This document shows, in pieces, positions 1 through 64,000 of a stretch of 64,000 nt of DNA; the first letter of the stretch is position 1; every line of letters begins with the position of its first letter. The notes beneath the pieces are model-generated. The model made no database searches, was not told where the DNA came from, and worked only from the letters and a program-made list of their open reading frames with translations. Source of the DNA: Marsupella aquatica (Eukaryota > Plantae > Marchantiophyta); assembly GCA_973895155.1 (NCBI GenBank), contig CCZZQB010000054.1:6182-70181 (forward strand), written 5' to 3'. The position numbers and the translations under genes were made by a program.

Positions 1-724
1 TGACCCGCACCTCATAATCAAACTCTTGGAGCAACAAGATCCACCTTGCCACTCTACCAGTTACATCAGGTTTATTCACCATATACTTGAGAGCATTGTG
101 ATCAGTATGGAAGACCACCTTGTAGCCCAACAAGTAGTGCCTAAACTTCTTACAAGAGTAGATGATGCCTAGAGCTTCTCTATCGGTTGGTGAGTAATTC
201 TTTTCAGCAGGTGCTAAAAGTCTACTTGCAAAATAGATAGGGTGATCCTTATTCTGGTCATCAAGTTGACTGAGCACCACACCAATACAAAAACCAGACA
301 CATCCACATACACATGGAATTCTCTACTCCAATCAGGTGCTATCAAGATAGGAGCTTCAATCAACCTGTTCTTCAACTCCTGGAAACTTGCTAGCCTCTC
401 AACTGAGGGTTCGACCTCAGCCCCCTTCTTAAGCATGCTGGTTAGGGGTAAAGCTACTTTAGCAAAGTCCTTAATGAACCTTCTATAGTAGTTTAAACAT
501 CCCAAGAATCCCCTTAACTCTGTTACTGAAGTTGGAAACTGGACAGCCATCCAAACAGCCACCTTTTCTTGATCCACTTCGATGCCTTTCTTGGATACCT
601 TGTGACCAGGTAGTATCCCTTCTTCCACACCAAAGAAGCACTTCCCTGGGTGAAGCTTCAAACCAACTTCCCTACATCTTTGGAAGGTCATCCTCAAATG
701 TTCAACATGGTCCTTCCTCCTTCC
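1..724 (-). pseudogene. Element C pol, RT C-terminus and RNase H (continuation of 11138-12567 after the copia A insertion)
   Basis: Reverse complement reads ...RKDHVEHLRMTFQRCREVGLKLHPGKC...GRVARWILLLQEFDYEVRV. It joins DDFAIFG at 11138 once element A and one TSD are removed. Confidence 0.9.
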
Positions 725-921
725 TGTTGTAAACCCTAGTTTACCCCTTAACCATAGGGCGAGAACCCTTAACCATAGTATGAGAACTCCTAACCATAGG
801 ACCAGTATAAGGGCATTTGCCTACCATGTAACCAAGGGGATATATATATCCCCTCATCAATAGTAATGGATCTATCTTGTTGGAGTATCTTTGAGTGTTC
901 CTTTAGTTGTCTATTACAACA
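725..921 (+). repeat. 5' LTR of element A (197 bp)
   Basis: TGTTG...CAACA; direct repeat of 10941-11137; TATA-rich palindrome at 836-853. Confidence 0.97.
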
Positions 922-935
922 CGTTATCAGCACGA
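922..935 (+). promoter_or_regulatory. Primer binding site of A, complementary to the anticodon arm (5' half) of tRNA-Ile
   Basis: CGTTATCAGCACGA directly after the LTR; it is the reverse complement of the plant tRNA-Ile(AAU) segment UCGUGCUAAUAACG with C opposite the wobble A. The tRNA sequence is recalled, not searched. Confidence 0.7.
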
Positions 936-1285
936 GCCAGTCTCTAAAATCATTTTTTTTTCAAGCAGATGCAATCGAGTTTTACACGAGGAGAATGCTC
1001 GTAAAGTGGCATTTTTTTTTAGAAACTGCCATAACCGTTTTTTTTTTCTTGGTCTCCATTCTTTTGCCTCAGAGTTGAATTTTTTTTACAAAACACGAAA
1101 TTTTTCACATAGAGCATCAATTCGGGACCAGCATATCGAGAGTCCAAAGGACTAATACTTTATTGGCATGATTGAAAGCTCCCTCAGCTCCATATACAAG
1201 CTTCCAACCGGTCAATTGTACAATCGAGATACTTCACTCGATTCAATCTTCACCAAAGTTCTTAAATCAACTGACATCCCGAATA

Positions 1286-3827
1286 ATGAATACAGTCGAA
1301 AAATTATTATGGCCAGCACTTAAAGTCGACGGATCCAACTATTTGACGTGGATCACAGATGTCGAAACTTACTTTACATCACAAGACCTTGAAGACACCT
1401 TAGATACCGACATCGATGTCACGCTCAAACAAAAGGCTAAGGCAGCGTTTCTACTCAGGCAACATCTAACCCCTCAACTAAAGAATGAGTATATGAACGA
1501 AATTAATCCAAGAAAACTATGGGATCTCCTCAAAGCCCGATTTGATCATATGAGGGAGATATGGCTCCCAGAGGCAAGAAGGGATTGGCATAACCTGCGC
1601 GTCATGGACCACACCACAATTGCCAATTACAATAGCGCACTGTGCAGAATTACATCTCAATTAGAAATGTGTGGACATCCAATAAATGACATAGATAGAA
1701 TCGATAAGACACTATCGACATTCCCTGAATCTAATATCACATTAGGTACACAATATAGGAACATGCGTTTCACTAAGTACTCAGATCTGATTGCTCACTT
1801 ACTTGTGGAAGAGAAGCAACAGATCGTGGCCTTGCAAAACGCCAGAAAGCGCCCAGCAGGATCAGACCCCCCACCACATCGACCTGAAACCCACTACACC
1901 AATTATGAAGACAAACAACGAGGAAATTACCGGGGCGGACGAACTCAATTCAGAGGCGGAAGAAACCAATTCAGGGGCGGGAGAAATCAATTCAGAGGAC
2001 AAGGCAAACCTTATAACCGACCCTCCGGATCCAATAACACGTGGCGCAGAGGCACCATGAATAATAGAGGAAGAGGACGAAGCAACCAATACGACACTGC
2101 AAACAATTCCCAGAAAATGTGTTACCGATGTGGCAAAATTGGCCACATTAGAAACGCATGTGCAGCCACAGAACAAGAGGCCCACAGATACATAAACGAC
2201 AGAAATAAGTCCAGACAAAACCCCCAAGGACATTATATGGAGATAGAAGAAGAATTGATTGCCTCTCAGAGAGAAGAAACACAAGAACAGATAGAAGTAC
2301 ATACCTCTCTTACTGACTGGAAATACCCGACATTAGACGACCCTGATACGGGCATCATCGACAGCGGAACCTCACATACTATCTTAAAACACAGCAAGTA
2401 TTTCGAGGCCATCACCCCATCATCCCGCGCTATCACCACCATAGCAGGACTTAATCATATAGAAGAAGGCAAAGGACGAGCCACATTTATACTACCAGGA
2501 GGAACTAAAATCACCGTGAAGTCAGCAATTTATGCCCCGAAAGCAACCCGAAACCTCATCAGCTTCCAGGATATCAGATCCAATAACCTCCAACTGCGCA
2601 CGAATACACAGGGCAAAACAGAGACATTACAGATCATACAAGACATACAGGGTAAGCCATCCATTAAAGAAACATTTGCATTGATCCCCCCAGGCCTATA
2701 CGCAACCAGTATCCAAACATTCCATATACACCAAGAATCAGAGGATATGACATACATCTGGCACTGTCGACTGGGCCACCCGGGTACCACTATGTACAAC
2801 AGGATTATAAGGGACTCCAAAGGAATCCCCAAGACAGTCAAGCCAAAGGTAAAAACAGCCTGCATAGCGTGCTCACAAGGAAAAATGACCATACGACCAT
2901 CAATACCAAAAACAATATTTTCAATACCACAGTTCCTAGAGCAGATCAATGCAGATATCTGCGGACCTATAGACCCCCCGAGCGGCCCTTTCAAATATTT
3001 CCTGGTAATCATCGACTCATCAACTAAATGGCTGCAGATTTCATTGCTATCTACCCGCAACTTGGCATTTGCGCGGATCTTAGCACATATTCTTAAATTA
3101 AGAGCACAGTTCCCAGAGTATCCTACAAGAAGATTAAGAGTAGATGGAGCTGGCGAGTTCACATCAAGAACATTCGACGACTTTTGCTGGGCAGCGGGCA
3201 TCGATACTCAATATCCAGTTCCCCACGTTCATTTTCAGAACGGTATAGCTGAGTCGGTTATTAAGAGACTTCAAATGGTGGCAAGACCACTGTTAATGAA
3301 GTCAAACTTACCCACATCAGCATGGGGACATGCCATCCTTCACGCAGCTGCACTAATCCAATATAGACCGTCAGCATATAACTCTAAGACACCATACCAC
3401 CTGGCGTTCGGCATACCACCGGACCTGTCCCACCTACGCGTTTTCGGATGCCAGGTAATGGTGCCTATCTTAGGACCAAAGAGAACAAAACTCGGACCCC
3501 AACGGAATGCAGGTATCTATGTTGGGTTTGACTCTACTTCGATCATTAGATACCTTGAACCGACTACGGCAGACCTGTTCAAGGCAAGACATCAGGACTG
3601 CCATTTTTATGAAGATCAATTCCCACAGCTCACGAATACAGCATCAACACAATCCAAGGACACAACGAAAATGCCCATAAATTGGAAAGCAGACCAAAAC
3701 AGAAATGACCCCAGAACCAAGCAGGCAGACGAAGAAGTCAGAAGACTTCTCCACCTACATGAAATGCTCGAAAAGATTCCAGACTCATTTAACAACGCTG
3801 CAAATGTCACAAGATCCCACAACTTAG
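1286..3827 (+). CDS. Element A gag-pol 5' part (Gag, CCHC knuckle, protease, GAG-pre-integrase, integrase), interrupted by B
   Basis: ORF 1172-3859 with probable ATG at 1286. Motifs CYRCGKIGHIRNAC, IIDSGTSH, WHCRLGHPG, CIACSQGK, RVDGAGEF, NGIAES. The last codons of the listed ORF come from the B LTR. Confidence 0.92.
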
Positions 3828-4249
3828 TGTTGGGGTATTTACTCTTACGTCTAGGTTAGGTATGACGTGGTTGGTACAACAACGTGGGTTGGTACAACTA
3901 CGTGGTTAGGTACAACTACGTGATTAGGTACAACTATGTGGTTAGGTACAACTACGTAATTAGGTACAACTATGTGGTTAGGTACAACTAAGTTGCACAC
4001 TATATCATAAGAGGCATGTGTGCTTGGAGAGGTAGAACCAAGGCTCATTGTTATGGAGCCACTTGAGAGATAGGGAGAGCTTACACTGTGGAGACTCGGT
4101 ATAGCCGACGGGCTTAGAGTTCAGTAAAGCTCTCTTGTGTGTTCCCGTGGACGTAGCCTCAAGGAGGTGAACCACGTATCTCTTGTGTCGACTATTGTGC
4201 GTTGGATGGTTCATGGGCTTGCCGTTGCGATCGTCGTCTATGCTCAACA
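3828..4249 (+). repeat. 5' LTR of element B
   Basis: TGTTG...CAACA, repeated at 7939-8359. Confidence 0.96.
3867..3990 (+). repeat. About 7 copies of an 18-bp tandem repeat (CGTGGTTAGGTACAACTA) in U3 of the B LTR; also at about 7978-8101
   Basis: Directly visible. Confidence 0.9.
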
Positions 4250-4251
4250 AT

Positions 4252-4263
4252 TGGTATCAGAGC
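4252..4263 (+). promoter_or_regulatory. PBS of element B (initiator tRNA-Met)
   Basis: TGGTATCAGAGC, 2 nt after the LTR end. Confidence 0.95.
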
Positions 4264-4955
4264 ATGCTTGGGAGGTGACGTGTGTTCGTGACGGGATTTC
4301 ATGACGGTTTTTCCAGCGTTGAGTGTTGGTGGATTTTCCAGAGTTCCATCGCATGGAACTTGGAGTTTATGGGCTCAACGGATAGATCAGGGCAAGAGCT
4401 TTCTAACGGTGTGAAGAAATCGTTGAACGGAGCTCGTGGTGCAGAGAGATCTAAGTTTTCGTCGTTCTGGATTTTGTGAAGAAAGTTGGCAATCGACTCG
4501 GAGGGAGAAGCGTCAAGTGTTTTGACTCAACGGAGAGATTGAGGCAAGACGATTGTTTTTGAGTCCGGGATTGGCTCTTTGATGCAAAGAGGAAGGCTAA
4601 GCAAAATCAATTACCTTGTTGGACTTGGTGACGGCACCAAGTGCAATTGATCAACATTCGTTGTTGACAAGTGAGGTCGTAGCCATTGAAGTTGGCAATG
4701 CAGCACACCAATCACATCGCAATTCCGACAACGGGTTGTACTTGGTATTTCGGTTATTCCCTGAGGTGGTCAAAACGGGGGAGTTTCCCAAGGTTTTACC
4801 CACCTCGACCGAAATTTGAATAACTTTTCCGTCAAATTTCGATTTTGATTTTGGTTTTCAGTATTGGACTCCTAGCTTTGTGGGCTACGCGGCGGTGTTG
4901 AGTTTCGAGTTTTTTGAGAAGTTGTGAAAAACAACATTTTTTGTGACTTTCTCAT

Positions 4956-5428
4956 ATGAGTGATTCGGAGGAGTTTTTCGAAGACGTGGAACTTGAAGCA
5001 CGAGGATCACCACGGAGGTTTCAGGGGCAGAGAGAGGAGCAGGAGGAAGAGCACGTGACACCGATACCATCACCGGTGCGGCGTGTGGTGGAGGAAGCAG
5101 TACTACTACCGGAGCTCACGGTAAAGAAGAAGATGGGGACTTTCAAGCTTGGGGGACCCAAGTATGAAGTGACAAAGTATGATGGGCGCTCTGACTACTT
5201 GCTATGGGAGAAGCAGGTGAAGGGAGTGCTTTATGCGTCAGGGATGGGCCAACTGCTGAGCCCTCGTGAAGACGATGTTGATGAGAAACAATGGGACCGC
5301 ATGCAGGAGCAGGGAGTGTGGTGTGTTACACTCTATCTCATGCCTCCCATCATCAAGCAGTTAGGTGCACATAAGGATTGCATGTCCTTGTTTGCGGAAT
5401 TGCAGAGCAAGTATCACCGCAAGGAGTT
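4956..5428 (+). pseudogene. Truncated gag of element B
   Basis: KYEVTKYDGRSDYLLWEKQVKGVL resembles a copia Gag N-terminus; it is cut at 5429 by LTR-derived sequence. Confidence 0.85.
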
Positions 5429-5661
5429 GTAGAACCAAGGCTCATTGTTATGGAGCCACTTGAGAGATAGGGAGAGCTTACACTGTGGAGACTCGGTATA
5501 GCCGACGGGCTTAGAGTTCAGTAAAGCTCTCTTGTGTGTTCCCGTGGACGTAGCCTCAAGGAGGTGAACCACGTATCTCTTGTGTCGACTATTGTGCGTT
5601 GGATGGTTCATGGGCTTGCCGTTGCGATCGTCGTCTATGCTCAACAATTGGTATCAGAGCA
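5429..5661 (+). repeat. Internal copy of the B LTR 3' part (R-U5) plus PBS
   Basis: Matches 4032-4264. Confidence 0.95.
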
Positions 5662-7747
5662 GAATAAGACCAAGTTGGATCCTACCTCCAGGAAATGTGT
5701 TTTTCTTGGGTACCAGAGTGGTGTGAAAGCCTATAGGCTATGGGATCCTATTGCCTGTAAGCTCGTTGTCAATAGGGATGTTTCCTTCAATGAATCCAGA
5801 TTATTGAAGGAGGGGGAGAATACTCAGGTCTCCCGTACTGACAAAGGAAAATCTCCTATCCCGGATCTCGTTGAGGGGGAGATTGGTTATGAGGTGCATG
5901 ACCGGAGAGAAGGAGTTGCTCCAATTATGGAGCTGGTTCCTGTGCCAGAGGAACCAGAGGAGTTTGTTGATGCTGGTGAGCAGCAAGTGGATGCTGTTGA
6001 GCTTCAAATTGTACCAGCACACGCAGATCAACCGGAGTCATCGGCTAGAAGAACATCTGGTCGCACTGTACGCGCTCCATCAAGGTATGGACAGTGGGTT
6101 GATTCATCTCAACTGCAAGAGGATGATTTTACAGCTGATGATGAGGGTGATGCGTTAATTTTGGAAGAAGGAGAACCTTCTTCATTTCATGAGGCAAGTG
6201 CTTCAAAGGAGAAGCAGAAGTGGACTGCAGCAATGCAAACAGAGATGCAGTCACTAAAGGACAACAAAACTTGGGAGCTTGTTAAGCTGCCTAAGGGTCA
6301 GCAAGTGGTGGACAGCAAGTGGATTTACAAGCTGAAGGATAATTCCATAGGAGGTGGATCGAAGGTCTACAAGGCTAGATTGGTAGCAAAGGGATTCACA
6401 CAAGAGGAAGGTGTGGATTACAATGAGGTCTTCTCACCAGTTGCTAATTACTCTACAATACGACTATTGTGTGTACTTGTTGTAATGTTTGGTCTGCTCC
6501 TAGATCAGATGGATGTTGTCACAGCTTTCCTCTATGGCACATTGGAAGAGGTGATCTTCATGAGACAACCGCTAGGTTTTGTGAAGAGAGGACAGGAGGA
6601 ATTGGTTTGCAGATTGCTGAAATCCTTGTATGGGTTGAAGCAGTCACCAAGACAGTGGAACAAGCGGTTTGACGATTGGATTCGGTCACAAGGTTTTCAC
6701 AGAAGTGTATTTGACCCTTGTGTGTATTTGAAACCGGTGAAGAATGTTGTCTTTGGGTTCATTGTTTTAGTACTTTATGTGGATGACATGCTAATTGCAG
6801 CCAAGGATAGGTCTGAGATTGTTAAGCTCAAGGCACTGCTTAGTGCAGAGTTTAAGATGAAGGACTTAGGGCCAGCTAAGAGGATTTTGGGTATGGAGAT
6901 CACTAGGGACTTGGAGGCTGGCAAGCTATGGTTGACGCAGAGCAGTTATGCGAGGAAGGTAATTGCAAGGTTCAACATGGAGAATAGCAAGCCAGTAAGT
7001 ACCCCGTTGGCTCCACACTTCAAGTTATCATCAGCGTTCTGTCCTACGGATGACACAGAGAAGGGGTTGATGTCAAAGGTTCCATATGACAAGGCAGTGG
7101 GGAGTCTCATGTATTTGATGACTTGCACTAGACCTGATCTTGCCATGGCTATGGGCAAGGTGAGCAGGTACATGTCGAATCCAGGGAAGATACACTGGGA
7201 AGCAGTGAAGTGGATTATCAGGTACTTGAAGGGTACCGTGGATCATGGTCTTTTATTTGATGCGAATGCAAAGAATGCTAGATCATTGATTGGCTATGTA
7301 GATTCTGACTATGGACAAGATTTGGACCGAAGGAGATCAACAACAGGATACGTGTTCACACTTGGCGGTGGATGCATAAGTTGGAGGTCTACTTTGCAGA
7401 AGTGTATTGCTCAGTCTACTACAGAAGCGGAGTATGTTGCAGCTGCGGAAGCGATTTGGTTGGATAGACTTATCACTGAAATGGGATTGCCACAGGGGAA
7501 TGTGAAGCTCCATTGTGATAGTCAAAGTGCGCTCCACCTTGCTGTGAACCAGGTGATGGACAGCAGAGTGAAGCACATTGACGTCAGGTACCATTTTATC
7601 AGGCAGGCTGTGTCTGATAATTTGTTTGAGCTAGTCAAGATTGATGGTAAACTCAACCCGGCTGACGCATTTACCAAAGTGATTCCTTTGGAGAGTTTCT
7701 CTAGACACCGTGACGTATTGCAGGTTTTGCAATTGCATCACAAGTAG
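5662..7747 (+). pseudogene. Element B pol remnant (integrase C-terminus, RT, RNase H)
   Basis: Motifs KLDPTSRKCVFLGY, YKARLVAKGFTQ, LYGLKQSPRQW, LYVDDML, GYVDSD, KHIDVRYHF. Protease and the integrase core are missing. Confidence 0.92.
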
Positions 7748-7938
7748 AGTTTTCTTAAACATTCATTGTAATTACTGATATATGCTCTTCCTCATTCCTA
7801 TGTATTAGGCTACGGCTTAGTTCTGGTTTGCTCTAGTTAGAGAGGGAAACCGGTTTGGTTTCTGTCCAGAACTTCCCGCTGAGGGATCATATACATTGGC
7901 AGTATTACTCTCCCCTAGACCAGAGTCAAGGGGAAGAT

Positions 7939-8359
7939 TGTTGGGTATTTACTCTTACGTCTAGGTTAGGTATGACGTGGTTGGTACAACAACGTGGGTT
8001 GGTACAACTACGTGGTTAGGTACAACTACGTGATTAGGTACAACTATGTGGTTAGGTACAACTACGTAATTAGGTACAACTATGTGGTTAGGTACAACTA
8101 AGTTGCACACTATATCATAAGAGGCATGTGTGCTTGGAGAGGTAGAACCAAGGCTCATTGTTATGGAGCCACTTGAGAGATAGGGAGAGCTTACACTGTG
8201 GAGACTCGGTATAGCCGACGGGCTTAGAGTTCAGTAAAGCTCTCTTGTGTGTTCCCGTGGACGTAGCCTCAAGGAGGTGAACCACGTATCTCTTGTGTCG
8301 ACTATTGTGCGTTGGATGGTTCATGGGCTTGCCGTTGCGATCGTCGTCTATGCTCAACA
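7939..8359 (+). repeat. 3' LTR of element B
   Basis: Direct repeat of 3828-4249. Confidence 0.96.
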
Positions 8360-8364
8360 CTTAG

Positions 8365-10436
8365 CAGCTAATGCGCCATCGCGAGTACAAACCTCCTCGA
8401 CACCGGCCAATGTAACAGCCCCCAGAGCAAAGCGAGGCAGACCACCAGGGATCAAGGACTCCCAGCCTCGCCAACATAAAACTCCAGCAGCAAACTTGGG
8501 TACACCCGCGCTGGAACCAGCGATCACACTTAACGTGACAGCGATAAATCAAAACGACCCACTGAGCGAAGAAAACGAGGAAATGTCAATCACATACATG
8601 CAAACAGGTAACATATATAAACGACCGACAACCCAAATTGATGAACAATTTGCCTATAACGTAATACAGGAAATCACCAACGATATTCCTGATCCGCTCA
8701 CTATAAACGAGGCAAAGAAACAACCAGATTGGCCAAAGTGGCAAGCAGCAATACATACCGAGATGGACGCCCTCATCAAGCGACAAGTATTCGGACCATT
8801 TAAAATGGCATTACCAGGTACACATTACACCGACTCTCGATTTACATTCTTGAAAAAACGAAATGAGAAAGGCATAGTAGTAAGATATCGAGCCCGGCTA
8901 GTAGCCAAAGGCTACACACAAATCCCGGGCAGGGACTACGATTTAACATACTCACCAGTAATGGACGCTACTACATATCGCTATCTCACAGCACATTCAG
9001 TCCACCATAAACTGGTTAATAACCTTATGGACGTGGTAACCGCGTACCTTTACGGCACACTCGATACTGAGATATACATGACTGCCCCCCCGGAACTGAT
9101 AGAGAGGGTCAAGCAGCACATTCAGGGGGAGACGTCCCAGAACCTGAATACAGAGATTAAAAAGGGCATCAGCCAAATAATACCTGATGGGGATACAAAG
9201 GCCCTCTTGATGCAAAGTGGAAATACACAGGCAATGCATACCAGAGGAAAGAAATTAACAACAAAACTAACAGTCCAAGTGTTACGTTCCATCAACGGAC
9301 TTAAACAGAGCGGCAGAATCTGGTATCAGAAATTCCAGACAGAGATGCTCGCCCTCGGATTTACAAATAGCGGACTGGCACCCTGCATCTTCATCAAAAA
9401 GCATATGGACGAAGTCCTGATACTAGCACTGTACGTGGACGATGTGAACTTATTCGGGACTAAACAGATGATGAAAGACACAATACATACACTGAAAGGA
9501 GTCTTCGAGATGAAGGACCTTGGAAGACCCAACCACTGCCTAGGCCTGCAGATCGAACACTTAGAAACAGGCATATTCCTTTACCAATCGACATACACGC
9601 AGAAGATACTTCATCAATTCAACATGCAGAAATCCTACCCTGTCTCCACCCCGATGGAACTCAGATCTCTAGACCCGATCAAAGATATGTTTCGGAAGCG
9701 CCAAGAAGACGAACCCATACTGGGATCAGAAAAACCGTACCTATCAGCGATGGGTGCCCTTATGTATCTAGCGAACCAGACGAGACCTGACATATCGTTC
9801 GCCGTCAGTCTCTTAGCGAGACACAGCGCACAGCCCACCATCAGGCATTGGAACGGCATCAAGAGGATCATGAGATACCTACAAGGGACGATCGACCTTA
9901 GACTATTCTTTCCTAAGAATAGCCCCGATACGCTTACCGGTTACACTGATGCCGGCTACCTGTCGGACCCCCAGGACTCCAAATCACAGACTGGGTACGT
10001 GTTCTTACAGGGGACGACAGCAATATCTTGGCGAAGTTCAAAGCAAACGATGACCACAACGTCATCCAACCACTCGGAAATCATAGCGTTATACGAGGCG
10101 TGCAGAGAAGCTGTATGGCTACGAAGCATTATCAATCATATTAGGTCCAGCACCGGTAAACCACAGATAACAGAGCCAACCACAATCTACGAAGACAATA
10201 AGGCGTGTATCGACCAGATAACCAACGGAATCCTGAAGACCGAGAGGACCAAGCATATTGACCCCAAGTATTTCTTCACGCAAGAACAACAAGGGAAAAG
10301 TATCAATGTTGCATGGATCAAATCTCAGGACAATCGAGCAGACATGTTTACGAAACCACTACCAGCCGGATTGCACAGAGCGCACCTCGAAGGTATAGGC
10401 ATGAGCAGATTGTCCACGATCAAGCCCACCTCATAA
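8365..10436 (+). CDS. Element A pol 3' part (RT, RNase H)
   Basis: In frame with the 5' part after removing B (SHN-LAANAPSRV). Motifs RARLVAKGYTQ, MDVVTAYLYG, LYVDD, GYTDAGY, TKHID. Confidence 0.93.
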
Positions 10437-10940
10437 CACTGAAGCTCGAAAGGATTACCCAACGACGAAACTGTCGCCCGATGAAGCCGCCTCCAGATGC
10501 CCGACCACCACACTCGGCGAGCGCCACACCACATCCCCGACGTGAAACAACGCAAACCAACGCAAAAACGCCCGACTTGGCCTCACTAACCCAAAGCACA
10601 ACACGAAGCGAAGCGCAATACGCAAAACGACATGAAGAACAACACGAGACGCACACCAGGCAACGAGCTGAGGGGGAGACTAGACACCCATTAGGAACAT
10701 TCACATAACCCCACTTAGCACATACGATCAACACTAACTAAGACATGGCAAAAAGGCTTAACCAGGACATTAGATATGGGAAACCACCTATATAAGTGAT
10801 GGTAGCACTCTTTCCTCGAGAAGAAAGCGGCGAGGTTTTAATGAGGCTACATCACACAGGTGGACCCCTAAACCGGATTATACCCTAGGTTCAAGAGATG
10901 TGGTTACTTTATGCTCCTCCATAAACTAACCAAGGGGGAG

Positions 10941-11137
10941 TGTTGTAAACCCTAGTTTACCCCTTAACCATAGGGCGAGAACCCTTAACCATAGTATGAG
11001 AACTCCTAACCATAGGACCAGTATAAGGGCATTTGCCTACCATGTAACCAAGGGGATATATATATCCCCTCATCAATAGTAATGGATCTATCTTGTTGGA
11101 GTATCTTTGAGTGTTCCTTTAGTTGTCTATTACAACA
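10941..11137 (+). repeat. 3' LTR of element A
   Basis: Direct repeat of 725-921, preceded by the PPT and followed by the TSD. Confidence 0.97.
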
Positions 11138-14100
11138 CTTCCAAAAATAGCAAAGTCATCTATGAATACTTCCAAGAACTTTCTCAAGTAGTCATGAAAG
11201 ATATTCATCATCAACCTTTGGAACATACCAGGGGCATTACAAAGACCAAAAGGCATCCTCCGAAAGGCATAAATCCCCCACTCAGTAGTAAAGGCTGTCT
11301 TCAACCGGTCCTCCTTCCTTATCCAAATCTGGTTGTAACCTGAGTACCCATCTAGGAAGCTATACACTTCCCAACCAGCTACTAAGTCAAGTACCATATC
11401 AGTAAAGGGGATGGGATAGTGGTCCTTCTTAGTGGCCTCATTGAGTTTCCTAAAGTCTTGGCAAACTTGGATCTTAGGCTTACCATCCAAGCCTGGTTTC
11501 TTTGGTACAATGACAATTGGGGAAACCCACTCACTATTCAACACAGGATAGATGAAACCTGCTTCCAACAATTTGTCTATCTCTTCTTTCACCATCAAGG
11601 AGTACTTGGGATTCATTCTATATTGCCTTTGTCTCACAGGTGAAGCTCCTAGCATCAAGTCAATTCTATGCTCACCAAGTTCAGGGTTTACACCAGTAAG
11701 ATCCAAATGACTCCAAGCAAACACATCCACATATTCACCTAGCAAATCTTGGATAGTTTTCTCTTCACCTGATCCCAAGGCATTTCCCAAGTTGAAGGTC
11801 TTGTCTTGCTGGACAGCGATGGTTCTGTACTGCTCAGCTCGAATCACCTCCATCTTGTTCCTCATTGTGGAGTCAAAAGTGTCTTCAAGTTGTGCCAATC
11901 TCATACCTCCATAGACTGGTGCATTTTCAGCACTTAACTCCTCCTTCTCCTTGCTTGAATGCTGGTCTTCCTGAGTCTCATCCTCCTCTACGTTTGCAGC
12001 CTCCAATTGGTCCTCCAGCTCCTTTATCTTGAGCTTCAACAATGCCAGGTGTTTAGCCTTCACCCTCTGGTCATGAGTCCCCTTCTTGATCTCAACTTGG
12101 GTAGCACCCTTGCTGCTCTGATCAGCCTCTTGAGCCACTATGATAGTGCCTTCTTTGTTGTTCTCCTTGGATGAGGTGGCAGCTGGCTTCACCTCCTCTA
12201 GACTGGTCATTTCACTGATATTGGGCAGAGGTGAATGGTTGGGAAGAGCCTCCTGCTCTTGCTCCTCTCCAAACACTTCTTCTTCAGTCCATTGGCTCAC
12301 CATGTTCAACATGTATACCTCATCCTCATCAGATGCAAATTCGGTACTCAACTCATCGGAAAGTTCAGAATCATATTCATCCAACTCATCAGTAGTCTCT
12401 CCTTGATGCTTGTCATGACCCCATGAAACTGAAGTGGCAGGTTTGCCAAATCTAAACTCCTTCTTGCCCCAATCAGTTACCACTTGGGCTCCATACAACC
12501 AAGGCCTTCCAATCAAGATTGGGTAAGTAGAGGGCCTTGCTGGTCTCATTACCAAGTAATTCAACAAGAACTCCTACCCCCCAATGAGAGTAGGTACTTG
12601 AGTGAGAGTCCCCACTGGTAGCACTCTTGCTCCATTTGCTAGTCTCATTGTCCTTGCTGTTGGCTGAAGTTTCTTGAAACCTAGTTGTTGGGCAGTAGCC
12701 TCAATCATGATATTCACACCTGAGCCTCCATCAACTGGTACATACGAGAGTACACACCCATTCACTTGAACATCAATCTCAGGTGCTCCAAGGTCTTCAC
12801 AAACCATCATCACATCAGCTGGGGTCCCAACCTTTGGAAGCTTCCTCCTTCTCCTTCCTACCAACATCTCCTTCAGTTGCCTCCTATACAAAGGGTTGTC
12901 TTTGATCAGCTGCCCCACTATAGCAGTAACCAAACAATCTTTCACATCCTTCTTGATGTCATAAGAGGGTACCTTGTTGGTCTCCTTCTTCTCCTCCACC
13001 TCAGCTTCTTCCTTCAAAGCTTTAGCAACCTTCAGGTCTTTGTTGATGGCCTCTTGATGCTCCTTAGCCTCCATCTCCTCTAGTTGCCTCTTGACTTCCT
13101 CATTCACCTTGGGATAGAAGAGCTTCGGATGGTCCCTCTTGTAGTCACTATCTTCAGCTGGTGGGACTTGAACTTCTGCTCCAACTTCAACTTTGGTTGG
13201 TGACTCTAGTGAGTGCTCCTTTCTTTCCTTCCTCTTCTTCCTCTCTTCCTCTCTTCCACTCTTTCCTTCTTTCTTGTGGACCTGGTAGACACCTTGTAAC
13301 ACATAGCTTCCTCCTCAGGTGTCTCCATTCCCGGTAGATCTGGCTGGTTCTCCCCACCAGCAACTTGTGTCACTCCATCTTTGGCCTCCTCTTGCCATTC
13401 CATACTCAAGAAGTTCACTATGGCTTCAGTAGGAGCTTTGGCAACTACTGGTGGTGGTGCTTCTATCCTTCCTACCATCATCTTGGCAGCAGATCCAATA
13501 GGACAGTTGGCTGTGGTATGACCCTCCCTTTTGCACACAACACAAAGAGGATAGGGAGCTCCTTGTCCCTGCCTCCTTGGTTCAGGGCAACTGTTGGAAT
13601 AGTGCCCTGGTTTTTGACAATTCCAGCAGATCACCACGGTAGTTTTTGCCATTCCCCCAGGTCCTTGAGGTACCATTTGATCCACCATCCTTGGTTGAAG
13701 ACCAGGCATAAGTTGAGGTGCCATGGGTGGAGCTGGTCTTCCTTGCAAAGTTCTTGGGCCTCCTGAAATCTGGTACACCATCTCCGGGGCTTCTTCATAG
13801 AAGTAGTCCACCACTTCACTTGCTTGATAAACCTCACTGGGCTCTTCATTGACATATTGAACTTGATTCCTCCAACCTTGGCACTCTTGAGGTGTATGGC
13901 CAAAACTCTTGCACTTGACACACCATACATGAGCTCTATTCACCGGCACCTTTCTCCTATCAGGTTGCATACCAGCAAAGTGAACTGATAGGGCCTTGAG
14001 TTGGTTGGTGATCTCACTCATCTTGGTGTCCATCACCTTCTTCTCTTTGCTTGCTGGTGTAGAACCTTCCAGCAAGTTGAAGGTTGCAGATTTGTGGTGC

Positions 14101-15027
14101 TTACCACTTGGCTTCTTCTTGCTGGCTCTCCTCTTTTGGTCGCTTTTTTTCTTTGCCTTCTTCTTTTTCTTCTTCTTCTTCTTTTCAGAGTCCTCCTCAG
14201 AATCAGCTTCTGAATCTGATTCTGAACTGGAAGTACTCTCCTCAGATTCTGAATCAGAAGTATCTTCAACTGAACTACTTGAGTCACTTGAGCTAGAAGA
14301 AGAATCACTATGGGAAAATCGCTTCTTCTTTCTCCTACTCTTGGAACTTGAGATCTCAGCACTCCTATAAGACTGAGCTGCCTCAATGGCCTCCTCCAAA
14401 GTATTAAGGTGGGCTTGCCTTACTGAGACACCCATCTTCTTGGGTAGGCTTGCCACAAACCATGCCAACAACATGGAGTCTACTGGTCTAGGGTCAAGCT
14501 TGGTAGCTAACCTTTGAAACCTTTGTAGAAACCTCCTTACCGACTCCTTGGATCCCATTCTGATCTCTCCCATCTTGATCAAAGCTTCTGATTCTTCTCC
14601 CACCTTCCTAAACTCCTGCAAGAAGGCTAGCTTGAAGGCATCCCAATCATTCTTGGTGGCATTTGATAGGTTGTTGAACCAAGGTCTTGCTTCTCCTCTC
14701 AAGACACCCGCCAAAGTGGTCAACTTAATATCAAACTCTCCATTGGTTTGGGCTGTCCCAATGAAGTCCTCCAACCAAGCATCAGGATCCTCCTTGGGCT
14801 TGCCATGGAATGTCTTGTATTGAAATCTTGCTCTTTGAGTCACCACCATGGCTGCCTCTTGCTCTTCACTTGTGTCGGTAGTAGAAGAGGATGTAGCACT
14901 CCACCCTACACTGGGTTCTACTTCAGCTTGCAAATGAAGGTCCTCCCAATCTGGTTGCTCCAACTGGTCACCAAAGTTGAAACTAAGAGAGGCTTCTCTT
15001 AGTGCTTGACTCCTTGTAGTGGGCATG
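11138..15027 (-). pseudogene. Element C gag-PR-RT, disrupted by a frameshift near 13210-13300 and an in-frame TAG at 12574-12576
   Basis: MPTTRSQ start at 15027, three CCHC knuckles, protease VPVDGGSGVNIM, RT SFLDGYSGYNQI...FIDDF. The segments are colinear with the single ORF of element G. Confidence 0.88.
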
Positions 15028-15132
15028 CCACTCACAATCACCTTCTTATCTCCCTCCTCTTGAACAACCAACCTGCAAACACACCTCCAAGTCTTGTGGC
15101 TCCACTCCCACAATACAAATTGCAAAGAGTTA

Positions 15133-15150
15133 TCCCTGGCAGCGGCGCCA
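15133..15150 (-). promoter_or_regulatory. PBS of element C (tRNA-Asp type)
   Basis: TGGCGCCGCTGCCAGGGA, similar to the Athila PBS TGGCGCCGTTGCCGGGG. Confidence 0.8.
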
Positions 15151-15170
15151 AAAACAAGGGTGGGACTCTA

Positions 15171-17157
15171 TGTCAAACACTTGTCAAGGAGCTTAAGCGG
15201 CTTTTCTCCCCAAAAGACTACCTAATACCTGATCCATATCATACCAGGGTCACAAAGGATTGACAAAACTTATGAAATGTGCCTACAATGACTAATCACT
15301 CCATACATAAGTAGTTTCAACTCTCCACTTCTAGAGAGGTAGTCCCCTTGACTACTTTTGTACTCACACCCTTCCCCTCTCCTCTACTCCAAGGATCAGC
15401 AAGGGGGATCTCCGCTCCAAGCTGTCACCTTAGAGAAGAGTCTCACACAAACACCCAAGAACCAAAGTACTTTCCTCTTCAAGCTTAAGTCTCCTCAAGA
15501 CCCTCAAAATAGTGTTACCCCTCAACCTTGCCCCCTGGCCTTGGTTTGGGTCCACACATCCCCTTTGAGCTCTAGAGAAGGCTCCTCTATCTAAGGACTC
15601 TTCCTCTTGTTCTTACTTCTTGTTAACACCATACACCAAGCAAAATACTTTCCACCCTCAAGCTATAATCCTCTCTAAGTCTCCAAGTAGTGCTCTACCT
15701 TAACCATGCCTCTTGGCCTTGGTTTTGTACTGGCACATCCCCTTCAAGCTTAGACCAAGATTACATCATAGCATGGACTCTTCTCTTGCTCTCATATGCT
15801 TCAAATGCACTCACACTTAATGGTCATAATGAAGATTGGCAAGTCTTCTTTTATTGCATCACCTTTACAACAAAATTTCACTACACATTCTCCACACTAA
15901 GCATGGACCACCTCTCCCTTCTCAAGCTTAGCCCTACCTTGGCAAGGTAGAGATTCCACTTAAGAGATGAGACTCCCGGTCCCTAACAAATGAAAACTTC
16001 CTCCTTATATACTATTCTCCTTCCACACCACACCAAGGTAGCCCACCAAGGACCAAGGACCAAAGTAGCCCACCAAGGACCAAGGACCAAGGTAGCCCAT
16101 CAAGGACCAAGGACCAAGGACCAAGGTAGAGGACCAAAGTAGCCCACCAAGGACCAAGGTAGCCCACCAAGGACCAAGGACCAAAGTAGCCCACCAAGGA
16201 CCAAGGACCAAGGACCAAGGTAGCCCACCAAAGTCCTACTAACTACCAAAGTCACACTACAATGAAAGTCCAACTAACTACCACTCCCACTCAAGCTCCT
16301 TCACCTTGTGATTGCCTGGTCTATTCAACCATCTCCTAGCCGCCCTTGTGCTTGACTTATTCCTGCCTTGTGGTAGCCTCGTCGAAGCATTTTTACACTT
16401 AGTCGGATTTCGTTATTTGGGAAAAACTATAATTCCCCGGCCCATATTGTACCCACCGCCAAAACTCACCCATAAGGCCAAAAGGACTTTTGAGTAGATC
16501 CATAGATTTTCTTGGCATAGGGCTATGTCCTGGTTTACTAAGATCTAAACAAAACCCTATAACAAATTTTCTAAAATTAGGTAAAGAGGGTTAATTCTTA
16601 TGTTTTCCAAAATTCTTCTCAACTTTGAGATGCTCCCAAAACGTAACCGAAGGTAACCAAGTTCTCCCACAAGTTTCCAGGGATAGAGTGGACCATATTT
16701 AACCTATTTTGCAACTTGGAACCCCTAACTTTTCCCATCAGCTATTTTTCCCGAGACCCGCTATTTGGTAACTTTAAGTTTTGCCAAAATACTTACAACT
16801 CCTAGGTTAAGACCCCACTTGACTTTGTGACTTTTATGTGTGGTCTAGGGACTACCTAGCACCTATAGGGTGAGTCTTAGCAAAACTTATCACTCAAAAG
16901 TATCGGTCATGCCTTCGGCCCGACTTGCCGACTACCATAACTTTTTTCCACCCTTACCAAATAACTTACTCAACTCTTGATACTTCTAAGAGAAACATGT
17001 CCTCTCCCTCAATTTATTTCCCTACTCTACTTCCCTAGTTATTAAGTTACCTTAAACCTAACAACTCCGCTAATCACTAAACTATGTAATTACTACTCCT
17101 TGAAAGCAAAAAACTGACGCATTTCCTACTCAAGCCTCCCTTGAGCCATTCCACACA
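15171..17157 (-). repeat. 5' LTR of element C (about 1987 bp)
   Basis: Element-strand TGTGTGG...TTTGACA, bounded by the PBS spacer and by resumption of F homology. The partner LTR is outside the window. Confidence 0.7.
16025..16232. repeat. Compound tandem repeat (GGACCAA / GGTAGCCCACCAA units) in the C LTR
   Basis: Directly visible. Confidence 0.9.
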
Positions 17158-18317
17158 AAGCAGCCCGCCAGCCACGATGGAGGAAATCCGCAAGGCAGCT
17201 TGGGAACAAAGGCCGCGGTGGTTGATGCCGATGACTTCTACTCACTCCACCTATGCTAAAGAAATAGCCATGGTGTACAGGGAGATGTGCGAGGAACTTG
17301 CACTCAGCATCTTTGGGGAGGAGTTAGAGCAGGGACCTTTTTTCTAGAGGGAGATGTTGGAAAAATGCCGATTAGAAGAAGCGGTGGCTTTGGAGAGAAG
17401 AAAGAAAGACGAGGTCATCCGTCGGCTTAGGGCAAGGGAAGCCAAGGTGGAAGACCTGAAGGCGGACAGGAAAACCCAAGATGAGCTGCGGATTAAGCGG
17501 CATGAGGATTTAGGATAAACTGACTCAAACCCAAGGGGAGTTGGCCGATGCGGTCAAGGAGAGGGAGAAGTGGAAGCAAGAGCTGAGGGATGCAGAGGAG
17601 GCCCACATAGCAACCAACAATCGGGCCATGGCGGAAACCCAGAGAAGGGAGAGGGCGTTGAAGGGGGAGCTCAATGATATCCGCGGAGCCCTCTAGGAGA
17701 AGGAGGCCGAGTTAGGGAAATCCTATCAAATGATTATTGTGCTGCGGCAGGAGCTTGCATCCTTGACGGCCAGCTTCAAGGCCGACCTGCGTGAGAAAGA
17801 CGACCAACTTGATCAAACTTATGCCAAGATGAATAAAATGGAGTCTGAGGTCGTAATGAAGCTCAACAAGGAGCTAAGAGCAACCCAGGAGGAGAGGGCT
17901 ACCTTAAGGAAGGAGTTGGAGGAAGCCCAGAAGGAGCTGGAGGAGGCGCGCAAGGACCTGGACGAAGTGCAGGAGGAGTTGGAGGAAAGCACAAGGAAGA
18001 TGGAGAACTTACAACGGCAAGCTGACAACCAAACGGAGCGGCTAAAGAAACAAGCCGCAATATTTAAGTGCTTGGCGTCATCAAGTCCAACTCCAATTGG
18101 GGCAACCAAGTTGCAAGGAGTACTACTGGCCGAAGGACAAGCCGCGACACTCGCACCGGTGCCGGAAGGAAGTGGCAAGGGGAAGGGACCAGCTGCCGAA
18201 CCAGGGAAGAAGAAGAAGCGGAAACCTTCTGGATCAGGGAGTAATGCGGCAACTCAAGCCGTCGTGACTGTGATGCCTAGACAGGAATCACTCGGCCGGT
18301 TAAGTGGGTAAAGCAGG

Positions 18318-19708
18318 TGTCGTATAGTGCTAAGTATCAAAAGTGACTCTTCTCACCTAAAACCAGGGTTTCGATCCCTTTAAGAACAGATTTCAGAATG
18401 AATTGTATAACTTTTATCACTCCGAGTGATTTAGAGTCTTGAGCTCTATGTTGACTTCACTTCTCAATAAAAAAAATCGAATAAACAAACAACAAAGTAA
18501 CTGAACTTCTGATTTATGAATTAGAGAAGAAATGAGTAAGGATTTAGAGACTACAAGCTGCTACTGCCACTCCTTCAGAAAGGATTTGGGCTCAGTATAG
18601 ACATGAAATCTATCTCATAATTCATCCATCTCACTCTTCAAAACACAAAGGTTAATGATAATGGAATTCTCAATCTGATGAAGCAGAAGCTTTCTGATTG
18701 CAAATGAATGATATGATTTAAAATGCCGTCAACATGGTTTGACATCAGCGATACACAATTCAGTCAAACTCTAAACCATATTCCAGAATCAAAGCAACAG
18801 TACTAACTACTCTGAGAATCAGAATTTACTTCTCATTTATCATTAACTATTCTTGAATTGGCTAGCGAATCCCGACTCTGCAAGCAAGCCTAGCAGTGAA
18901 TTCAATACGAGTTTCAGAAATCTGCAACTGAATTCAATCACCACAGGAATCTCTTGAATTCAATCTTAACTTCAATCAATATAGCTTTACTTCCATACAA
19001 AACACTCACAGCATGCCTTGTTACAATGGAAGGAGGAGAAAACTATTCAGAAGACTCAATTCTGAATACAGTATTAACTCTATTTCTCTCTACTTCAAAT
19101 GAGCATTCTACTCTGTCTTATAAGTGCTGGAATCCTAAAATGGAGGAGGTAAGAACAGTCGTGCCTTTCCAAGCTTAAAACTAAACAAGGGAGAAGCACA
19201 GCATAAGTACTTCAACAAGGGTGGTAGAATACTACTTTACTAGTAATCTACTTCAAAAACTAAGTGTTGAGCGGACGCTGCTAGAAGCGTCGGGAGAATC
19301 TGGACGCTGCTAGAAGCGTCTTAAGTAAAACCAACGGACGCTGCTCACACTGCTCACAGCGTCAATACTAGGGTGGACGCTGCTCACAGCGTCGTGTGTT
19401 GAAGCTGACGCTTTCCACAGCGTCGGTCGAAATCCTCATAGAGTCTTGGTGGCGGTCGGGCGCTGCCAAAAGCGTCATGAGGAGGTTGGACGCTTCCGCA
19501 GCGTCTTGAGTAAAAGAAACGGGCGCTGGTCACAGCGTCGGGCAAAGTACACTAGGAATCGTCAGGAAAGCCGGAGATGTCAAATATTTCTATAAGTGTC
19601 CAGAACAAGTAAATGTTGGCCGGAAGGTGTCTAAAGTGTAAGTAAATCTTGTGATATGCTAAAAATAAACAAGTTTCCAGAAAAAATTGCAGGGACACCC
19701 ATACCACA
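18318..19708. mobile_element. Solo LTR E (1391 bp) inserted 49 bp into the D 5' LTR
   Basis: Ends TGTCGTAT...ATACCACA; TSD GCAGG at 18313-18317 and 19709-19713; no coding content. Confidence 0.88.
19274..19539. repeat. Eight copies of the split palindrome GACGCT-N6-AGCGTC within E
   Basis: Copies at 19274, 19303, about 19337, 19376, 19407, 19459, 19489 and 19522. Confidence 0.88.
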
Positions 19709-20036
19709 GCAGGAAGGCACCCTAGGAACACCTTAGTATAGTGACAAAACAAGGAAAATATAAACAATTAGGGGCAACCATGGAACCCGGGCAGAGGCCG
19801 GAGGTAAGGCTGAGGGTGAAAACCCGATTAGGGTTAGGGCGCGTTAAGCGTCGGCGGCTAGGAAGGATCAACGGGAAGAAGGACCGGCAGAGGAGAGGGG
19901 TAAGGAGCGCTTGCAGGAGATGGTGGCTCATTTGCGAGCACGAACTAGGCAGACGACTACGGGAGGCCAACTACTGTCAGCTGCTTAGGCAAGCACTCGG
20001 GAGAGAGTAGATACCGACGATCAACCTAAGGAGGGT

Positions 20037-22139
20037 ATGAGCAACGTCAATCAAGCGGCACATTTCTGGGGATGCCTGTTCGAACGGGCAACTGAGTACA
20101 TCAAGACTTACGAGGACGAGGAGTCAGAAAGGGCAGCTCGAGAACGGCAGGAGCTCGCTCGATTGTGGGAGCTGCAGAAGACGGCTTTCTTAGGAGGCGA
20201 ACTCATCAAGGACGAGTTCCTGTGGACGCCTACTTCCAATCAACTCGACGATCTTCTGTTTTGCAAAGACAGCGTCGTCGGCATCCGAGAGGCCATCAAG
20301 AACTGCAACGACATACACTGGGAATTAAAGGGTAGCACGGAAAGGTGGACCCGGGCAACGGTGCTAGGAGAGACCTCCACGGCAGCAGAGATGAAGAGGA
20401 AGGGAGCCGTCAACGATGAAGCCACCCCGGCAAAAAGAACGAGGTCGGCGGCACCAAAGAAGCCAGCCGAGCAGCAGAGCAGGAGGCAGGGAGAAGCCGA
20501 AGAGGAGGAGGTCGATCCCATCAAGGCCATTCCAACCAGGGATGACACCTGGAAGGGCTGGGCGGCAACCCTACCGGTGGAGGTGCAACTACATTTTGCA
20601 CGGGAGGAGGATGCATGCTTTACGGCCATGCAGACCAAGAAGTACCAAGGCTTCATGGCCGGATCCGGCTTGGAGGCCTTTGTAAGATTACCATGGCTGA
20701 AGCCGGAGGTACCGGAGTCAGACCTATTAGAATTCGTGGGGTCATGGGAACCCGAGACCAATTGCACGAGGATATATGGGAAGGATTTCTATCTTACTCC
20801 CAAGGTGATTGCCGAAGTGTTTGGCTTGCCGATGGGCAATAAGACCAAAGTTGATACTAGGAAGACCTTGCCTGACAAGGAGTTCCGGTCGTTCCCCGGG
20901 CCATCAACGAAGAATGGCTTCTTCCGGAACACCTGCACCAACCCGCACATAGGAGAGATGATCGACTTCTTGCGGGTGACCATGCATTGTAACTTGCCGA
21001 GGGCAGAGATCGGCAAAGCACAGGTCTATCTGGCAGAAAGGCCAGACCCAAGCCGGGACTACAACGGGTACCTCCTCAACCAATTGAAGAAGATCTTAAA
21101 GGAGGAGCAGCAGGTAATCGACATGGGGAGCGTGTCGCGGCTTGGCTATCACATGCCACTGTTGTGCCGGTATGCCAGAGGTCAGACTTTTGCCCCGGTA
21201 CTTCCCCTGCAGGTAAGGGCACCCGAGGAAGCTCCAACGCCGAGGCCGTTGGCTGAGAAGCCTCAACCACCTGTTAGTCCTACGATCGAGCAGGTGTTTA
21301 GGCCCAGGAAGGAAGACTTGCCGATGCAGCAACCAGGCATGCAGAGTCTGCTGAAACTACTGGAGAAAGAAAAGAAATCGGCATCGGCAACAACAACAAC
21401 GGCAACGGCAACAATGCAGGACACTACTACAGAGGTAGGCCTACACCGGCTCACAAGAGAAAACCCCTTTGCTGGAGACAAGGAGAGAATCAGGCCGGAA
21501 TCCAAGCCAGGTGTTCGAATGTACGTGGGAACCTCAAGCTCCGAATCTGAGGCAGAATTGCCTGAAGCTCCTACCGAGGAAGAGGAGAGGGAGAAGCCCG
21601 AAATCCAAGAGGTAGAGGAGGCAGTGGAGGACTGCAGCCATGATAATTCCGGCTATGGGTCGGACCATTACGTTCCAGGAGTAAGGACCTGTGGCCGGTT
21701 TGTCCCCACACTTCCAAGGGTAGTGCGAGGGGACCCCAACCAGCAGAGTAGCCCTGAGTCTCCCCCACCAGATGTTGCTCCCCCGAGCTTCGACGGCATA
21801 AAACAGACGGTGCAGGAATTTCAGGAGCGAATCAAGCAAGAGGAAGAGGCCGCCCTGGCTAAGGAAAAGGATTTACCAGGAGGAGATTGGCCGGAGGACA
21901 TCAGGCGGCTAGCCGAAAAAGGAAGCAAACCTCTAGCCACGATTGAAGAGATCCGCAGGACGGCTTGGGAGCAGAGGCCACGATGGGCGATGCCGATCAC
22001 TTCTACTTACTCCACCTACGCTAAGAATAGAGCCATGGAGTATGGTGAGATGTGTGGGGAACTTGCGCTCGGCATCTTTGGAGAGGAGTTGGAGGTAGGA
22101 CCCTTTTCCATAGGGAGCAGTTGGAGAAGCACCAATTAG
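20037..22139 (+). CDS. LTR-embedded accessory ORF1 of D (700 aa); resembles Athila env-like / 'putative plant transposon protein' domains
   Basis: Lies inside the 5' LTR. The pattern SGLEAF...LLEFV...GKDFYLTPKVIAEVFGLP resembles gypsy accessory ORFs (recognised by eye). Confidence 0.7.
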   Translation: MSNVNQAAHFWGCLFERATEYIKTYEDEESERAARERQELARLWELQKTAFLGGELIKDEFLWTPTSNQLDDLLFCKDSVVGIREAIKNCNDIHWELKGSTERWTRATVLGETSTAAEMKRKGAVNDEATPAKRTRSAAPKKPAEQQSRRQGEAEEEEVDPIKAIPTRDDTWKGWAATLPVEVQLHFAREEDACFTAMQTKKYQGFMAGSGLEAFVRLPWLKPEVPESDLLEFVGSWEPETNCTRIYGKDFYLTPKVIAEVFGLPMGNKTKVDTRKTLPDKEFRSFPGPSTKNGFFRNTCTNPHIGEMIDFLRVTMHCNLPRAEIGKAQVYLAERPDPSRDYNGYLLNQLKKILKEEQQVIDMGSVSRLGYHMPLLCRYARGQTFAPVLPLQVRAPEEAPTPRPLAEKPQPPVSPTIEQVFRPRKEDLPMQQPGMQSLLKLLEKEKKSASATTTTATATMQDTTTEVGLHRLTRENPFAGDKERIRPESKPGVRMYVGTSSSESEAELPEAPTEEEEREKPEIQEVEEAVEDCSHDNSGYGSDHYVPGVRTCGRFVPTLPRVVRGDPNQQSSPESPPPDVAPPSFDGIKQTVQEFQERIKQEEEAALAKEKDLPGGDWPEDIRRLAEKGSKPLATIEEIRRTAWEQRPRWAMPITSTYSTYAKNRAMEYGEMCGELALGIFGEELEVGPFSIGSSWRSTN

Positions 22140-23404
22140 AAGAAGCGGTGGCTTTAGAGAGAAGCAAGAAGGACGAGGTCATTCGGCGGCTTAGGAGGAT
22201 GGAAGCCGAGATTGAAGATCTAAGGGCGGCCAAGAAAGCCCAAGATGAACTACGGATTAAACGACATGAGCTGAACATCATGCAGGGGCAGTTGGACGCC
22301 GCGCAGGCTGATAATCAGAATATCAAGGATAAACTGACTCAGACGCAGGAAGAGTTGGCCGACACGATCAAAGAAAGGGAAAAGTGGAAGCAAGAGCTAA
22401 AGAATACAGAGGAGGCCCACATAACAGCCAACAGCCGGGCCATGGCGGAGACCCAAAGAAAGGAATGGGCGTTGAAAGGGGAGCTCGAGAAAATCCGCGG
22501 AGCCCTTGAGCAGAAGGAGGTCGAGTTAGGGAAATCCTATCAAGGGATTATGGCGCTGCAGCAGGAGCTTGCGTCCCTGACGGCCAGCTTCAAGGCCGAC
22601 CTAAGGGAGAAGGACGAGATGCTCGAACAGACTTACGCCAAGATGAACCAGATGGAGTCTGTCATCATTGCAGAACTCGACAAGGAGCTAAGAGCAACCC
22701 AGGAGGAGAGGGCTACCTTGAAGAAGGAATTGGAGGAAGCCCACAGGGAGCAGGAGGAGGCCAAAAACGAGCTGGAGGGGGCACGTAAGGACCTGGATGA
22801 AACCCAAGAGGAGTTGGAGGAAATCACGAGGAAGATGGAAAACCTACAGCGGCGGGCCGACAACCAAACAGAGCGGCTGAAGAAACAAGCCGCAGTATTT
22901 AAAGGCTTAGCTGCAGCAGGTCCATCTCCTGTTGGGACAAACCAGTTACCAGGGGTGGTAATTGCCGAAGGACAAGCCGCGCCACCTGCACCAATGCCGG
23001 AGGTAAGTGGGAAGGGGAAGGGACCAGCTGCCGAGCCACCAACGAAGAAGAAGCGGAAACCTTCAGGGTCAAGGAGTAATACGACTTCACAGGCCGTGGT
23101 GATCAAGGAGGTAGACCCAGCACCGACCCCAGACAGGGTCACGGCTAAGGATCCAACTACCCTAGGGGAAGGGGAGGCCGAAGCCGTGGGAGTGGCTGAA
23201 GCCGAAGCCGTGGGAGTGGCTGAAGCCGAAGCCGTGGGTATTACCGAGGCCGGTGTCGAGGCCGAAGCCGAAGGTGGACCCAGTCAGGCCGATGGAGAGT
23301 TGACTCGGTCAAGGGCAGGTAATCTGTCAGTAGGCGGGCCAACGGCAGTGGCTAAGGAGGAAGTATTGGGGGCGTCCATTGAGGATCCACCACCGGTGTC
23401 GTGA
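22052..23404 (+). CDS. LTR-embedded ORF2 of D (450 aa, long coiled coil plus low-complexity tail); probably the C-terminal half of ORF1
   Basis: E/K/L-rich heptads and EAEAVGVA repeats. In element F the equivalent junction is in frame. Confidence 0.7.
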   Translation: MWGTCARHLWRGVGGRTLFHREQLEKHQLEEAVALERSKKDEVIRRLRRMEAEIEDLRAAKKAQDELRIKRHELNIMQGQLDAAQADNQNIKDKLTQTQEELADTIKEREKWKQELKNTEEAHITANSRAMAETQRKEWALKGELEKIRGALEQKEVELGKSYQGIMALQQELASLTASFKADLREKDEMLEQTYAKMNQMESVIIAELDKELRATQEERATLKKELEEAHREQEEAKNELEGARKDLDETQEELEEITRKMENLQRRADNQTERLKKQAAVFKGLAAAGPSPVGTNQLPGVVIAEGQAAPPAPMPEVSGKGKGPAAEPPTKKKRKPSGSRSNTTSQAVVIKEVDPAPTPDRVTAKDPTTLGEGEAEAVGVAEAEAVGVAEAEAVGITEAGVEAEAEGGPSQADGELTRSRAGNLSVGGPTAVAKEEVLGASIEDPPPVS

Positions 23405-24329
23405 CGGTGCAAGGGCGCCGTTCCTTTTAGGGAGGGCGGACGTGGAGGGAGGAGGCGTGAGTGGGCAGGGCGGGCACGGATCTCCACGTTTAGGATTAGG
23501 ATCAGAACCAGGAGCGGCCCTGACACTTAGCTTAGTGGGATTGCGGTCCCACTGGTAGGAGCAACACTTGTGCTCCTGCCTTGCTGTACATAGGTAGATT
23601 CGGGCAAGTAGATTATTGTTAAGTAGATTAGGCTTACGATGCAAAGAATGGCGGATCCACTACCAGGATAAGTACCTGGGCAGCGGGGAGCTCAGGGCCT
23701 CTTCTTTAGCAAGTTTTTAGTTTGCACCAGCCGGGCTGGGATCAAGTAGTACGAGAAGCTCTCGGTTAGTCATACAGTGACCCTTGTGTATATTCATGTT
23801 TCCTCATGCCTAAGAGCTGAATAGAGTTGGCCTCACGGCTTAGTTCGCAGAACTTGTGTATGAGATGTACTGTTTGTATGGCAAGTGCATGGTATGACTC
23901 AGTCAGAATGAGTCAATTTGCTATTTGTGTGTCGCATTAACTTGTGTGAAGAGTGCCCACATCAACAGAAGGAAGGAAAGTAAGCAGGGGAGTGAGAGTT
24001 GGATGTGTCGAGCTGAGAGAGGTCTTAGCGGCTTAACCAAGCCTATTGGGGATCATTCCGGCGGCGGAATCCAAACATACCTAACAAGACGGAGGGGAAG
24101 ACAGGGGAAGACAAGGGAAGGCCTATATTAGGCCGGCTACGTATCTCATGACCCGATGAAGGATCTGTCCAGTATATGTGTGTAAAATGTTAATAGTAGT
24201 AGTAGAAGGTTAGCAGCGTCCCATGCCGCTAAGCCGCGGAAACGGCCTCGCCAAGCACGAAACCTGCGGGAATCGGCTTGAGCTGGGGGGTTTCTTGGGG
24301 TTAGGGAGCCATGGGACGCACCACATTTT

Positions 24330-24347
24330 TGGCGCTAGATGGAGGGG
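24330..24347 (+). promoter_or_regulatory. PBS of D (tRNA-Asn type)
   Basis: TGGCGCTAGATGGAGGGG, 4 nt after the LTR; near-complement of the plant tRNA-Asn 3' end (recalled). Confidence 0.7.
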
Positions 24348-24394
24348 GCATTTCTTAAGCCGTGAGATATGAAGTTAGAACGGAAGCGTAGGTA

Positions 24395-27388
24395 ATGACT
24401 GACCTTACGCCGAGGGAAGAAAGAGTGATTCAACGGGAGAGAGCTCGACTGCAGCAGCTCGCCGGGTGGCATGATACACAGCGACTGAGAGGGGCAGAAA
24501 GAGCTGGTAGCTCCGAAACTGGAAGTGGCGTCGAAGAAGACATACCAGAAGAAGAGTCGGTAAGGAGAAGTGAGTCTCCAACCGACATGGGGGAACCAGA
24601 GGCACGGCCAGACGAGAGGCCAGGGACCAGATTGAGCCAGCGGTCGCGCATACATTACAAGGCATTTCATGGGAGAGGAGATGAGGATCCGGACGAATGG
24701 TTGGATGATTTCGAGGGAACCGTTGCAGCAAATGGAGAATCGGCCATCAAGATGCAGATTCTTCCCGGCCTGTTCAAGGGTGAGGCTAGGCCTTGGTACA
24801 GAGCATTAGATGTGGAAGATCAAGCCATCTGGGATATCTTCAAAACACTCTTTGTTAAGGAGTTTCGACCCATTGGAACTTCAGAACTAGCAGTACTGAA
24901 GTTGGGACAACTTCGGTTCAAGGAGAACAAATCCTTCAGGAAGTTCTTGCAACGCTTTCAGAAATTGGTAAGACGTACAAAGACCAATGCATCTGAAGGT
25001 ATGCAACTTCAATGGTTGGTGAATGCTTTGCCACAGAAGATGAGTTTTGCAATTAGGAAGGAGAACCCGGAGACCTTAGCCGAAGCAATTAAGGATATTC
25101 AATTATACATTAATGCAGATATCACAAGCCGGAAGAAACAGCTTAAGTCTGAGAGTTCCTCATCAGAGGAGGGATCACCCCATAAGAAAAAAGATAAGAA
25201 GAAGAAACATTCCAAGAAGTCTAGAAGTGATAGGTCAAGCTCGGATAGTGGGAGTAGCAAGAGTGAGTCATCTTCTAGTTCTGAAGAAGAAAAAACTAGG
25301 AAAAGGAAGGGCAGAAGGAGAGGGAAGACGAAAGTCAAGATGGAGGCTAAGCCACCAGATAACATCGTAGCCCTTACCGAGCAACTTAAGGCTATCATTG
25401 CAGAGGTAAAACCAAAGAAGAAGGTAGTACAGGAGGATAGCTCTGTATGGTGTGCCTTATGTTATAAAACCGGACACCATAAAGATGCTTGTCCTAAGCT
25501 TAATACTAATCATGTTCGGCATGTGGCCGAGATCAGACCATGTCAGGGAGAAGTAGAGTACTTTTTGGGAGATGCCGCTGATAGTGTTTTCGGCATCAGT
25601 GAGACTGGAGCACGAGACCTATCCAACAGACCTGCATCTCTGTGGTCAGGGTTAAGGAACAATCCAGGAGAGATGTATCCTCGGATTATTCAGAACCCGT
25701 CAGTACCTCCTAGGCCGAATGTGCAAAGATTTGCGGCGTGCTATAATTGTGGTCAACCTGGCCATTTTGCTAGAGAATGCCCGAATGCACGCAAACAGGG
25801 TGATGGACAACCAGCTCAGCTATGTATGGGATGCCGACAGGAAGGTCATATGCTAGGGCAATGTCCTACTTGGTTGGCAGGCCTGGCCGCAAATCATAAG
25901 CTTTTGCCGATCAAGATCTTACCGCCAGGTACTACCCCCGGAGGAGTTCAAATCAACCACATCGAACTAGGATGGCAAGAGGATGCCGAGGCAGAGTTCA
26001 TACCATCTGATGATGAGGCCGAAGCCCTATCAACCTTCTCAGAGGAGGATTTAGATCATGATTGCTACCGGGTCTCTACTCGATCTACCAGAAGGAAGGA
26101 AAGGTGGGATGGGCTGGCCAAAAATAAAGGGAAGGTTACGGAGGAAAGGATCGACTCTTCGTCAACATCAACAGAAGGAGAAGGGAGGGCTCCGGCAATA
26201 CAGGTAAGCCATGAGCCCACCAGTGAAACCAATCCTTCACAAGATAGCGACTTCAATCGAGATCATCCTAAGTTGTTCTACCCCTCTGTTACGGCTAGTG
26301 TTAAGGAACAACTAAGAGAATTAGAAACCCTGGAGAATACCGAAGCCATTGCCAAGGATGTAAAACGAGCAAAAGCATTGTTTGCTTCGGAAGACCCAAC
26401 AGCTGTGGAGACTAGCGTGGCAAAACTGGCCGAATCCAAGACGGAAACACCACCAGAAGAGAAGCCGATTGTTCCCTATGACCTGGCTAAAGATGTACTA
26501 GAATCTAGAGTCTCGGCAACAGTAGGTCAACTATTGAAAAATAGCCCGTACTTCCGGAAGCAATTAAGGAAGGCTATTCTCGGCAAGCCGAGATTACCCA
26601 AGGTAGCAACCAGATCCGACGTACTAATGATAGAAGAAGATCAAGGAGCCCCAGCATTACCATTAATGATTCAAGGAGAATTATTACTACGGGTACCCAT
26701 CGATGGAGGATCAGGGGTATGTATTATGATTGATTCAACAGCAAAAGGGTGGGGTCTAACACCGGAGATGACTGGAAGAGTGTTGAACATGGCCAATGGA
26801 TATCAGGTCATTCCGACGGGAGTGTTAACCGGCATCAAGACAGAGATAGGAGGTATCTTCTTTAGCATTAACTATGTAGTAATGAAGCCGGTAAATCCTA
26901 CGTCATTCCGGCTATTGATTGGTAGGCCATGGCTGTACCTAGCCGAGGTAATAGAAGATTGGGGTAAAAAGCAGTTCACTTTCGGGACCCCCTCTATCAC
27001 GGTATCCTGGGACACTAAGGATGACCGTAGGAAAAGCATAAGGGAAGTAGATGGGTACGATAGTGGACTGGAGTCAGCCGATGAAGTACGTTGGTTAGAA
27101 TGCTTCACTAACCTAACCGAAGAAGGTGTCTTTGGACCAGAGGTACCCCCCAGCGGATTATGGCAAGAACCAACGGAAGGTGACTTGGAAGAAGAAGACG
27201 AAGAGGTCGAGGACTGCTTTACAATAGAATCCACCTTTTTAGCTGCAATTCCGGAGGAAGTTAAGGATGTAGACCAATTGGATGAAACGGCTAAGTGGGG
27301 AGCAGTAGCAGGGACAGTGGATTTTCTGCAGGCGTTGTGGCAGAGCCGACGGGGTCCACAACGCCATCGATCATCGGCAAGAAATTAA
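24395..27388 (+). CDS. D gag-protease (997 aa)
   Basis: Gag core (FHGRGDEDPDEWL), three CCHC knuckles, protease VPIDGGSGVCIM. Confidence 0.92.
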   Translation: MTDLTPREERVIQRERARLQQLAGWHDTQRLRGAERAGSSETGSGVEEDIPEEESVRRSESPTDMGEPEARPDERPGTRLSQRSRIHYKAFHGRGDEDPDEWLDDFEGTVAANGESAIKMQILPGLFKGEARPWYRALDVEDQAIWDIFKTLFVKEFRPIGTSELAVLKLGQLRFKENKSFRKFLQRFQKLVRRTKTNASEGMQLQWLVNALPQKMSFAIRKENPETLAEAIKDIQLYINADITSRKKQLKSESSSSEEGSPHKKKDKKKKHSKKSRSDRSSSDSGSSKSESSSSSEEEKTRKRKGRRRGKTKVKMEAKPPDNIVALTEQLKAIIAEVKPKKKVVQEDSSVWCALCYKTGHHKDACPKLNTNHVRHVAEIRPCQGEVEYFLGDAADSVFGISETGARDLSNRPASLWSGLRNNPGEMYPRIIQNPSVPPRPNVQRFAACYNCGQPGHFARECPNARKQGDGQPAQLCMGCRQEGHMLGQCPTWLAGLAANHKLLPIKILPPGTTPGGVQINHIELGWQEDAEAEFIPSDDEAEALSTFSEEDLDHDCYRVSTRSTRRKERWDGLAKNKGKVTEERIDSSSTSTEGEGRAPAIQVSHEPTSETNPSQDSDFNRDHPKLFYPSVTASVKEQLRELETLENTEAIAKDVKRAKALFASEDPTAVETSVAKLAESKTETPPEEKPIVPYDLAKDVLESRVSATVGQLLKNSPYFRKQLRKAILGKPRLPKVATRSDVLMIEEDQGAPALPLMIQGELLLRVPIDGGSGVCIMIDSTAKGWGLTPEMTGRVLNMANGYQVIPTGVLTGIKTEIGGIFFSINYVVMKPVNPTSFRLLIGRPWLYLAEVIEDWGKKQFTFGTPSITVSWDTKDDRRKSIREVDGYDSGLESADEVRWLECFTNLTEEGVFGPEVPPSGLWQEPTEGDLEEEDEEVEDCFTIESTFLAAIPEEVKDVDQLDETAKWGAVAGTVDFLQALWQSRRGPQRHRSSARN

Positions 27389-30300
27389 ATACCAAGGGAT
27401 CGGCATACAAGCCGATTACGAGGGCAGAACAAATTGAGGCCCTATTAGAAGCCGAGAGAGCACAGCGGCCTAACTCGCAGGAGCAAGAGGTGGATGAGAT
27501 GGACAGACACGATCCAGAGCCAAGGCAGGAAGGGGAGCCGGCCACTAATTCAAAACTGAATAGACCGGTAAGGGGACAATCTATGGACACCAAGGAAGGG
27601 ACCGACTCGGCTAGTCCAGCCGAGATCCCAGTTTATGGAGGTATGAGATTAGAGAGACTGGAAGCCGAACTGGACCCGAATTTGAAGAAGCAGATTAATA
27701 TGATCCAAGCACGGCAATATCGGAAGCTCGACTTAGGAGAGGGAAGAGAACTGAACTTAGGGAGAAACCTAGCACCTGAGCTCGAGAAAGAGATCAGTGA
27801 CTTATTGATTGAATTTCAGGATGTGTTTGCATGGAGTCACCAAGATCTAAAGGGCGTAGATCCAACACTAGGGGAACATCGAATTGATCTCATGTTAGGA
27901 GCCAAATCATTTCGACAACCAATTCGAAGGATGAACCCGAAGTACTCCCTGCTGGTCAAAACAGAAATCGACAAACTAGTGGAAGCTGGATTCATCACTC
28001 CAGTCCTGCATTCAGACTGGGTGTCTCCAATTGTGATAGTTCCCAAGAAAGCTGGACCCGATGGTAAACCCAAGATCCGGGTTTGTCAGGATTACAGGAA
28101 GCTGAATGAAGCAACATTAAAAGACCATTTTCCTTTACCGTTTACTGATATGGTACTAGACATGGTAGCCAGTCATGAACTATATTCATTCATGGATGGA
28201 TACTCTGGTTATAACCAAATCAGGATTCGGCAGGAAGACCAAATCAAGACGGCCTTCATCACGGAATGGGGGATCTATGTCTTCAATCGTATGCCGTTTG
28301 GACTCTGCAACGCACCAGCTATGTTCCAACGATTAATGGTGAACATTTTTCATGATTACTTGAGAAAGTTCATGGAAATCTTCATTGATGACTTTGCAGT
28401 ATTCGGGAAGGCATCGAAACATGCTAAATACCTCAGGAAAACCTTCATGAGATGTAGGGAGGTGGGTCTCAAGTTACACCCAGATAAATGTTTTTTTGCA
28501 GTAACCGAGGGGGTGCTACTAGGTCACAAGGTATCAAGGAAGGGCATTGAGATTGACAAAGGTAAGCTAGCAGTATGGCTAGATATCATGCAACCTAAGA
28601 ACATAAAGGATGTAAGATCCTTCTTGGGATGCATTGGTTACTATCGCCGGTTCATCAAGGATTTTGCCAAGCTGGCTTTACCATTAACCAATATGCTCAA
28701 GGCAGGAGCAGACTTCGAACCCACACCCGAACGAGTCACAGCGGTGGTAGAATTGAAGCAGATGTTAGTAGAGGCCCCAGTCATGATAGCACCGGACTGG
28801 AACAAAGATTTTCATGTTTTTGTAGATGTCTCGGGCTTCTGTATTGGCTCAGTACTAAGTCAGTTGGATGAGAAAGGAAGGGACCATCCCATATACTTCG
28901 CAAGCCGTCAGCTTGCCGATGCCGAACGGAAATACTCTACCACGGAAAGAGAAGCATTAGGAGTCATTTATTCTTGTAAAAAGTTTAGGCATTATTTACT
29001 AGGGTACAAGGTAATCTTTCATACTGATCATGAAAGTTTGAAGTACCTAGTCAATAAGCCGGACCTTACAGGCAGAGTAGCAAGATGGATTTTGCTATTA
29101 CAGGAGTTTGACTATGAGCTGAGGATCAAGCCGGGAAAGTTACATGCCAATGCCGACTTCTTTTCAAGGATCACAGGTAAACCTGCCACGGATTGCATCG
29201 ATGATCGATTCCCCGACGAGGAGCTATTCGTTGTGGAAATAGCTGGTACATGGTACCCTGAGATTTTACAATTTCTCAGCACTTCCAGATTACAGCCAGG
29301 ATTAAGCCGAGAGCAAGCCGCAGTCTTTGTGCGGAAGGTCAGACAGTATCAGTGCATTAAAGGCATACTGCACAAGCATGGAATCAACGGCATGATTCAA
29401 AGGTGTTTGGAAAAGAGAGAGGTAAAACGAGTCCTACGGGCCATGCATGGAGAGGAGGCCGGAGGACATTTTGCCCCAGTAACCACGTCTAAGAAAATAT
29501 TAAATGCCGGTTACTGGTGGCCCACCTTGCACAAGGATGTCTATCAGTTTATCAAACAATGCGATCCTTGTCAACGAGCGGGAGGACCAAGGGCGTCCAC
29601 CAGGCATCCACTGCACCCTATTCTACCTCTGGCACCATTCGAGAAGTGGGGTATTGATTACATTGGACCTCTGAAACCACTGACCCACCCTCGACGGAAC
29701 AAGTACATAATCCTGGCTACGGATTATGCAACTAAATGGGTAGAGGCCAGACCAACAACGAAGGATGATGCAATTACTACGGCTAGATTCATGTATGAGC
29801 AGATCTTCACCAGGTATGGAGCACCCCTAGAATTAGTTAGTGATAGAGGAACCCATTTTTTGAATGATATAATTAGTCGTTTAAATGAGCAGTATTTAGT
29901 TAAACATAGGCCTACTACTCCCTACCATCCAAAGGCAAACGGGTTGACAGAACGAGCAAACGGAATCATAGGAAAGATATTGAACAAAACAGTAGCTCAG
30001 AACAAACTCGATTGGGATGATAAATTGTTTGCTGCTGTTTTTGCTTACAATCTGGCCTATAAATCCACTACCGGTCATACACCCTTCTTCTTAACCTTTG
30101 GACAAGAAGCCCTGGTACCCATGCAACTTGACATACCGACATTTCAAGTTACAATTGAGGAAAGAGCCTCAGCGGAGGAGAGCCTAAAGGAGCGAGAATA
30201 TAGGTTAGAAGCTTTAGAGGAAGCGAGAATGATTTCAGCCGAGAGAGTAGAATATAGACAGAATATCATGAAGCAGCAGTATGATAAAAGGTTAAAAGTA

Positions 30301-30561
30301 GTTAGTATTCATACCGGTGATCTTGTGCTACTTTATGACAGTAGGTATAGTAGGTTTCCAGGAAAGCTTTACACTCGCTGGTTAGGACCCTTTAGAGTAA
30401 CCATGATGTTCCCCAATGGCTCCGTGCAATTGGCCAACATTACGGGAGAAGTATATCCAGTTCGCATCCATTATGACCGCCTCAAGAAATACTATATGGA
30501 CGAAGATGAAGTTGTTCGCGAGGACGCTTCACAATTAAGTGGGGAGCTATGTGATGCCTAG
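27295..30561 (+). CDS. D pol (RT, RNase H, integrase) in the -1 frame
   Basis: Motifs SFMDGYSGYNQI, FIDDF, FHVFVDVSG, HGEEAGGH...CDPCQ, WGIDYIG, SDRGTHF, NGLTERAN. The stop codon lies inside the 3' LTR. Confidence 0.95.
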   Translation: MGSSSRDSGFSAGVVAEPTGSTTPSIIGKKLNTKGSAYKPITRAEQIEALLEAERAQRPNSQEQEVDEMDRHDPEPRQEGEPATNSKLNRPVRGQSMDTKEGTDSASPAEIPVYGGMRLERLEAELDPNLKKQINMIQARQYRKLDLGEGRELNLGRNLAPELEKEISDLLIEFQDVFAWSHQDLKGVDPTLGEHRIDLMLGAKSFRQPIRRMNPKYSLLVKTEIDKLVEAGFITPVLHSDWVSPIVIVPKKAGPDGKPKIRVCQDYRKLNEATLKDHFPLPFTDMVLDMVASHELYSFMDGYSGYNQIRIRQEDQIKTAFITEWGIYVFNRMPFGLCNAPAMFQRLMVNIFHDYLRKFMEIFIDDFAVFGKASKHAKYLRKTFMRCREVGLKLHPDKCFFAVTEGVLLGHKVSRKGIEIDKGKLAVWLDIMQPKNIKDVRSFLGCIGYYRRFIKDFAKLALPLTNMLKAGADFEPTPERVTAVVELKQMLVEAPVMIAPDWNKDFHVFVDVSGFCIGSVLSQLDEKGRDHPIYFASRQLADAERKYSTTEREALGVIYSCKKFRHYLLGYKVIFHTDHESLKYLVNKPDLTGRVARWILLLQEFDYELRIKPGKLHANADFFSRITGKPATDCIDDRFPDEELFVVEIAGTWYPEILQFLSTSRLQPGLSREQAAVFVRKVRQYQCIKGILHKHGINGMIQRCLEKREVKRVLRAMHGEEAGGHFAPVTTSKKILNAGYWWPTLHKDVYQFIKQCDPCQRAGGPRASTRHPLHPILPLAPFEKWGIDYIGPLKPLTHPRRNKYIILATDYATKWVEARPTTKDDAITTARFMYEQIFTRYGAPLELVSDRGTHFLNDIISRLNEQYLVKHRPTTPYHPKANGLTERANGIIGKILNKTVAQNKLDWDDKLFAAVFAYNLAYKSTTGHTPFFLTFGQEALVPMQLDIPTFQVTIEERASAEESLKEREYRLEALEEARMISAERVEYRQNIMKQQYDKRLKVVSIHTGDLVLLYDSRYSRFPGKLYTRWLGPFRVTMMFPNGSVQLANITGEVYPVRIHYDRLKKYYMDEDEVVREDASQLSGELCDA
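27319..27378 (+). promoter_or_regulatory. Putative -1 programmed ribosomal frameshift signal (G GAU UUU plus pseudoknot)
   Basis: In-frame heptamer 27319-27325; 5-nt spacer; 10-bp stem 27331-27340/27356-27365; loop GCCGA pairs with TCGGC at 27374-27378. Confidence 0.75.
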
Positions 30562-30921
30562 ACAGGAATCACTCGGCCGGTTAAGTGGGTAAAGCAGGAA
30601 GGCACCCTAGGAACACCTTAGTATAGTGACAAAACAAGGAAAATATAAACAATTAGGGGCAACCATGGAACCCGGGCAGAGGCCGAAGGTAAGGCTGAGG
30701 GTGAAAACCCGATTAGGGTTAGGGCGCGTTAAGCGTCGGCGGCTAGGAAGGATCAACGGGAAGAAGGACCGGCAGAGGAGAGGGGTAAGGAGCGCTTGCA
30801 GGAGATGGTGGCTCATTTGCGAGCACGAACTAGGCAGACGACTACGGGAGGCCAACTACTGTCAGCTGCTTAGGCAAGCACTCGGGAGAGAGTAGATACC
30901 GATGATCAACCTAAGGAGGGT

Positions 30922-33024
30922 ATGAGCAACGTCAATCAAGCGGCACATTTCTGGGGATGCCTGTTCGAACGGGCAACTGAGTACATCAAGACTTACGAGG
31001 ACGAGGAGTCAGAAAGGGCAGCTCGAGAACGGCAGGAGCTCGCTCGATTGTGGGAGCTGCAGAAGACGGCTTTCTTAGGAGGCGAACTCATCAAGGACGA
31101 GTTCCTGTGGACGCCTACTTCCAATCAACTCGACAATCTTCTGTTTTGCAAAGATAGCGTCGTCGGCATCCGAGAGGCCATCAAGAACTGCAACGACATA
31201 CACTGGGAATTAAAGGGTAGCACGGAAAGGTGGACCCGGGCAACGGTGCTAGGAGAGACCTCCACGGCAGCAGAGATGAAGAGGAAGGGAGCCGTCAACG
31301 ATGAAGCCACCCCGGCAAAAAGAACGAGGTCGGCGGCACCAAAGAAGCCAGCCGAGCAGCAGAGCAGGAGGCAGGGAGAAGCCGAAGAGGAGGAGGTCGA
31401 TCCCATCAAGGCCATTCCAACCAGGGATGACACCTGGAAGGGCTGGGCGGCAACCCTACCGGTGGAGGTGCAACTACATTTTGCACGGGAGGAGGATGCA
31501 TGCTTTACGGCCATGCAGACCAAGAAGTACCAAGGCTTCATGGCCGGATCCGGCTTGGAGGCCTTTGTAAGATTACCATGGCTGAAGCCGGAGGTACCGG
31601 AGTCAGACCTATTAGAATTCGTGGGGTCATGGGAACCCGAGACCAATTGCACGAGGATATATGGGAAGGATTTCTATCTTACTCCCAAGGTGATTGCCGA
31701 AGTGTTTGGCTTGCCGATGGGCAATAAGACCAAAGTTGATACCAGGAAGACCTTGCCTGACAAGGAGTTCCGGTCGTTCCCCGGGCCATCAACGAAGAAT
31801 GGCTTCTTCCGGAACACCTGCACCAACCCGCACATAGGAGAGATGATCGACTTCTTGCGGGTGACCATGCATTGTAACTTGCCGAGGGCAGAGATCGGCA
31901 AAGCACAGGTCTATCTGGCAGAAAGACCAGACCCAATCCGGGACTACAATGGGTACCTCCTCAACCAATTGAAGAAGATCTTAAAGGAGGAGCAGCAGGT
32001 AATCGGCATGGGGAGCGTGTCGCGGCTTGGCTATCACATGCCACTGTTGTGCCGGTATGCCAGAGGTCAGACTTTTGCCCCGGTACTTCCCCTGCAGGTA
32101 AGGGCACCCGAGGAAGCTCCAACGCCGAGGCCGTTGGCTGAGAAGCCTCAACCACCTGTTAGTCCTACGATCGAGCAGGTGTTTAGGCCCAGGAAGGAAG
32201 ACTTGCCGATGCAGCAACCAGGCATGCAGAGTCTGCTGAAACTACTGGAGAAAGAAAAGAAATCGGCATCGGCAACAACAACAACGGCAACGGCAACAAT
32301 GCAGGACACTACTACAGAGGTAGGCCTACACCGGCTCACAAGAGAAAACCCCTTTGCTGGAGACAAGGAGAGAATCAGGCCGGAATCCAAGCCAGGTGTT
32401 CGAATGTACGTGGGAACCTCAAGCTCCGAATCTGAGGCAGAATTGCCTGAAGCTCCTACCGAGGAAGAGGAGAGGGAGAAGCCGGAAATCCAAGAGGTAG
32501 AGGAGGCAGTGGAGGACTGCAGCCATGATAATTCCGGCTATGGGTCGGACCATTACGTTCCAGGAGTAAGGACCTGTGGCCGGTTTGTCCCCACACTTCC
32601 AAGGGTAGTGCGAGGGGACCCCAACCAGCAGAGTAGCCCTGAGTCTCCCCCACCAGATGTTGCTCCCCCGAGCTTCGACGGCATAAAACAGACGGTGCAG
32701 GAATTTCAGGAGCGAATCAAGCAAGAGGAAGAGGCCGCCCTGGCTAAGGAAAAGGATTTACCAGGAGGAGATTGGCCGGAGGACATCAGGCGGCTAGCCG
32801 AAAAAGGAAGCAAACCTCTAGCCACGATTGAAGAGATCCGCAGGACGGCTTGGGAGCAGAGGCCACGATGGGCGATGCCGATCACTTCTACTTACTCCAC
32901 CTACGCTAAGAATAGAGCCATGGAGTATGGTGAGATGTGTGGGGAACTTGCGCTCGGCATCTTTGGAGAGGAGTTGGAGGTAGGACCCTTTTCCATAGGG
33001 AGCAGTTGGAGAAGCACCAATTAG
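30922..33024 (+). CDS. ORF1 copy in the D 3' LTR (700 aa)
   Basis: Three amino-acid differences from 20037-22139 (D/N, S/I, D/G). Confidence 0.7.
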   Translation: MSNVNQAAHFWGCLFERATEYIKTYEDEESERAARERQELARLWELQKTAFLGGELIKDEFLWTPTSNQLDNLLFCKDSVVGIREAIKNCNDIHWELKGSTERWTRATVLGETSTAAEMKRKGAVNDEATPAKRTRSAAPKKPAEQQSRRQGEAEEEEVDPIKAIPTRDDTWKGWAATLPVEVQLHFAREEDACFTAMQTKKYQGFMAGSGLEAFVRLPWLKPEVPESDLLEFVGSWEPETNCTRIYGKDFYLTPKVIAEVFGLPMGNKTKVDTRKTLPDKEFRSFPGPSTKNGFFRNTCTNPHIGEMIDFLRVTMHCNLPRAEIGKAQVYLAERPDPIRDYNGYLLNQLKKILKEEQQVIGMGSVSRLGYHMPLLCRYARGQTFAPVLPLQVRAPEEAPTPRPLAEKPQPPVSPTIEQVFRPRKEDLPMQQPGMQSLLKLLEKEKKSASATTTTATATMQDTTTEVGLHRLTRENPFAGDKERIRPESKPGVRMYVGTSSSESEAELPEAPTEEEEREKPEIQEVEEAVEDCSHDNSGYGSDHYVPGVRTCGRFVPTLPRVVRGDPNQQSSPESPPPDVAPPSFDGIKQTVQEFQERIKQEEEAALAKEKDLPGGDWPEDIRRLAEKGSKPLATIEEIRRTAWEQRPRWAMPITSTYSTYAKNRAMEYGEMCGELALGIFGEELEVGPFSIGSSWRSTN

Positions 33025-34289
33025 AAGAAGCGGTGGCTTTAGAGAGAAGCAAGAAGGACGAGGTCATTCGGCGGCTTAGGAGGATGGAAGCCGAGATTGA
33101 AGATCTAAGGGCGGCCAAGAAAGCCCAAGATGAACTGCGGATTAAACGACATGAGCTGAACATCATGCAGGGGCAGTTGGACGCCGCGCAGGCTGATAAT
33201 CAGAATATCAAGGATAAACTGACTCAGACGCAGGAAGAGTTGGCCGACACGATCAAAGAAAGGGAAAAGTGGAAGCAAGAGCTAAAGAATACAGAGGAGG
33301 CCCACATAACAGCCAACAGCCGGGCCATGGCGGAGACCCAAAGAAAGGAATGGGCGTTGAAAGGGGAGCTCGAGAAAATCCGCGGAGCCCTTGAGCAGAA
33401 GGAGGTCGAGTTAGGGAAATCCTATCAAGGGATTATGGCGCTGCAGCAGGAGCTTGCGTCCCTGACGGCCAGCTTCAAGGCCGACCTAAGGGAGAAGGAC
33501 GAGATGCTCGAACAGACTTACGCCAAGATGAACCAGATGGAGTCTGTCATCATTGCAGAACTCGACAAGGAGCTAAGAGCAACCCAGGAGGAGAGGGCTA
33601 CCTTGAAGAAGGAATTGGAGGAAGCCCACAGGGAGCAGGAGGAGGCCAAAAACGAGCTGGAGGGGGCACGTAAGGACCTGGATGAAACCCAAGAGGAGTT
33701 GGAGGAAATCACGAGGAAGATGGAAAACCTACAGCGGCGGGCCGACAACCAAACAGAGCGGCTGAAGAAACAAGCCGCAGTATTTAAAGGCTTAGCTGCA
33801 GCAGGTCCATCTCCTGTTGGGACAAACCAGTTACCAGGGGTGGTAATTGCCGAAGGACAAGCCGCGCCACCTGCACCAATGCCGGAGGTAAGTGGGAAGG
33901 GGAAGGGACCAGCTGCCGAGCCACCAACGAAGAAGAAGCGGAAACCTTCAGGGTCAAGGAGTAATACGACTTCACAGGCCGTGGTGATCAAGGAGGTAGA
34001 CCCAGCACCGACCCCAGACAGGGTCACGGCTAAGGATCCAACTACCCTAGGGGAAGGGGAGGCCGAAGCCGTGGGAGTGGCTGAAGCCGAAGCCGTGGGA
34101 GTGGCTGAAGCCGAAGCCGTGGGTATTACCGAGGCCGGTGTCGAGGCCGAAGCCGAAGGTGGACCCAGTCAGGCCGATGGAGAGTTGACTCGGTCAAGGG
34201 CAGGTAATCTGTCAGTAGGCGGGCCAACGGCAGTGGCTAAGGAGGAAGTATTGGGGGCGTCCATTGAGGATCCACCACCGGTGTCGTGA
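32937..34289 (+). CDS. ORF2 copy in the D 3' LTR (450 aa)
   Basis: Protein identical to 22052-23404. Confidence 0.7.
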   Translation: MWGTCARHLWRGVGGRTLFHREQLEKHQLEEAVALERSKKDEVIRRLRRMEAEIEDLRAAKKAQDELRIKRHELNIMQGQLDAAQADNQNIKDKLTQTQEELADTIKEREKWKQELKNTEEAHITANSRAMAETQRKEWALKGELEKIRGALEQKEVELGKSYQGIMALQQELASLTASFKADLREKDEMLEQTYAKMNQMESVIIAELDKELRATQEERATLKKELEEAHREQEEAKNELEGARKDLDETQEELEEITRKMENLQRRADNQTERLKKQAAVFKGLAAAGPSPVGTNQLPGVVIAEGQAAPPAPMPEVSGKGKGPAAEPPTKKKRKPSGSRSNTTSQAVVIKEVDPAPTPDRVTAKDPTTLGEGEAEAVGVAEAEAVGVAEAEAVGITEAGVEAEAEGGPSQADGELTRSRAGNLSVGGPTAVAKEEVLGASIEDPPPVS

Positions 34290-35940
34290 CGGTGCAAGGG
34301 CGCCGTTCCTTTTAGGGAGGGCGAACGTGGAGGGAGGAGGCGTGAGTGGGCAGGGCGGGCACGGATCTCCACGTTTAGGATTAGGATCAGAACCAGGAGC
34401 GGCCCTGACACTTAGCTTAGTGGGATTGCGGTCCCACTGGTAGGAGCAACACTTGTGCTCCTGCCTTGCTGTACATAGGTAGATTCGGGCAAGTAGATTA
34501 CTGTCAGGTAGATTAGGCTTACGATGCAAAGAATGGCGGATCCACTACCAGGATAAGTACCTGGGCAGCGGGGAGCTCATGGCCTCTTCTTTAGCAAGTT
34601 TTTAGTTTGCACCAGCCGGGCTGGGATCAAGTAGTACGAGAAGCTCTCGGTTAGTCATACAGTGACCCTTGTGTATATTCATGTTTCCTCATGCCTAAGA
34701 GCTGAATAGAGTTGGCCTCACGGCTTAGTTCGCAGAACTTGTGTATGAGATGTACTGTTTGTATGGCAAGTGCATGGTATGACTCAATCAGAATGAGTCA
34801 ATTTGCTATTTGTGTGTCGCATTAACTTGTGTGAAGAGTGCCCACATCAACAGAAGGAAGGAAAGTAAGCAGGGGAGTGAGAGTTGGATGTGTCGAGCTG
34901 AGAGAGGTCTTAGCGGCTTAACCAAGCCTATTGGGGATCATTCCGGCGGCGGAATCCAAACATACCTAACAAGACGGAGGGGAAGACAGGGGAAGACAAG
35001 GGAAGGCCTATATTAGGCCGGCTACGTATCTCATGACCCGATGAAGGATCTGTCCAGTATATGTGTGTAAAATGTTAATAGTAGTAGTAGAAGGTTAGCA
35101 GCGTCCCATGCCGCTAAGCCGCGGAAACGGCCTCGCCAAGCACGAAACCTGCGGGAATTGGCTTGAGCTGGGGGGTTTCTTGGGGTTAGGGAGCCATGGG
35201 ACGCACCACAGTGACCAAGGAGGTAAACCCGGCACCAACCACAGGCAGGGTCACGGTAGAGGATCCAACTACCCTAGAAGGTGGGGATGGCAAAGCCAAG
35301 GCCAAGACACTCAGTGATGAAGCCGGGGTAACGGATCCACCACTAGAGCATGTCGGGGAGGCCGTAGCCGTATTAGAGGCCGTGGTCGATGCTGAGGGCG
35401 AAGCCGAGGGTGGACCCGGTCAGGCCGCGGGTGAGTTGACTGGGTCTGGGGCAGGTAATCTGTTAGAGGATGGACCTACGGTAGTGGTTGCGGAGGAAGC
35501 ATTGGGGGCGTCCATTGAGGATTAGCCACCGCTACCATGACGGTGGTGGAGGGCCACTCCTTTTAAGGAGGGCGGACGTGGAGGGAGGAGGCGTGAGTGG
35601 GCAGGGCGGGCTCAGATCTCCAAGTTTAGAATTAGGATAAGGACCAAGAGGCGGCCCTGACACTTAGATTAGTGGGATTGCGGATCCACTGGTAAGAAGA
35701 ACACTTGTGCTCCTGCCTCGCTGTACATAGGTAAATTATAATTAGGATAGATTAGGCTTACACTACAAGGAATTAGGCAGATCCACTACCAAGATAAGTA
35801 CCTGGGCAGCGAGGAGTTGAGGCCTTCTTCTTTAGCAAGTTTTTAGTGCACCAGCAGGGCTGTGAAACTTGTGTATATTCATGTTTCCTCATGCCTAAGA
35901 GATGAATAGAGTTGGCCTCAAGGCTTAGTTTGCAAATCTT

Positions 35941-36289
35941 CATTGAATGGTAGCAATTTTATAAATTTTGTTCCCCCACAAAAAGCCCCACGGGAAGGGC
36001 GCACAAACAGGCAGCAAGGCCAAGAAGGCAACATCCAGTAGGGTAGCAGCCCAATCACACCGACACAACAAAGGGCCAGGCTTCCGCCTCAACCCAACAC
36101 CCCCGCGCCCGGACAGAGCACAACAGGGAGGGCACCCCTAAATACACAAAGAAACACATCACACGGCCAGTCCAAATTTGGAGAGCACGGCCAAGAAAGC
36201 AACAAAAGGCAGCCAACAAGCGGCCCATCACCCAAAAGAGATCAATCTCCCACCACCGCCAACCCAACCCCTACGAAGACTGTCAATCC
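35941..36289. other. 349-bp insertion in F flanked by a 14-bp near-perfect duplication
   Basis: AGTTTGCAAATCTT (35927-35940) and AGTTTGCAGATCTT (36290-36303); the insert is absent from the D LTRs. Confidence 0.75.
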
Positions 36290-36758
36290 AGTTTGCAGAT
36301 CTTGTGTATGAGAAGTACTGTTTGTATGGCAAGTGCATGGTATAACTCAGTCAGAAGGAGTCATTTTGCTATTTGTGTGTCGCATTAACTTGTTTGAAGA
36401 TTGCCCGCATTAACCAAGAAGGGAGTAAGCAAGGTAGTAAGAGTTGGATGTGTCGAGCTGAGAGAGGTCTTAGTGGCTTACCCAAGCCAATTGGGGATCA
36501 TTCTGGCGGCAAAATCCAAACATACCTAAAGGAAGACCAAGAGAGGAGGCCAAGGGAAGACATAGAAGAGGCCGACTACGTATCTCATGACCCGATGAAG
36601 GATCTGTCCAATATATGTGTATAAGTTGTTTGTAGAATGAGGTTAGCAGCGTCCTATGCCGCTAAGCCGCAGAACCGGCCTCACCGAGAGCAAAACCTAC
36701 GGGAATCGACTTGTGCAGGGGGGTTTCTTGGGTTTAGGGAGCCATGGGACGCACCACA

Positions 36759-37328
36759 GGAGGAAACTCAAATACAACATTTCCATTGTACTTGTTTGGC
36801 AAACAAGGAACTTGCTCGTGTTGGAAGTCCCCTGCCGCGATAAATCTTGACAGTTCACTATGTCCCGTGGCCTTGAGTAAGGCATCCATTGCACTCCGCC
36901 GGTAACCTTATGGACACCTCCGGAGGTGGCCACCGGTTCACTCTTAAGGCAACTAGAGTCTGGAACTTTGTACTTCACAGGAGGATTGGGCGCAACATCA
37001 TCATCTTCACTCTAAGATATTTCAACAACCTGGGTCAAAATGTTCTCAACAACCGATTGAAGAGGAGTAAGTTGGACATGAAGCGAGTAACAAAGTTCGA
37101 CATTCATGTGCCAGAAACGTATTCCTCATCCACATCAAATGTCGCAGCACGTTCAAGTCCTGCACTCATTGACTCCTCATGAACAATCGACGCAATGTCA
37201 TTGATTCTCAAATCGAATCTCCCACACAGGTAGGTTTCGCTTACTTGCTTGTAAGTATCATAAACTTGCATGGGAACCTTGACGACGTCCCCAGTACAAG
37301 CACGTGTAATAACAATTGAGCGCAACAT
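36759..37328 (-). pseudogene. MULE1 transposase N-terminal fragment, interrupted by F
   Basis: SIVITR...YLCGRFDLRINDI and RRSAMDALLK...HEQVPCLPNKYNGNVVFEFPP match the 47227 ORF. Confidence 0.85.
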
Positions 37329-38349
37329 TGTAGATGAATGAAGTTAAAGCCACTGGAAATTCATGCACTAAGCCAATCCCGGCCGTATGGGTTGCTTATA
37401 CCACCCCTTCAAAGAGCACCGGCCGTTAAAAGAGTTGTTTCAATACGACAGAGAACACGCACAACTTTGCGTCCGTTGAAATCATAAATGAAACATTTGT
37501 CCTTTTTGCCCGACAAGTGCGGGTGTCAGGAATATTTATAACATGAATACGACTAGATAATATCCTATACAAGTGCGTCCATTTCATTAGCGTTGGGCGC
37601 TACCTAAAAAGCATCTGAATAACAATGACTTAATTTGAAAAGTCTTGTGACTAGTGCCTGGCGCTAGCATAATCATACACGCAATATTCATGAATTGTTT
37701 TTGCAAAATATTCCATTACAAGCATTTTTAAGTTCAAATACAGTAAATTGGTACTAGCGCTGCACTCGGCGCTAGTATTGATACAATATACTTAATACCT
37801 TAATATCAAGTAAAGTTTAGTTACTATGGTTGAGAAGAGTACATTTGGAAGTTTGTTAACAATATCTGGTACTAAAATGCAACATTAATCAAATGATTCA
37901 CATGGCTAGCGCTGGGCGCTAGCATTTGTTCACCAATAAGTTTTTGAATTTAGTGGTCACTTCTTTGTTAGCGCCTGGCGCTGGCATTGCATGTCTGTCT
38001 GAAAGGTGTGGAGACAACGGTAACATTTAACGGTCACTATTGTTTAGCGTGATGATCACGCCAACATTTTAGCGTAATTCACATTAATACTTCTCACGAT
38101 TTCTAAATTGTCGCCTTCTGTCACGGATAAGTAATATTGAATCTCGTCGTTCACAATGAGTAACGTCTGATTACAAAGAGGGGAATAGAGCTCATTGATC
38201 GGATATAATACGGATGCAATTGTTAATATGGTACGAAGAATTGGTAATCGGTCGTGAGAATTCTGTTCATAGACCTTTCATCATAAAGACGATGGATGCA
38301 GTCCCCTCCTCGTCGAGGGGGTATAGTGTGGTTGGGGATTGGGATCGTG

Positions 38350-39488
38350 GGTATTGCGAGTCTTCTGAGTCTTCATTCTCTGGTTCAATGTATACACGTC
38401 GAGTAACAAGGTCCACCGCATCGCTTATTCCAATCTTTGGTATTTCATTTGCCAAGCCAGTGAGAATGAAAATGGAGAATCTTGATACATTTGCAATTCA
38501 AGATGTTTCATTTTCGGAGATCGATCTTATTTCAAAACACGTCATGTCTTTTGGGAAAGATTTCAGAGGTTTTGACAAAGAGCCTTCACAAATTCCGCTA
38601 TGTCGATTGGTGCATATGGAGGTTGTCCGAACTCTGCAGAAAGATAGCTCTTCCATCGACAAGCTGAAAGACTCTTTCCGTAGCATGGGATACAATTCTT
38701 CAATTGGAATGAGGTTTATGTTCAGCCCACTGATGCTGAGGGAGTGCTTCTCACCTGTACTCAAGAAATTTGTGATAGTTGGGATCCAATATGGACATCT
38801 GAGAATGAGAAATTTGAGGAAGAATATGCTGCCGACCCAGATTTTCTGGTTTTGAAGGATAGAATGTTCTCCATTTTTTACGGGAACCATAGGCTTTACT
38901 CATGGACACTTGTCACATAGGAGAATCCCCAAAACCCAAAGTACCACCCGCGAGTGCTTTGTACAGTTTTCAATGGGGACAAGGGTTCACTGATAGAAAT
39001 CAAAGTTGCTATGCACATCGTAACCAGTAAGAGTTCTCTTTTGTGCATAACTTTGTGAGTCATTGTGAATTGTTAATTCTTTCTAGCATAACTTTCTGAG
39101 GCCATGTTTTACAAGCGCCTGACGCTGCTTATATGTTCTCATTTTGTTCTTTTATTTCAGGCTTGGACAAGCCGTTGTGGAACCCTCCTGGATCCTAGAC
39201 GTCGATTGAATTAAGTGGATCTTGATGCACGACCTGGAGTATTATAGTAAGCTCATCGACCCAACGAATTACAAGAAGTTTGAGCAGATCAGGATGAAGA
39301 TGCAGAAGGAATCCTGGTACACAAAGAAGATGCCTCAGGAGGCTCTTGTGTACATTCTATGTCAAGATAAGATTAAGTCGAATTCAAACCAGTTCAAGAT
39401 TGACATGGAGTCCGTTGCGGCCCTCGGTACCCCTTGGTCGGTCGAGGAGGTTTCCAAAAGGCATGCTGTTATGATGAAGGAAGCAACG
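38350..39488 (+). pseudogene. MULE1 passenger gene, ParB-like N-terminal part (2 exons, truncated)
   Basis: IPLCRLVHMEVVR...KLKDSF...GY, then in another frame RMFSIFYGNHRLYSW at about 38880. Intron at about 39026-39160 in the same position as in MULE2; stops and frameshifts present. Confidence 0.75.
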
Positions 39489-40687
39489 AGGTGTTTACAA
39501 AAGGCAGGAAAACAGGAAACAGGCATTCATAACAGAAACTGGTAACAAGGAAAAAGACTGGTAACAGGAAAATTCTAGTCTCAAACTTTTGAAAAAAATT
39601 TCTGGTAGCACCCGGCGCTGGTAAAAATAGCGCCGACGGCGAGGTTTTTTTAAAAGACACCAAAAAAACAAACAGGAGTAAATATAAGAAACTCGTACCG
39701 GTAGGAACTCTCCACGGTTATTGCTAGCGCCGAGCGCTGTGAAGAGTCTATAATTTGTACCAATTGCACTCTCGGAGGATATTTAATGAAGGGGGTTATG
39801 AAATGTTTGATCTCGGAATGCTATTTAAGTCAATTATAATTAACCAAAACCTTTCAGTAGCGCCTGGCGCTACTACAGTAATCCCAGTTGACAACCATCG
39901 TCTATTCTAGCCTCCTCCCGATCAGGGTCTTTCCAGAAGACATCTAGCTGCAAAGATCCATGACTATTCCCGCCAGTTCACCTAATACCATAAAATCAGA
40001 CGGAAAACAAAACATTCATGCAACACAGCCCGGAAAGAATCGATCCACACCCAAGAACCCTTAGAAAATTGGGAAGCGCCCGACGCTAACCAATATTGCA
40101 CCTGAGAACATGTCTTCACAACTCAAACTTCAAGAATCTGAAATAAAATATAATAGTGACAGTATGTTTGAGGAGCGCCTGGCGCTAGTAAAAGTTGAAA
40201 GGGCTTAAAATCAGCCAATTCATCGAAATGGTTACATATTGAAACATTAAATGATGTATTTGAAGAAAACCCCATTGCTACCTATAAACTACCAGATGTT
40301 TTTGATGCGGAGCTTTCAGATTTGTCTGTGGACTCGGCTTTGTCATCAATGTACTTGCTTCGGGAAACATCATCTATATAAGGGTTGCTCATGAACTTCC
40401 TGTCTGCTCCCCTCTGAAGACGTAGATCTTTTGTTTCCCAACAAAAAGTTCTAATTTTGTCAACCCTCCTAGCGGCATTTTCAGCGTATGAGGGAAAAAC
40501 AAACGGCTTCTCAGGATTGACAATTATATTCCTAGCTAGTCTCCTCCGGAGTTGGAAATGCTTCCTCAGATTCCATTCTGACCTGATCCAGTAAAACGGA
40601 AAAACATATGAGTTTAGGAGATAAGAGAGCAAGAACCCAGAATTGTCAACAACACTTGAAAGGATAAAGAAGCTTACTGGAAGAACA

Positions 40688-43600
40688 TTACTCGTCTGAT
40701 TCTTCGCTCTTCTCCGAAGAATCTTCCTCCTGTGTTTTCTCTGTGTCATCTCCGACGTCTCCAGAGGTACCTTCCTCTTCGTCATAATCAAAATTGAGAA
40801 CAGATCGGAGCCTATCTTTCTTTTTGCAACCACTTAAATTGGTCGGAACATGCCTGGGATCAAGAAGTTCTAAGAAAACCCTTGATGCGGTCTCAACAAA
40901 CTCACGCCTATTTTCCAACCCAATCACAAAATGACCAGAAAAATCACCAGCAATGAATGTGCTTCCTGAACCTACAGTCCAGTCAAGGACAATATCTCCA
41001 GGAAGAGTAAAAAGCTCTATCACTGACTGCATAAAACCAACCGAAAGACAGGCGTTCCCAACAAAATCCAACTCCGGGCAATGATCTGTCTTCAAGGTTT
41101 GGAGCCCAATCAAGTTAGAGATCGAAGGATCTTCACTTATTGATAGAGGCTTAAACCTTCGATCCTTTGGTACCTTTCCTTTTGAAGAAGTTCGACAAAA
41201 TATGTCTAGCCTAAGGGTAAATACCTGCACGCATCACACACGTTTGGCTCAAATTATCAACCGATGGGTAATGTTCGAGAACTACAGCAAAGACTAAATT
41301 AGCACCGGGCGCTGTCATGAGGTTTCCATCCTAAAGGAGGAATCCTCATATTTTGTGAAGGAAGTTGAAACCTATTTTACTTCTAACTTGGGCAAGTTGA
41401 CTTGACTTGAGCTAACTTGACCAAGGTGAAGGAGGAAGTAGAGTTATGAGGGTCAAGGTAGGGATGAGGTCAAGCCTACCCACCCTTGTTACTATTGTGG
41501 GGTATGTTTTTCATTTGTGACCAGCGATTAAGTTATCATTTGGCGGATTGGCGGAATGGAGGTTGCTTGCTCAACAAGCAAGGTATTTAGGGTTTTGGCA
41601 ACATGGTGACCAGGTTCATTGAATACATGGAGGAGGTGACCAGGTTCAAGGCATGTAAGAGGGTTTGGTCCAAGTGCATCAGTTTTGTGAGATTTGGACC
41701 AGATTCAGATTTTTGTGTTAAATGGACCAGATTCAATGTATCTACTTCAACGGTGGATCTTGGTTTTGGTTAATGGATGGTTTGGATTGAAGGTGGAGAT
41801 GTGAGTTAGGGCTTGGTGGAGGTCGTGGCTTTTTCAAAAATGTCGAAGCTCATTTGGTTTACAAGTTACTAAGGAGGGGTTTTTTGGCTCATTTTTGGCC
41901 GTTTGATCTAATTGGTGTGAGATTGAGGGCTGTGATTCAACGAGGATTAAAACCATAAGTGGAGGGGCTTGTGGGTGCTCTGGGCCTTCCCACGTGGGTA
42001 CTAAAGGAGGAAGTTCGAGTGGCCAAGAGTTCGGAGGTTAGATGCTGCTGAAGTGCTGCCGTTTTGCCATTTTGGAGTGTTAAGTCCCATTTTTAGTTGT
42101 AGGAGCGAACCTCTTGAGGGGAGCTCGAGCATGAGGCATGAGTGAAGGGGGAGCCCTCCTCCTTGGCCATGGCCTTAGGATTTTGAGGGTAGGAGATGTA
42201 GAGGCAATTTTGTGAAGAGATAGATGGAGTAGAAGCTTTGAATGTGAAGAGATTGAGTTTTGTGACGGTTTTTCTAGGGATTTGGAGAGAGGTTTCGAAT
42301 GTAGGAGAGGCTGACTCGAAGCCTTAGGAAGGAGGTAGGATGTGAGTAGGAAGTATAAGGGGCTTGCATGAGAGATTGCCCACAAGAAGGCATACTCGAA
42401 GTAGGTTTGTTGCTTCAAGTTTTGAGGAGAATGGACTTGTAGGAGATTTTCGAAAGCTTAGAGGAGATGAGACCTAATCTTGTTGAAGCTTGGGAGTCTT
42501 GCATTAGAGATGGCTCACTAAGAAGGCCTACTCTCTTGTAAACTCCTTGACTTGAAGCTTCGAAAGTAGATTTGGTTGATAGAAGGAAGTATGAGAGAAG
42601 GAGACTAGGGTTTTGAAGCTTGGATAGGCTATGGAGGGATTTTGAATGCTTGGTTGATGATTAGACTTGGTGATGATTCATTTTTTCTAGGAGGGTCTTG
42701 CTTGTGACCCATGTTTTTACTTGGAGACCATGATGCTACATGTGCCTTCTTGCTATGCATTTAGAGGAGAGGTATCCTCGTTTTTGAGATGTGTGTTGAT
42801 GCCTTGCTTTGGCTATGAGTGATGGAATGGTTAGAATGAATGTCTTCATGCCATTTTCGAATGTTGTTGTGAGCTTGAAGGTGTTTTTGAAAGTAGATGG
42901 GTTGGATGAAGGTACTTTCAAAAGTAGTTATTATGCATGAGGGAAGTTGCAAGAGTAAAGAGTGAAGGCATTTTTGATTGATGGAATGGGTTGTTTGTGG
43001 ATTGTACTTGGTGGTTCTACTAGAGGAAGGGACTAAGGTCAATTCCATGTTTGTTAAGGAGTTTGTTGACCAACCCTAGGTCATTTTTCGAAAGTAGTTT
43101 TCCATGTTTCAACAGTTGGATGTTTGAATGGTGCATAGAGATCCCTTGCATACCTTTGGATGTCCCACTTGTCTTAGCCACAACCAAGAGTGACCCGTAA
43201 CTTGACCACATTGATGTAAGCTTGAACTTGTGTACCTTAGAGGGTTGCAAGGGATTGTGTGCAATCAAGTGTTGGAAAAGGAATGGTGACCAATTGAATG
43301 TTGGGCTTAGACTTGTGAGGATTACATTGGGAAGCTTGAACTAGTTATTTTGATTGTGATTGGATATGAGTATGTAAATGGCTTGAGTTTCGAAAGCATG
43401 CTTGCTTGCTTGTGATGATGTGGATGAAAGGTTAGGGTAGATACTTTGTCTTGTTTGCAACCGTTTCCTATCTCTCAAGCAGCCATACACCCTGCGTGTC
43501 CCTTGAGGCCCTTTCCCACCTCTTTGCTTATCCTCAGGACAGCGCTAACAATAAACAAGAGATGCAACGATCTATACCTGAATATTGGTGTTTGCTCTGT

Positions 43601-46600
43601 ACATGGGCATAGACATGATGACATTGTGAGAATTGACACAATGGAACTTTTTTGACTGCTGGCATGCTGAAATGACCTGCGAGACCTGGTCATGGTCATC
43701 TAAATACAAGATTGCAAGCATGCCATCATCAGAAAGGAAAGGGTCCATCGCTTTGAAGAAAGAACTGGGAACTGTGTGGTCTGGTACATTCCACTTTGGA
43801 ACCCGACGGTCCATGAGCGTAGGTTTAAGTCCAGTAGGAAGATAGATGAATCCTGCATTGACACCAAACGATCTTTCTTTTCCTCCTCTGATTACTCCCT
43901 TTACTCGGGAACCCGACTTGATTAAGTCCCGTCCCCATTTCTCTGCATCAGTCATCCAATCTGGTTTCGCTGCTTTGTTGAAAGCAGTATCAATAAATTC
44001 TTGGATACTTGTTTCCACCATGCAATGCCTAGAAGATTTGCTCTTGAAGGTTCCCACATCTCTCTGAACACCAGTTCCAGCGGCATCATCTGGGGAAAAT
44101 TCTCCAGCTTGAATTGCCCTTTTCTTCTTCTTCTTTGTATTGGTTGCATCAAGAGGGACGATCTCTTTCGCTTTGTCAATTGGAGTTACTGGGTCTGACT
44201 GGGCACCGGTATTGGCTTCGGAAGGCTCCAGAGTGGCATCTACTTTTGTTTCATTGGTTGCAGCATCAGACTTTCTCCCACCTAAAGGAAAAAGAGTAGA
44301 ATTTATTCAATGCTAAATAATAGCACCAGTCGCTGTCCAAACCAATTGAAAAAACAAACCAATAGACATAGTCATATAGCAGCGCTTGGCGCTAACCAAA
44401 ATGTGAAGCTACAAGCTGAATGACAACTTAAGTTTTTTGGCGGACCGCGTTGAGGTACTCGGTGCCGCAGCTTTGGTTTTTGCTTTGGCTCTGGGTTTAC
44501 GACTTCGATCAACATGAACAACCGTAGTTTTGCACACCGATTGCAATTCTGCCGCCGACTTGCTCACATCACCTTTGATTCCTGCTTCATGTCGGACACA
44601 AACTTGGGAGGGACCTGAGACTTTGAAAGCTTATGAAATGCGTCTTTCTCAATGTCTCTAAATGGAGAGTCCCATCTATCGGTGTCCAAATACCAAGGAC
44701 AATGAATTCTCTCCCATTCTGACAGTTTCCTTGGTGGAAGACACCCTTCAGCGGGATACATTGAATACACATCGGCCAGTATGTCTCCTTCGGGAACAAC
44801 GATCCACTTTTGGAAAGCAGCAGGGTATGCCCAAAAGTAATTTGGCTTCACAATCTCCATATGCATGAAGAAATGGTACAGGTATCATTTGGCCCTCTTC
44901 TGATTCTTGAGGGTGTAGTCAGCCTTGTCGGGATACTTGGAAGGCCACATTGTATTAAAAAACTTGCCTTTCACAGCGTCCCCAAATTTCTTGAAGTCAT
45001 TTGAGACTATTTCAATAAGCGATTCAATCGACTCACACTCCCACTCCTGCAACCGATTGGCGTGGACTATATCATTGACCTGGCGTAGGGAGGTTTGTAG
45101 CAAACCAATAGCGATTCCCTCCACAGTGTTCCAAGTTTTCTAGGTATGGCACCGTTGCTTCACTGGATCGTCATTAACGCTCTGTGGATGGAAGAATTGT
45201 TTCCTCAGCTCCGGTGTACAATGGGCAACCAGAAGGGTACTCCTCAGCTTGGGGTCGAGGGCAAAGACAGCGGTAACCAATCTTGCTCGATCCATTGTAC
45301 AGACAATTGCATCCGGATTCTTCTCTCTCTTATTCTTCTCTGTGAGGGGGTACATCTCAGCACATGTCCGCATGAAATCCTCAAAAGTGGGGCTTAACAG
45401 AGGAGTGATTTTTGACACCTTTATCGCCCAATCCTTTGTTGCCTCCATCATCGCTGCATGTCTTTTTGAAATCTCTGCGGGAGACCAAGGTGTACCCTGA
45501 GCGGCAGCATGTTCCAGATCCATCTTAAACTGTCTAGAATTAGACTTGATCTTATTCTCACACAAGATGTACAGAAGCGCTTCTTGAGGCATTTTTTTCG
45601 TATACCACGATCCCTTCCGTGTTTTCTGCATGATCTACCCAAACTTCTTGAAGTTTGCAGCGTCAATGATAGACTTGTAGTAATTCAGTTCATTCGAGAG
45701 AATTTGGTTGATACGGTCTGCATCAAGTATCCAAGAGAGTTCGACCACTACCTGCCCAAGCCTGAAAACGAGAGAGGGAGTCAGTAGCGCCCGACGCTAG
45801 TGAAACACTATGATCATAGATTAGAATAGAAATATATTGGAAGAGACACTTATTGGTTAACAGTGTGCATTGCCGCCTCAATCTCGATCAAGGACCCCTT
45901 TTCTCCCTTGAATATTGTGCACTGGACACGAGGATGGTATTTCATATCATCTGGATTCTCCTTTGTGACGATGGACCATGCGTAGAGTTGATGGTTTCCA
46001 TCAAACACAAAAAACATCTTATCCTACAGGACGCAGAAGTCAGGGTTGGCAGCGCATTCCGCCTCAAACTTTTCGTTCTCTGCGACCCAAATTGCATCCA
46101 GGAAGCACGAATCTCTGGCGTGCAGATCTGGACTTCTCCATTGGAATCTGTTGGTTGGACGTAAAACAGCATGCCGATCTTAGGATTGTATCTTGTGCTC
46201 TGAAAGGAGTCTTTCAGCTTCTCTATCGAAGGGCTTCCCTTCTGTAATGTCCGTACTACTTCCATATGAAGTAGTCGGCACATTGGAATCCTTGGCGGAT
46301 CCTTGTCATGTCCTCGGAAATCTTTTCCAAATGACATAATGTGTTTGGAGATCACATCGTAAACAGTCAGCAACGTCTCTCCAAAGACCTCCATAGCAAA
46401 CGAATTAGAATCATCCATCTTCCCTCTCTTGCTATTCGGGAACAATACAGCGGGTTGTGCTTCAGGGGCTCGCGAAGCAGTGGATCAAGTCACTCGACGA
46501 CTATACACAGATCCTGAAAATGAGCACTCAGATGTTTGCGAGGGGACGACCTCTCTGTGTCGGTTTCCACTAAAGCATTGAGAGGAGGATAAGGCAGGGT

Positions 46601-46680
46601 CCATTGCTCGCACAAGGGCGAAGGAAGCACTGACGACCACCGCGCTCTTTCCGTACTGCAAACGGAAAAAACCCGTCACA
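40688..46680 (-). pseudogene. Spliced gene: ParB-like domain plus beta-class amino (N4-cytosine/N6-adenine) DNA methyltransferase-like domain
   Basis: Predicted exons about 46680-45854, 45761 to about 44420, 44281-43578 and 41224-40688. KMFFVFDGNHQLYAW at about 45990; FIYLPTG and FLSDDGMLAIL (motifs IV and VI); FMQSVIELFTLPGDIVLDWTVGSGSTFIAGDFSGHFVIGLE (motifs X, I, II). Contains stops and frameshifts. Confidence 0.75.
41313..43541. mobile_element. Solo LTR I (2229 bp) inside the last intron of the methyltransferase gene
   Basis: Ends TGTCATGAGG...CCTCAGGACA; 4-bp TSD GCGC at 41309-41312 and 43542-43545. Its removal restores a 120-nt GT-AG intron and a palindrome. Confidence 0.85.
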
Positions 46681-47226
46681 CAGCTTCGATCGTACTGTAC
46701 TTAACATGGGAAATAAGAAGAATCTAGAGCACAGAGCATGACATATACGCTAAGGAAACTGAACTCCTAGCCTGGATCTATGACACATGTCGTTATCTTA
46801 TTTGACAACACATAAGGGGATCAATGTATTGAGGGTCATGCAACCTATAGTTACCGTTGAATATGACCGTTGAAAGGAAAACCTGACGTTAGATGGACCC
46901 CAACCTTTTGGATTGTTATGAATAGCGCCAGGCGCTAAACATAAATTGACTTTGCATGGACCTCTACTTTTGCAATGTTTTTAATAGCGCTTGGCGCTAT
47001 TCATCATCTGATATTTCTAGAACAAAAGGGTTCTTCCTAAATAACGTTTTTTGTTAATGTCGTTGATTGTAAATGACGTTGATATAATGACAAAATACAT
47101 ATATGGTGTTAGAGGATTGTCTTATTATAATGGCTTTAGGGAACTGTTAGTCAGGATCGATAACAGTCCTCGTCGGTGGAATTTTGATTCATAATTTTCC
47201 TACACTCATTCGCTTCCAAGGCTTCT

Positions 47227-50200
47227 GTGATGTCTCAGTCAATCGTAGTTACCCGTATGTCCACCGGTGACATTGTTTCCATTCCAGTGTCTGTGGCCGA
47301 AAGGTACAGGCAAATAAGTGAGGTTTATCTTTGTGGAAGGTTTGATTTGCGCATGAATGACATAAAGGCAATCGTTCAGGAGGGAACGGAAGCCAATGAC
47401 TTTGAATCTATCGCACTTTTTGATGTCGATGACGGGGTGAGATTTTGGCACCTTAATGTTGGGTTGCGCTACTCCATTGTTGTTCGGGAACCAAATCAAG
47501 GAGATTGGCAATCCCCTCAGAGGGATCCGGTGGATGTAGTTGCTCTTTCCGATAGTGATGATGAGGAGCCACCAAGGATCCCCTTCGTGGAGCCTTCGGC
47601 GCCTGAAGTGGTCTTGGTCAAAGAGGAGATGCCATCGTCGCAATCCCATATTGTATACCGGAGAAGTGCAATGGACGCGCTGCTCAAGTCAACTGGGTCC
47701 AACAAACTTTCAAGGTTCATTTCGGCTGGAAACTTCCGGCATGAACAAGTACCTTGTTTGCCACCGAAGTACAATGGAAATGTAGTGTTTGAGTTGCCTC
47801 CATTGTCGGGAATTCTTTCAAAAGGATCCCGTCTACAGGACATGGACCAAACCAAGGATTGCTACATCTGGACTAGAATATTTCCTACCACTACAAACGT
47901 GCAGCCCAAGAAATACTGGGAATTCGGTAAAGTCACTTGTACTGGATTTATTGAGTGCAGGAATAAAACTTGTGACTACTTCCGCCGAAGAAGAGGAGGA
48001 ATGCAAAGGCATGGGCTGGTACCCCAAAACTTGGAGGCTCTCACCGTGTTGGATCGTTCATTGAGCAGGGTGGAGTTGTTTGTCATTATTGCCAGCAGCT
48101 CCCTTTTTGTGTAGAGGCATGCTCTGCAAGACTGTTTTATATGTATCCTCAAGTTCTGCTTGACTCAAATACCTGTAGTCACATGTCTTGCCTTGCGATT
48201 CATACGGGCACCCACAACCATCCTTGTCGTAAGGTATTTTCCCGGAGTGCGGAAAAGGTAGTTGAAGATGTCATAAAAAAGAAATTGGAAGGCAATCCAA
48301 CTTGGACGCCTGCCAGGATTAAAAATGTAGCGACAGGATCTTTTGTACAGTCTTTGTGTGAGAGCCTAGGTGAGATTGAAGATATCGAAGAGACAGAGAT
48401 TTTCCAGTCTCTAATGGTAGTTTCTACTCCACAGAAGTTTGCATCTCTTTTCAGGAGTGTTAGGCAGGACCAGAAAGGCCGTGGAGAGTTGGATTTTCTT
48501 GTTCGGTATCAAAAGAATATCAACATGCCTTTTCTACACAGGTACATCCTTCCAGGTCAAGGATCTCAAGAAGACAAACCTCACATATTTAAGATGACTT
48601 CCAAAGGCCATGGGTCTGGGGTGGATCTTTTGCGGCAAATGCAACCTGGAGGGATGCTTGAAGGTGCCTGGGTAAGCTTCGATGTCATGAAATGAATGAC
48701 CAAGGATTGGGTGACTTTTAGCGCACACGTTTACGATCACAATTACCGCGCATTGTGTACAATATTTACTTGCGAGCTAAAAGCTGAGGACACGGCGTCA
48801 TTCGAGAAGGCTTGGAGATTAATGATTGAGGTTTCCAAAGAGAATGGGTTAGATAATCCAACCATTCATGGCTTCATGGCAGACAATGCCCAAGCCGGAT
48901 GGTTAGCAGTCCGAAATGTTTTTTTTGGAGGGCACCCAAACCCTGAACGAGAGAGGACGGACGCTTTTCATTTTTACCAAGCTTTTCATCGCCATTCTGT
49001 TGAAGGAGTGTTGGAAGAGAAGCAGGCGAAACATCAAATGCTATGGGATAAATTACGGAATGCACCGACATTTGTAGAGGCTTACCGACTTTCAAGAGAG
49101 ATTGACCTATGGTGGTAGTCGGGTAATTGCTTACTTGGAAAGAAGTGTTTACAAAAGATAGCAAACAGGAAACAGGATTTAATAACAAAAACTGGTAACA
49201 AGAAAAAAAACTAGTAACAGGAAAATGGATGGAAATTTTTTTTGAATTTTTTTTTGAATTTTTTTTTTGAAAATTTTTTTTTTGAGAAAAAAAAAGTTTT
49301 TTTTTTGGTCAACCAGTTTTTTTTGCTACAGCCCAAAGCTAGCCAAAAATGTTGCATTGTTAATTTTTTTTGGAAATAACATGTTTTATGAGACATTTTT
49401 AAATTGTCATTTTTCCTGGTAACAGTGATTTTTTCTTGGTAACAGCATTTTAAAAACAGGAAAAAAAAATCTTGTTTACCTGTTTCTTGTCTTCGTCGCT
49501 ATACCCCCTGGAAAGCTCCGAATGCTTCAAAGTTGGATATCGTGGTGGGTCGTGCGTTGGAGGCAGTGGGGAAATTTTATTCGCTTGGTGAGTAATAGCG
49601 CTTGGCGCTAGTAATATGCAAGTCAGATTGCTTTGTAGAAGTACATTTTTCAGATGACATTCCTCAACATTCCATCCAAAGAATCCAAATAATGTAATTG
49701 ATTCTCAAATATTGACCTATTTATTTTCATAAACATGTGATTACACAATAATATTGATGGTTTTGTCTAAATGTTCTGCCTAGCGCCTGGCGCTAGTATG
49801 TTTTGCGGATTCTTACCAGTGTTTATGCTTTGTCGTTCTAGGACAAAAGTGCTGAAGAAGGCGCTAGGATTCCTAACTATACCGGGTCAGAGTCTGTTCA
49901 TGCGGGAATGAAAGCATGGGTAATGAAAAAAAAAGTTGGGCTCTTTGAGGCATGTGAAATGGATCAGAATCGAGCTATATCGCAGGTTGCAGCATATACC
50001 ACATATCGGAAAGGATTGAGTAGAGGAAGAGGTCCTACAATATGGGAACTGGCTTTCCGTTCAGCTGACCAGGCAGGTTCCCCAGAGCTGTTCGAGGATG
50101 CGATGAACATGCTCCTCTCCAATGCAGCTGAGTTTGACTTGGAGAGAAGCGTTCCTCTCAACGGAGATGTTACAAAGTCTGTCAAGAGGAAAGGACCTGC

Positions 50201-51365
50201 AACTGGGATTGTCTCGCCACAAGACTCCCACCGACATGATAAAGTCCTTATCACATCGCCGAATACCAGATCAATCAAGCGTAAAAATCTGCACCACACA
50301 ATGTTTGCTTCCATATCGGAAGAAAAACCTGATGACATTTCCGTTGTCAATCTCTCAGGAAGTGATGATTCGAGGGATGTAGATCGTGATGATTTCAGTA
50401 CACCGCAGAGTCGACATCAATCACGTTCAACACAATACCCACAAAGCGCCCCCGCTGTACTTCAGCAGACATTGCTCCAATCTCCAGTTCTTGAAACAGA
50501 ATTCATGCAGGGTTCATGGCATCTGTGTCAGACATCAAGATTTGGGGCCGGTCCACAGTGCAACACGTCATTTGGCGGTAGTTCCGAGAGAGACGAGGGT
50601 CGAAATAGAGTGAAGAAAGTTGGGTTCCCCTCATCAAACAATGTCATTGGAATTGTTGTCAAAGGACAATGCATGTTCAGGGGGGAACCCATAGCCAAAA
50701 TGATATGGTTCTGCCCAAACAACACATGCTATCGGGGCCGTCCCCGCCGTGGTGTAGTGAACCTGCCCTCCGTTCCTGATGTTCTTCCTGTTATAAAAGG
50801 AACAAATGTTTCGGAAGCTGAGATGAAGTATCTTGTTGACCAGGGAATACCTATAGCCCGAGGAAGAGACGGTCCTCTACCTCCACCATCACTTTTCGAG
50901 CTTTGAATCAATGTAAACTTATTTCCAGAGAGAGTGAATCTTTTGGAACCCACTGTTCGTCTCCAAAGTCGGAATGGAAAGAACACGGTTCCTCGATCGA
51001 CCTTGACCCATGGTCACATGAAGAGGATTGAATCTGCAAGAAAAGAGACCATGTCCGTCTAGGGACAATGGGATGTTTCTATTGGGAACTCATGGGGGAA
51101 GCAATTCAAAGTACAAACACATGAGAATCTAAGGACGCCGAATAGTTACTTTGTGCAGATTTGTATTTTCCCGACTTGTTCTTGTGAGGATTTCTATCGT
51201 CGACATTCTCGCAGACATCCATATATGCCTTGCAAACATTTGTACTGGGTTTTCCATACCGTTTTCAAACTAGACGTTGAGGAATCTACTTTGACCAGCC
51301 AACCAATTCTCACAGTTGGAGAAGTCCGACTGATCTTGGAGAGGGAGAATGCTCATGGTTTATAG
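47227..51365 (+). pseudogene. MULE2 transposase (Cys/His WRKY-GCM-like region, MULE DDE domain, SWIM zinc finger)
   Basis: CTGFIEC..C and HTGTHNHP; catalytic-type motifs FDVMK, FMADN, AFHFYQA (CxxH equivalent), SESVH; SWIM CSCEDF...CKHLYW. Intron at 49588-49841; several stops. Confidence 0.8.
49143..49506. mobile_element. 364-bp non-autonomous insertion in the transposase, with a 9-bp near-TSD
   Basis: CTTGGAAAG (49134-49142) and CCTGGAAAG (49507-49515). Removal restores ...LGKLRMLQSW; its left end resembles 39489 onward. Confidence 0.6.
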
Positions 51366-51549
51366 AGAAGTATATATTTGTCCTATACTTGAAACGGTTA
51401 TATTAGTTTTTGTCGTATTACAACGATATAGTTTTATGTTAGCGCCTGGCGCTAGGATGGAAGTCTTCCTTATTATCATTTACTTCATTGTAATCCTATC
51501 ACTACAAATGATATTTTAAATTTGTGTTTCCTGTTAGAATATATTTAAC

Positions 51550-53025
51550 TGTGATGCCTAGACAGGAATCACTCGACCGGTTAAGTGGGTAAAGCAGGAA
51601 GGCACCCTAGGAACACCTTAGTACAGTGACAAAACAAGGAAAATATAAACAATTAGGGGCAACCATGGAACCCGGGCAGAGGCCGGAGGTAAGGCTGAGG
51701 GTGAAAACCCGATTAGGGTTAGGGCGCGTTAAGCGTCGGCGGCTAGGAAGGATCAACGGGAAGAAGGACCGGCAGAGGAGAGGGGTAAGGAGCGCTTGCA
51801 GGAGATGGTGGCTCATTTGCGAGCACGAACTAGGCAGACGACTACGGGAGGCCAACTACTGTCAGCTGCTTAAGCAAGCACTCGGGGAGAGAGTAGATAC
51901 CGACGATCGACCTAAGGAGGGTATGAGCAACGTCAATCAAGCGGCACATTTTTGGGGATGCCTGTTCGAACGGGCAACTGAGTACATCAAGACTTACGAG
52001 GACGAGGAGTCAGAAAGGGCAGCTCGAGAACGGCAGGAGCTCGTTCGATTGTGGGAGCTGCACAAGACGGCTTTCTTAGGAGGCGAACTCATCAAGGACG
52101 AGTTCCTGTGGACGCCTACTTCCAATCAACTCGACGATCTTCTGTTTTGCAAAGACAGCGTCGTCGGCATCCGAGAGGCCATCAAGAACTGCAACGACAT
52201 ACACTGGGAATTAAAGGGTAGCACGGAAAGGTGGACCCGGGCAACGGTGCTAGGAGAAACCTCCACGGCAGCAGAGATGAAGAGGAAGGGAGCCGTCAAC
52301 GATGAAGCCACCCCGGCAAAAAGAACGAGGTCGGCGGCACCAAAGAAGCCAGCCGAGCAGCAGAGCAGGAGGCAGGGAGAAGCCGAAGAGGAGGAGGTCG
52401 ATCCCATCAAGGCCATTCCAACCAGGGATGACACCTGGAAGGGCTGGGCGGCAACCCTACCGGTGGAGGTGCAACTACATTTTGCACGGGAGGAGGATGC
52501 ATGCTTTACGGCCATGCAGACCAAGAAGTACCAAGGCTTCATGGCCGGATCCGGCTTGGAGGCCTTTGTAAGATTACCATGGCTGAAGCCGGAGGTACCG
52601 GAGTCAGACCTATTAGAATTCGTGGGGTCATGGGAACCCGAGACCAATTGCACGAGGATATATGGGAAGGATTTCTATCTTACTCCCAAGGTAATTGCCG
52701 AAGTGTTTGGCTTGCCGATGGGCAATAAGACCAAAGTTGATACCAGGAAGACCTTGCCTGACAAGGAGTTCCGGTCGTTCCCCGGGCCATCAACGAAGAA
52801 TGGCTTCTTCCGGAACACCTGCACCAACCCGCACATAGGAGAGATGATCGACTTCTTGCGGGTGACCATGCATTGTAACTTGCCGAGGGCAGAGATCGGC
52901 AAGGCATAGGTCTATCTGGCAGAAAGGCCAGACCCAAGCCGGGACTACAACGGGTACCTCCTCAACCAATTGAAGAAGATCTTAAAGGAGGAGCAGCAGG
53001 TAATCGGCATGGGGAGCGTGTCGCG
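51550..53025 (+). mobile_element. Element H: third D-family LTR, interrupted by G at 53026
   Basis: Starts TGTGATGCCTAGACAGG, is about 99% like the D LTR by eye, and breaks off at GTGTCGCG. Confidence 0.92.
51665..52909 (+). pseudogene. H copy of the LTR ORF (upstream ORF fused in frame to ORF1; premature TAG at 52907-52909)
   Basis: ORF 51626-52909; an extra G in CTCGGGGAGA relative to D; CAG>TAG. Confidence 0.8.
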
Positions 53026-53386
53026 TGTGACGGGTACCCCGTCACGGGAAGTCACACATAACTGGTTGCAAAGGCCGATACCTTGTTAATAGTCAATGTA
53101 AATAAGCCATTTTTTAATTTTTAGTTAATTCCGTCATTATAGGTTGATGATGCCCCAGGTGACTTTATATTCTTTCTCTCATAATAGTTCTAAGATTTGC
53201 GGCGACCTAAGTGGGCAAATATTTTGGGACCTTGAAACTAGCCAGGACCAGCCCCATAGGACTTACCGTTTTGCTTCAAGAGCTATTGTTGAGACCCCCA
53301 TTGCAAAGTCAGGAGAGGGGGGGGTTTTTTTAAATAAATCCCTCCTCAGGAGGGCGAGTCCCATTAGTGGCCGTCCGAGAGAAAGA

Positions 53387-53760
53387 GGGGCTGCCTCGCG
53401 AGCCCATAGGGCTGCGTGCCCGGGCGATTAATGGGGCTCCGCGAGCTGAAGGGGCTGCCTCGCGAGCCCATAGGGCTGCGTGCCCGGGCAATTAATGAGG
53501 CTCCGCGAGCTGAAGGAGCGCAAGCGAGCGGGGGGGGGGAGTTAAAGGGCCTCCCGCGAGCTGGGAGGATCACGCGAGCGGGGGGGAGTTAAAGGGCCTC
53601 CCGCGAGCTGGGAGGATCACGCGAGCGGGGGGGAGTTAAAGGGCCTCCCGCGAGCTGGGAGGATCACGCGAGCGGGGGGGAGTTAAAGGGCCTCCCGCGA
53701 GCTGGGAGGATCACGCGAGCGGGGGGGAGTTGAAGGGCCTCCCGCGAGCCGGGAGGAATG
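53387..53760 (+). repeat. GC-rich tandem repeats in the G LTR (two units of about 65 bp, then about five 47-bp units)
   Basis: 47-mer GCGAGCGGGGGGGAGTTAAAGGGCCTCCCGCGAGCTGGGAGGATCAC. Confidence 0.9.
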
Positions 53761-54179
53761 GCCGCGCGCCCTGCATAGGGCCGCGCGCAGGAGGACGCAA
53801 GGGTAAGGCCCGAGAAATGGGCCGGGGCGCATGGCGAAGGCGCCAGGAGTTTTTTCGGTTCTATTTTTTTTCCTTCCTTTTTCTTTCCCTCTTCCTTTTG
53901 CACGACCCTCTCATTGCCGAAAGCAAAAACGGGGTTCTTCTCTCTCTTGCCGGAAGCTCTCTCCAGATTCTAATTATTTTTGAAGCTCTCTCTTTCATGG
54001 TGGATTAGTGGGGCTTGCTGGCGTCATTCTTCCAGGCATTAGTGGCGGCCGCACGGAGTAGTGACGGGAAATTGAGAGAATTTAAGTGATCGGGCTACGG
54101 GGGCTGTTTCGGGCCAGGGAATTGACATTGCCACGGGTGACGGGATTGGTGATTGAGAAATTGATTTCGGGATGCATGG

Positions 54180-56036
54180 ATGCTAGATCAACCAGAGTTT
54201 AGTGCGTCACGCATTCGGAGATACAAGGCTGCTTACCGTGACTACGTGGAGACTCGGATTACACGGGAAAGGGAAGAGAGAGAAGTTATGATGAGCACGG
54301 GATTGGCAGCGGGTTCCTCACCGGTGGGTAGGAAGATTTTTCGTCGAATTTATCCCAAGACCTCCACCAAGGTGATGGAGGATTGTCGGAACATTTTCCA
54401 AGCCACCGGGCTTACAGAATTCATGAAGGTGGAGATTACCATCCCTTCAGGGAAGAGCTGGGACATTGAGGCCGGGATGGAGTTCCGAACGGAGGGAATC
54501 TACTTTGAATGTCTCAAACGTGTAGTGCCCCATGTGGAGTTGGCTAAGCTATTGTTTCTTGAGAATCAGAAATTCTCATTCACACCTCGGAATATCAGGG
54601 GAGAACTCACGTTGAAAATGGTGGCCACTTGGGTGACCAATCCTACCTCCACCACCGCCATCCCTCTTTCTGCTGTCAAGGATGTTGAGTATAAGGGCTT
54701 CCTGGCCAAGGTGCATCAACGGGTTCTTGGCAACGTGCAATCCGGAGTGCTGAATGAGGAGCATTTCGTGGTAGCTATGGACATCAAGAACTACCCAGCC
54801 CATGTGTACGGATGGTGGTGCTACGGATTGAAGAAGCTATTGGCCGCTGAGCCCGGGAGTGTGAAACCAGGTGGGGCTGTACATTTGATGGGGTCATTTG
54901 TATTGGCCAGGGCAGAAGGGTTGATTGGTTCTCCGGGGCATGAAGACACGGGATCATCTCTCACCACGGAGATCCGGAGTATTGCCACTACCGTTTTAGG
55001 GAAGCTCACGGAGGAATCATTGTTTGCTGGTGGGGAGGATAATAGAGAAGAAGAGAACCAGGAGGATGATTGCACATTGGAGTGGCTTGAATCACTCGTG
55101 GGAGATCCGAAACAGCCTCTGGAATACAACATTCCGGATGTTTACTTGGCAGAGCTACGGGATTTCAGAGAGGGAGTCCACGAGGGACTCAAGCTAGTCC
55201 ACGCATTGAGGGAGTCTCTCAAGCACGCCACAGTCAAAGTAGAGACGTTAGAGCAGAGCATCCTGTCACTGAAGGAGGTGATCAAGACCAAGGAGCAGAC
55301 CATTCATGAGAAGGTCAGGCACATCAATGCAGCTCACGTAGAGATCACCAACTTGAAGGGAGCTTTGTCCACCAAGGCCAAGGAAGCAGAAGAAGTAGGA
55401 GCGTTGAGGCAAGCATTGGCCAAAGAGAAGCAAAATTCTGGAGAAGTGATGGAGTGGAGGAACCAGGTGGGAGCACTACGGAGTCAGGTGGCAGCCTTTG
55501 AGACACGAGCGAAGAGAAGTGAGGCCCTGAGTCTAGGGAAACGGAAGAGTCCCGGCACACCTGGCTCCACACTTTCCCCGGATGTGATCTCCCAAGCTAT
55601 CGAGATGGTGGTGAAGGAGGTTAGTGGGAAGTATGGACCCTTGTTGGATGGAGCCAAGAAGAGTCAGGAGAAGAGTAAGAGCTTGGAGAAGAAGCTCCGG
55701 GAGGTACGGAAATCGTTACGGGAGGCTCAGGTCAGTACGGGGATGCCACCCAGGTCTGTCACCCCCGGGACTCCCATGGCCACGGGGCAAGTTCTACCGT
55801 TGGAGTTGCGGTCCGGAGAAGAGGCTACCCTCTGGAAGGACACAATTGGTGAGGGGTACATCAAGGCGTGGCAGGCCTTGGCTGCTTTGAGGAAGCGCGG
55901 GAGCAGCAGCACTAAGAGTACTCCGTCGAAGAAGAAGAAAAGTACGGTGGCACTCACTCCCGTGAGTGATGAGGAGGAGGACCACTCACGGGGCACAAGT
56001 CCGGGCACCGAGAGCGAAGAAGAAGAGGAGGATTAG
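54180..56036 (+). CDS. LTR-embedded accessory ORF of G (618 aa, with coiled coil)
   Basis: Uninterrupted ORF with an ATGLTEF segment, a central coiled coil and an acidic/basic tail. Confidence 0.7.
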   Translation: MLDQPEFSASRIRRYKAAYRDYVETRITREREEREVMMSTGLAAGSSPVGRKIFRRIYPKTSTKVMEDCRNIFQATGLTEFMKVEITIPSGKSWDIEAGMEFRTEGIYFECLKRVVPHVELAKLLFLENQKFSFTPRNIRGELTLKMVATWVTNPTSTTAIPLSAVKDVEYKGFLAKVHQRVLGNVQSGVLNEEHFVVAMDIKNYPAHVYGWWCYGLKKLLAAEPGSVKPGGAVHLMGSFVLARAEGLIGSPGHEDTGSSLTTEIRSIATTVLGKLTEESLFAGGEDNREEENQEDDCTLEWLESLVGDPKQPLEYNIPDVYLAELRDFREGVHEGLKLVHALRESLKHATVKVETLEQSILSLKEVIKTKEQTIHEKVRHINAAHVEITNLKGALSTKAKEAEEVGALRQALAKEKQNSGEVMEWRNQVGALRSQVAAFETRAKRSEALSLGKRKSPGTPGSTLSPDVISQAIEMVVKEVSGKYGPLLDGAKKSQEKSKSLEKKLREVRKSLREAQVSTGMPPRSVTPGTPMATGQVLPLELRSGEEATLWKDTIGEGYIKAWQALAALRKRGSSSTKSTPSKKKKSTVALTPVSDEEEDHSRGTSPGTESEEEEED

Positions 56037-57169
56037 ATAGGCGTACGGACGTGGGTGTACGGCCTCCAGATTTCCAACATTTTAGTGGGGGGTCACTCAT
56101 GGGCTTGTTGGGATGAGCTCGCGGAGCTGATTCCAACAAGAGGCGGCGCTCCTCAAACGGAGCCAGGATGAGCAAGTTATGGCCTGGAGAACTTATGTTT
56201 TTGCGGTACGGAAACGGCCATAACTCAGGCGTCTGAAGTCCGTTGAGGGAGCGACTTAGTGATTCGGAAGCAGGAAAAGAAGAGCTATCCAGGGGTGAGC
56301 TCAGGTGTGCACTTGGAAGGGCACCTAGTTTCGGCCATTTTGGGGTGCCTCTCACTTTCAGGGTTCACGTGTACTGTTGGGGCGCCGTCGAAGGCACCGT
56401 CGGCCCCCTTGTTTTGGGTTTAGGGTTTTAGCAGCATGTGTGTGCCGCATGCTCCTCTTCAGTTTAAGGATTTCTCTTAGTGCAAGGTTTTAGCGGCGCC
56501 GCTAGGGTAGCCGCCACCGTTGTGACCCTGTGAGGGGTGCTTTGGTGTGATTTTTCAGTATTTAGGGGGATAGCCCCGAAGTAGTTAGGGGGACTCAGTG
56601 TGAAGTTAGCAAGGAGGGATAGAGTGGAGCCTGAGGAGTTTGAAAGCGTGTTCAGAGTAGTGAGGGGGAGCCATACTCATTGTCCGGAGAGGCAGGAGTT
56701 GAGTAGACGGCAGGAGGCCGGGTTACTCATGCAATGTGTATCGTTTTTCCCAAGAGATATGGATCTGTACATTTGACTTGATGGGCTTTTGTTGTGTGTT
56801 CCTTCTCCCTTTTTCGCTTTCCGAATTGTGTTCTCCCGTTCTATGATTTGAAGAAACTTGCTTGGTTTGAGTCGGCCTTGTGAGTAGGGGTGGTGACAGC
56901 ACTCTTTGGGTGACTCCGAGTGAAGGTGTAGTGGGGTAGTCGGCAGGACTTGATCAAAAGCTGTGGGGTGAGGGTAGTCGGTAGACTTGATCAAAACCTA
57001 CATTTCCGGGAGCGGAAACCAAAATACTCATCCTGGTGTGAAAAGAATCCAAATAGCGTCCCTCCACGACCCCGTAATACGATACCAACGGTTTAAGCGA
57101 AGAAAAGTGCGGTTTGCACGTATTAACCGTTGGAGAGGCAAGTGACATAAGTGTGGTCTTTTGTTTTTG

Positions 57170-60100
57170 CCCCTCCGTGTAGTACTTCTTTAGGCGCTCT
57201 TGATTGATCCGTGTGTTGAGTAGTTGCCCCTCCAATGTCTTGAGTTGAACCGAGCCGTTGGAGTAGACGGCATCCACTACGTAGGGTCCCATCCACCGTG
57301 TATGCAACTTCCCGGGGAAATGCATGAAGCGGCTATCGTAGAGGAGCACCAAATCTCCCTCCTCAATGGACACACGACGGAGACGGGAATCGTAATGTGA
57401 CTTGCGTTTGCCTTGCTCCTGCTCCGTATGTGTCAAAGCCTCTTCTCGTGTCTCCGTGAGTTGCTCCAACTGTTGGATCCGTGAAGCGACACTTTCTTCT
57501 GCCCCTTCCCTTTCCCGTGTTAGGATTCGAATGGTTGGAACCTCAAATTCCACCGGCACAAGAGAGTGTTGTCCAAACACAAGGAAATAGGGGCTGTGGC
57601 CCGTGGTAGTCTTGTGAGCCAGGTTGTAAGCGTAAGTGGCAGCCAACAACTTCAAATCCCAATCGGTCTTGTGAGCGGATACCGTTTTGTTGAGGATCTT
57701 GCCCATGATCCCGTTGGCTCTCTCAGTGAGCCCGTTGGCTCGAGGGTGGTACGGAGTGGTCTTCCTATGTGAGATCAAGTAGTTCTCCGTCAAACGTTCA
57801 ATCGTATGATTGAGGAAGTGAGTACCCCTGTCACTTACCAACTCCAATGGTGGACCAAATCGTGTAAAAATCTGCTCATACAAAAAACGTGCCGTGGTGT
57901 TGGCATCATCCTTGGCAGTAGCTCGGGCCTCCACCCACTTGGTGGCATAGTCCGTTGCAAGAATGATGTAGCGCTTCCTCCCTCTTCGTGTGATGGGAGT
58001 GAAAGGGCCAATGAAGTCCACCCCCCACTTCTCAAAGGGTGCAAGAGGAAGTATGGGCACCAATGGGTGTCGTGAGGAGGGCCCTGGTTTGCCTTGACGC
58101 TGGCACGGATCACATCGCTGGATGTACCGGTGTACATCCCGAAAGAGAGTTGGCCACCAATATCCAGCATCTAGTATTTTCCTTGCAGTGGTCTCCCGTG
58201 CAAAGTGGCCACCAGCTTCCTCCTCATGTAATGCTGCCATGACTGTACGTATCTCCGCTTCCTCCAAACAACGACGAAGTCGGCCATCCATGCCGTACTT
58301 GTGAAGTACTCCCTTCACAAGCAAGTAGGGACCTGTCTTACGCAAAAACACTGCTGCTCTCTCCGGGCCCAAACGTGAGGGAACTCTAGCCGTGCGGAGA
58401 AATTCCAAAATTTCTCCATACCAAGTAGTGGCCTCTGTATTCACGCTGAACACTTCCTCATCCGGGAACCGATCATCAATCTCCTGGGAGTCAGATGCTC
58501 CCTCAATACGGGAGAAGAAGTCTGCATTGCTATGACTCTTCCCCGATCTTACTCTCACCTCATAGTTGAACTCTTGTAGCAACAAAACCCAACGTGCAAT
58601 TCTCCCGGACAGATCTGGCTTGTTGACCATGTATTTCAAGCTGTTGTGATCCGTGTGGAACACAACCTTGTACCCCAACAAATAATGACGATACTTCTTA
58701 CAAGCGTAGATGATACCAAGTGCCTCCCTATTGGTGGGTGAGTAGTTTTTCTCTGCCGGGGCCAACTGCCTACTGGCAAAGTAGATGGGATGGTCTCTTC
58801 CATCATCATCTAACTGACTCAAAACGGCACCGATGCAAAATCCTGATACGTCTACGTAAACATGGAATTCCTTATTCCAATTGGGCGTAATGAGCACGGG
58901 GGCCTCTAGCAATCGTTTCTTCAATTCATCAAAAGCAGCCTGACGGGAAGGAGTAGGTTCAAACTCACTTCCTTTTTTGAACATGGAAGTGAGTGGCATG
59001 GCTACCTTGGCAAAGTCTTTGATGAAGCGTCGGTAGTAGCCAACACACCCCAAGAACCCTCTCACTTCCTTCACATTCTTGGGAAATGAGACTGCTACCC
59101 ACACGGCGACCTTCTCACGATCAACTTCAATCCCTCGTGCAGACACTTTGTGGCCCAATAGGATTCCCTCCTCAATTCCAAAGAAACATTTCTCCGGATG
59201 CAGCTTCAGGCAAGTCTCCCGGCACCGCTGAAAAGTCAACCGTAAGTGTTCCGGATGCTTGACTCGTTTGCCGTAGACAGCAAAGTCATCAATAAAGATC
59301 TCCAAGAACCTGCGTAAAAAGTCATGAAATATATTCATCATGAGCCGTTGGAACATGCCAGGGGCATTGCACAACCCAAAAGGCATTCTCCGGAATGCAA
59401 AAATCCCCCACTCTGTTGTGAAAGCCGTCTTGAGTTGGTCCTCCTCCCGTATCCAGATTTGGTTGTACCCAGAGTAGCCATCCAAGAAGCTGTATATCTC
59501 CCAACCTGCTACCATGTCCAACACGATATCCGTGAACGGTAGCGGGTAGTGATCCTTCTTGGTCGCATCATTCAACTTTCGAAAATCTTGGCACACCCGT
59601 ATTTTCACCTTCCCGTCTGGCCCCTTTTTCTTGGGCACGATTACGATGGGTGACACCCACTCACTATGCATGACCAGATAAATGAATCCTGCATCCAACA
59701 AACGGTCAATCTCCTCCTTCACCATGAGTGAGTATTTGGGGTTGAGGCGGTATTGGCGTTGCCTCACAGGTCGTGCTCCTGACATCAGGTCAATGCTGTG
59801 CTCACCAAACTCAGGTGGCACTCCTTTCAAATCTTGGTGGCTCCACGCAAATACGTCTTGGTACTCTTTCAACAATTCCTGAATCGTGCGTTGCTCCGTA
59901 GCATCCAACTTACTACCAATGTTGAGTGTCTTGCCCTCACCCACTTCCACCTTTGTGTACTGCTCCGGCCTGATCACGTCCAACTTGTTGCGTGTCTCCT
60001 CATCAAAGGTTTCTTCCAACCGTGCGAGCCTCATCCCTCCATACACCGGTGCATCACTCTCCTCCTGGTCTGGTCGGGATGGAGGTGGATCCTTTGTCAC

Positions 60101-63100
60101 ATGGGCCATTATTTCTTCAACGTCAGATTCTTTGTAATGTGACAATAGCTCCTCTCTAAAGTCATCATCCAGGATGTCATTCAAAAACTGCTCTCTTTGC
60201 TCATCATCAAACATGATCGTGTGGGCTTGCATTTCCACCTCCTCGGGGTGATCCTCTGCCTCCCTATCATGAATCTCTAGAGGTTCAGCCTCCACAATTT
60301 TGCTTCGCTCGTCTTCCATCTCTTCTAGAACAGCGTGCACTTGGCTAACTGATTCCTCTACTGCATGCTCTTGAGTAGCAACTCCGGGGCCAAAAACATC
60401 TTCCTCCGTGAGGTGAGAAATCAGTTTCACCATGTATACTTCATCCTCGTCTTCATCTGAGGTGACCTCTGAATCATATTCCTCCTCCATAGTCGTAGTC
60501 TCCCCGTGAGGTGACTCCGCTGACCATGGAATAGTGATAGTGGGGATACCAAACCGAAACTGCCGTTTGCCCCAATCACTTGTGACCTTGGCCACATACA
60601 ACCATGGCCTGCCAATTAAAATGGGAAAACCGTACGGCCGAACGGGTCGCATCACCAAATAGTTGAGGGGGAAAGATTTTCCCCCAATCATTGTTGGAAT
60701 CTTGGTGAGACACCCCAACGGCACCACCCGTGCACCATCAGCCAACCTCATGGCACGTGCCGGTGGTTCTAACTCTGTATACCCCAACCGGTTTGCCGTC
60801 TCCTCAGTCATGATGTTGACTCCCGAGCCCCCGTCCACCGGTACAAACCGTATTGCACATCCATTGATGTCCACCGTGAGTTCTGGGGCACCCAAATCCT
60901 CCGTGACCCAGTTGACTTGTATGGGGTCAGCCCCAACTTTGGGTAACCTTCTTCTACGTCTCCTCCTCATGAGAATCTCCTTGACTTGGCGACGGTATAG
61001 GGAGCTATCCCGTAATAGTTGACCAATTGTGGCACTGACTGGGCAATCCAGAATGTCTTGAGCAATGTTGTACGCGGTTGCAGGAGGTATGGGTGGGATG
61101 ACCTCTTCTCCCGGTTTCCAACGAACAACCCTCTCCTCCGCTTTCTTTCTGGCCTTTGCCTCCTCCATGTCTTTGTCAATGGCCGCTTGCATGGCTTGTG
61201 CTTCTAGCTCCTCCAACTGCTTACGTACCTCTTCTCCCACCTTCGGATAGAACAACTTGGGGTTGTCCCGATCAAAGTCACTATCCTCCATGGGTGGCAC
61301 CTCCGGTTCGTGTGAGGTACCCGATGTGGAAGCTTGATGCACCTCCTTGTACTTCTGCTTGAGCTCGGACTTGCCCTTCTTTTTGCCGGATCGAGTGGAG
61401 ACTCGGTAACAAGAGTAATGCCTTCTCTCCTCGTCGCTGTCTTCCTCCGGTAGATTCTCAGCATGAGTCCACTCATGACTTGGGGGTGAGGGGTTAGCAA
61501 CTTCAACTTCCGTAGATGTTGCAACAACAACCACCGGTATCTCAACAACTGGAGATACTACAACGACTAGCGGTACCACCTCCTCCGTTATGGTGGTCAT
61601 CCTTTGCTTGGGAATGTTCACTACGGTTTCTTCTCTTCTAGTGATTAGAGGGGTGTCGACTGCTTCCGTGGTGAGAAAGTTGACGCTAGCTTCTTTCAGA
61701 GGAGGTGGCGGCCCCTTCTTCTCTTGTGCCCCAATCGGTTGAGCCTTGAACGCCTCCAAGGTTGGGCAGTGTGGTGCAAGATGACCCTCCCCCTTGCATA
61801 GTTGACACAGCCGGGCAAAATCTCCATTGCCTTGACGGGTGGGCTCTGGGCACACATTAGCGTAGTGGCCCGCCACTCTACAATTGTAACAAATAGGGAT
61901 CTTCCTCACTCCAGGGTACGGTGGTCGATTCCCTGGGTTAGCGTTGGGATAGTTGGAGTATGCGGGTGCTCCGGCGTTTGTTGAAACTCCATGAATGCTC
62001 CGTGGTCCCGGGTTGAGAGGTTGTACACTATACACGTTGGCCTCTGGTGGCTCCTCCATGAAGTACTCTATTGGCCCTTCCGCTGCATATGAAGGATTTG
62101 AGTAGCTTGCCCCCTCAACATCCTCCTCCCGTACTTGGAAAACCTTGGCTGGTTCTCCCGCTGGGCACTCCTTCGGGGCATGACCAAACTTCATGCACTT
62201 GGTGCACCACACATTGGCTCTCTCCACCGGAACTTTTCTCCTCTCAGGTTTGAGTCCGGCAAAATGTACTTTCAACGCTTTCATTTGCTCCGTCAGCTCA
62301 TCATATCTGGCCTCTTGCTCCTTCAGGCGTCTTGCCGTAGACAATGGTGTAACGGCCACCGTGGGTAGTATCACTTCACGGTGAGAGGACTTCTTGACTT
62401 TCTTTGACAACTTCTTCTTCTTCCTCCTTCGTCTTTCAGCTTCTGACTCCGTAGTGTCTGACTCTGTAGTACTCTCAGAATCCTCAGATTCATCACTACT
62501 ATCTGAATCAGATCCACTCGACTCCTCACTGGAGGAACTGTCAACCGGCTTCAGCTTCTTTCTTCGGCAACGCTTGCTTGTGGCATCAGCTGCGGTGTAT
62601 GACTCCGCTGCTGCAATAGCTTCAGCCAATGTGGTTGGCTTGGCTTGACGTACAAAGAACCCCATCTTGCTTGGTAGGGCAGCCACAAACCAGGCTTGAC
62701 GCATAGCATCATCGGTACGGGCTTGGATCCGACGTACCAGCTTTTGGAACCTTTGCAAAAACCTCCGTAATGACTCCTTCTTCTTCATCCTGAGTTGGCC
62801 CACCTTTAATAGTGAGGTGGCCTCCACTCCTATGGATCTGAACTCCTTCAAGAAGGCTTGCTTGAACAGAGCCCAATCAGCTTTCACGTTGGCCAACAAC
62901 GAAATGAACCATGGACCTGCCTCCCCTCTCATCATTCCAGGAATGATAGTGAGCTTATGTGCAGACTCCCCATTAGCTTCGGCAATCCCTTCAAACTCCT
63001 CAATCCATTCGTCTGGATCATCCTTTGGTCTCCCCTTGAAGGGTACGTACTGAACACGGGTACGTTGTGCAGCTGCCATCGGTGCAGCCGGTGCCTGTAT

Positions 63101-63487
63101 CAACACAGGTGGTAATGGCGCTTGTTGGGCCACCGGTAACAGCACCGATGATAGGTGTGAGATGATTTGTGGCAATGCAGTGAGCTCTGGGATCAGATTT
63201 TGTAACTCAGACTGCACCAACACAAAGGGCTCTCCTTCTTCTCGCTCGTGATCTATGTCTGGCTCTTCGTCTGGGCATATGGCCTCATTACGTTGAGCCT
63301 CTTCCTGTTGCACACCAACTTGTTCTTCCAGCACCAGTGGCAACCTCCTCTCTTCTGCAAGCCGTAAGCGTTCTTCGGCAGCAACTCGTCGTCTGGTCCC
63401 AATCCAAGAGGGCCCCCCTTCTAGCTCTGATCTTGGGGTACGTGTGTGTTGGGGACTTCCTCTACCTCCCCTTCTCCCTCTCGGCAT
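57170..63487 (-). CDS. G gag-pol as one ORF (Gag, three CCHC, PR, RT, RNase H, IN); the last about 70 listed codons read into the inverted LTR
   Basis: ORF 56954-63487; VPVDGGSGVNIM, FLDGYSGYNQI, FIDDF, WGVDFIG, SDRGTHF, RLKKYY. Confidence 0.95.
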
Positions 63488-63704
63488 CCCATTGAGACCT
63501 GCATTCCAAACTTACACCAATGTCTCAGAAAGCAATATTTGTAAACATCAACCGTCGCACGATGCGTTGTGGTTGACGTACAATAACAAAGTAACCAACA
63601 AACTTCTCACGTATCAACCGTCGCAAGTTGCGTTGTGGTTGATAGGTTTGAACTCCCAATAGACGTAGCTCCCCTCCTTCGTGTCGTCAAACAAGAAGAA
63701 GGAT

Positions 63705-63722
63705 TCCCCGGCAGCGGCGCCA
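63705..63722 (-). promoter_or_regulatory. PBS of G (tRNA-Asp type)
   Basis: TGGCGCCGCTGCCGGGGA. Confidence 0.85.
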
Positions 63723-63742
63723 AAAACAAAAGACCACACTTA

Positions 63743-64000
63743 TGTCACTTGCCTCTCCAACGGTTAATACGTGCAAACCGCACTTTTCTTCGCTTAAACC
63801 GTTGGTATCGTATTACGGGGTCGTGGAGGGACGCTATTTGGATTCTTTTCACACCAGGATGAGTATTTTGGTTTCCGCTCCCGGAAATGTAGGTTTTGAT
63901 CAAGTCTACCGACTACCCTCACCCCACAGCTTTTGATCAAGTCCTGCCGACTACCCCACTACACCTTCACTCGGAGTCACCCAAAGAGTGCTGTCACCAC
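63743..64000 (-). repeat. 3' end of the G 5' LTR (minus orientation, runs off the window)
   Basis: Reverse complement of 56890-57147. Confidence 0.9.

Follow-up and report, generated by a model that had tools for sequence, protein, structure and literature searches.

The 64-kb stretch of DNA analysed here (the window) carries a transposase-like gene and, divergent from it, a second gene of different kind. This locus raises the question of whether a plant transposon encodes its own DNA-modification enzyme, as the initial annotation proposed when it read the second gene as a ParB-like domain fused to an N4C/N6A DNA methyltransferase, or whether this accessory protein serves the element in another way.

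Results

The element and its relatives

The window contains one decayed copy of about 12 kb and one truncated copy of the same DNA-transposon family (Table 1), which the leafy liverwort Calypogeia fissa also carries. The left end of the main copy is similar to the gene-side terminus of the liverwort elements (TGTTAC..GGAAACAGGAAACAGG) and adjoins the break of the sister copy at 39491, and its right end is truncated by an LTR starting at 51550. A target-site duplication of the main copy was searched for and none was recovered, nor did this copy have clear terminal inverted repeats. In C. fissa, the exact 9-bp duplication CTCAAATTG lies on both sides of the L014 element, the 9-bp duplication of L001 matches at 8/9 positions, and the inverted terminus is short and imperfect (14/20, starting GGG). 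The 9-bp duplications and short inverted termini of these two liverwort copies bear out the reading as a DNA transposon and fit the Mutator superfamily. The window element is a decayed copy of a bryophyte-type plant cut-and-paste transposon; its decay had been recognised in the initial annotation, and the in-frame stops and frameshifts (Table 1) suggest that this copy is itself dead.

The plus-strand gene had been called a MULE transposase with DDE and SWIM domains. A SWIM-like CxCx16CxH motif is present in its last piece and shared by the window and C. fissa; the Pfam SWIM profile scored the transposase at E 0.056 (13.4 bits, cut-off 19.6), and a Pfam search at E values up to 10 gave no transposase match, MULE included, for the window pieces or a 726-aa liverwort ORF. 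The PDB search also gave no match, so the catalytic nature of the protein is read from D...D(NA)...DxxH...SES motifs identified by eye and from the target-site duplications.

Table 1. Features of the two transposon copies, in window coordinates
Feature	Position	Strand	Remarks
Main decayed copy of DNA transposon	39490..51549	.	approximate ends
Sister partial copy, opposite orientation	36755..39491	.	
Sister copy, transposase N-terminus	37328-36755	-	
Sister copy, accessory-gene exons 1-2	38448-39491	+	YGNHR at 38879-38893
Transposase-like gene, in pieces	47227..51362	+	collinear with liverwort ORFs, 27-60% identical; in-frame stop 48693-95
Transposase pieces	47227-48111, 47976-48692, 48696-49115, 49842-50903, 51063-51362	+	
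Accessory-protein pseudogene, five exons	40282..46604	-	tblastn-collinear with C. fissa loci and metagenome loci L003-L006
Exon 1, N-terminal domain	45853..46604	-	DGNHQ at 46002-45988; stops 46487-85 and 46026-24, frameshift near 46090
Exon 2, middle region	44412..45745	-	tblastn with 482-aa ORF of L005, E 1e-71; stops 45637-35, 45142-40 and 44887-85, frameshift near 44600
Exon 3, N-terminal half of methylase fold	43578..44186	-	Y-L-P-T at 43844-43833
Intron 3, GT...AG	41225..43577	-	enlarged by ~2.1-kb insertion
Exon 4, methylase motifs X, I, II, then acidic tail	40692..41224	-	motif I DWTVGSGST at 40984-40958; motif II VIGLE; donor GTAATG overlaps apparent stop
Exon 5, conserved C-terminal tail (..PEKPFVFPSYAE..)	40285..40578	-	tblastn with C. 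fissa P0045 C-terminus, E 8e-17; with L005, E 2e-10
Palindrome (T)AGCGCCWGGCGCT(A), 18 copies	37653..51453	.	at 37653, 37908, 37970, 39114, 39607, 39726, 39859, 40075, 40174, 41301, 44322, 44381, 45786, 46924, 46986, 49597, 49782, 51441

Structure of the accessory gene

The accessory gene is, as first described, a minus-strand, multi-exon gene divergent from the transposase-like gene. Its limits had to be changed: the coding start is the ATG at 46604 and not 46680, the stop codon is at 40282-40284, and the interval originally given missed the fifth exon, which falls outside it. About 1,100 codons (~1,100 aa with the L005 exons summed) encode a DGNHR domain, a middle region of ~450 aa that had no match in Pfam or PDB searches, a methylase fold and a conserved tail. 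The motifs FIYLPTG and LSDDGMLAIL were located in the ORF at 43572-44057(-), and VIELFTLPGDIVLDWTVGSGST...GHFVIGLE in that at 40688-41230(-). The phase-0 splice between IQ and VF, joining 43578 to 41224, agreed with the sequence, with ...ATT CAG preceding the donor GT (43577-43576) and an acceptor AG at 41226-41225; the same junction links the two halves in annotated C. fissa proteins and in the intronless P0040. This intron has 2353 nt, ~2.1 kb more than homologous introns (108-273 nt). The proposal that it holds a solo LTR was not confirmed: the inserted sequence has no second match in the window, and the one candidate bounded by TG...CA and flanked by a 5-bp duplication (41465-43249) was about what is expected by chance.

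The divergent arrangement of accessory gene and transposase was found at 4/4 C. fissa loci and in the two window copies (6/6 copies with upstream DNA to compare), although the linked copies share only 25-60% protein identity; at locus L005, the 2.1 kb available upstream contained no transposase. The accessory gene had dN/dS values of 0.075-0.10, which are rough with dS saturated and point to strong purifying selection. Several intron positions are common to different lineages and have element-specific palindromes inside them. Linkage in all six copies, together with dN/dS of ~0.08-0.1, supports the stable association first suggested and indicates that the gene is not an incidental capture.

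The C-terminal methylase fold

Pfam, PDB profiles, AlphaFold with Foldseek, and hhalign together assign the last domain of the accessory protein to the beta-class N6A/N4C methyltransferase fold in its circularly permuted form. The window C-terminal piece matched Pfam N6_N4_Mtase (PF01555) with 33.3 bits (gathering 26.7) and E 6e-8, over profile positions 163-219 of 221 only, and homologues scored 13.6-24.7 bits, under the 26.7 cut-off. The order IV...X-I-II given by the initial annotation was recovered by the three other approaches. With PDB profiles, the C-half profile matched M1.HpyAVI (4.5e-7) and also CcrM. For homologue P0022, an AlphaFold model (pLDDT 74, pTM 0.72) had as top PDB matches in Foldseek CcrM, M1.HpyAVI, M.BceJIV, MboIIA, RsrI, PvuII and rotifer N4CMT (E 3e-11 to 1e-7), and each of the top 40 matches was a beta-class or type III Mod methylase, aligned over 215-270 columns. 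The hhalign comparison with three phage methylases gave a probability of 97.3 and E 2.5e-11 over 193 columns, covering both halves. The SAM-binding motifs are kept as D-W-T-x-G-x-G (xxGxG) and V-I-G-L-E (motif II Glu); G85, G87, G102, E104 and R106 of motifs I and II are invariant in alignment A3, and hhalign aligned this stretch with phage VLDFTMGSGTT...IGIE.

The catalytic motif gave a different picture. Across 38 sequences, the DPPY position reads A/Y/F/C/S-L-P-T/N, and Y-L-P-T in the window. Column counts showed Asp/Asn at position 1 in 0/38 and Ser in 3/38, Pro at position 2 in 0/38 and an aromatic residue at position 4 in 0/38, and therefore no canonical (D/N/S)PP(Y/F/W) tetrapeptide in any relative. 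FIYLPTG, taken earlier as motif IV-like, does align with phage DPPY (the aligned phage enzymes have DPPY, DIPY and DPPF), but it has neither the Asp/Asn nor the first Pro, and no aromatic residue at the end of the tetrapeptide. Because the canonical tetrapeptide occurs in none of the 38 relatives, canonical methylase activity is doubtful even though the SAM-binding motifs are conserved; the accessory protein is probably not a working methylase, and the claim that the element carries its own 4mC/6mA enzyme becomes doubtful with it. The L-P-(T/N)-G loop is itself conserved, which suggests constraint, and it could support unusual catalysis.

The N-terminal DGNHR domain

The DGNHQ of the window copy (FVFDGNHQLYAW, in 45850-46017(-)) and the YGNHR of the sister copy (FYGNHRLYSW) were both located, and intact homologues P0048, P0049 and P0050 have DGNHR. 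Across 7 sequences the conserved stretch is MFSV(L/F)DGNHRLxSW, so that a DGxHR-type motif after a hydrophobic strand is present. The ParB/Srx reading built on this motif had no significant counterpart in profile and fold tests. ParBc, DndB and DUF262 were not matched in Pfam, NCBIfam, PHROGs or PADLOC; the best N-terminal profile match was TIGR04172 (DGQHR) at E 0.2, PDB profiles gave nothing for this domain, and hhalign against E. coli YbdM gave a probability of 0.5. The AlphaFold model had a pLDDT of 43, at which Foldseek matches are meaningless. DGNHR is thus the single feature suggesting a ParB-like domain.

Lineage-specific palindromes

The window palindrome was observed 18 times, against 0.67 expected in 64 kb, and was absent from the window outside the two element copies. 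All copies lie between homology-defined coding segments, in putative introns, the divergent intergenic region and the 3' flank. Each lineage has its own ~24-bp palindrome, with 11-21 copies per element in four liverwort loci; the window palindrome has the core CCWGG, that of C. fissa GAGCTC and that of L004 GACGTC. In the liverwort, the half-site AGCGAG of the internal palindrome recurs in the terminal repeats. These lineage-specific palindromes between coding segments are new here.

Discussion

We favour, at a probability of roughly 0.55, a joint reading in which a two-gene transposon encodes an accessory protein with a non-canonical methylase fold and recognises itself through putative palindromic sites. 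Plant MULEs frequently capture gene fragments and the window copy is a pseudogene, as would suit an incidental, Pack-MULE-like capture in which a gene fragment, from the host or acquired horizontally, was picked up without serving the element. The conserved divergent layout at such low protein identity, the low dN/dS (~0.08) and the shared intron positions with element-specific palindromes within them already make this highly improbable. It is also doubtful that the palindromes are transposase-binding or hairpin sites while the accessory protein acts elsewhere, on chromatin or the host silencing machinery. The AGCGAG half-site in the liverwort terminal repeats is consistent with such sites, and other DNA transposons have subterminal repeats bound by the transposase or an accessory protein. 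Yet the palindromes extend beyond the ends along the whole element, including putative introns, and inverted-repeat arrays in red algae adjoin a ParB-domain accessory gene (bioRxiv 10.1101/2025.02.11.637652).

The original view of an active, ParB-tethered N4C/N6A DNA methyltransferase marking the element's own DNA seems unlikely to us. The loss of motif IV in 38/38 sequences, set beside the phage enzymes, argues against it, and comparable substitutions mark the inactive methylase domains of METTL14 and DIRS1 (PMC4738411), whereas the conserved beta-class fold and SAM-binding motifs, the resemblance of the palindrome cores to classic methylase targets, and the description of algal counterparts as predicted 4mC/6mA enzymes (PMC12477816) speak for it. 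METTL14 and the DIRS1 domain, the latter also transposon-encoded, share with our protein a methylase fold under selection with a disrupted catalytic motif; they belong to different methylase-superfamily clades, and a non-catalytic role would be the parallel here.

The novelty first claimed was overstated, since accessory proteins of the ParB-like plus N4C/N6A methylase type, encoded on the other strand from the transposase, had earlier been described from transposons of brown, red and green algae (PMC12477816; bioRxiv 10.1101/2025.02.11.637652); the present element is a land-plant example of this kind. Like the accessory protein of Ectocarpus Sola1-1_Ec32 (PMC12477816, 2025, citing Iyer et al. 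2011 and Petroll et al. 2025), ours has ~1,100 aa, with a ParB-type motif near the N-terminus and a methylase domain of N6_N4 type at the C-terminus, and belongs to a large DNA transposon whose transposase is encoded on the other strand. The algal protein is proposed to bind and modify its own element, and ours may likewise act on the DNA that carries it. It differs in its land-plant host lineage, with closest relatives in a liverwort, and in its transposase, which has a SWIM-like motif and 9-bp duplications and is not of the Sola1 type; motif IV is degenerate here, and the likeness is drawn from the descriptions of the algal proteins. Red-algal Plavaka elements also carry ParB-type and adenine-methylase-type domains (here by motif and fold, respectively) and internal inverted-repeat arrays, proposed there as ParB binding sites. 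In Plavaka, the domains lie in separate proteins with other partners (PAG2, N6-adenine methylase + SET; PAG3, ParB + 2OG oxygenase; bioRxiv 10.1101/2025.02.11.637652), whereas here they form one polypeptide, and the palindromes are dispersed in putative introns and arrayed in the intergenic region. The best sequence and profile matches were orphan beta-class methylases of phages and conjugative plasmids (such as phage mEp021 gp05; NCBIfam PRK13699), which share the permuted motif order and the WD..IP and DxTxGxG stretches but are stand-alone proteins of ~230-310 aa with DPPY or DPPF. The same fold class occurs in two sets of eukaryotic 4mC writers that derive from bacteria, Marchantia MpDN4MT1a/b and N4CMT of bdelloid rotifers; unlike our transposon-borne protein, which lacks the motif, they are host genes with TSPPY/SPPY (bioRxiv 10.1101/2021.02.12.428880).

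Judged from its motifs, the accessory protein is probably no standard 6mA/4mC writer and probably a SAM- and/or DNA-binding module, either a pseudo-enzyme or a non-canonical enzyme, and it would be needed for propagation of the element. The palindromes may be bound by an element-encoded protein. By analogy with parS, the candidate is the possibly ParB-like DGNHR accessory protein; the transposase, given the half-site in the liverwort terminal repeats, would be the alternative. Such binding would allow the element to recognise its own DNA, and this self-recognition would serve the assembly of the transposition complex or the escape from silencing.

Element copies in the window and structure of the accessory gene

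The window consists of eukaryotic DNA rich in repeats and contains copia and gypsy ORFs. One DNA element occurs in it twice, in opposite orientations, at about 36.7-51.5 kb, and the right end of the longer copy is cut or abutted by an LTR beginning at 51550. Each motif quoted in the initial annotation for a minus-strand methyltransferase gene in this copy was found where it had been placed, and the proposed splice from 43578 to 41224 is canonical (donor GT at 43577-76 after ...ATT CAG, acceptor AG at 41226-25, junction IQ|VF, phase 0). A phmmer search with the exon-3 piece returned 40 proteins, for the most part short fragments, among them three annotated in the leafy liverwort Calypogeia fissa. 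Because the C. fissa protein P0008 (453 aa) joins the methylase halves at exactly this splice (...DVQ|VQILSL...), and the metagenome homologue P0040 (locus L003) carries both halves in a single unbroken ORF, the predicted splice has homology support. Comparison with C. fissa and the apparently intact metagenome copy L005 added an exon, the fifth, spanning 40578-40285 (E 8e-17) and entered from a GTAATG donor that overlaps an apparent stop at 40690-88, and the start codon lies at 46604. The proposed gene exists, with boundaries that had to be redrawn.

Compared with intact homologues, the window gene has five premature stops and two frameshifts, and its intron 3 measures 2353 nt, against 108-273 nt in the homologues. 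Judged from its sequence, the accessory gene is a pseudogene and the window copy is dead, in agreement with its earlier description as decayed; the identity of the intron 3 insert, previously called a solo LTR, was not confirmed. The premature stops at 46487-85, 45637-35 and 44887-85 replace Arg or Gln of the homologues, and, to judge from those residues, the stops may have arisen by C-to-T change, the kind that deamination of methylated cytosine would produce.

Other repeats were also recorded. A gypsy-type element is present as a tandem LTR-internal-LTR-internal arrangement in which an LTR-like sequence of about 1.4 kb occurs three times (98.7-99.6% identical); the second internal region ends at 36759, where DNA-transposon sequence starts. 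Shortly after the third LTR copy, and preceded by a 64-nt pair, lies a G+C-rich tandem array. A minus-strand gag-pol ORF of 2177 aa lies between two 280-nt arms that are inverted rather than direct, which is unusual for an LTR element; the right arm reaches the window end.

Coordinates of the elements and repeats, and the palindromes of related loci
Feature	Source	Positions	Details
Truncated sister copy	window	36755-39491	
Longer decayed copy	window	about 39490-51549	
Element in L014	C. fissa	1453-13039	exact 9-bp duplication CTCAAATTG
Element in L001	C. fissa	2041-12864	9-bp duplication matching 8/9
64-nt direct repeat	window	39510-39573, 49163-49226	89%
LTR-like copies with internal regions	window	19708-36759, 51550-53025	
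Tandem array	window	53363-53767	47-nt period; units up to 100% identical
280-nt arms	window	56890-57169, 63721-64000	100% complementary
Palindrome	C. fissa		ATTGYT-AGCGAGCTCGCT-ARCAAT; 17, 20, 21, 11 copies (<=1 mismatch); elements only
Palindrome	L004		ATTACT-AACGAYGTCGTT-AGTAAT; 19 copies
Palindrome	L003		TAGCGCCGGCGCTA
Palindrome	L005		TTGTT-AACGGNNCCGTT-AGCAA; 13 copies, including an array at 75-bp spacing

Linkage to the transposase, selection and element ends

The window pieces of the transposase (T1-T5) and of the accessory gene (A-H) were compared by tblastn with the four loci retrieved from C. fissa (L001, L002, L014 and L015). The results showed both genes on opposite strands, head to head, in 4/4 loci, a layout common to both window copies and upholding the linkage first proposed. 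It is retained even in the partly deleted L015, where the transposase ends after the start of T3 and accessory piece D has no match. Two liverwort lineages, compared over the methylase exons, the middle region and the transposase, gave dN/dS values of 0.075-0.10, which are rough because dS is saturated. These sequence comparisons indicate that the accessory gene is strictly linked to the transposase and under strong purifying selection. Linkage and selection together speak against a host gene that happens to lie beside a transposon and against incidental capture of the gene, and both readings were rejected. The copies belong to a genuine transposon family, whose intron-bearing methylase-fold gene is stably linked and under selection. 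In the metagenome loci L005 and L006, the accessory gene looks intact and the transposase is absent from the 2.1 kb of sequence available upstream of it; in L005, this upstream region (1-1600) holds a small RING-finger ORF (zf-C3HC4_3).

Comparison of L014 with L001 located the element ends. In C. fissa the termini are inverted repeats of 20 bp that match imperfectly (14/20) and start with GGG, and a CxCx16CxH motif is conserved at the transposase C-terminus. The 9-bp duplication and this motif fit the Mutator superfamily. The transposase had no Pfam or PDB match, and the window-copy ends showed neither inverted termini nor a duplication.

The methylase-fold domain

The C-terminal ORF alone exceeded the gathering score of Pfam N6_N4_Mtase (33.3 bits, E 6e-8), over the last 57 profile positions only; the remaining gene pieces had no Pfam match. 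A profile of the C-terminal half matched the solved beta-class enzymes M1.HpyAVI (4.5e-7), CcrM (9e-5) and MboIIA (2e-3). The homologous protein P0022 was modelled with AlphaFold from a 45-sequence family alignment (pLDDT 74, pTM 0.72). The best PDB matches of this model were all beta-class N6A/N4C methylases (CcrM, M1.HpyAVI, M.BceJIV, MboIIA, RsrI, PvuII and rotifer N4CMT; E 3e-11 to 1e-7), and they extended over 215-270 columns, therefore covering both methylase halves. The closest prokaryotic matches were stand-alone methylases of phages and conjugative plasmids. No ParB-fused phage methylase came up; the nearest phage methylases fetched were all stand-alone (245-313 aa).

When seven family sequences were aligned with three phage methylases by local hhalign (probability 97.3, E 2.5e-11, 193 columns), the phage DPPY block, the catalytic motif IV, matched F-L-P-N in P0022; the corresponding window residues are Y-L-P-T (43844-43833). 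Counted over 38 family sequences, these positions are A12/Y10/F8/C3/S3, L34, P36 and T26/N7, and Asp/Asn at position 1, Pro at 2 and an aromatic residue at 4 were found in 0/38. Because the motif I glycines and the motif II G-x-E-x-R are invariant or almost so while the motif IV positions diverge, the alignments and the model indicate conservation of the fold and SAM pocket but not of the canonical catalytic loop. In contrast to this family, Marchantia MpDN4MT1 retains TSPPY (bioRxiv 10.1101/2021.02.12.428880). The METTL14 and DIRS1 methylase domains have been taken as inactive from similarly disrupted motifs (PMC4738411). The initial reading of the gene is supported in part: its methylase fold, introns and transposon linkage held, and the loss of motif IV throughout the family weakens the claim of an active enzyme.

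The N-terminal DGNHR domain and the middle region

Intact homologues share the N-terminal pattern ...IPLCRL..M..VR.L....I..LK..F...GY...TDEIR.SWD...MFSV(L/F)DGNHRL.SW...KYHPRV. Signatures of the ParB/Srx superfamily include DGxHR, DGQHR and DGQQR, which DGNHR resembles. Pfam gave no significant ParB match for the gene pieces, the intact homologues or any member of family alignment A1; nor did NCBIfam, PHROGs or PADLOC, where the best overall match was TIGR04172 (DGQHR protein, E 0.2). PDB profile searches, hhalign against E. coli YbdM and tblastn against phages for ParB were blank or insignificant. The AlphaFold model of this domain, from a 10-sequence alignment, reached pLDDT 43, and its Foldseek matches were useless. 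Since no library or structural test was significant and the model was unusable, the motif of the annotated ParB domain stands but its fold assignment gained no significant match, and "ParB-like" is plausible but unproven.

No prokaryotic source of the domain was found in the scanned bacterial and archaeal genomes, and no close bacterial or viral relative in the scans; the single viral match (L016), whose ORF by eye also shows a motif like that of HipA kinases, is probably spurious. The metagenome scan with this domain returned two short loci only. The 450-aa middle region had no relatives beyond the family in Pfam and PDB profile searches.

Lineage-specific palindromes

The palindrome (T)AGCGCCWGGCGCT(A), which the initial annotation did not report, occurs 18 times in the window (<=2 mismatches) against 0.67 expected. 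All 18 lie within the two element copies, between homology-defined coding segments (37653-51453), namely in the divergent intergenic region, putative introns 1, 2 and 3, the T3-T4 gap and the 3' flanks. Each related locus fetched with enough flank carries a version of its own, where chance alone would give about zero copies. These palindromes of roughly 24 bp number 11-21 per element in four liverwort loci and 4-19 in others, again between homology-defined coding segments; the L005 array lies upstream of the intact-looking accessory gene (L005 1-1600). Across lineages, an outer A-R-C-G is common and the core is variable, and the AGCGAG half-site also occurs in the C. fissa terminal repeats. 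The palindromes look like binding sites for some element-encoded protein.

The 64-nt direct repeat, which is rich in AACAGGAAACAGG and CTGGTAACA, has one unit in the left subterminal region of the main copy and the other in the T3-T4 gap, and its GGAAACAGG motif is also present at the liverwort gene-side terminus.

Discussion

The concept of transposon-borne ParB-like/methylase proteins is not new, because such elements are already described from algae. In the 21.5-kb Ectocarpus element Sola1-1_Ec32, such a gene is encoded opposite to the transposase (Dinatale et al. 2025, PMC12477816), and red-algal Plavaka, Zisupton and Mutator elements carry an N6-adenine-methylase accessory gene, as well as a ParB-domain accessory gene with adjacent inverted-repeat arrays (Petroll et al., bioRxiv 10.1101/2025.02.11.637652). 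In the literature searched, we found no published report of such a gene in bryophytes or other land plants.

One tentative reading, to which we give about one chance in four, is self-recognition by a land-plant transposon, in which a pseudo-enzyme of methylase fold, ParB-type at its N-terminus, would co-evolve with lineage-specific parS-like palindromes. The element would keep these palindromes in its divergent promoter region, 3' flank and several putative introns, and the mark along the whole element would then be bound protein, not methylated bases.

This recently noticed class, so far algal, is now extended to bryophyte-type genomes, with strong purifying selection and strict transposase linkage as further handles on it and the lineage-specific palindromes as its obvious candidate DNA target. 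Loss of the tetrapeptide across the family, with the SAM site kept, argues against simple 6mA/4mC writing, and a Pfam N6_N4_Mtase match in a plant genome should not count as evidence of 4mC or 6mA. The interest of these findings lies at the level of the family, in its land-plant extension, its pseudo-enzyme signature and its lineage-specific palindromes.
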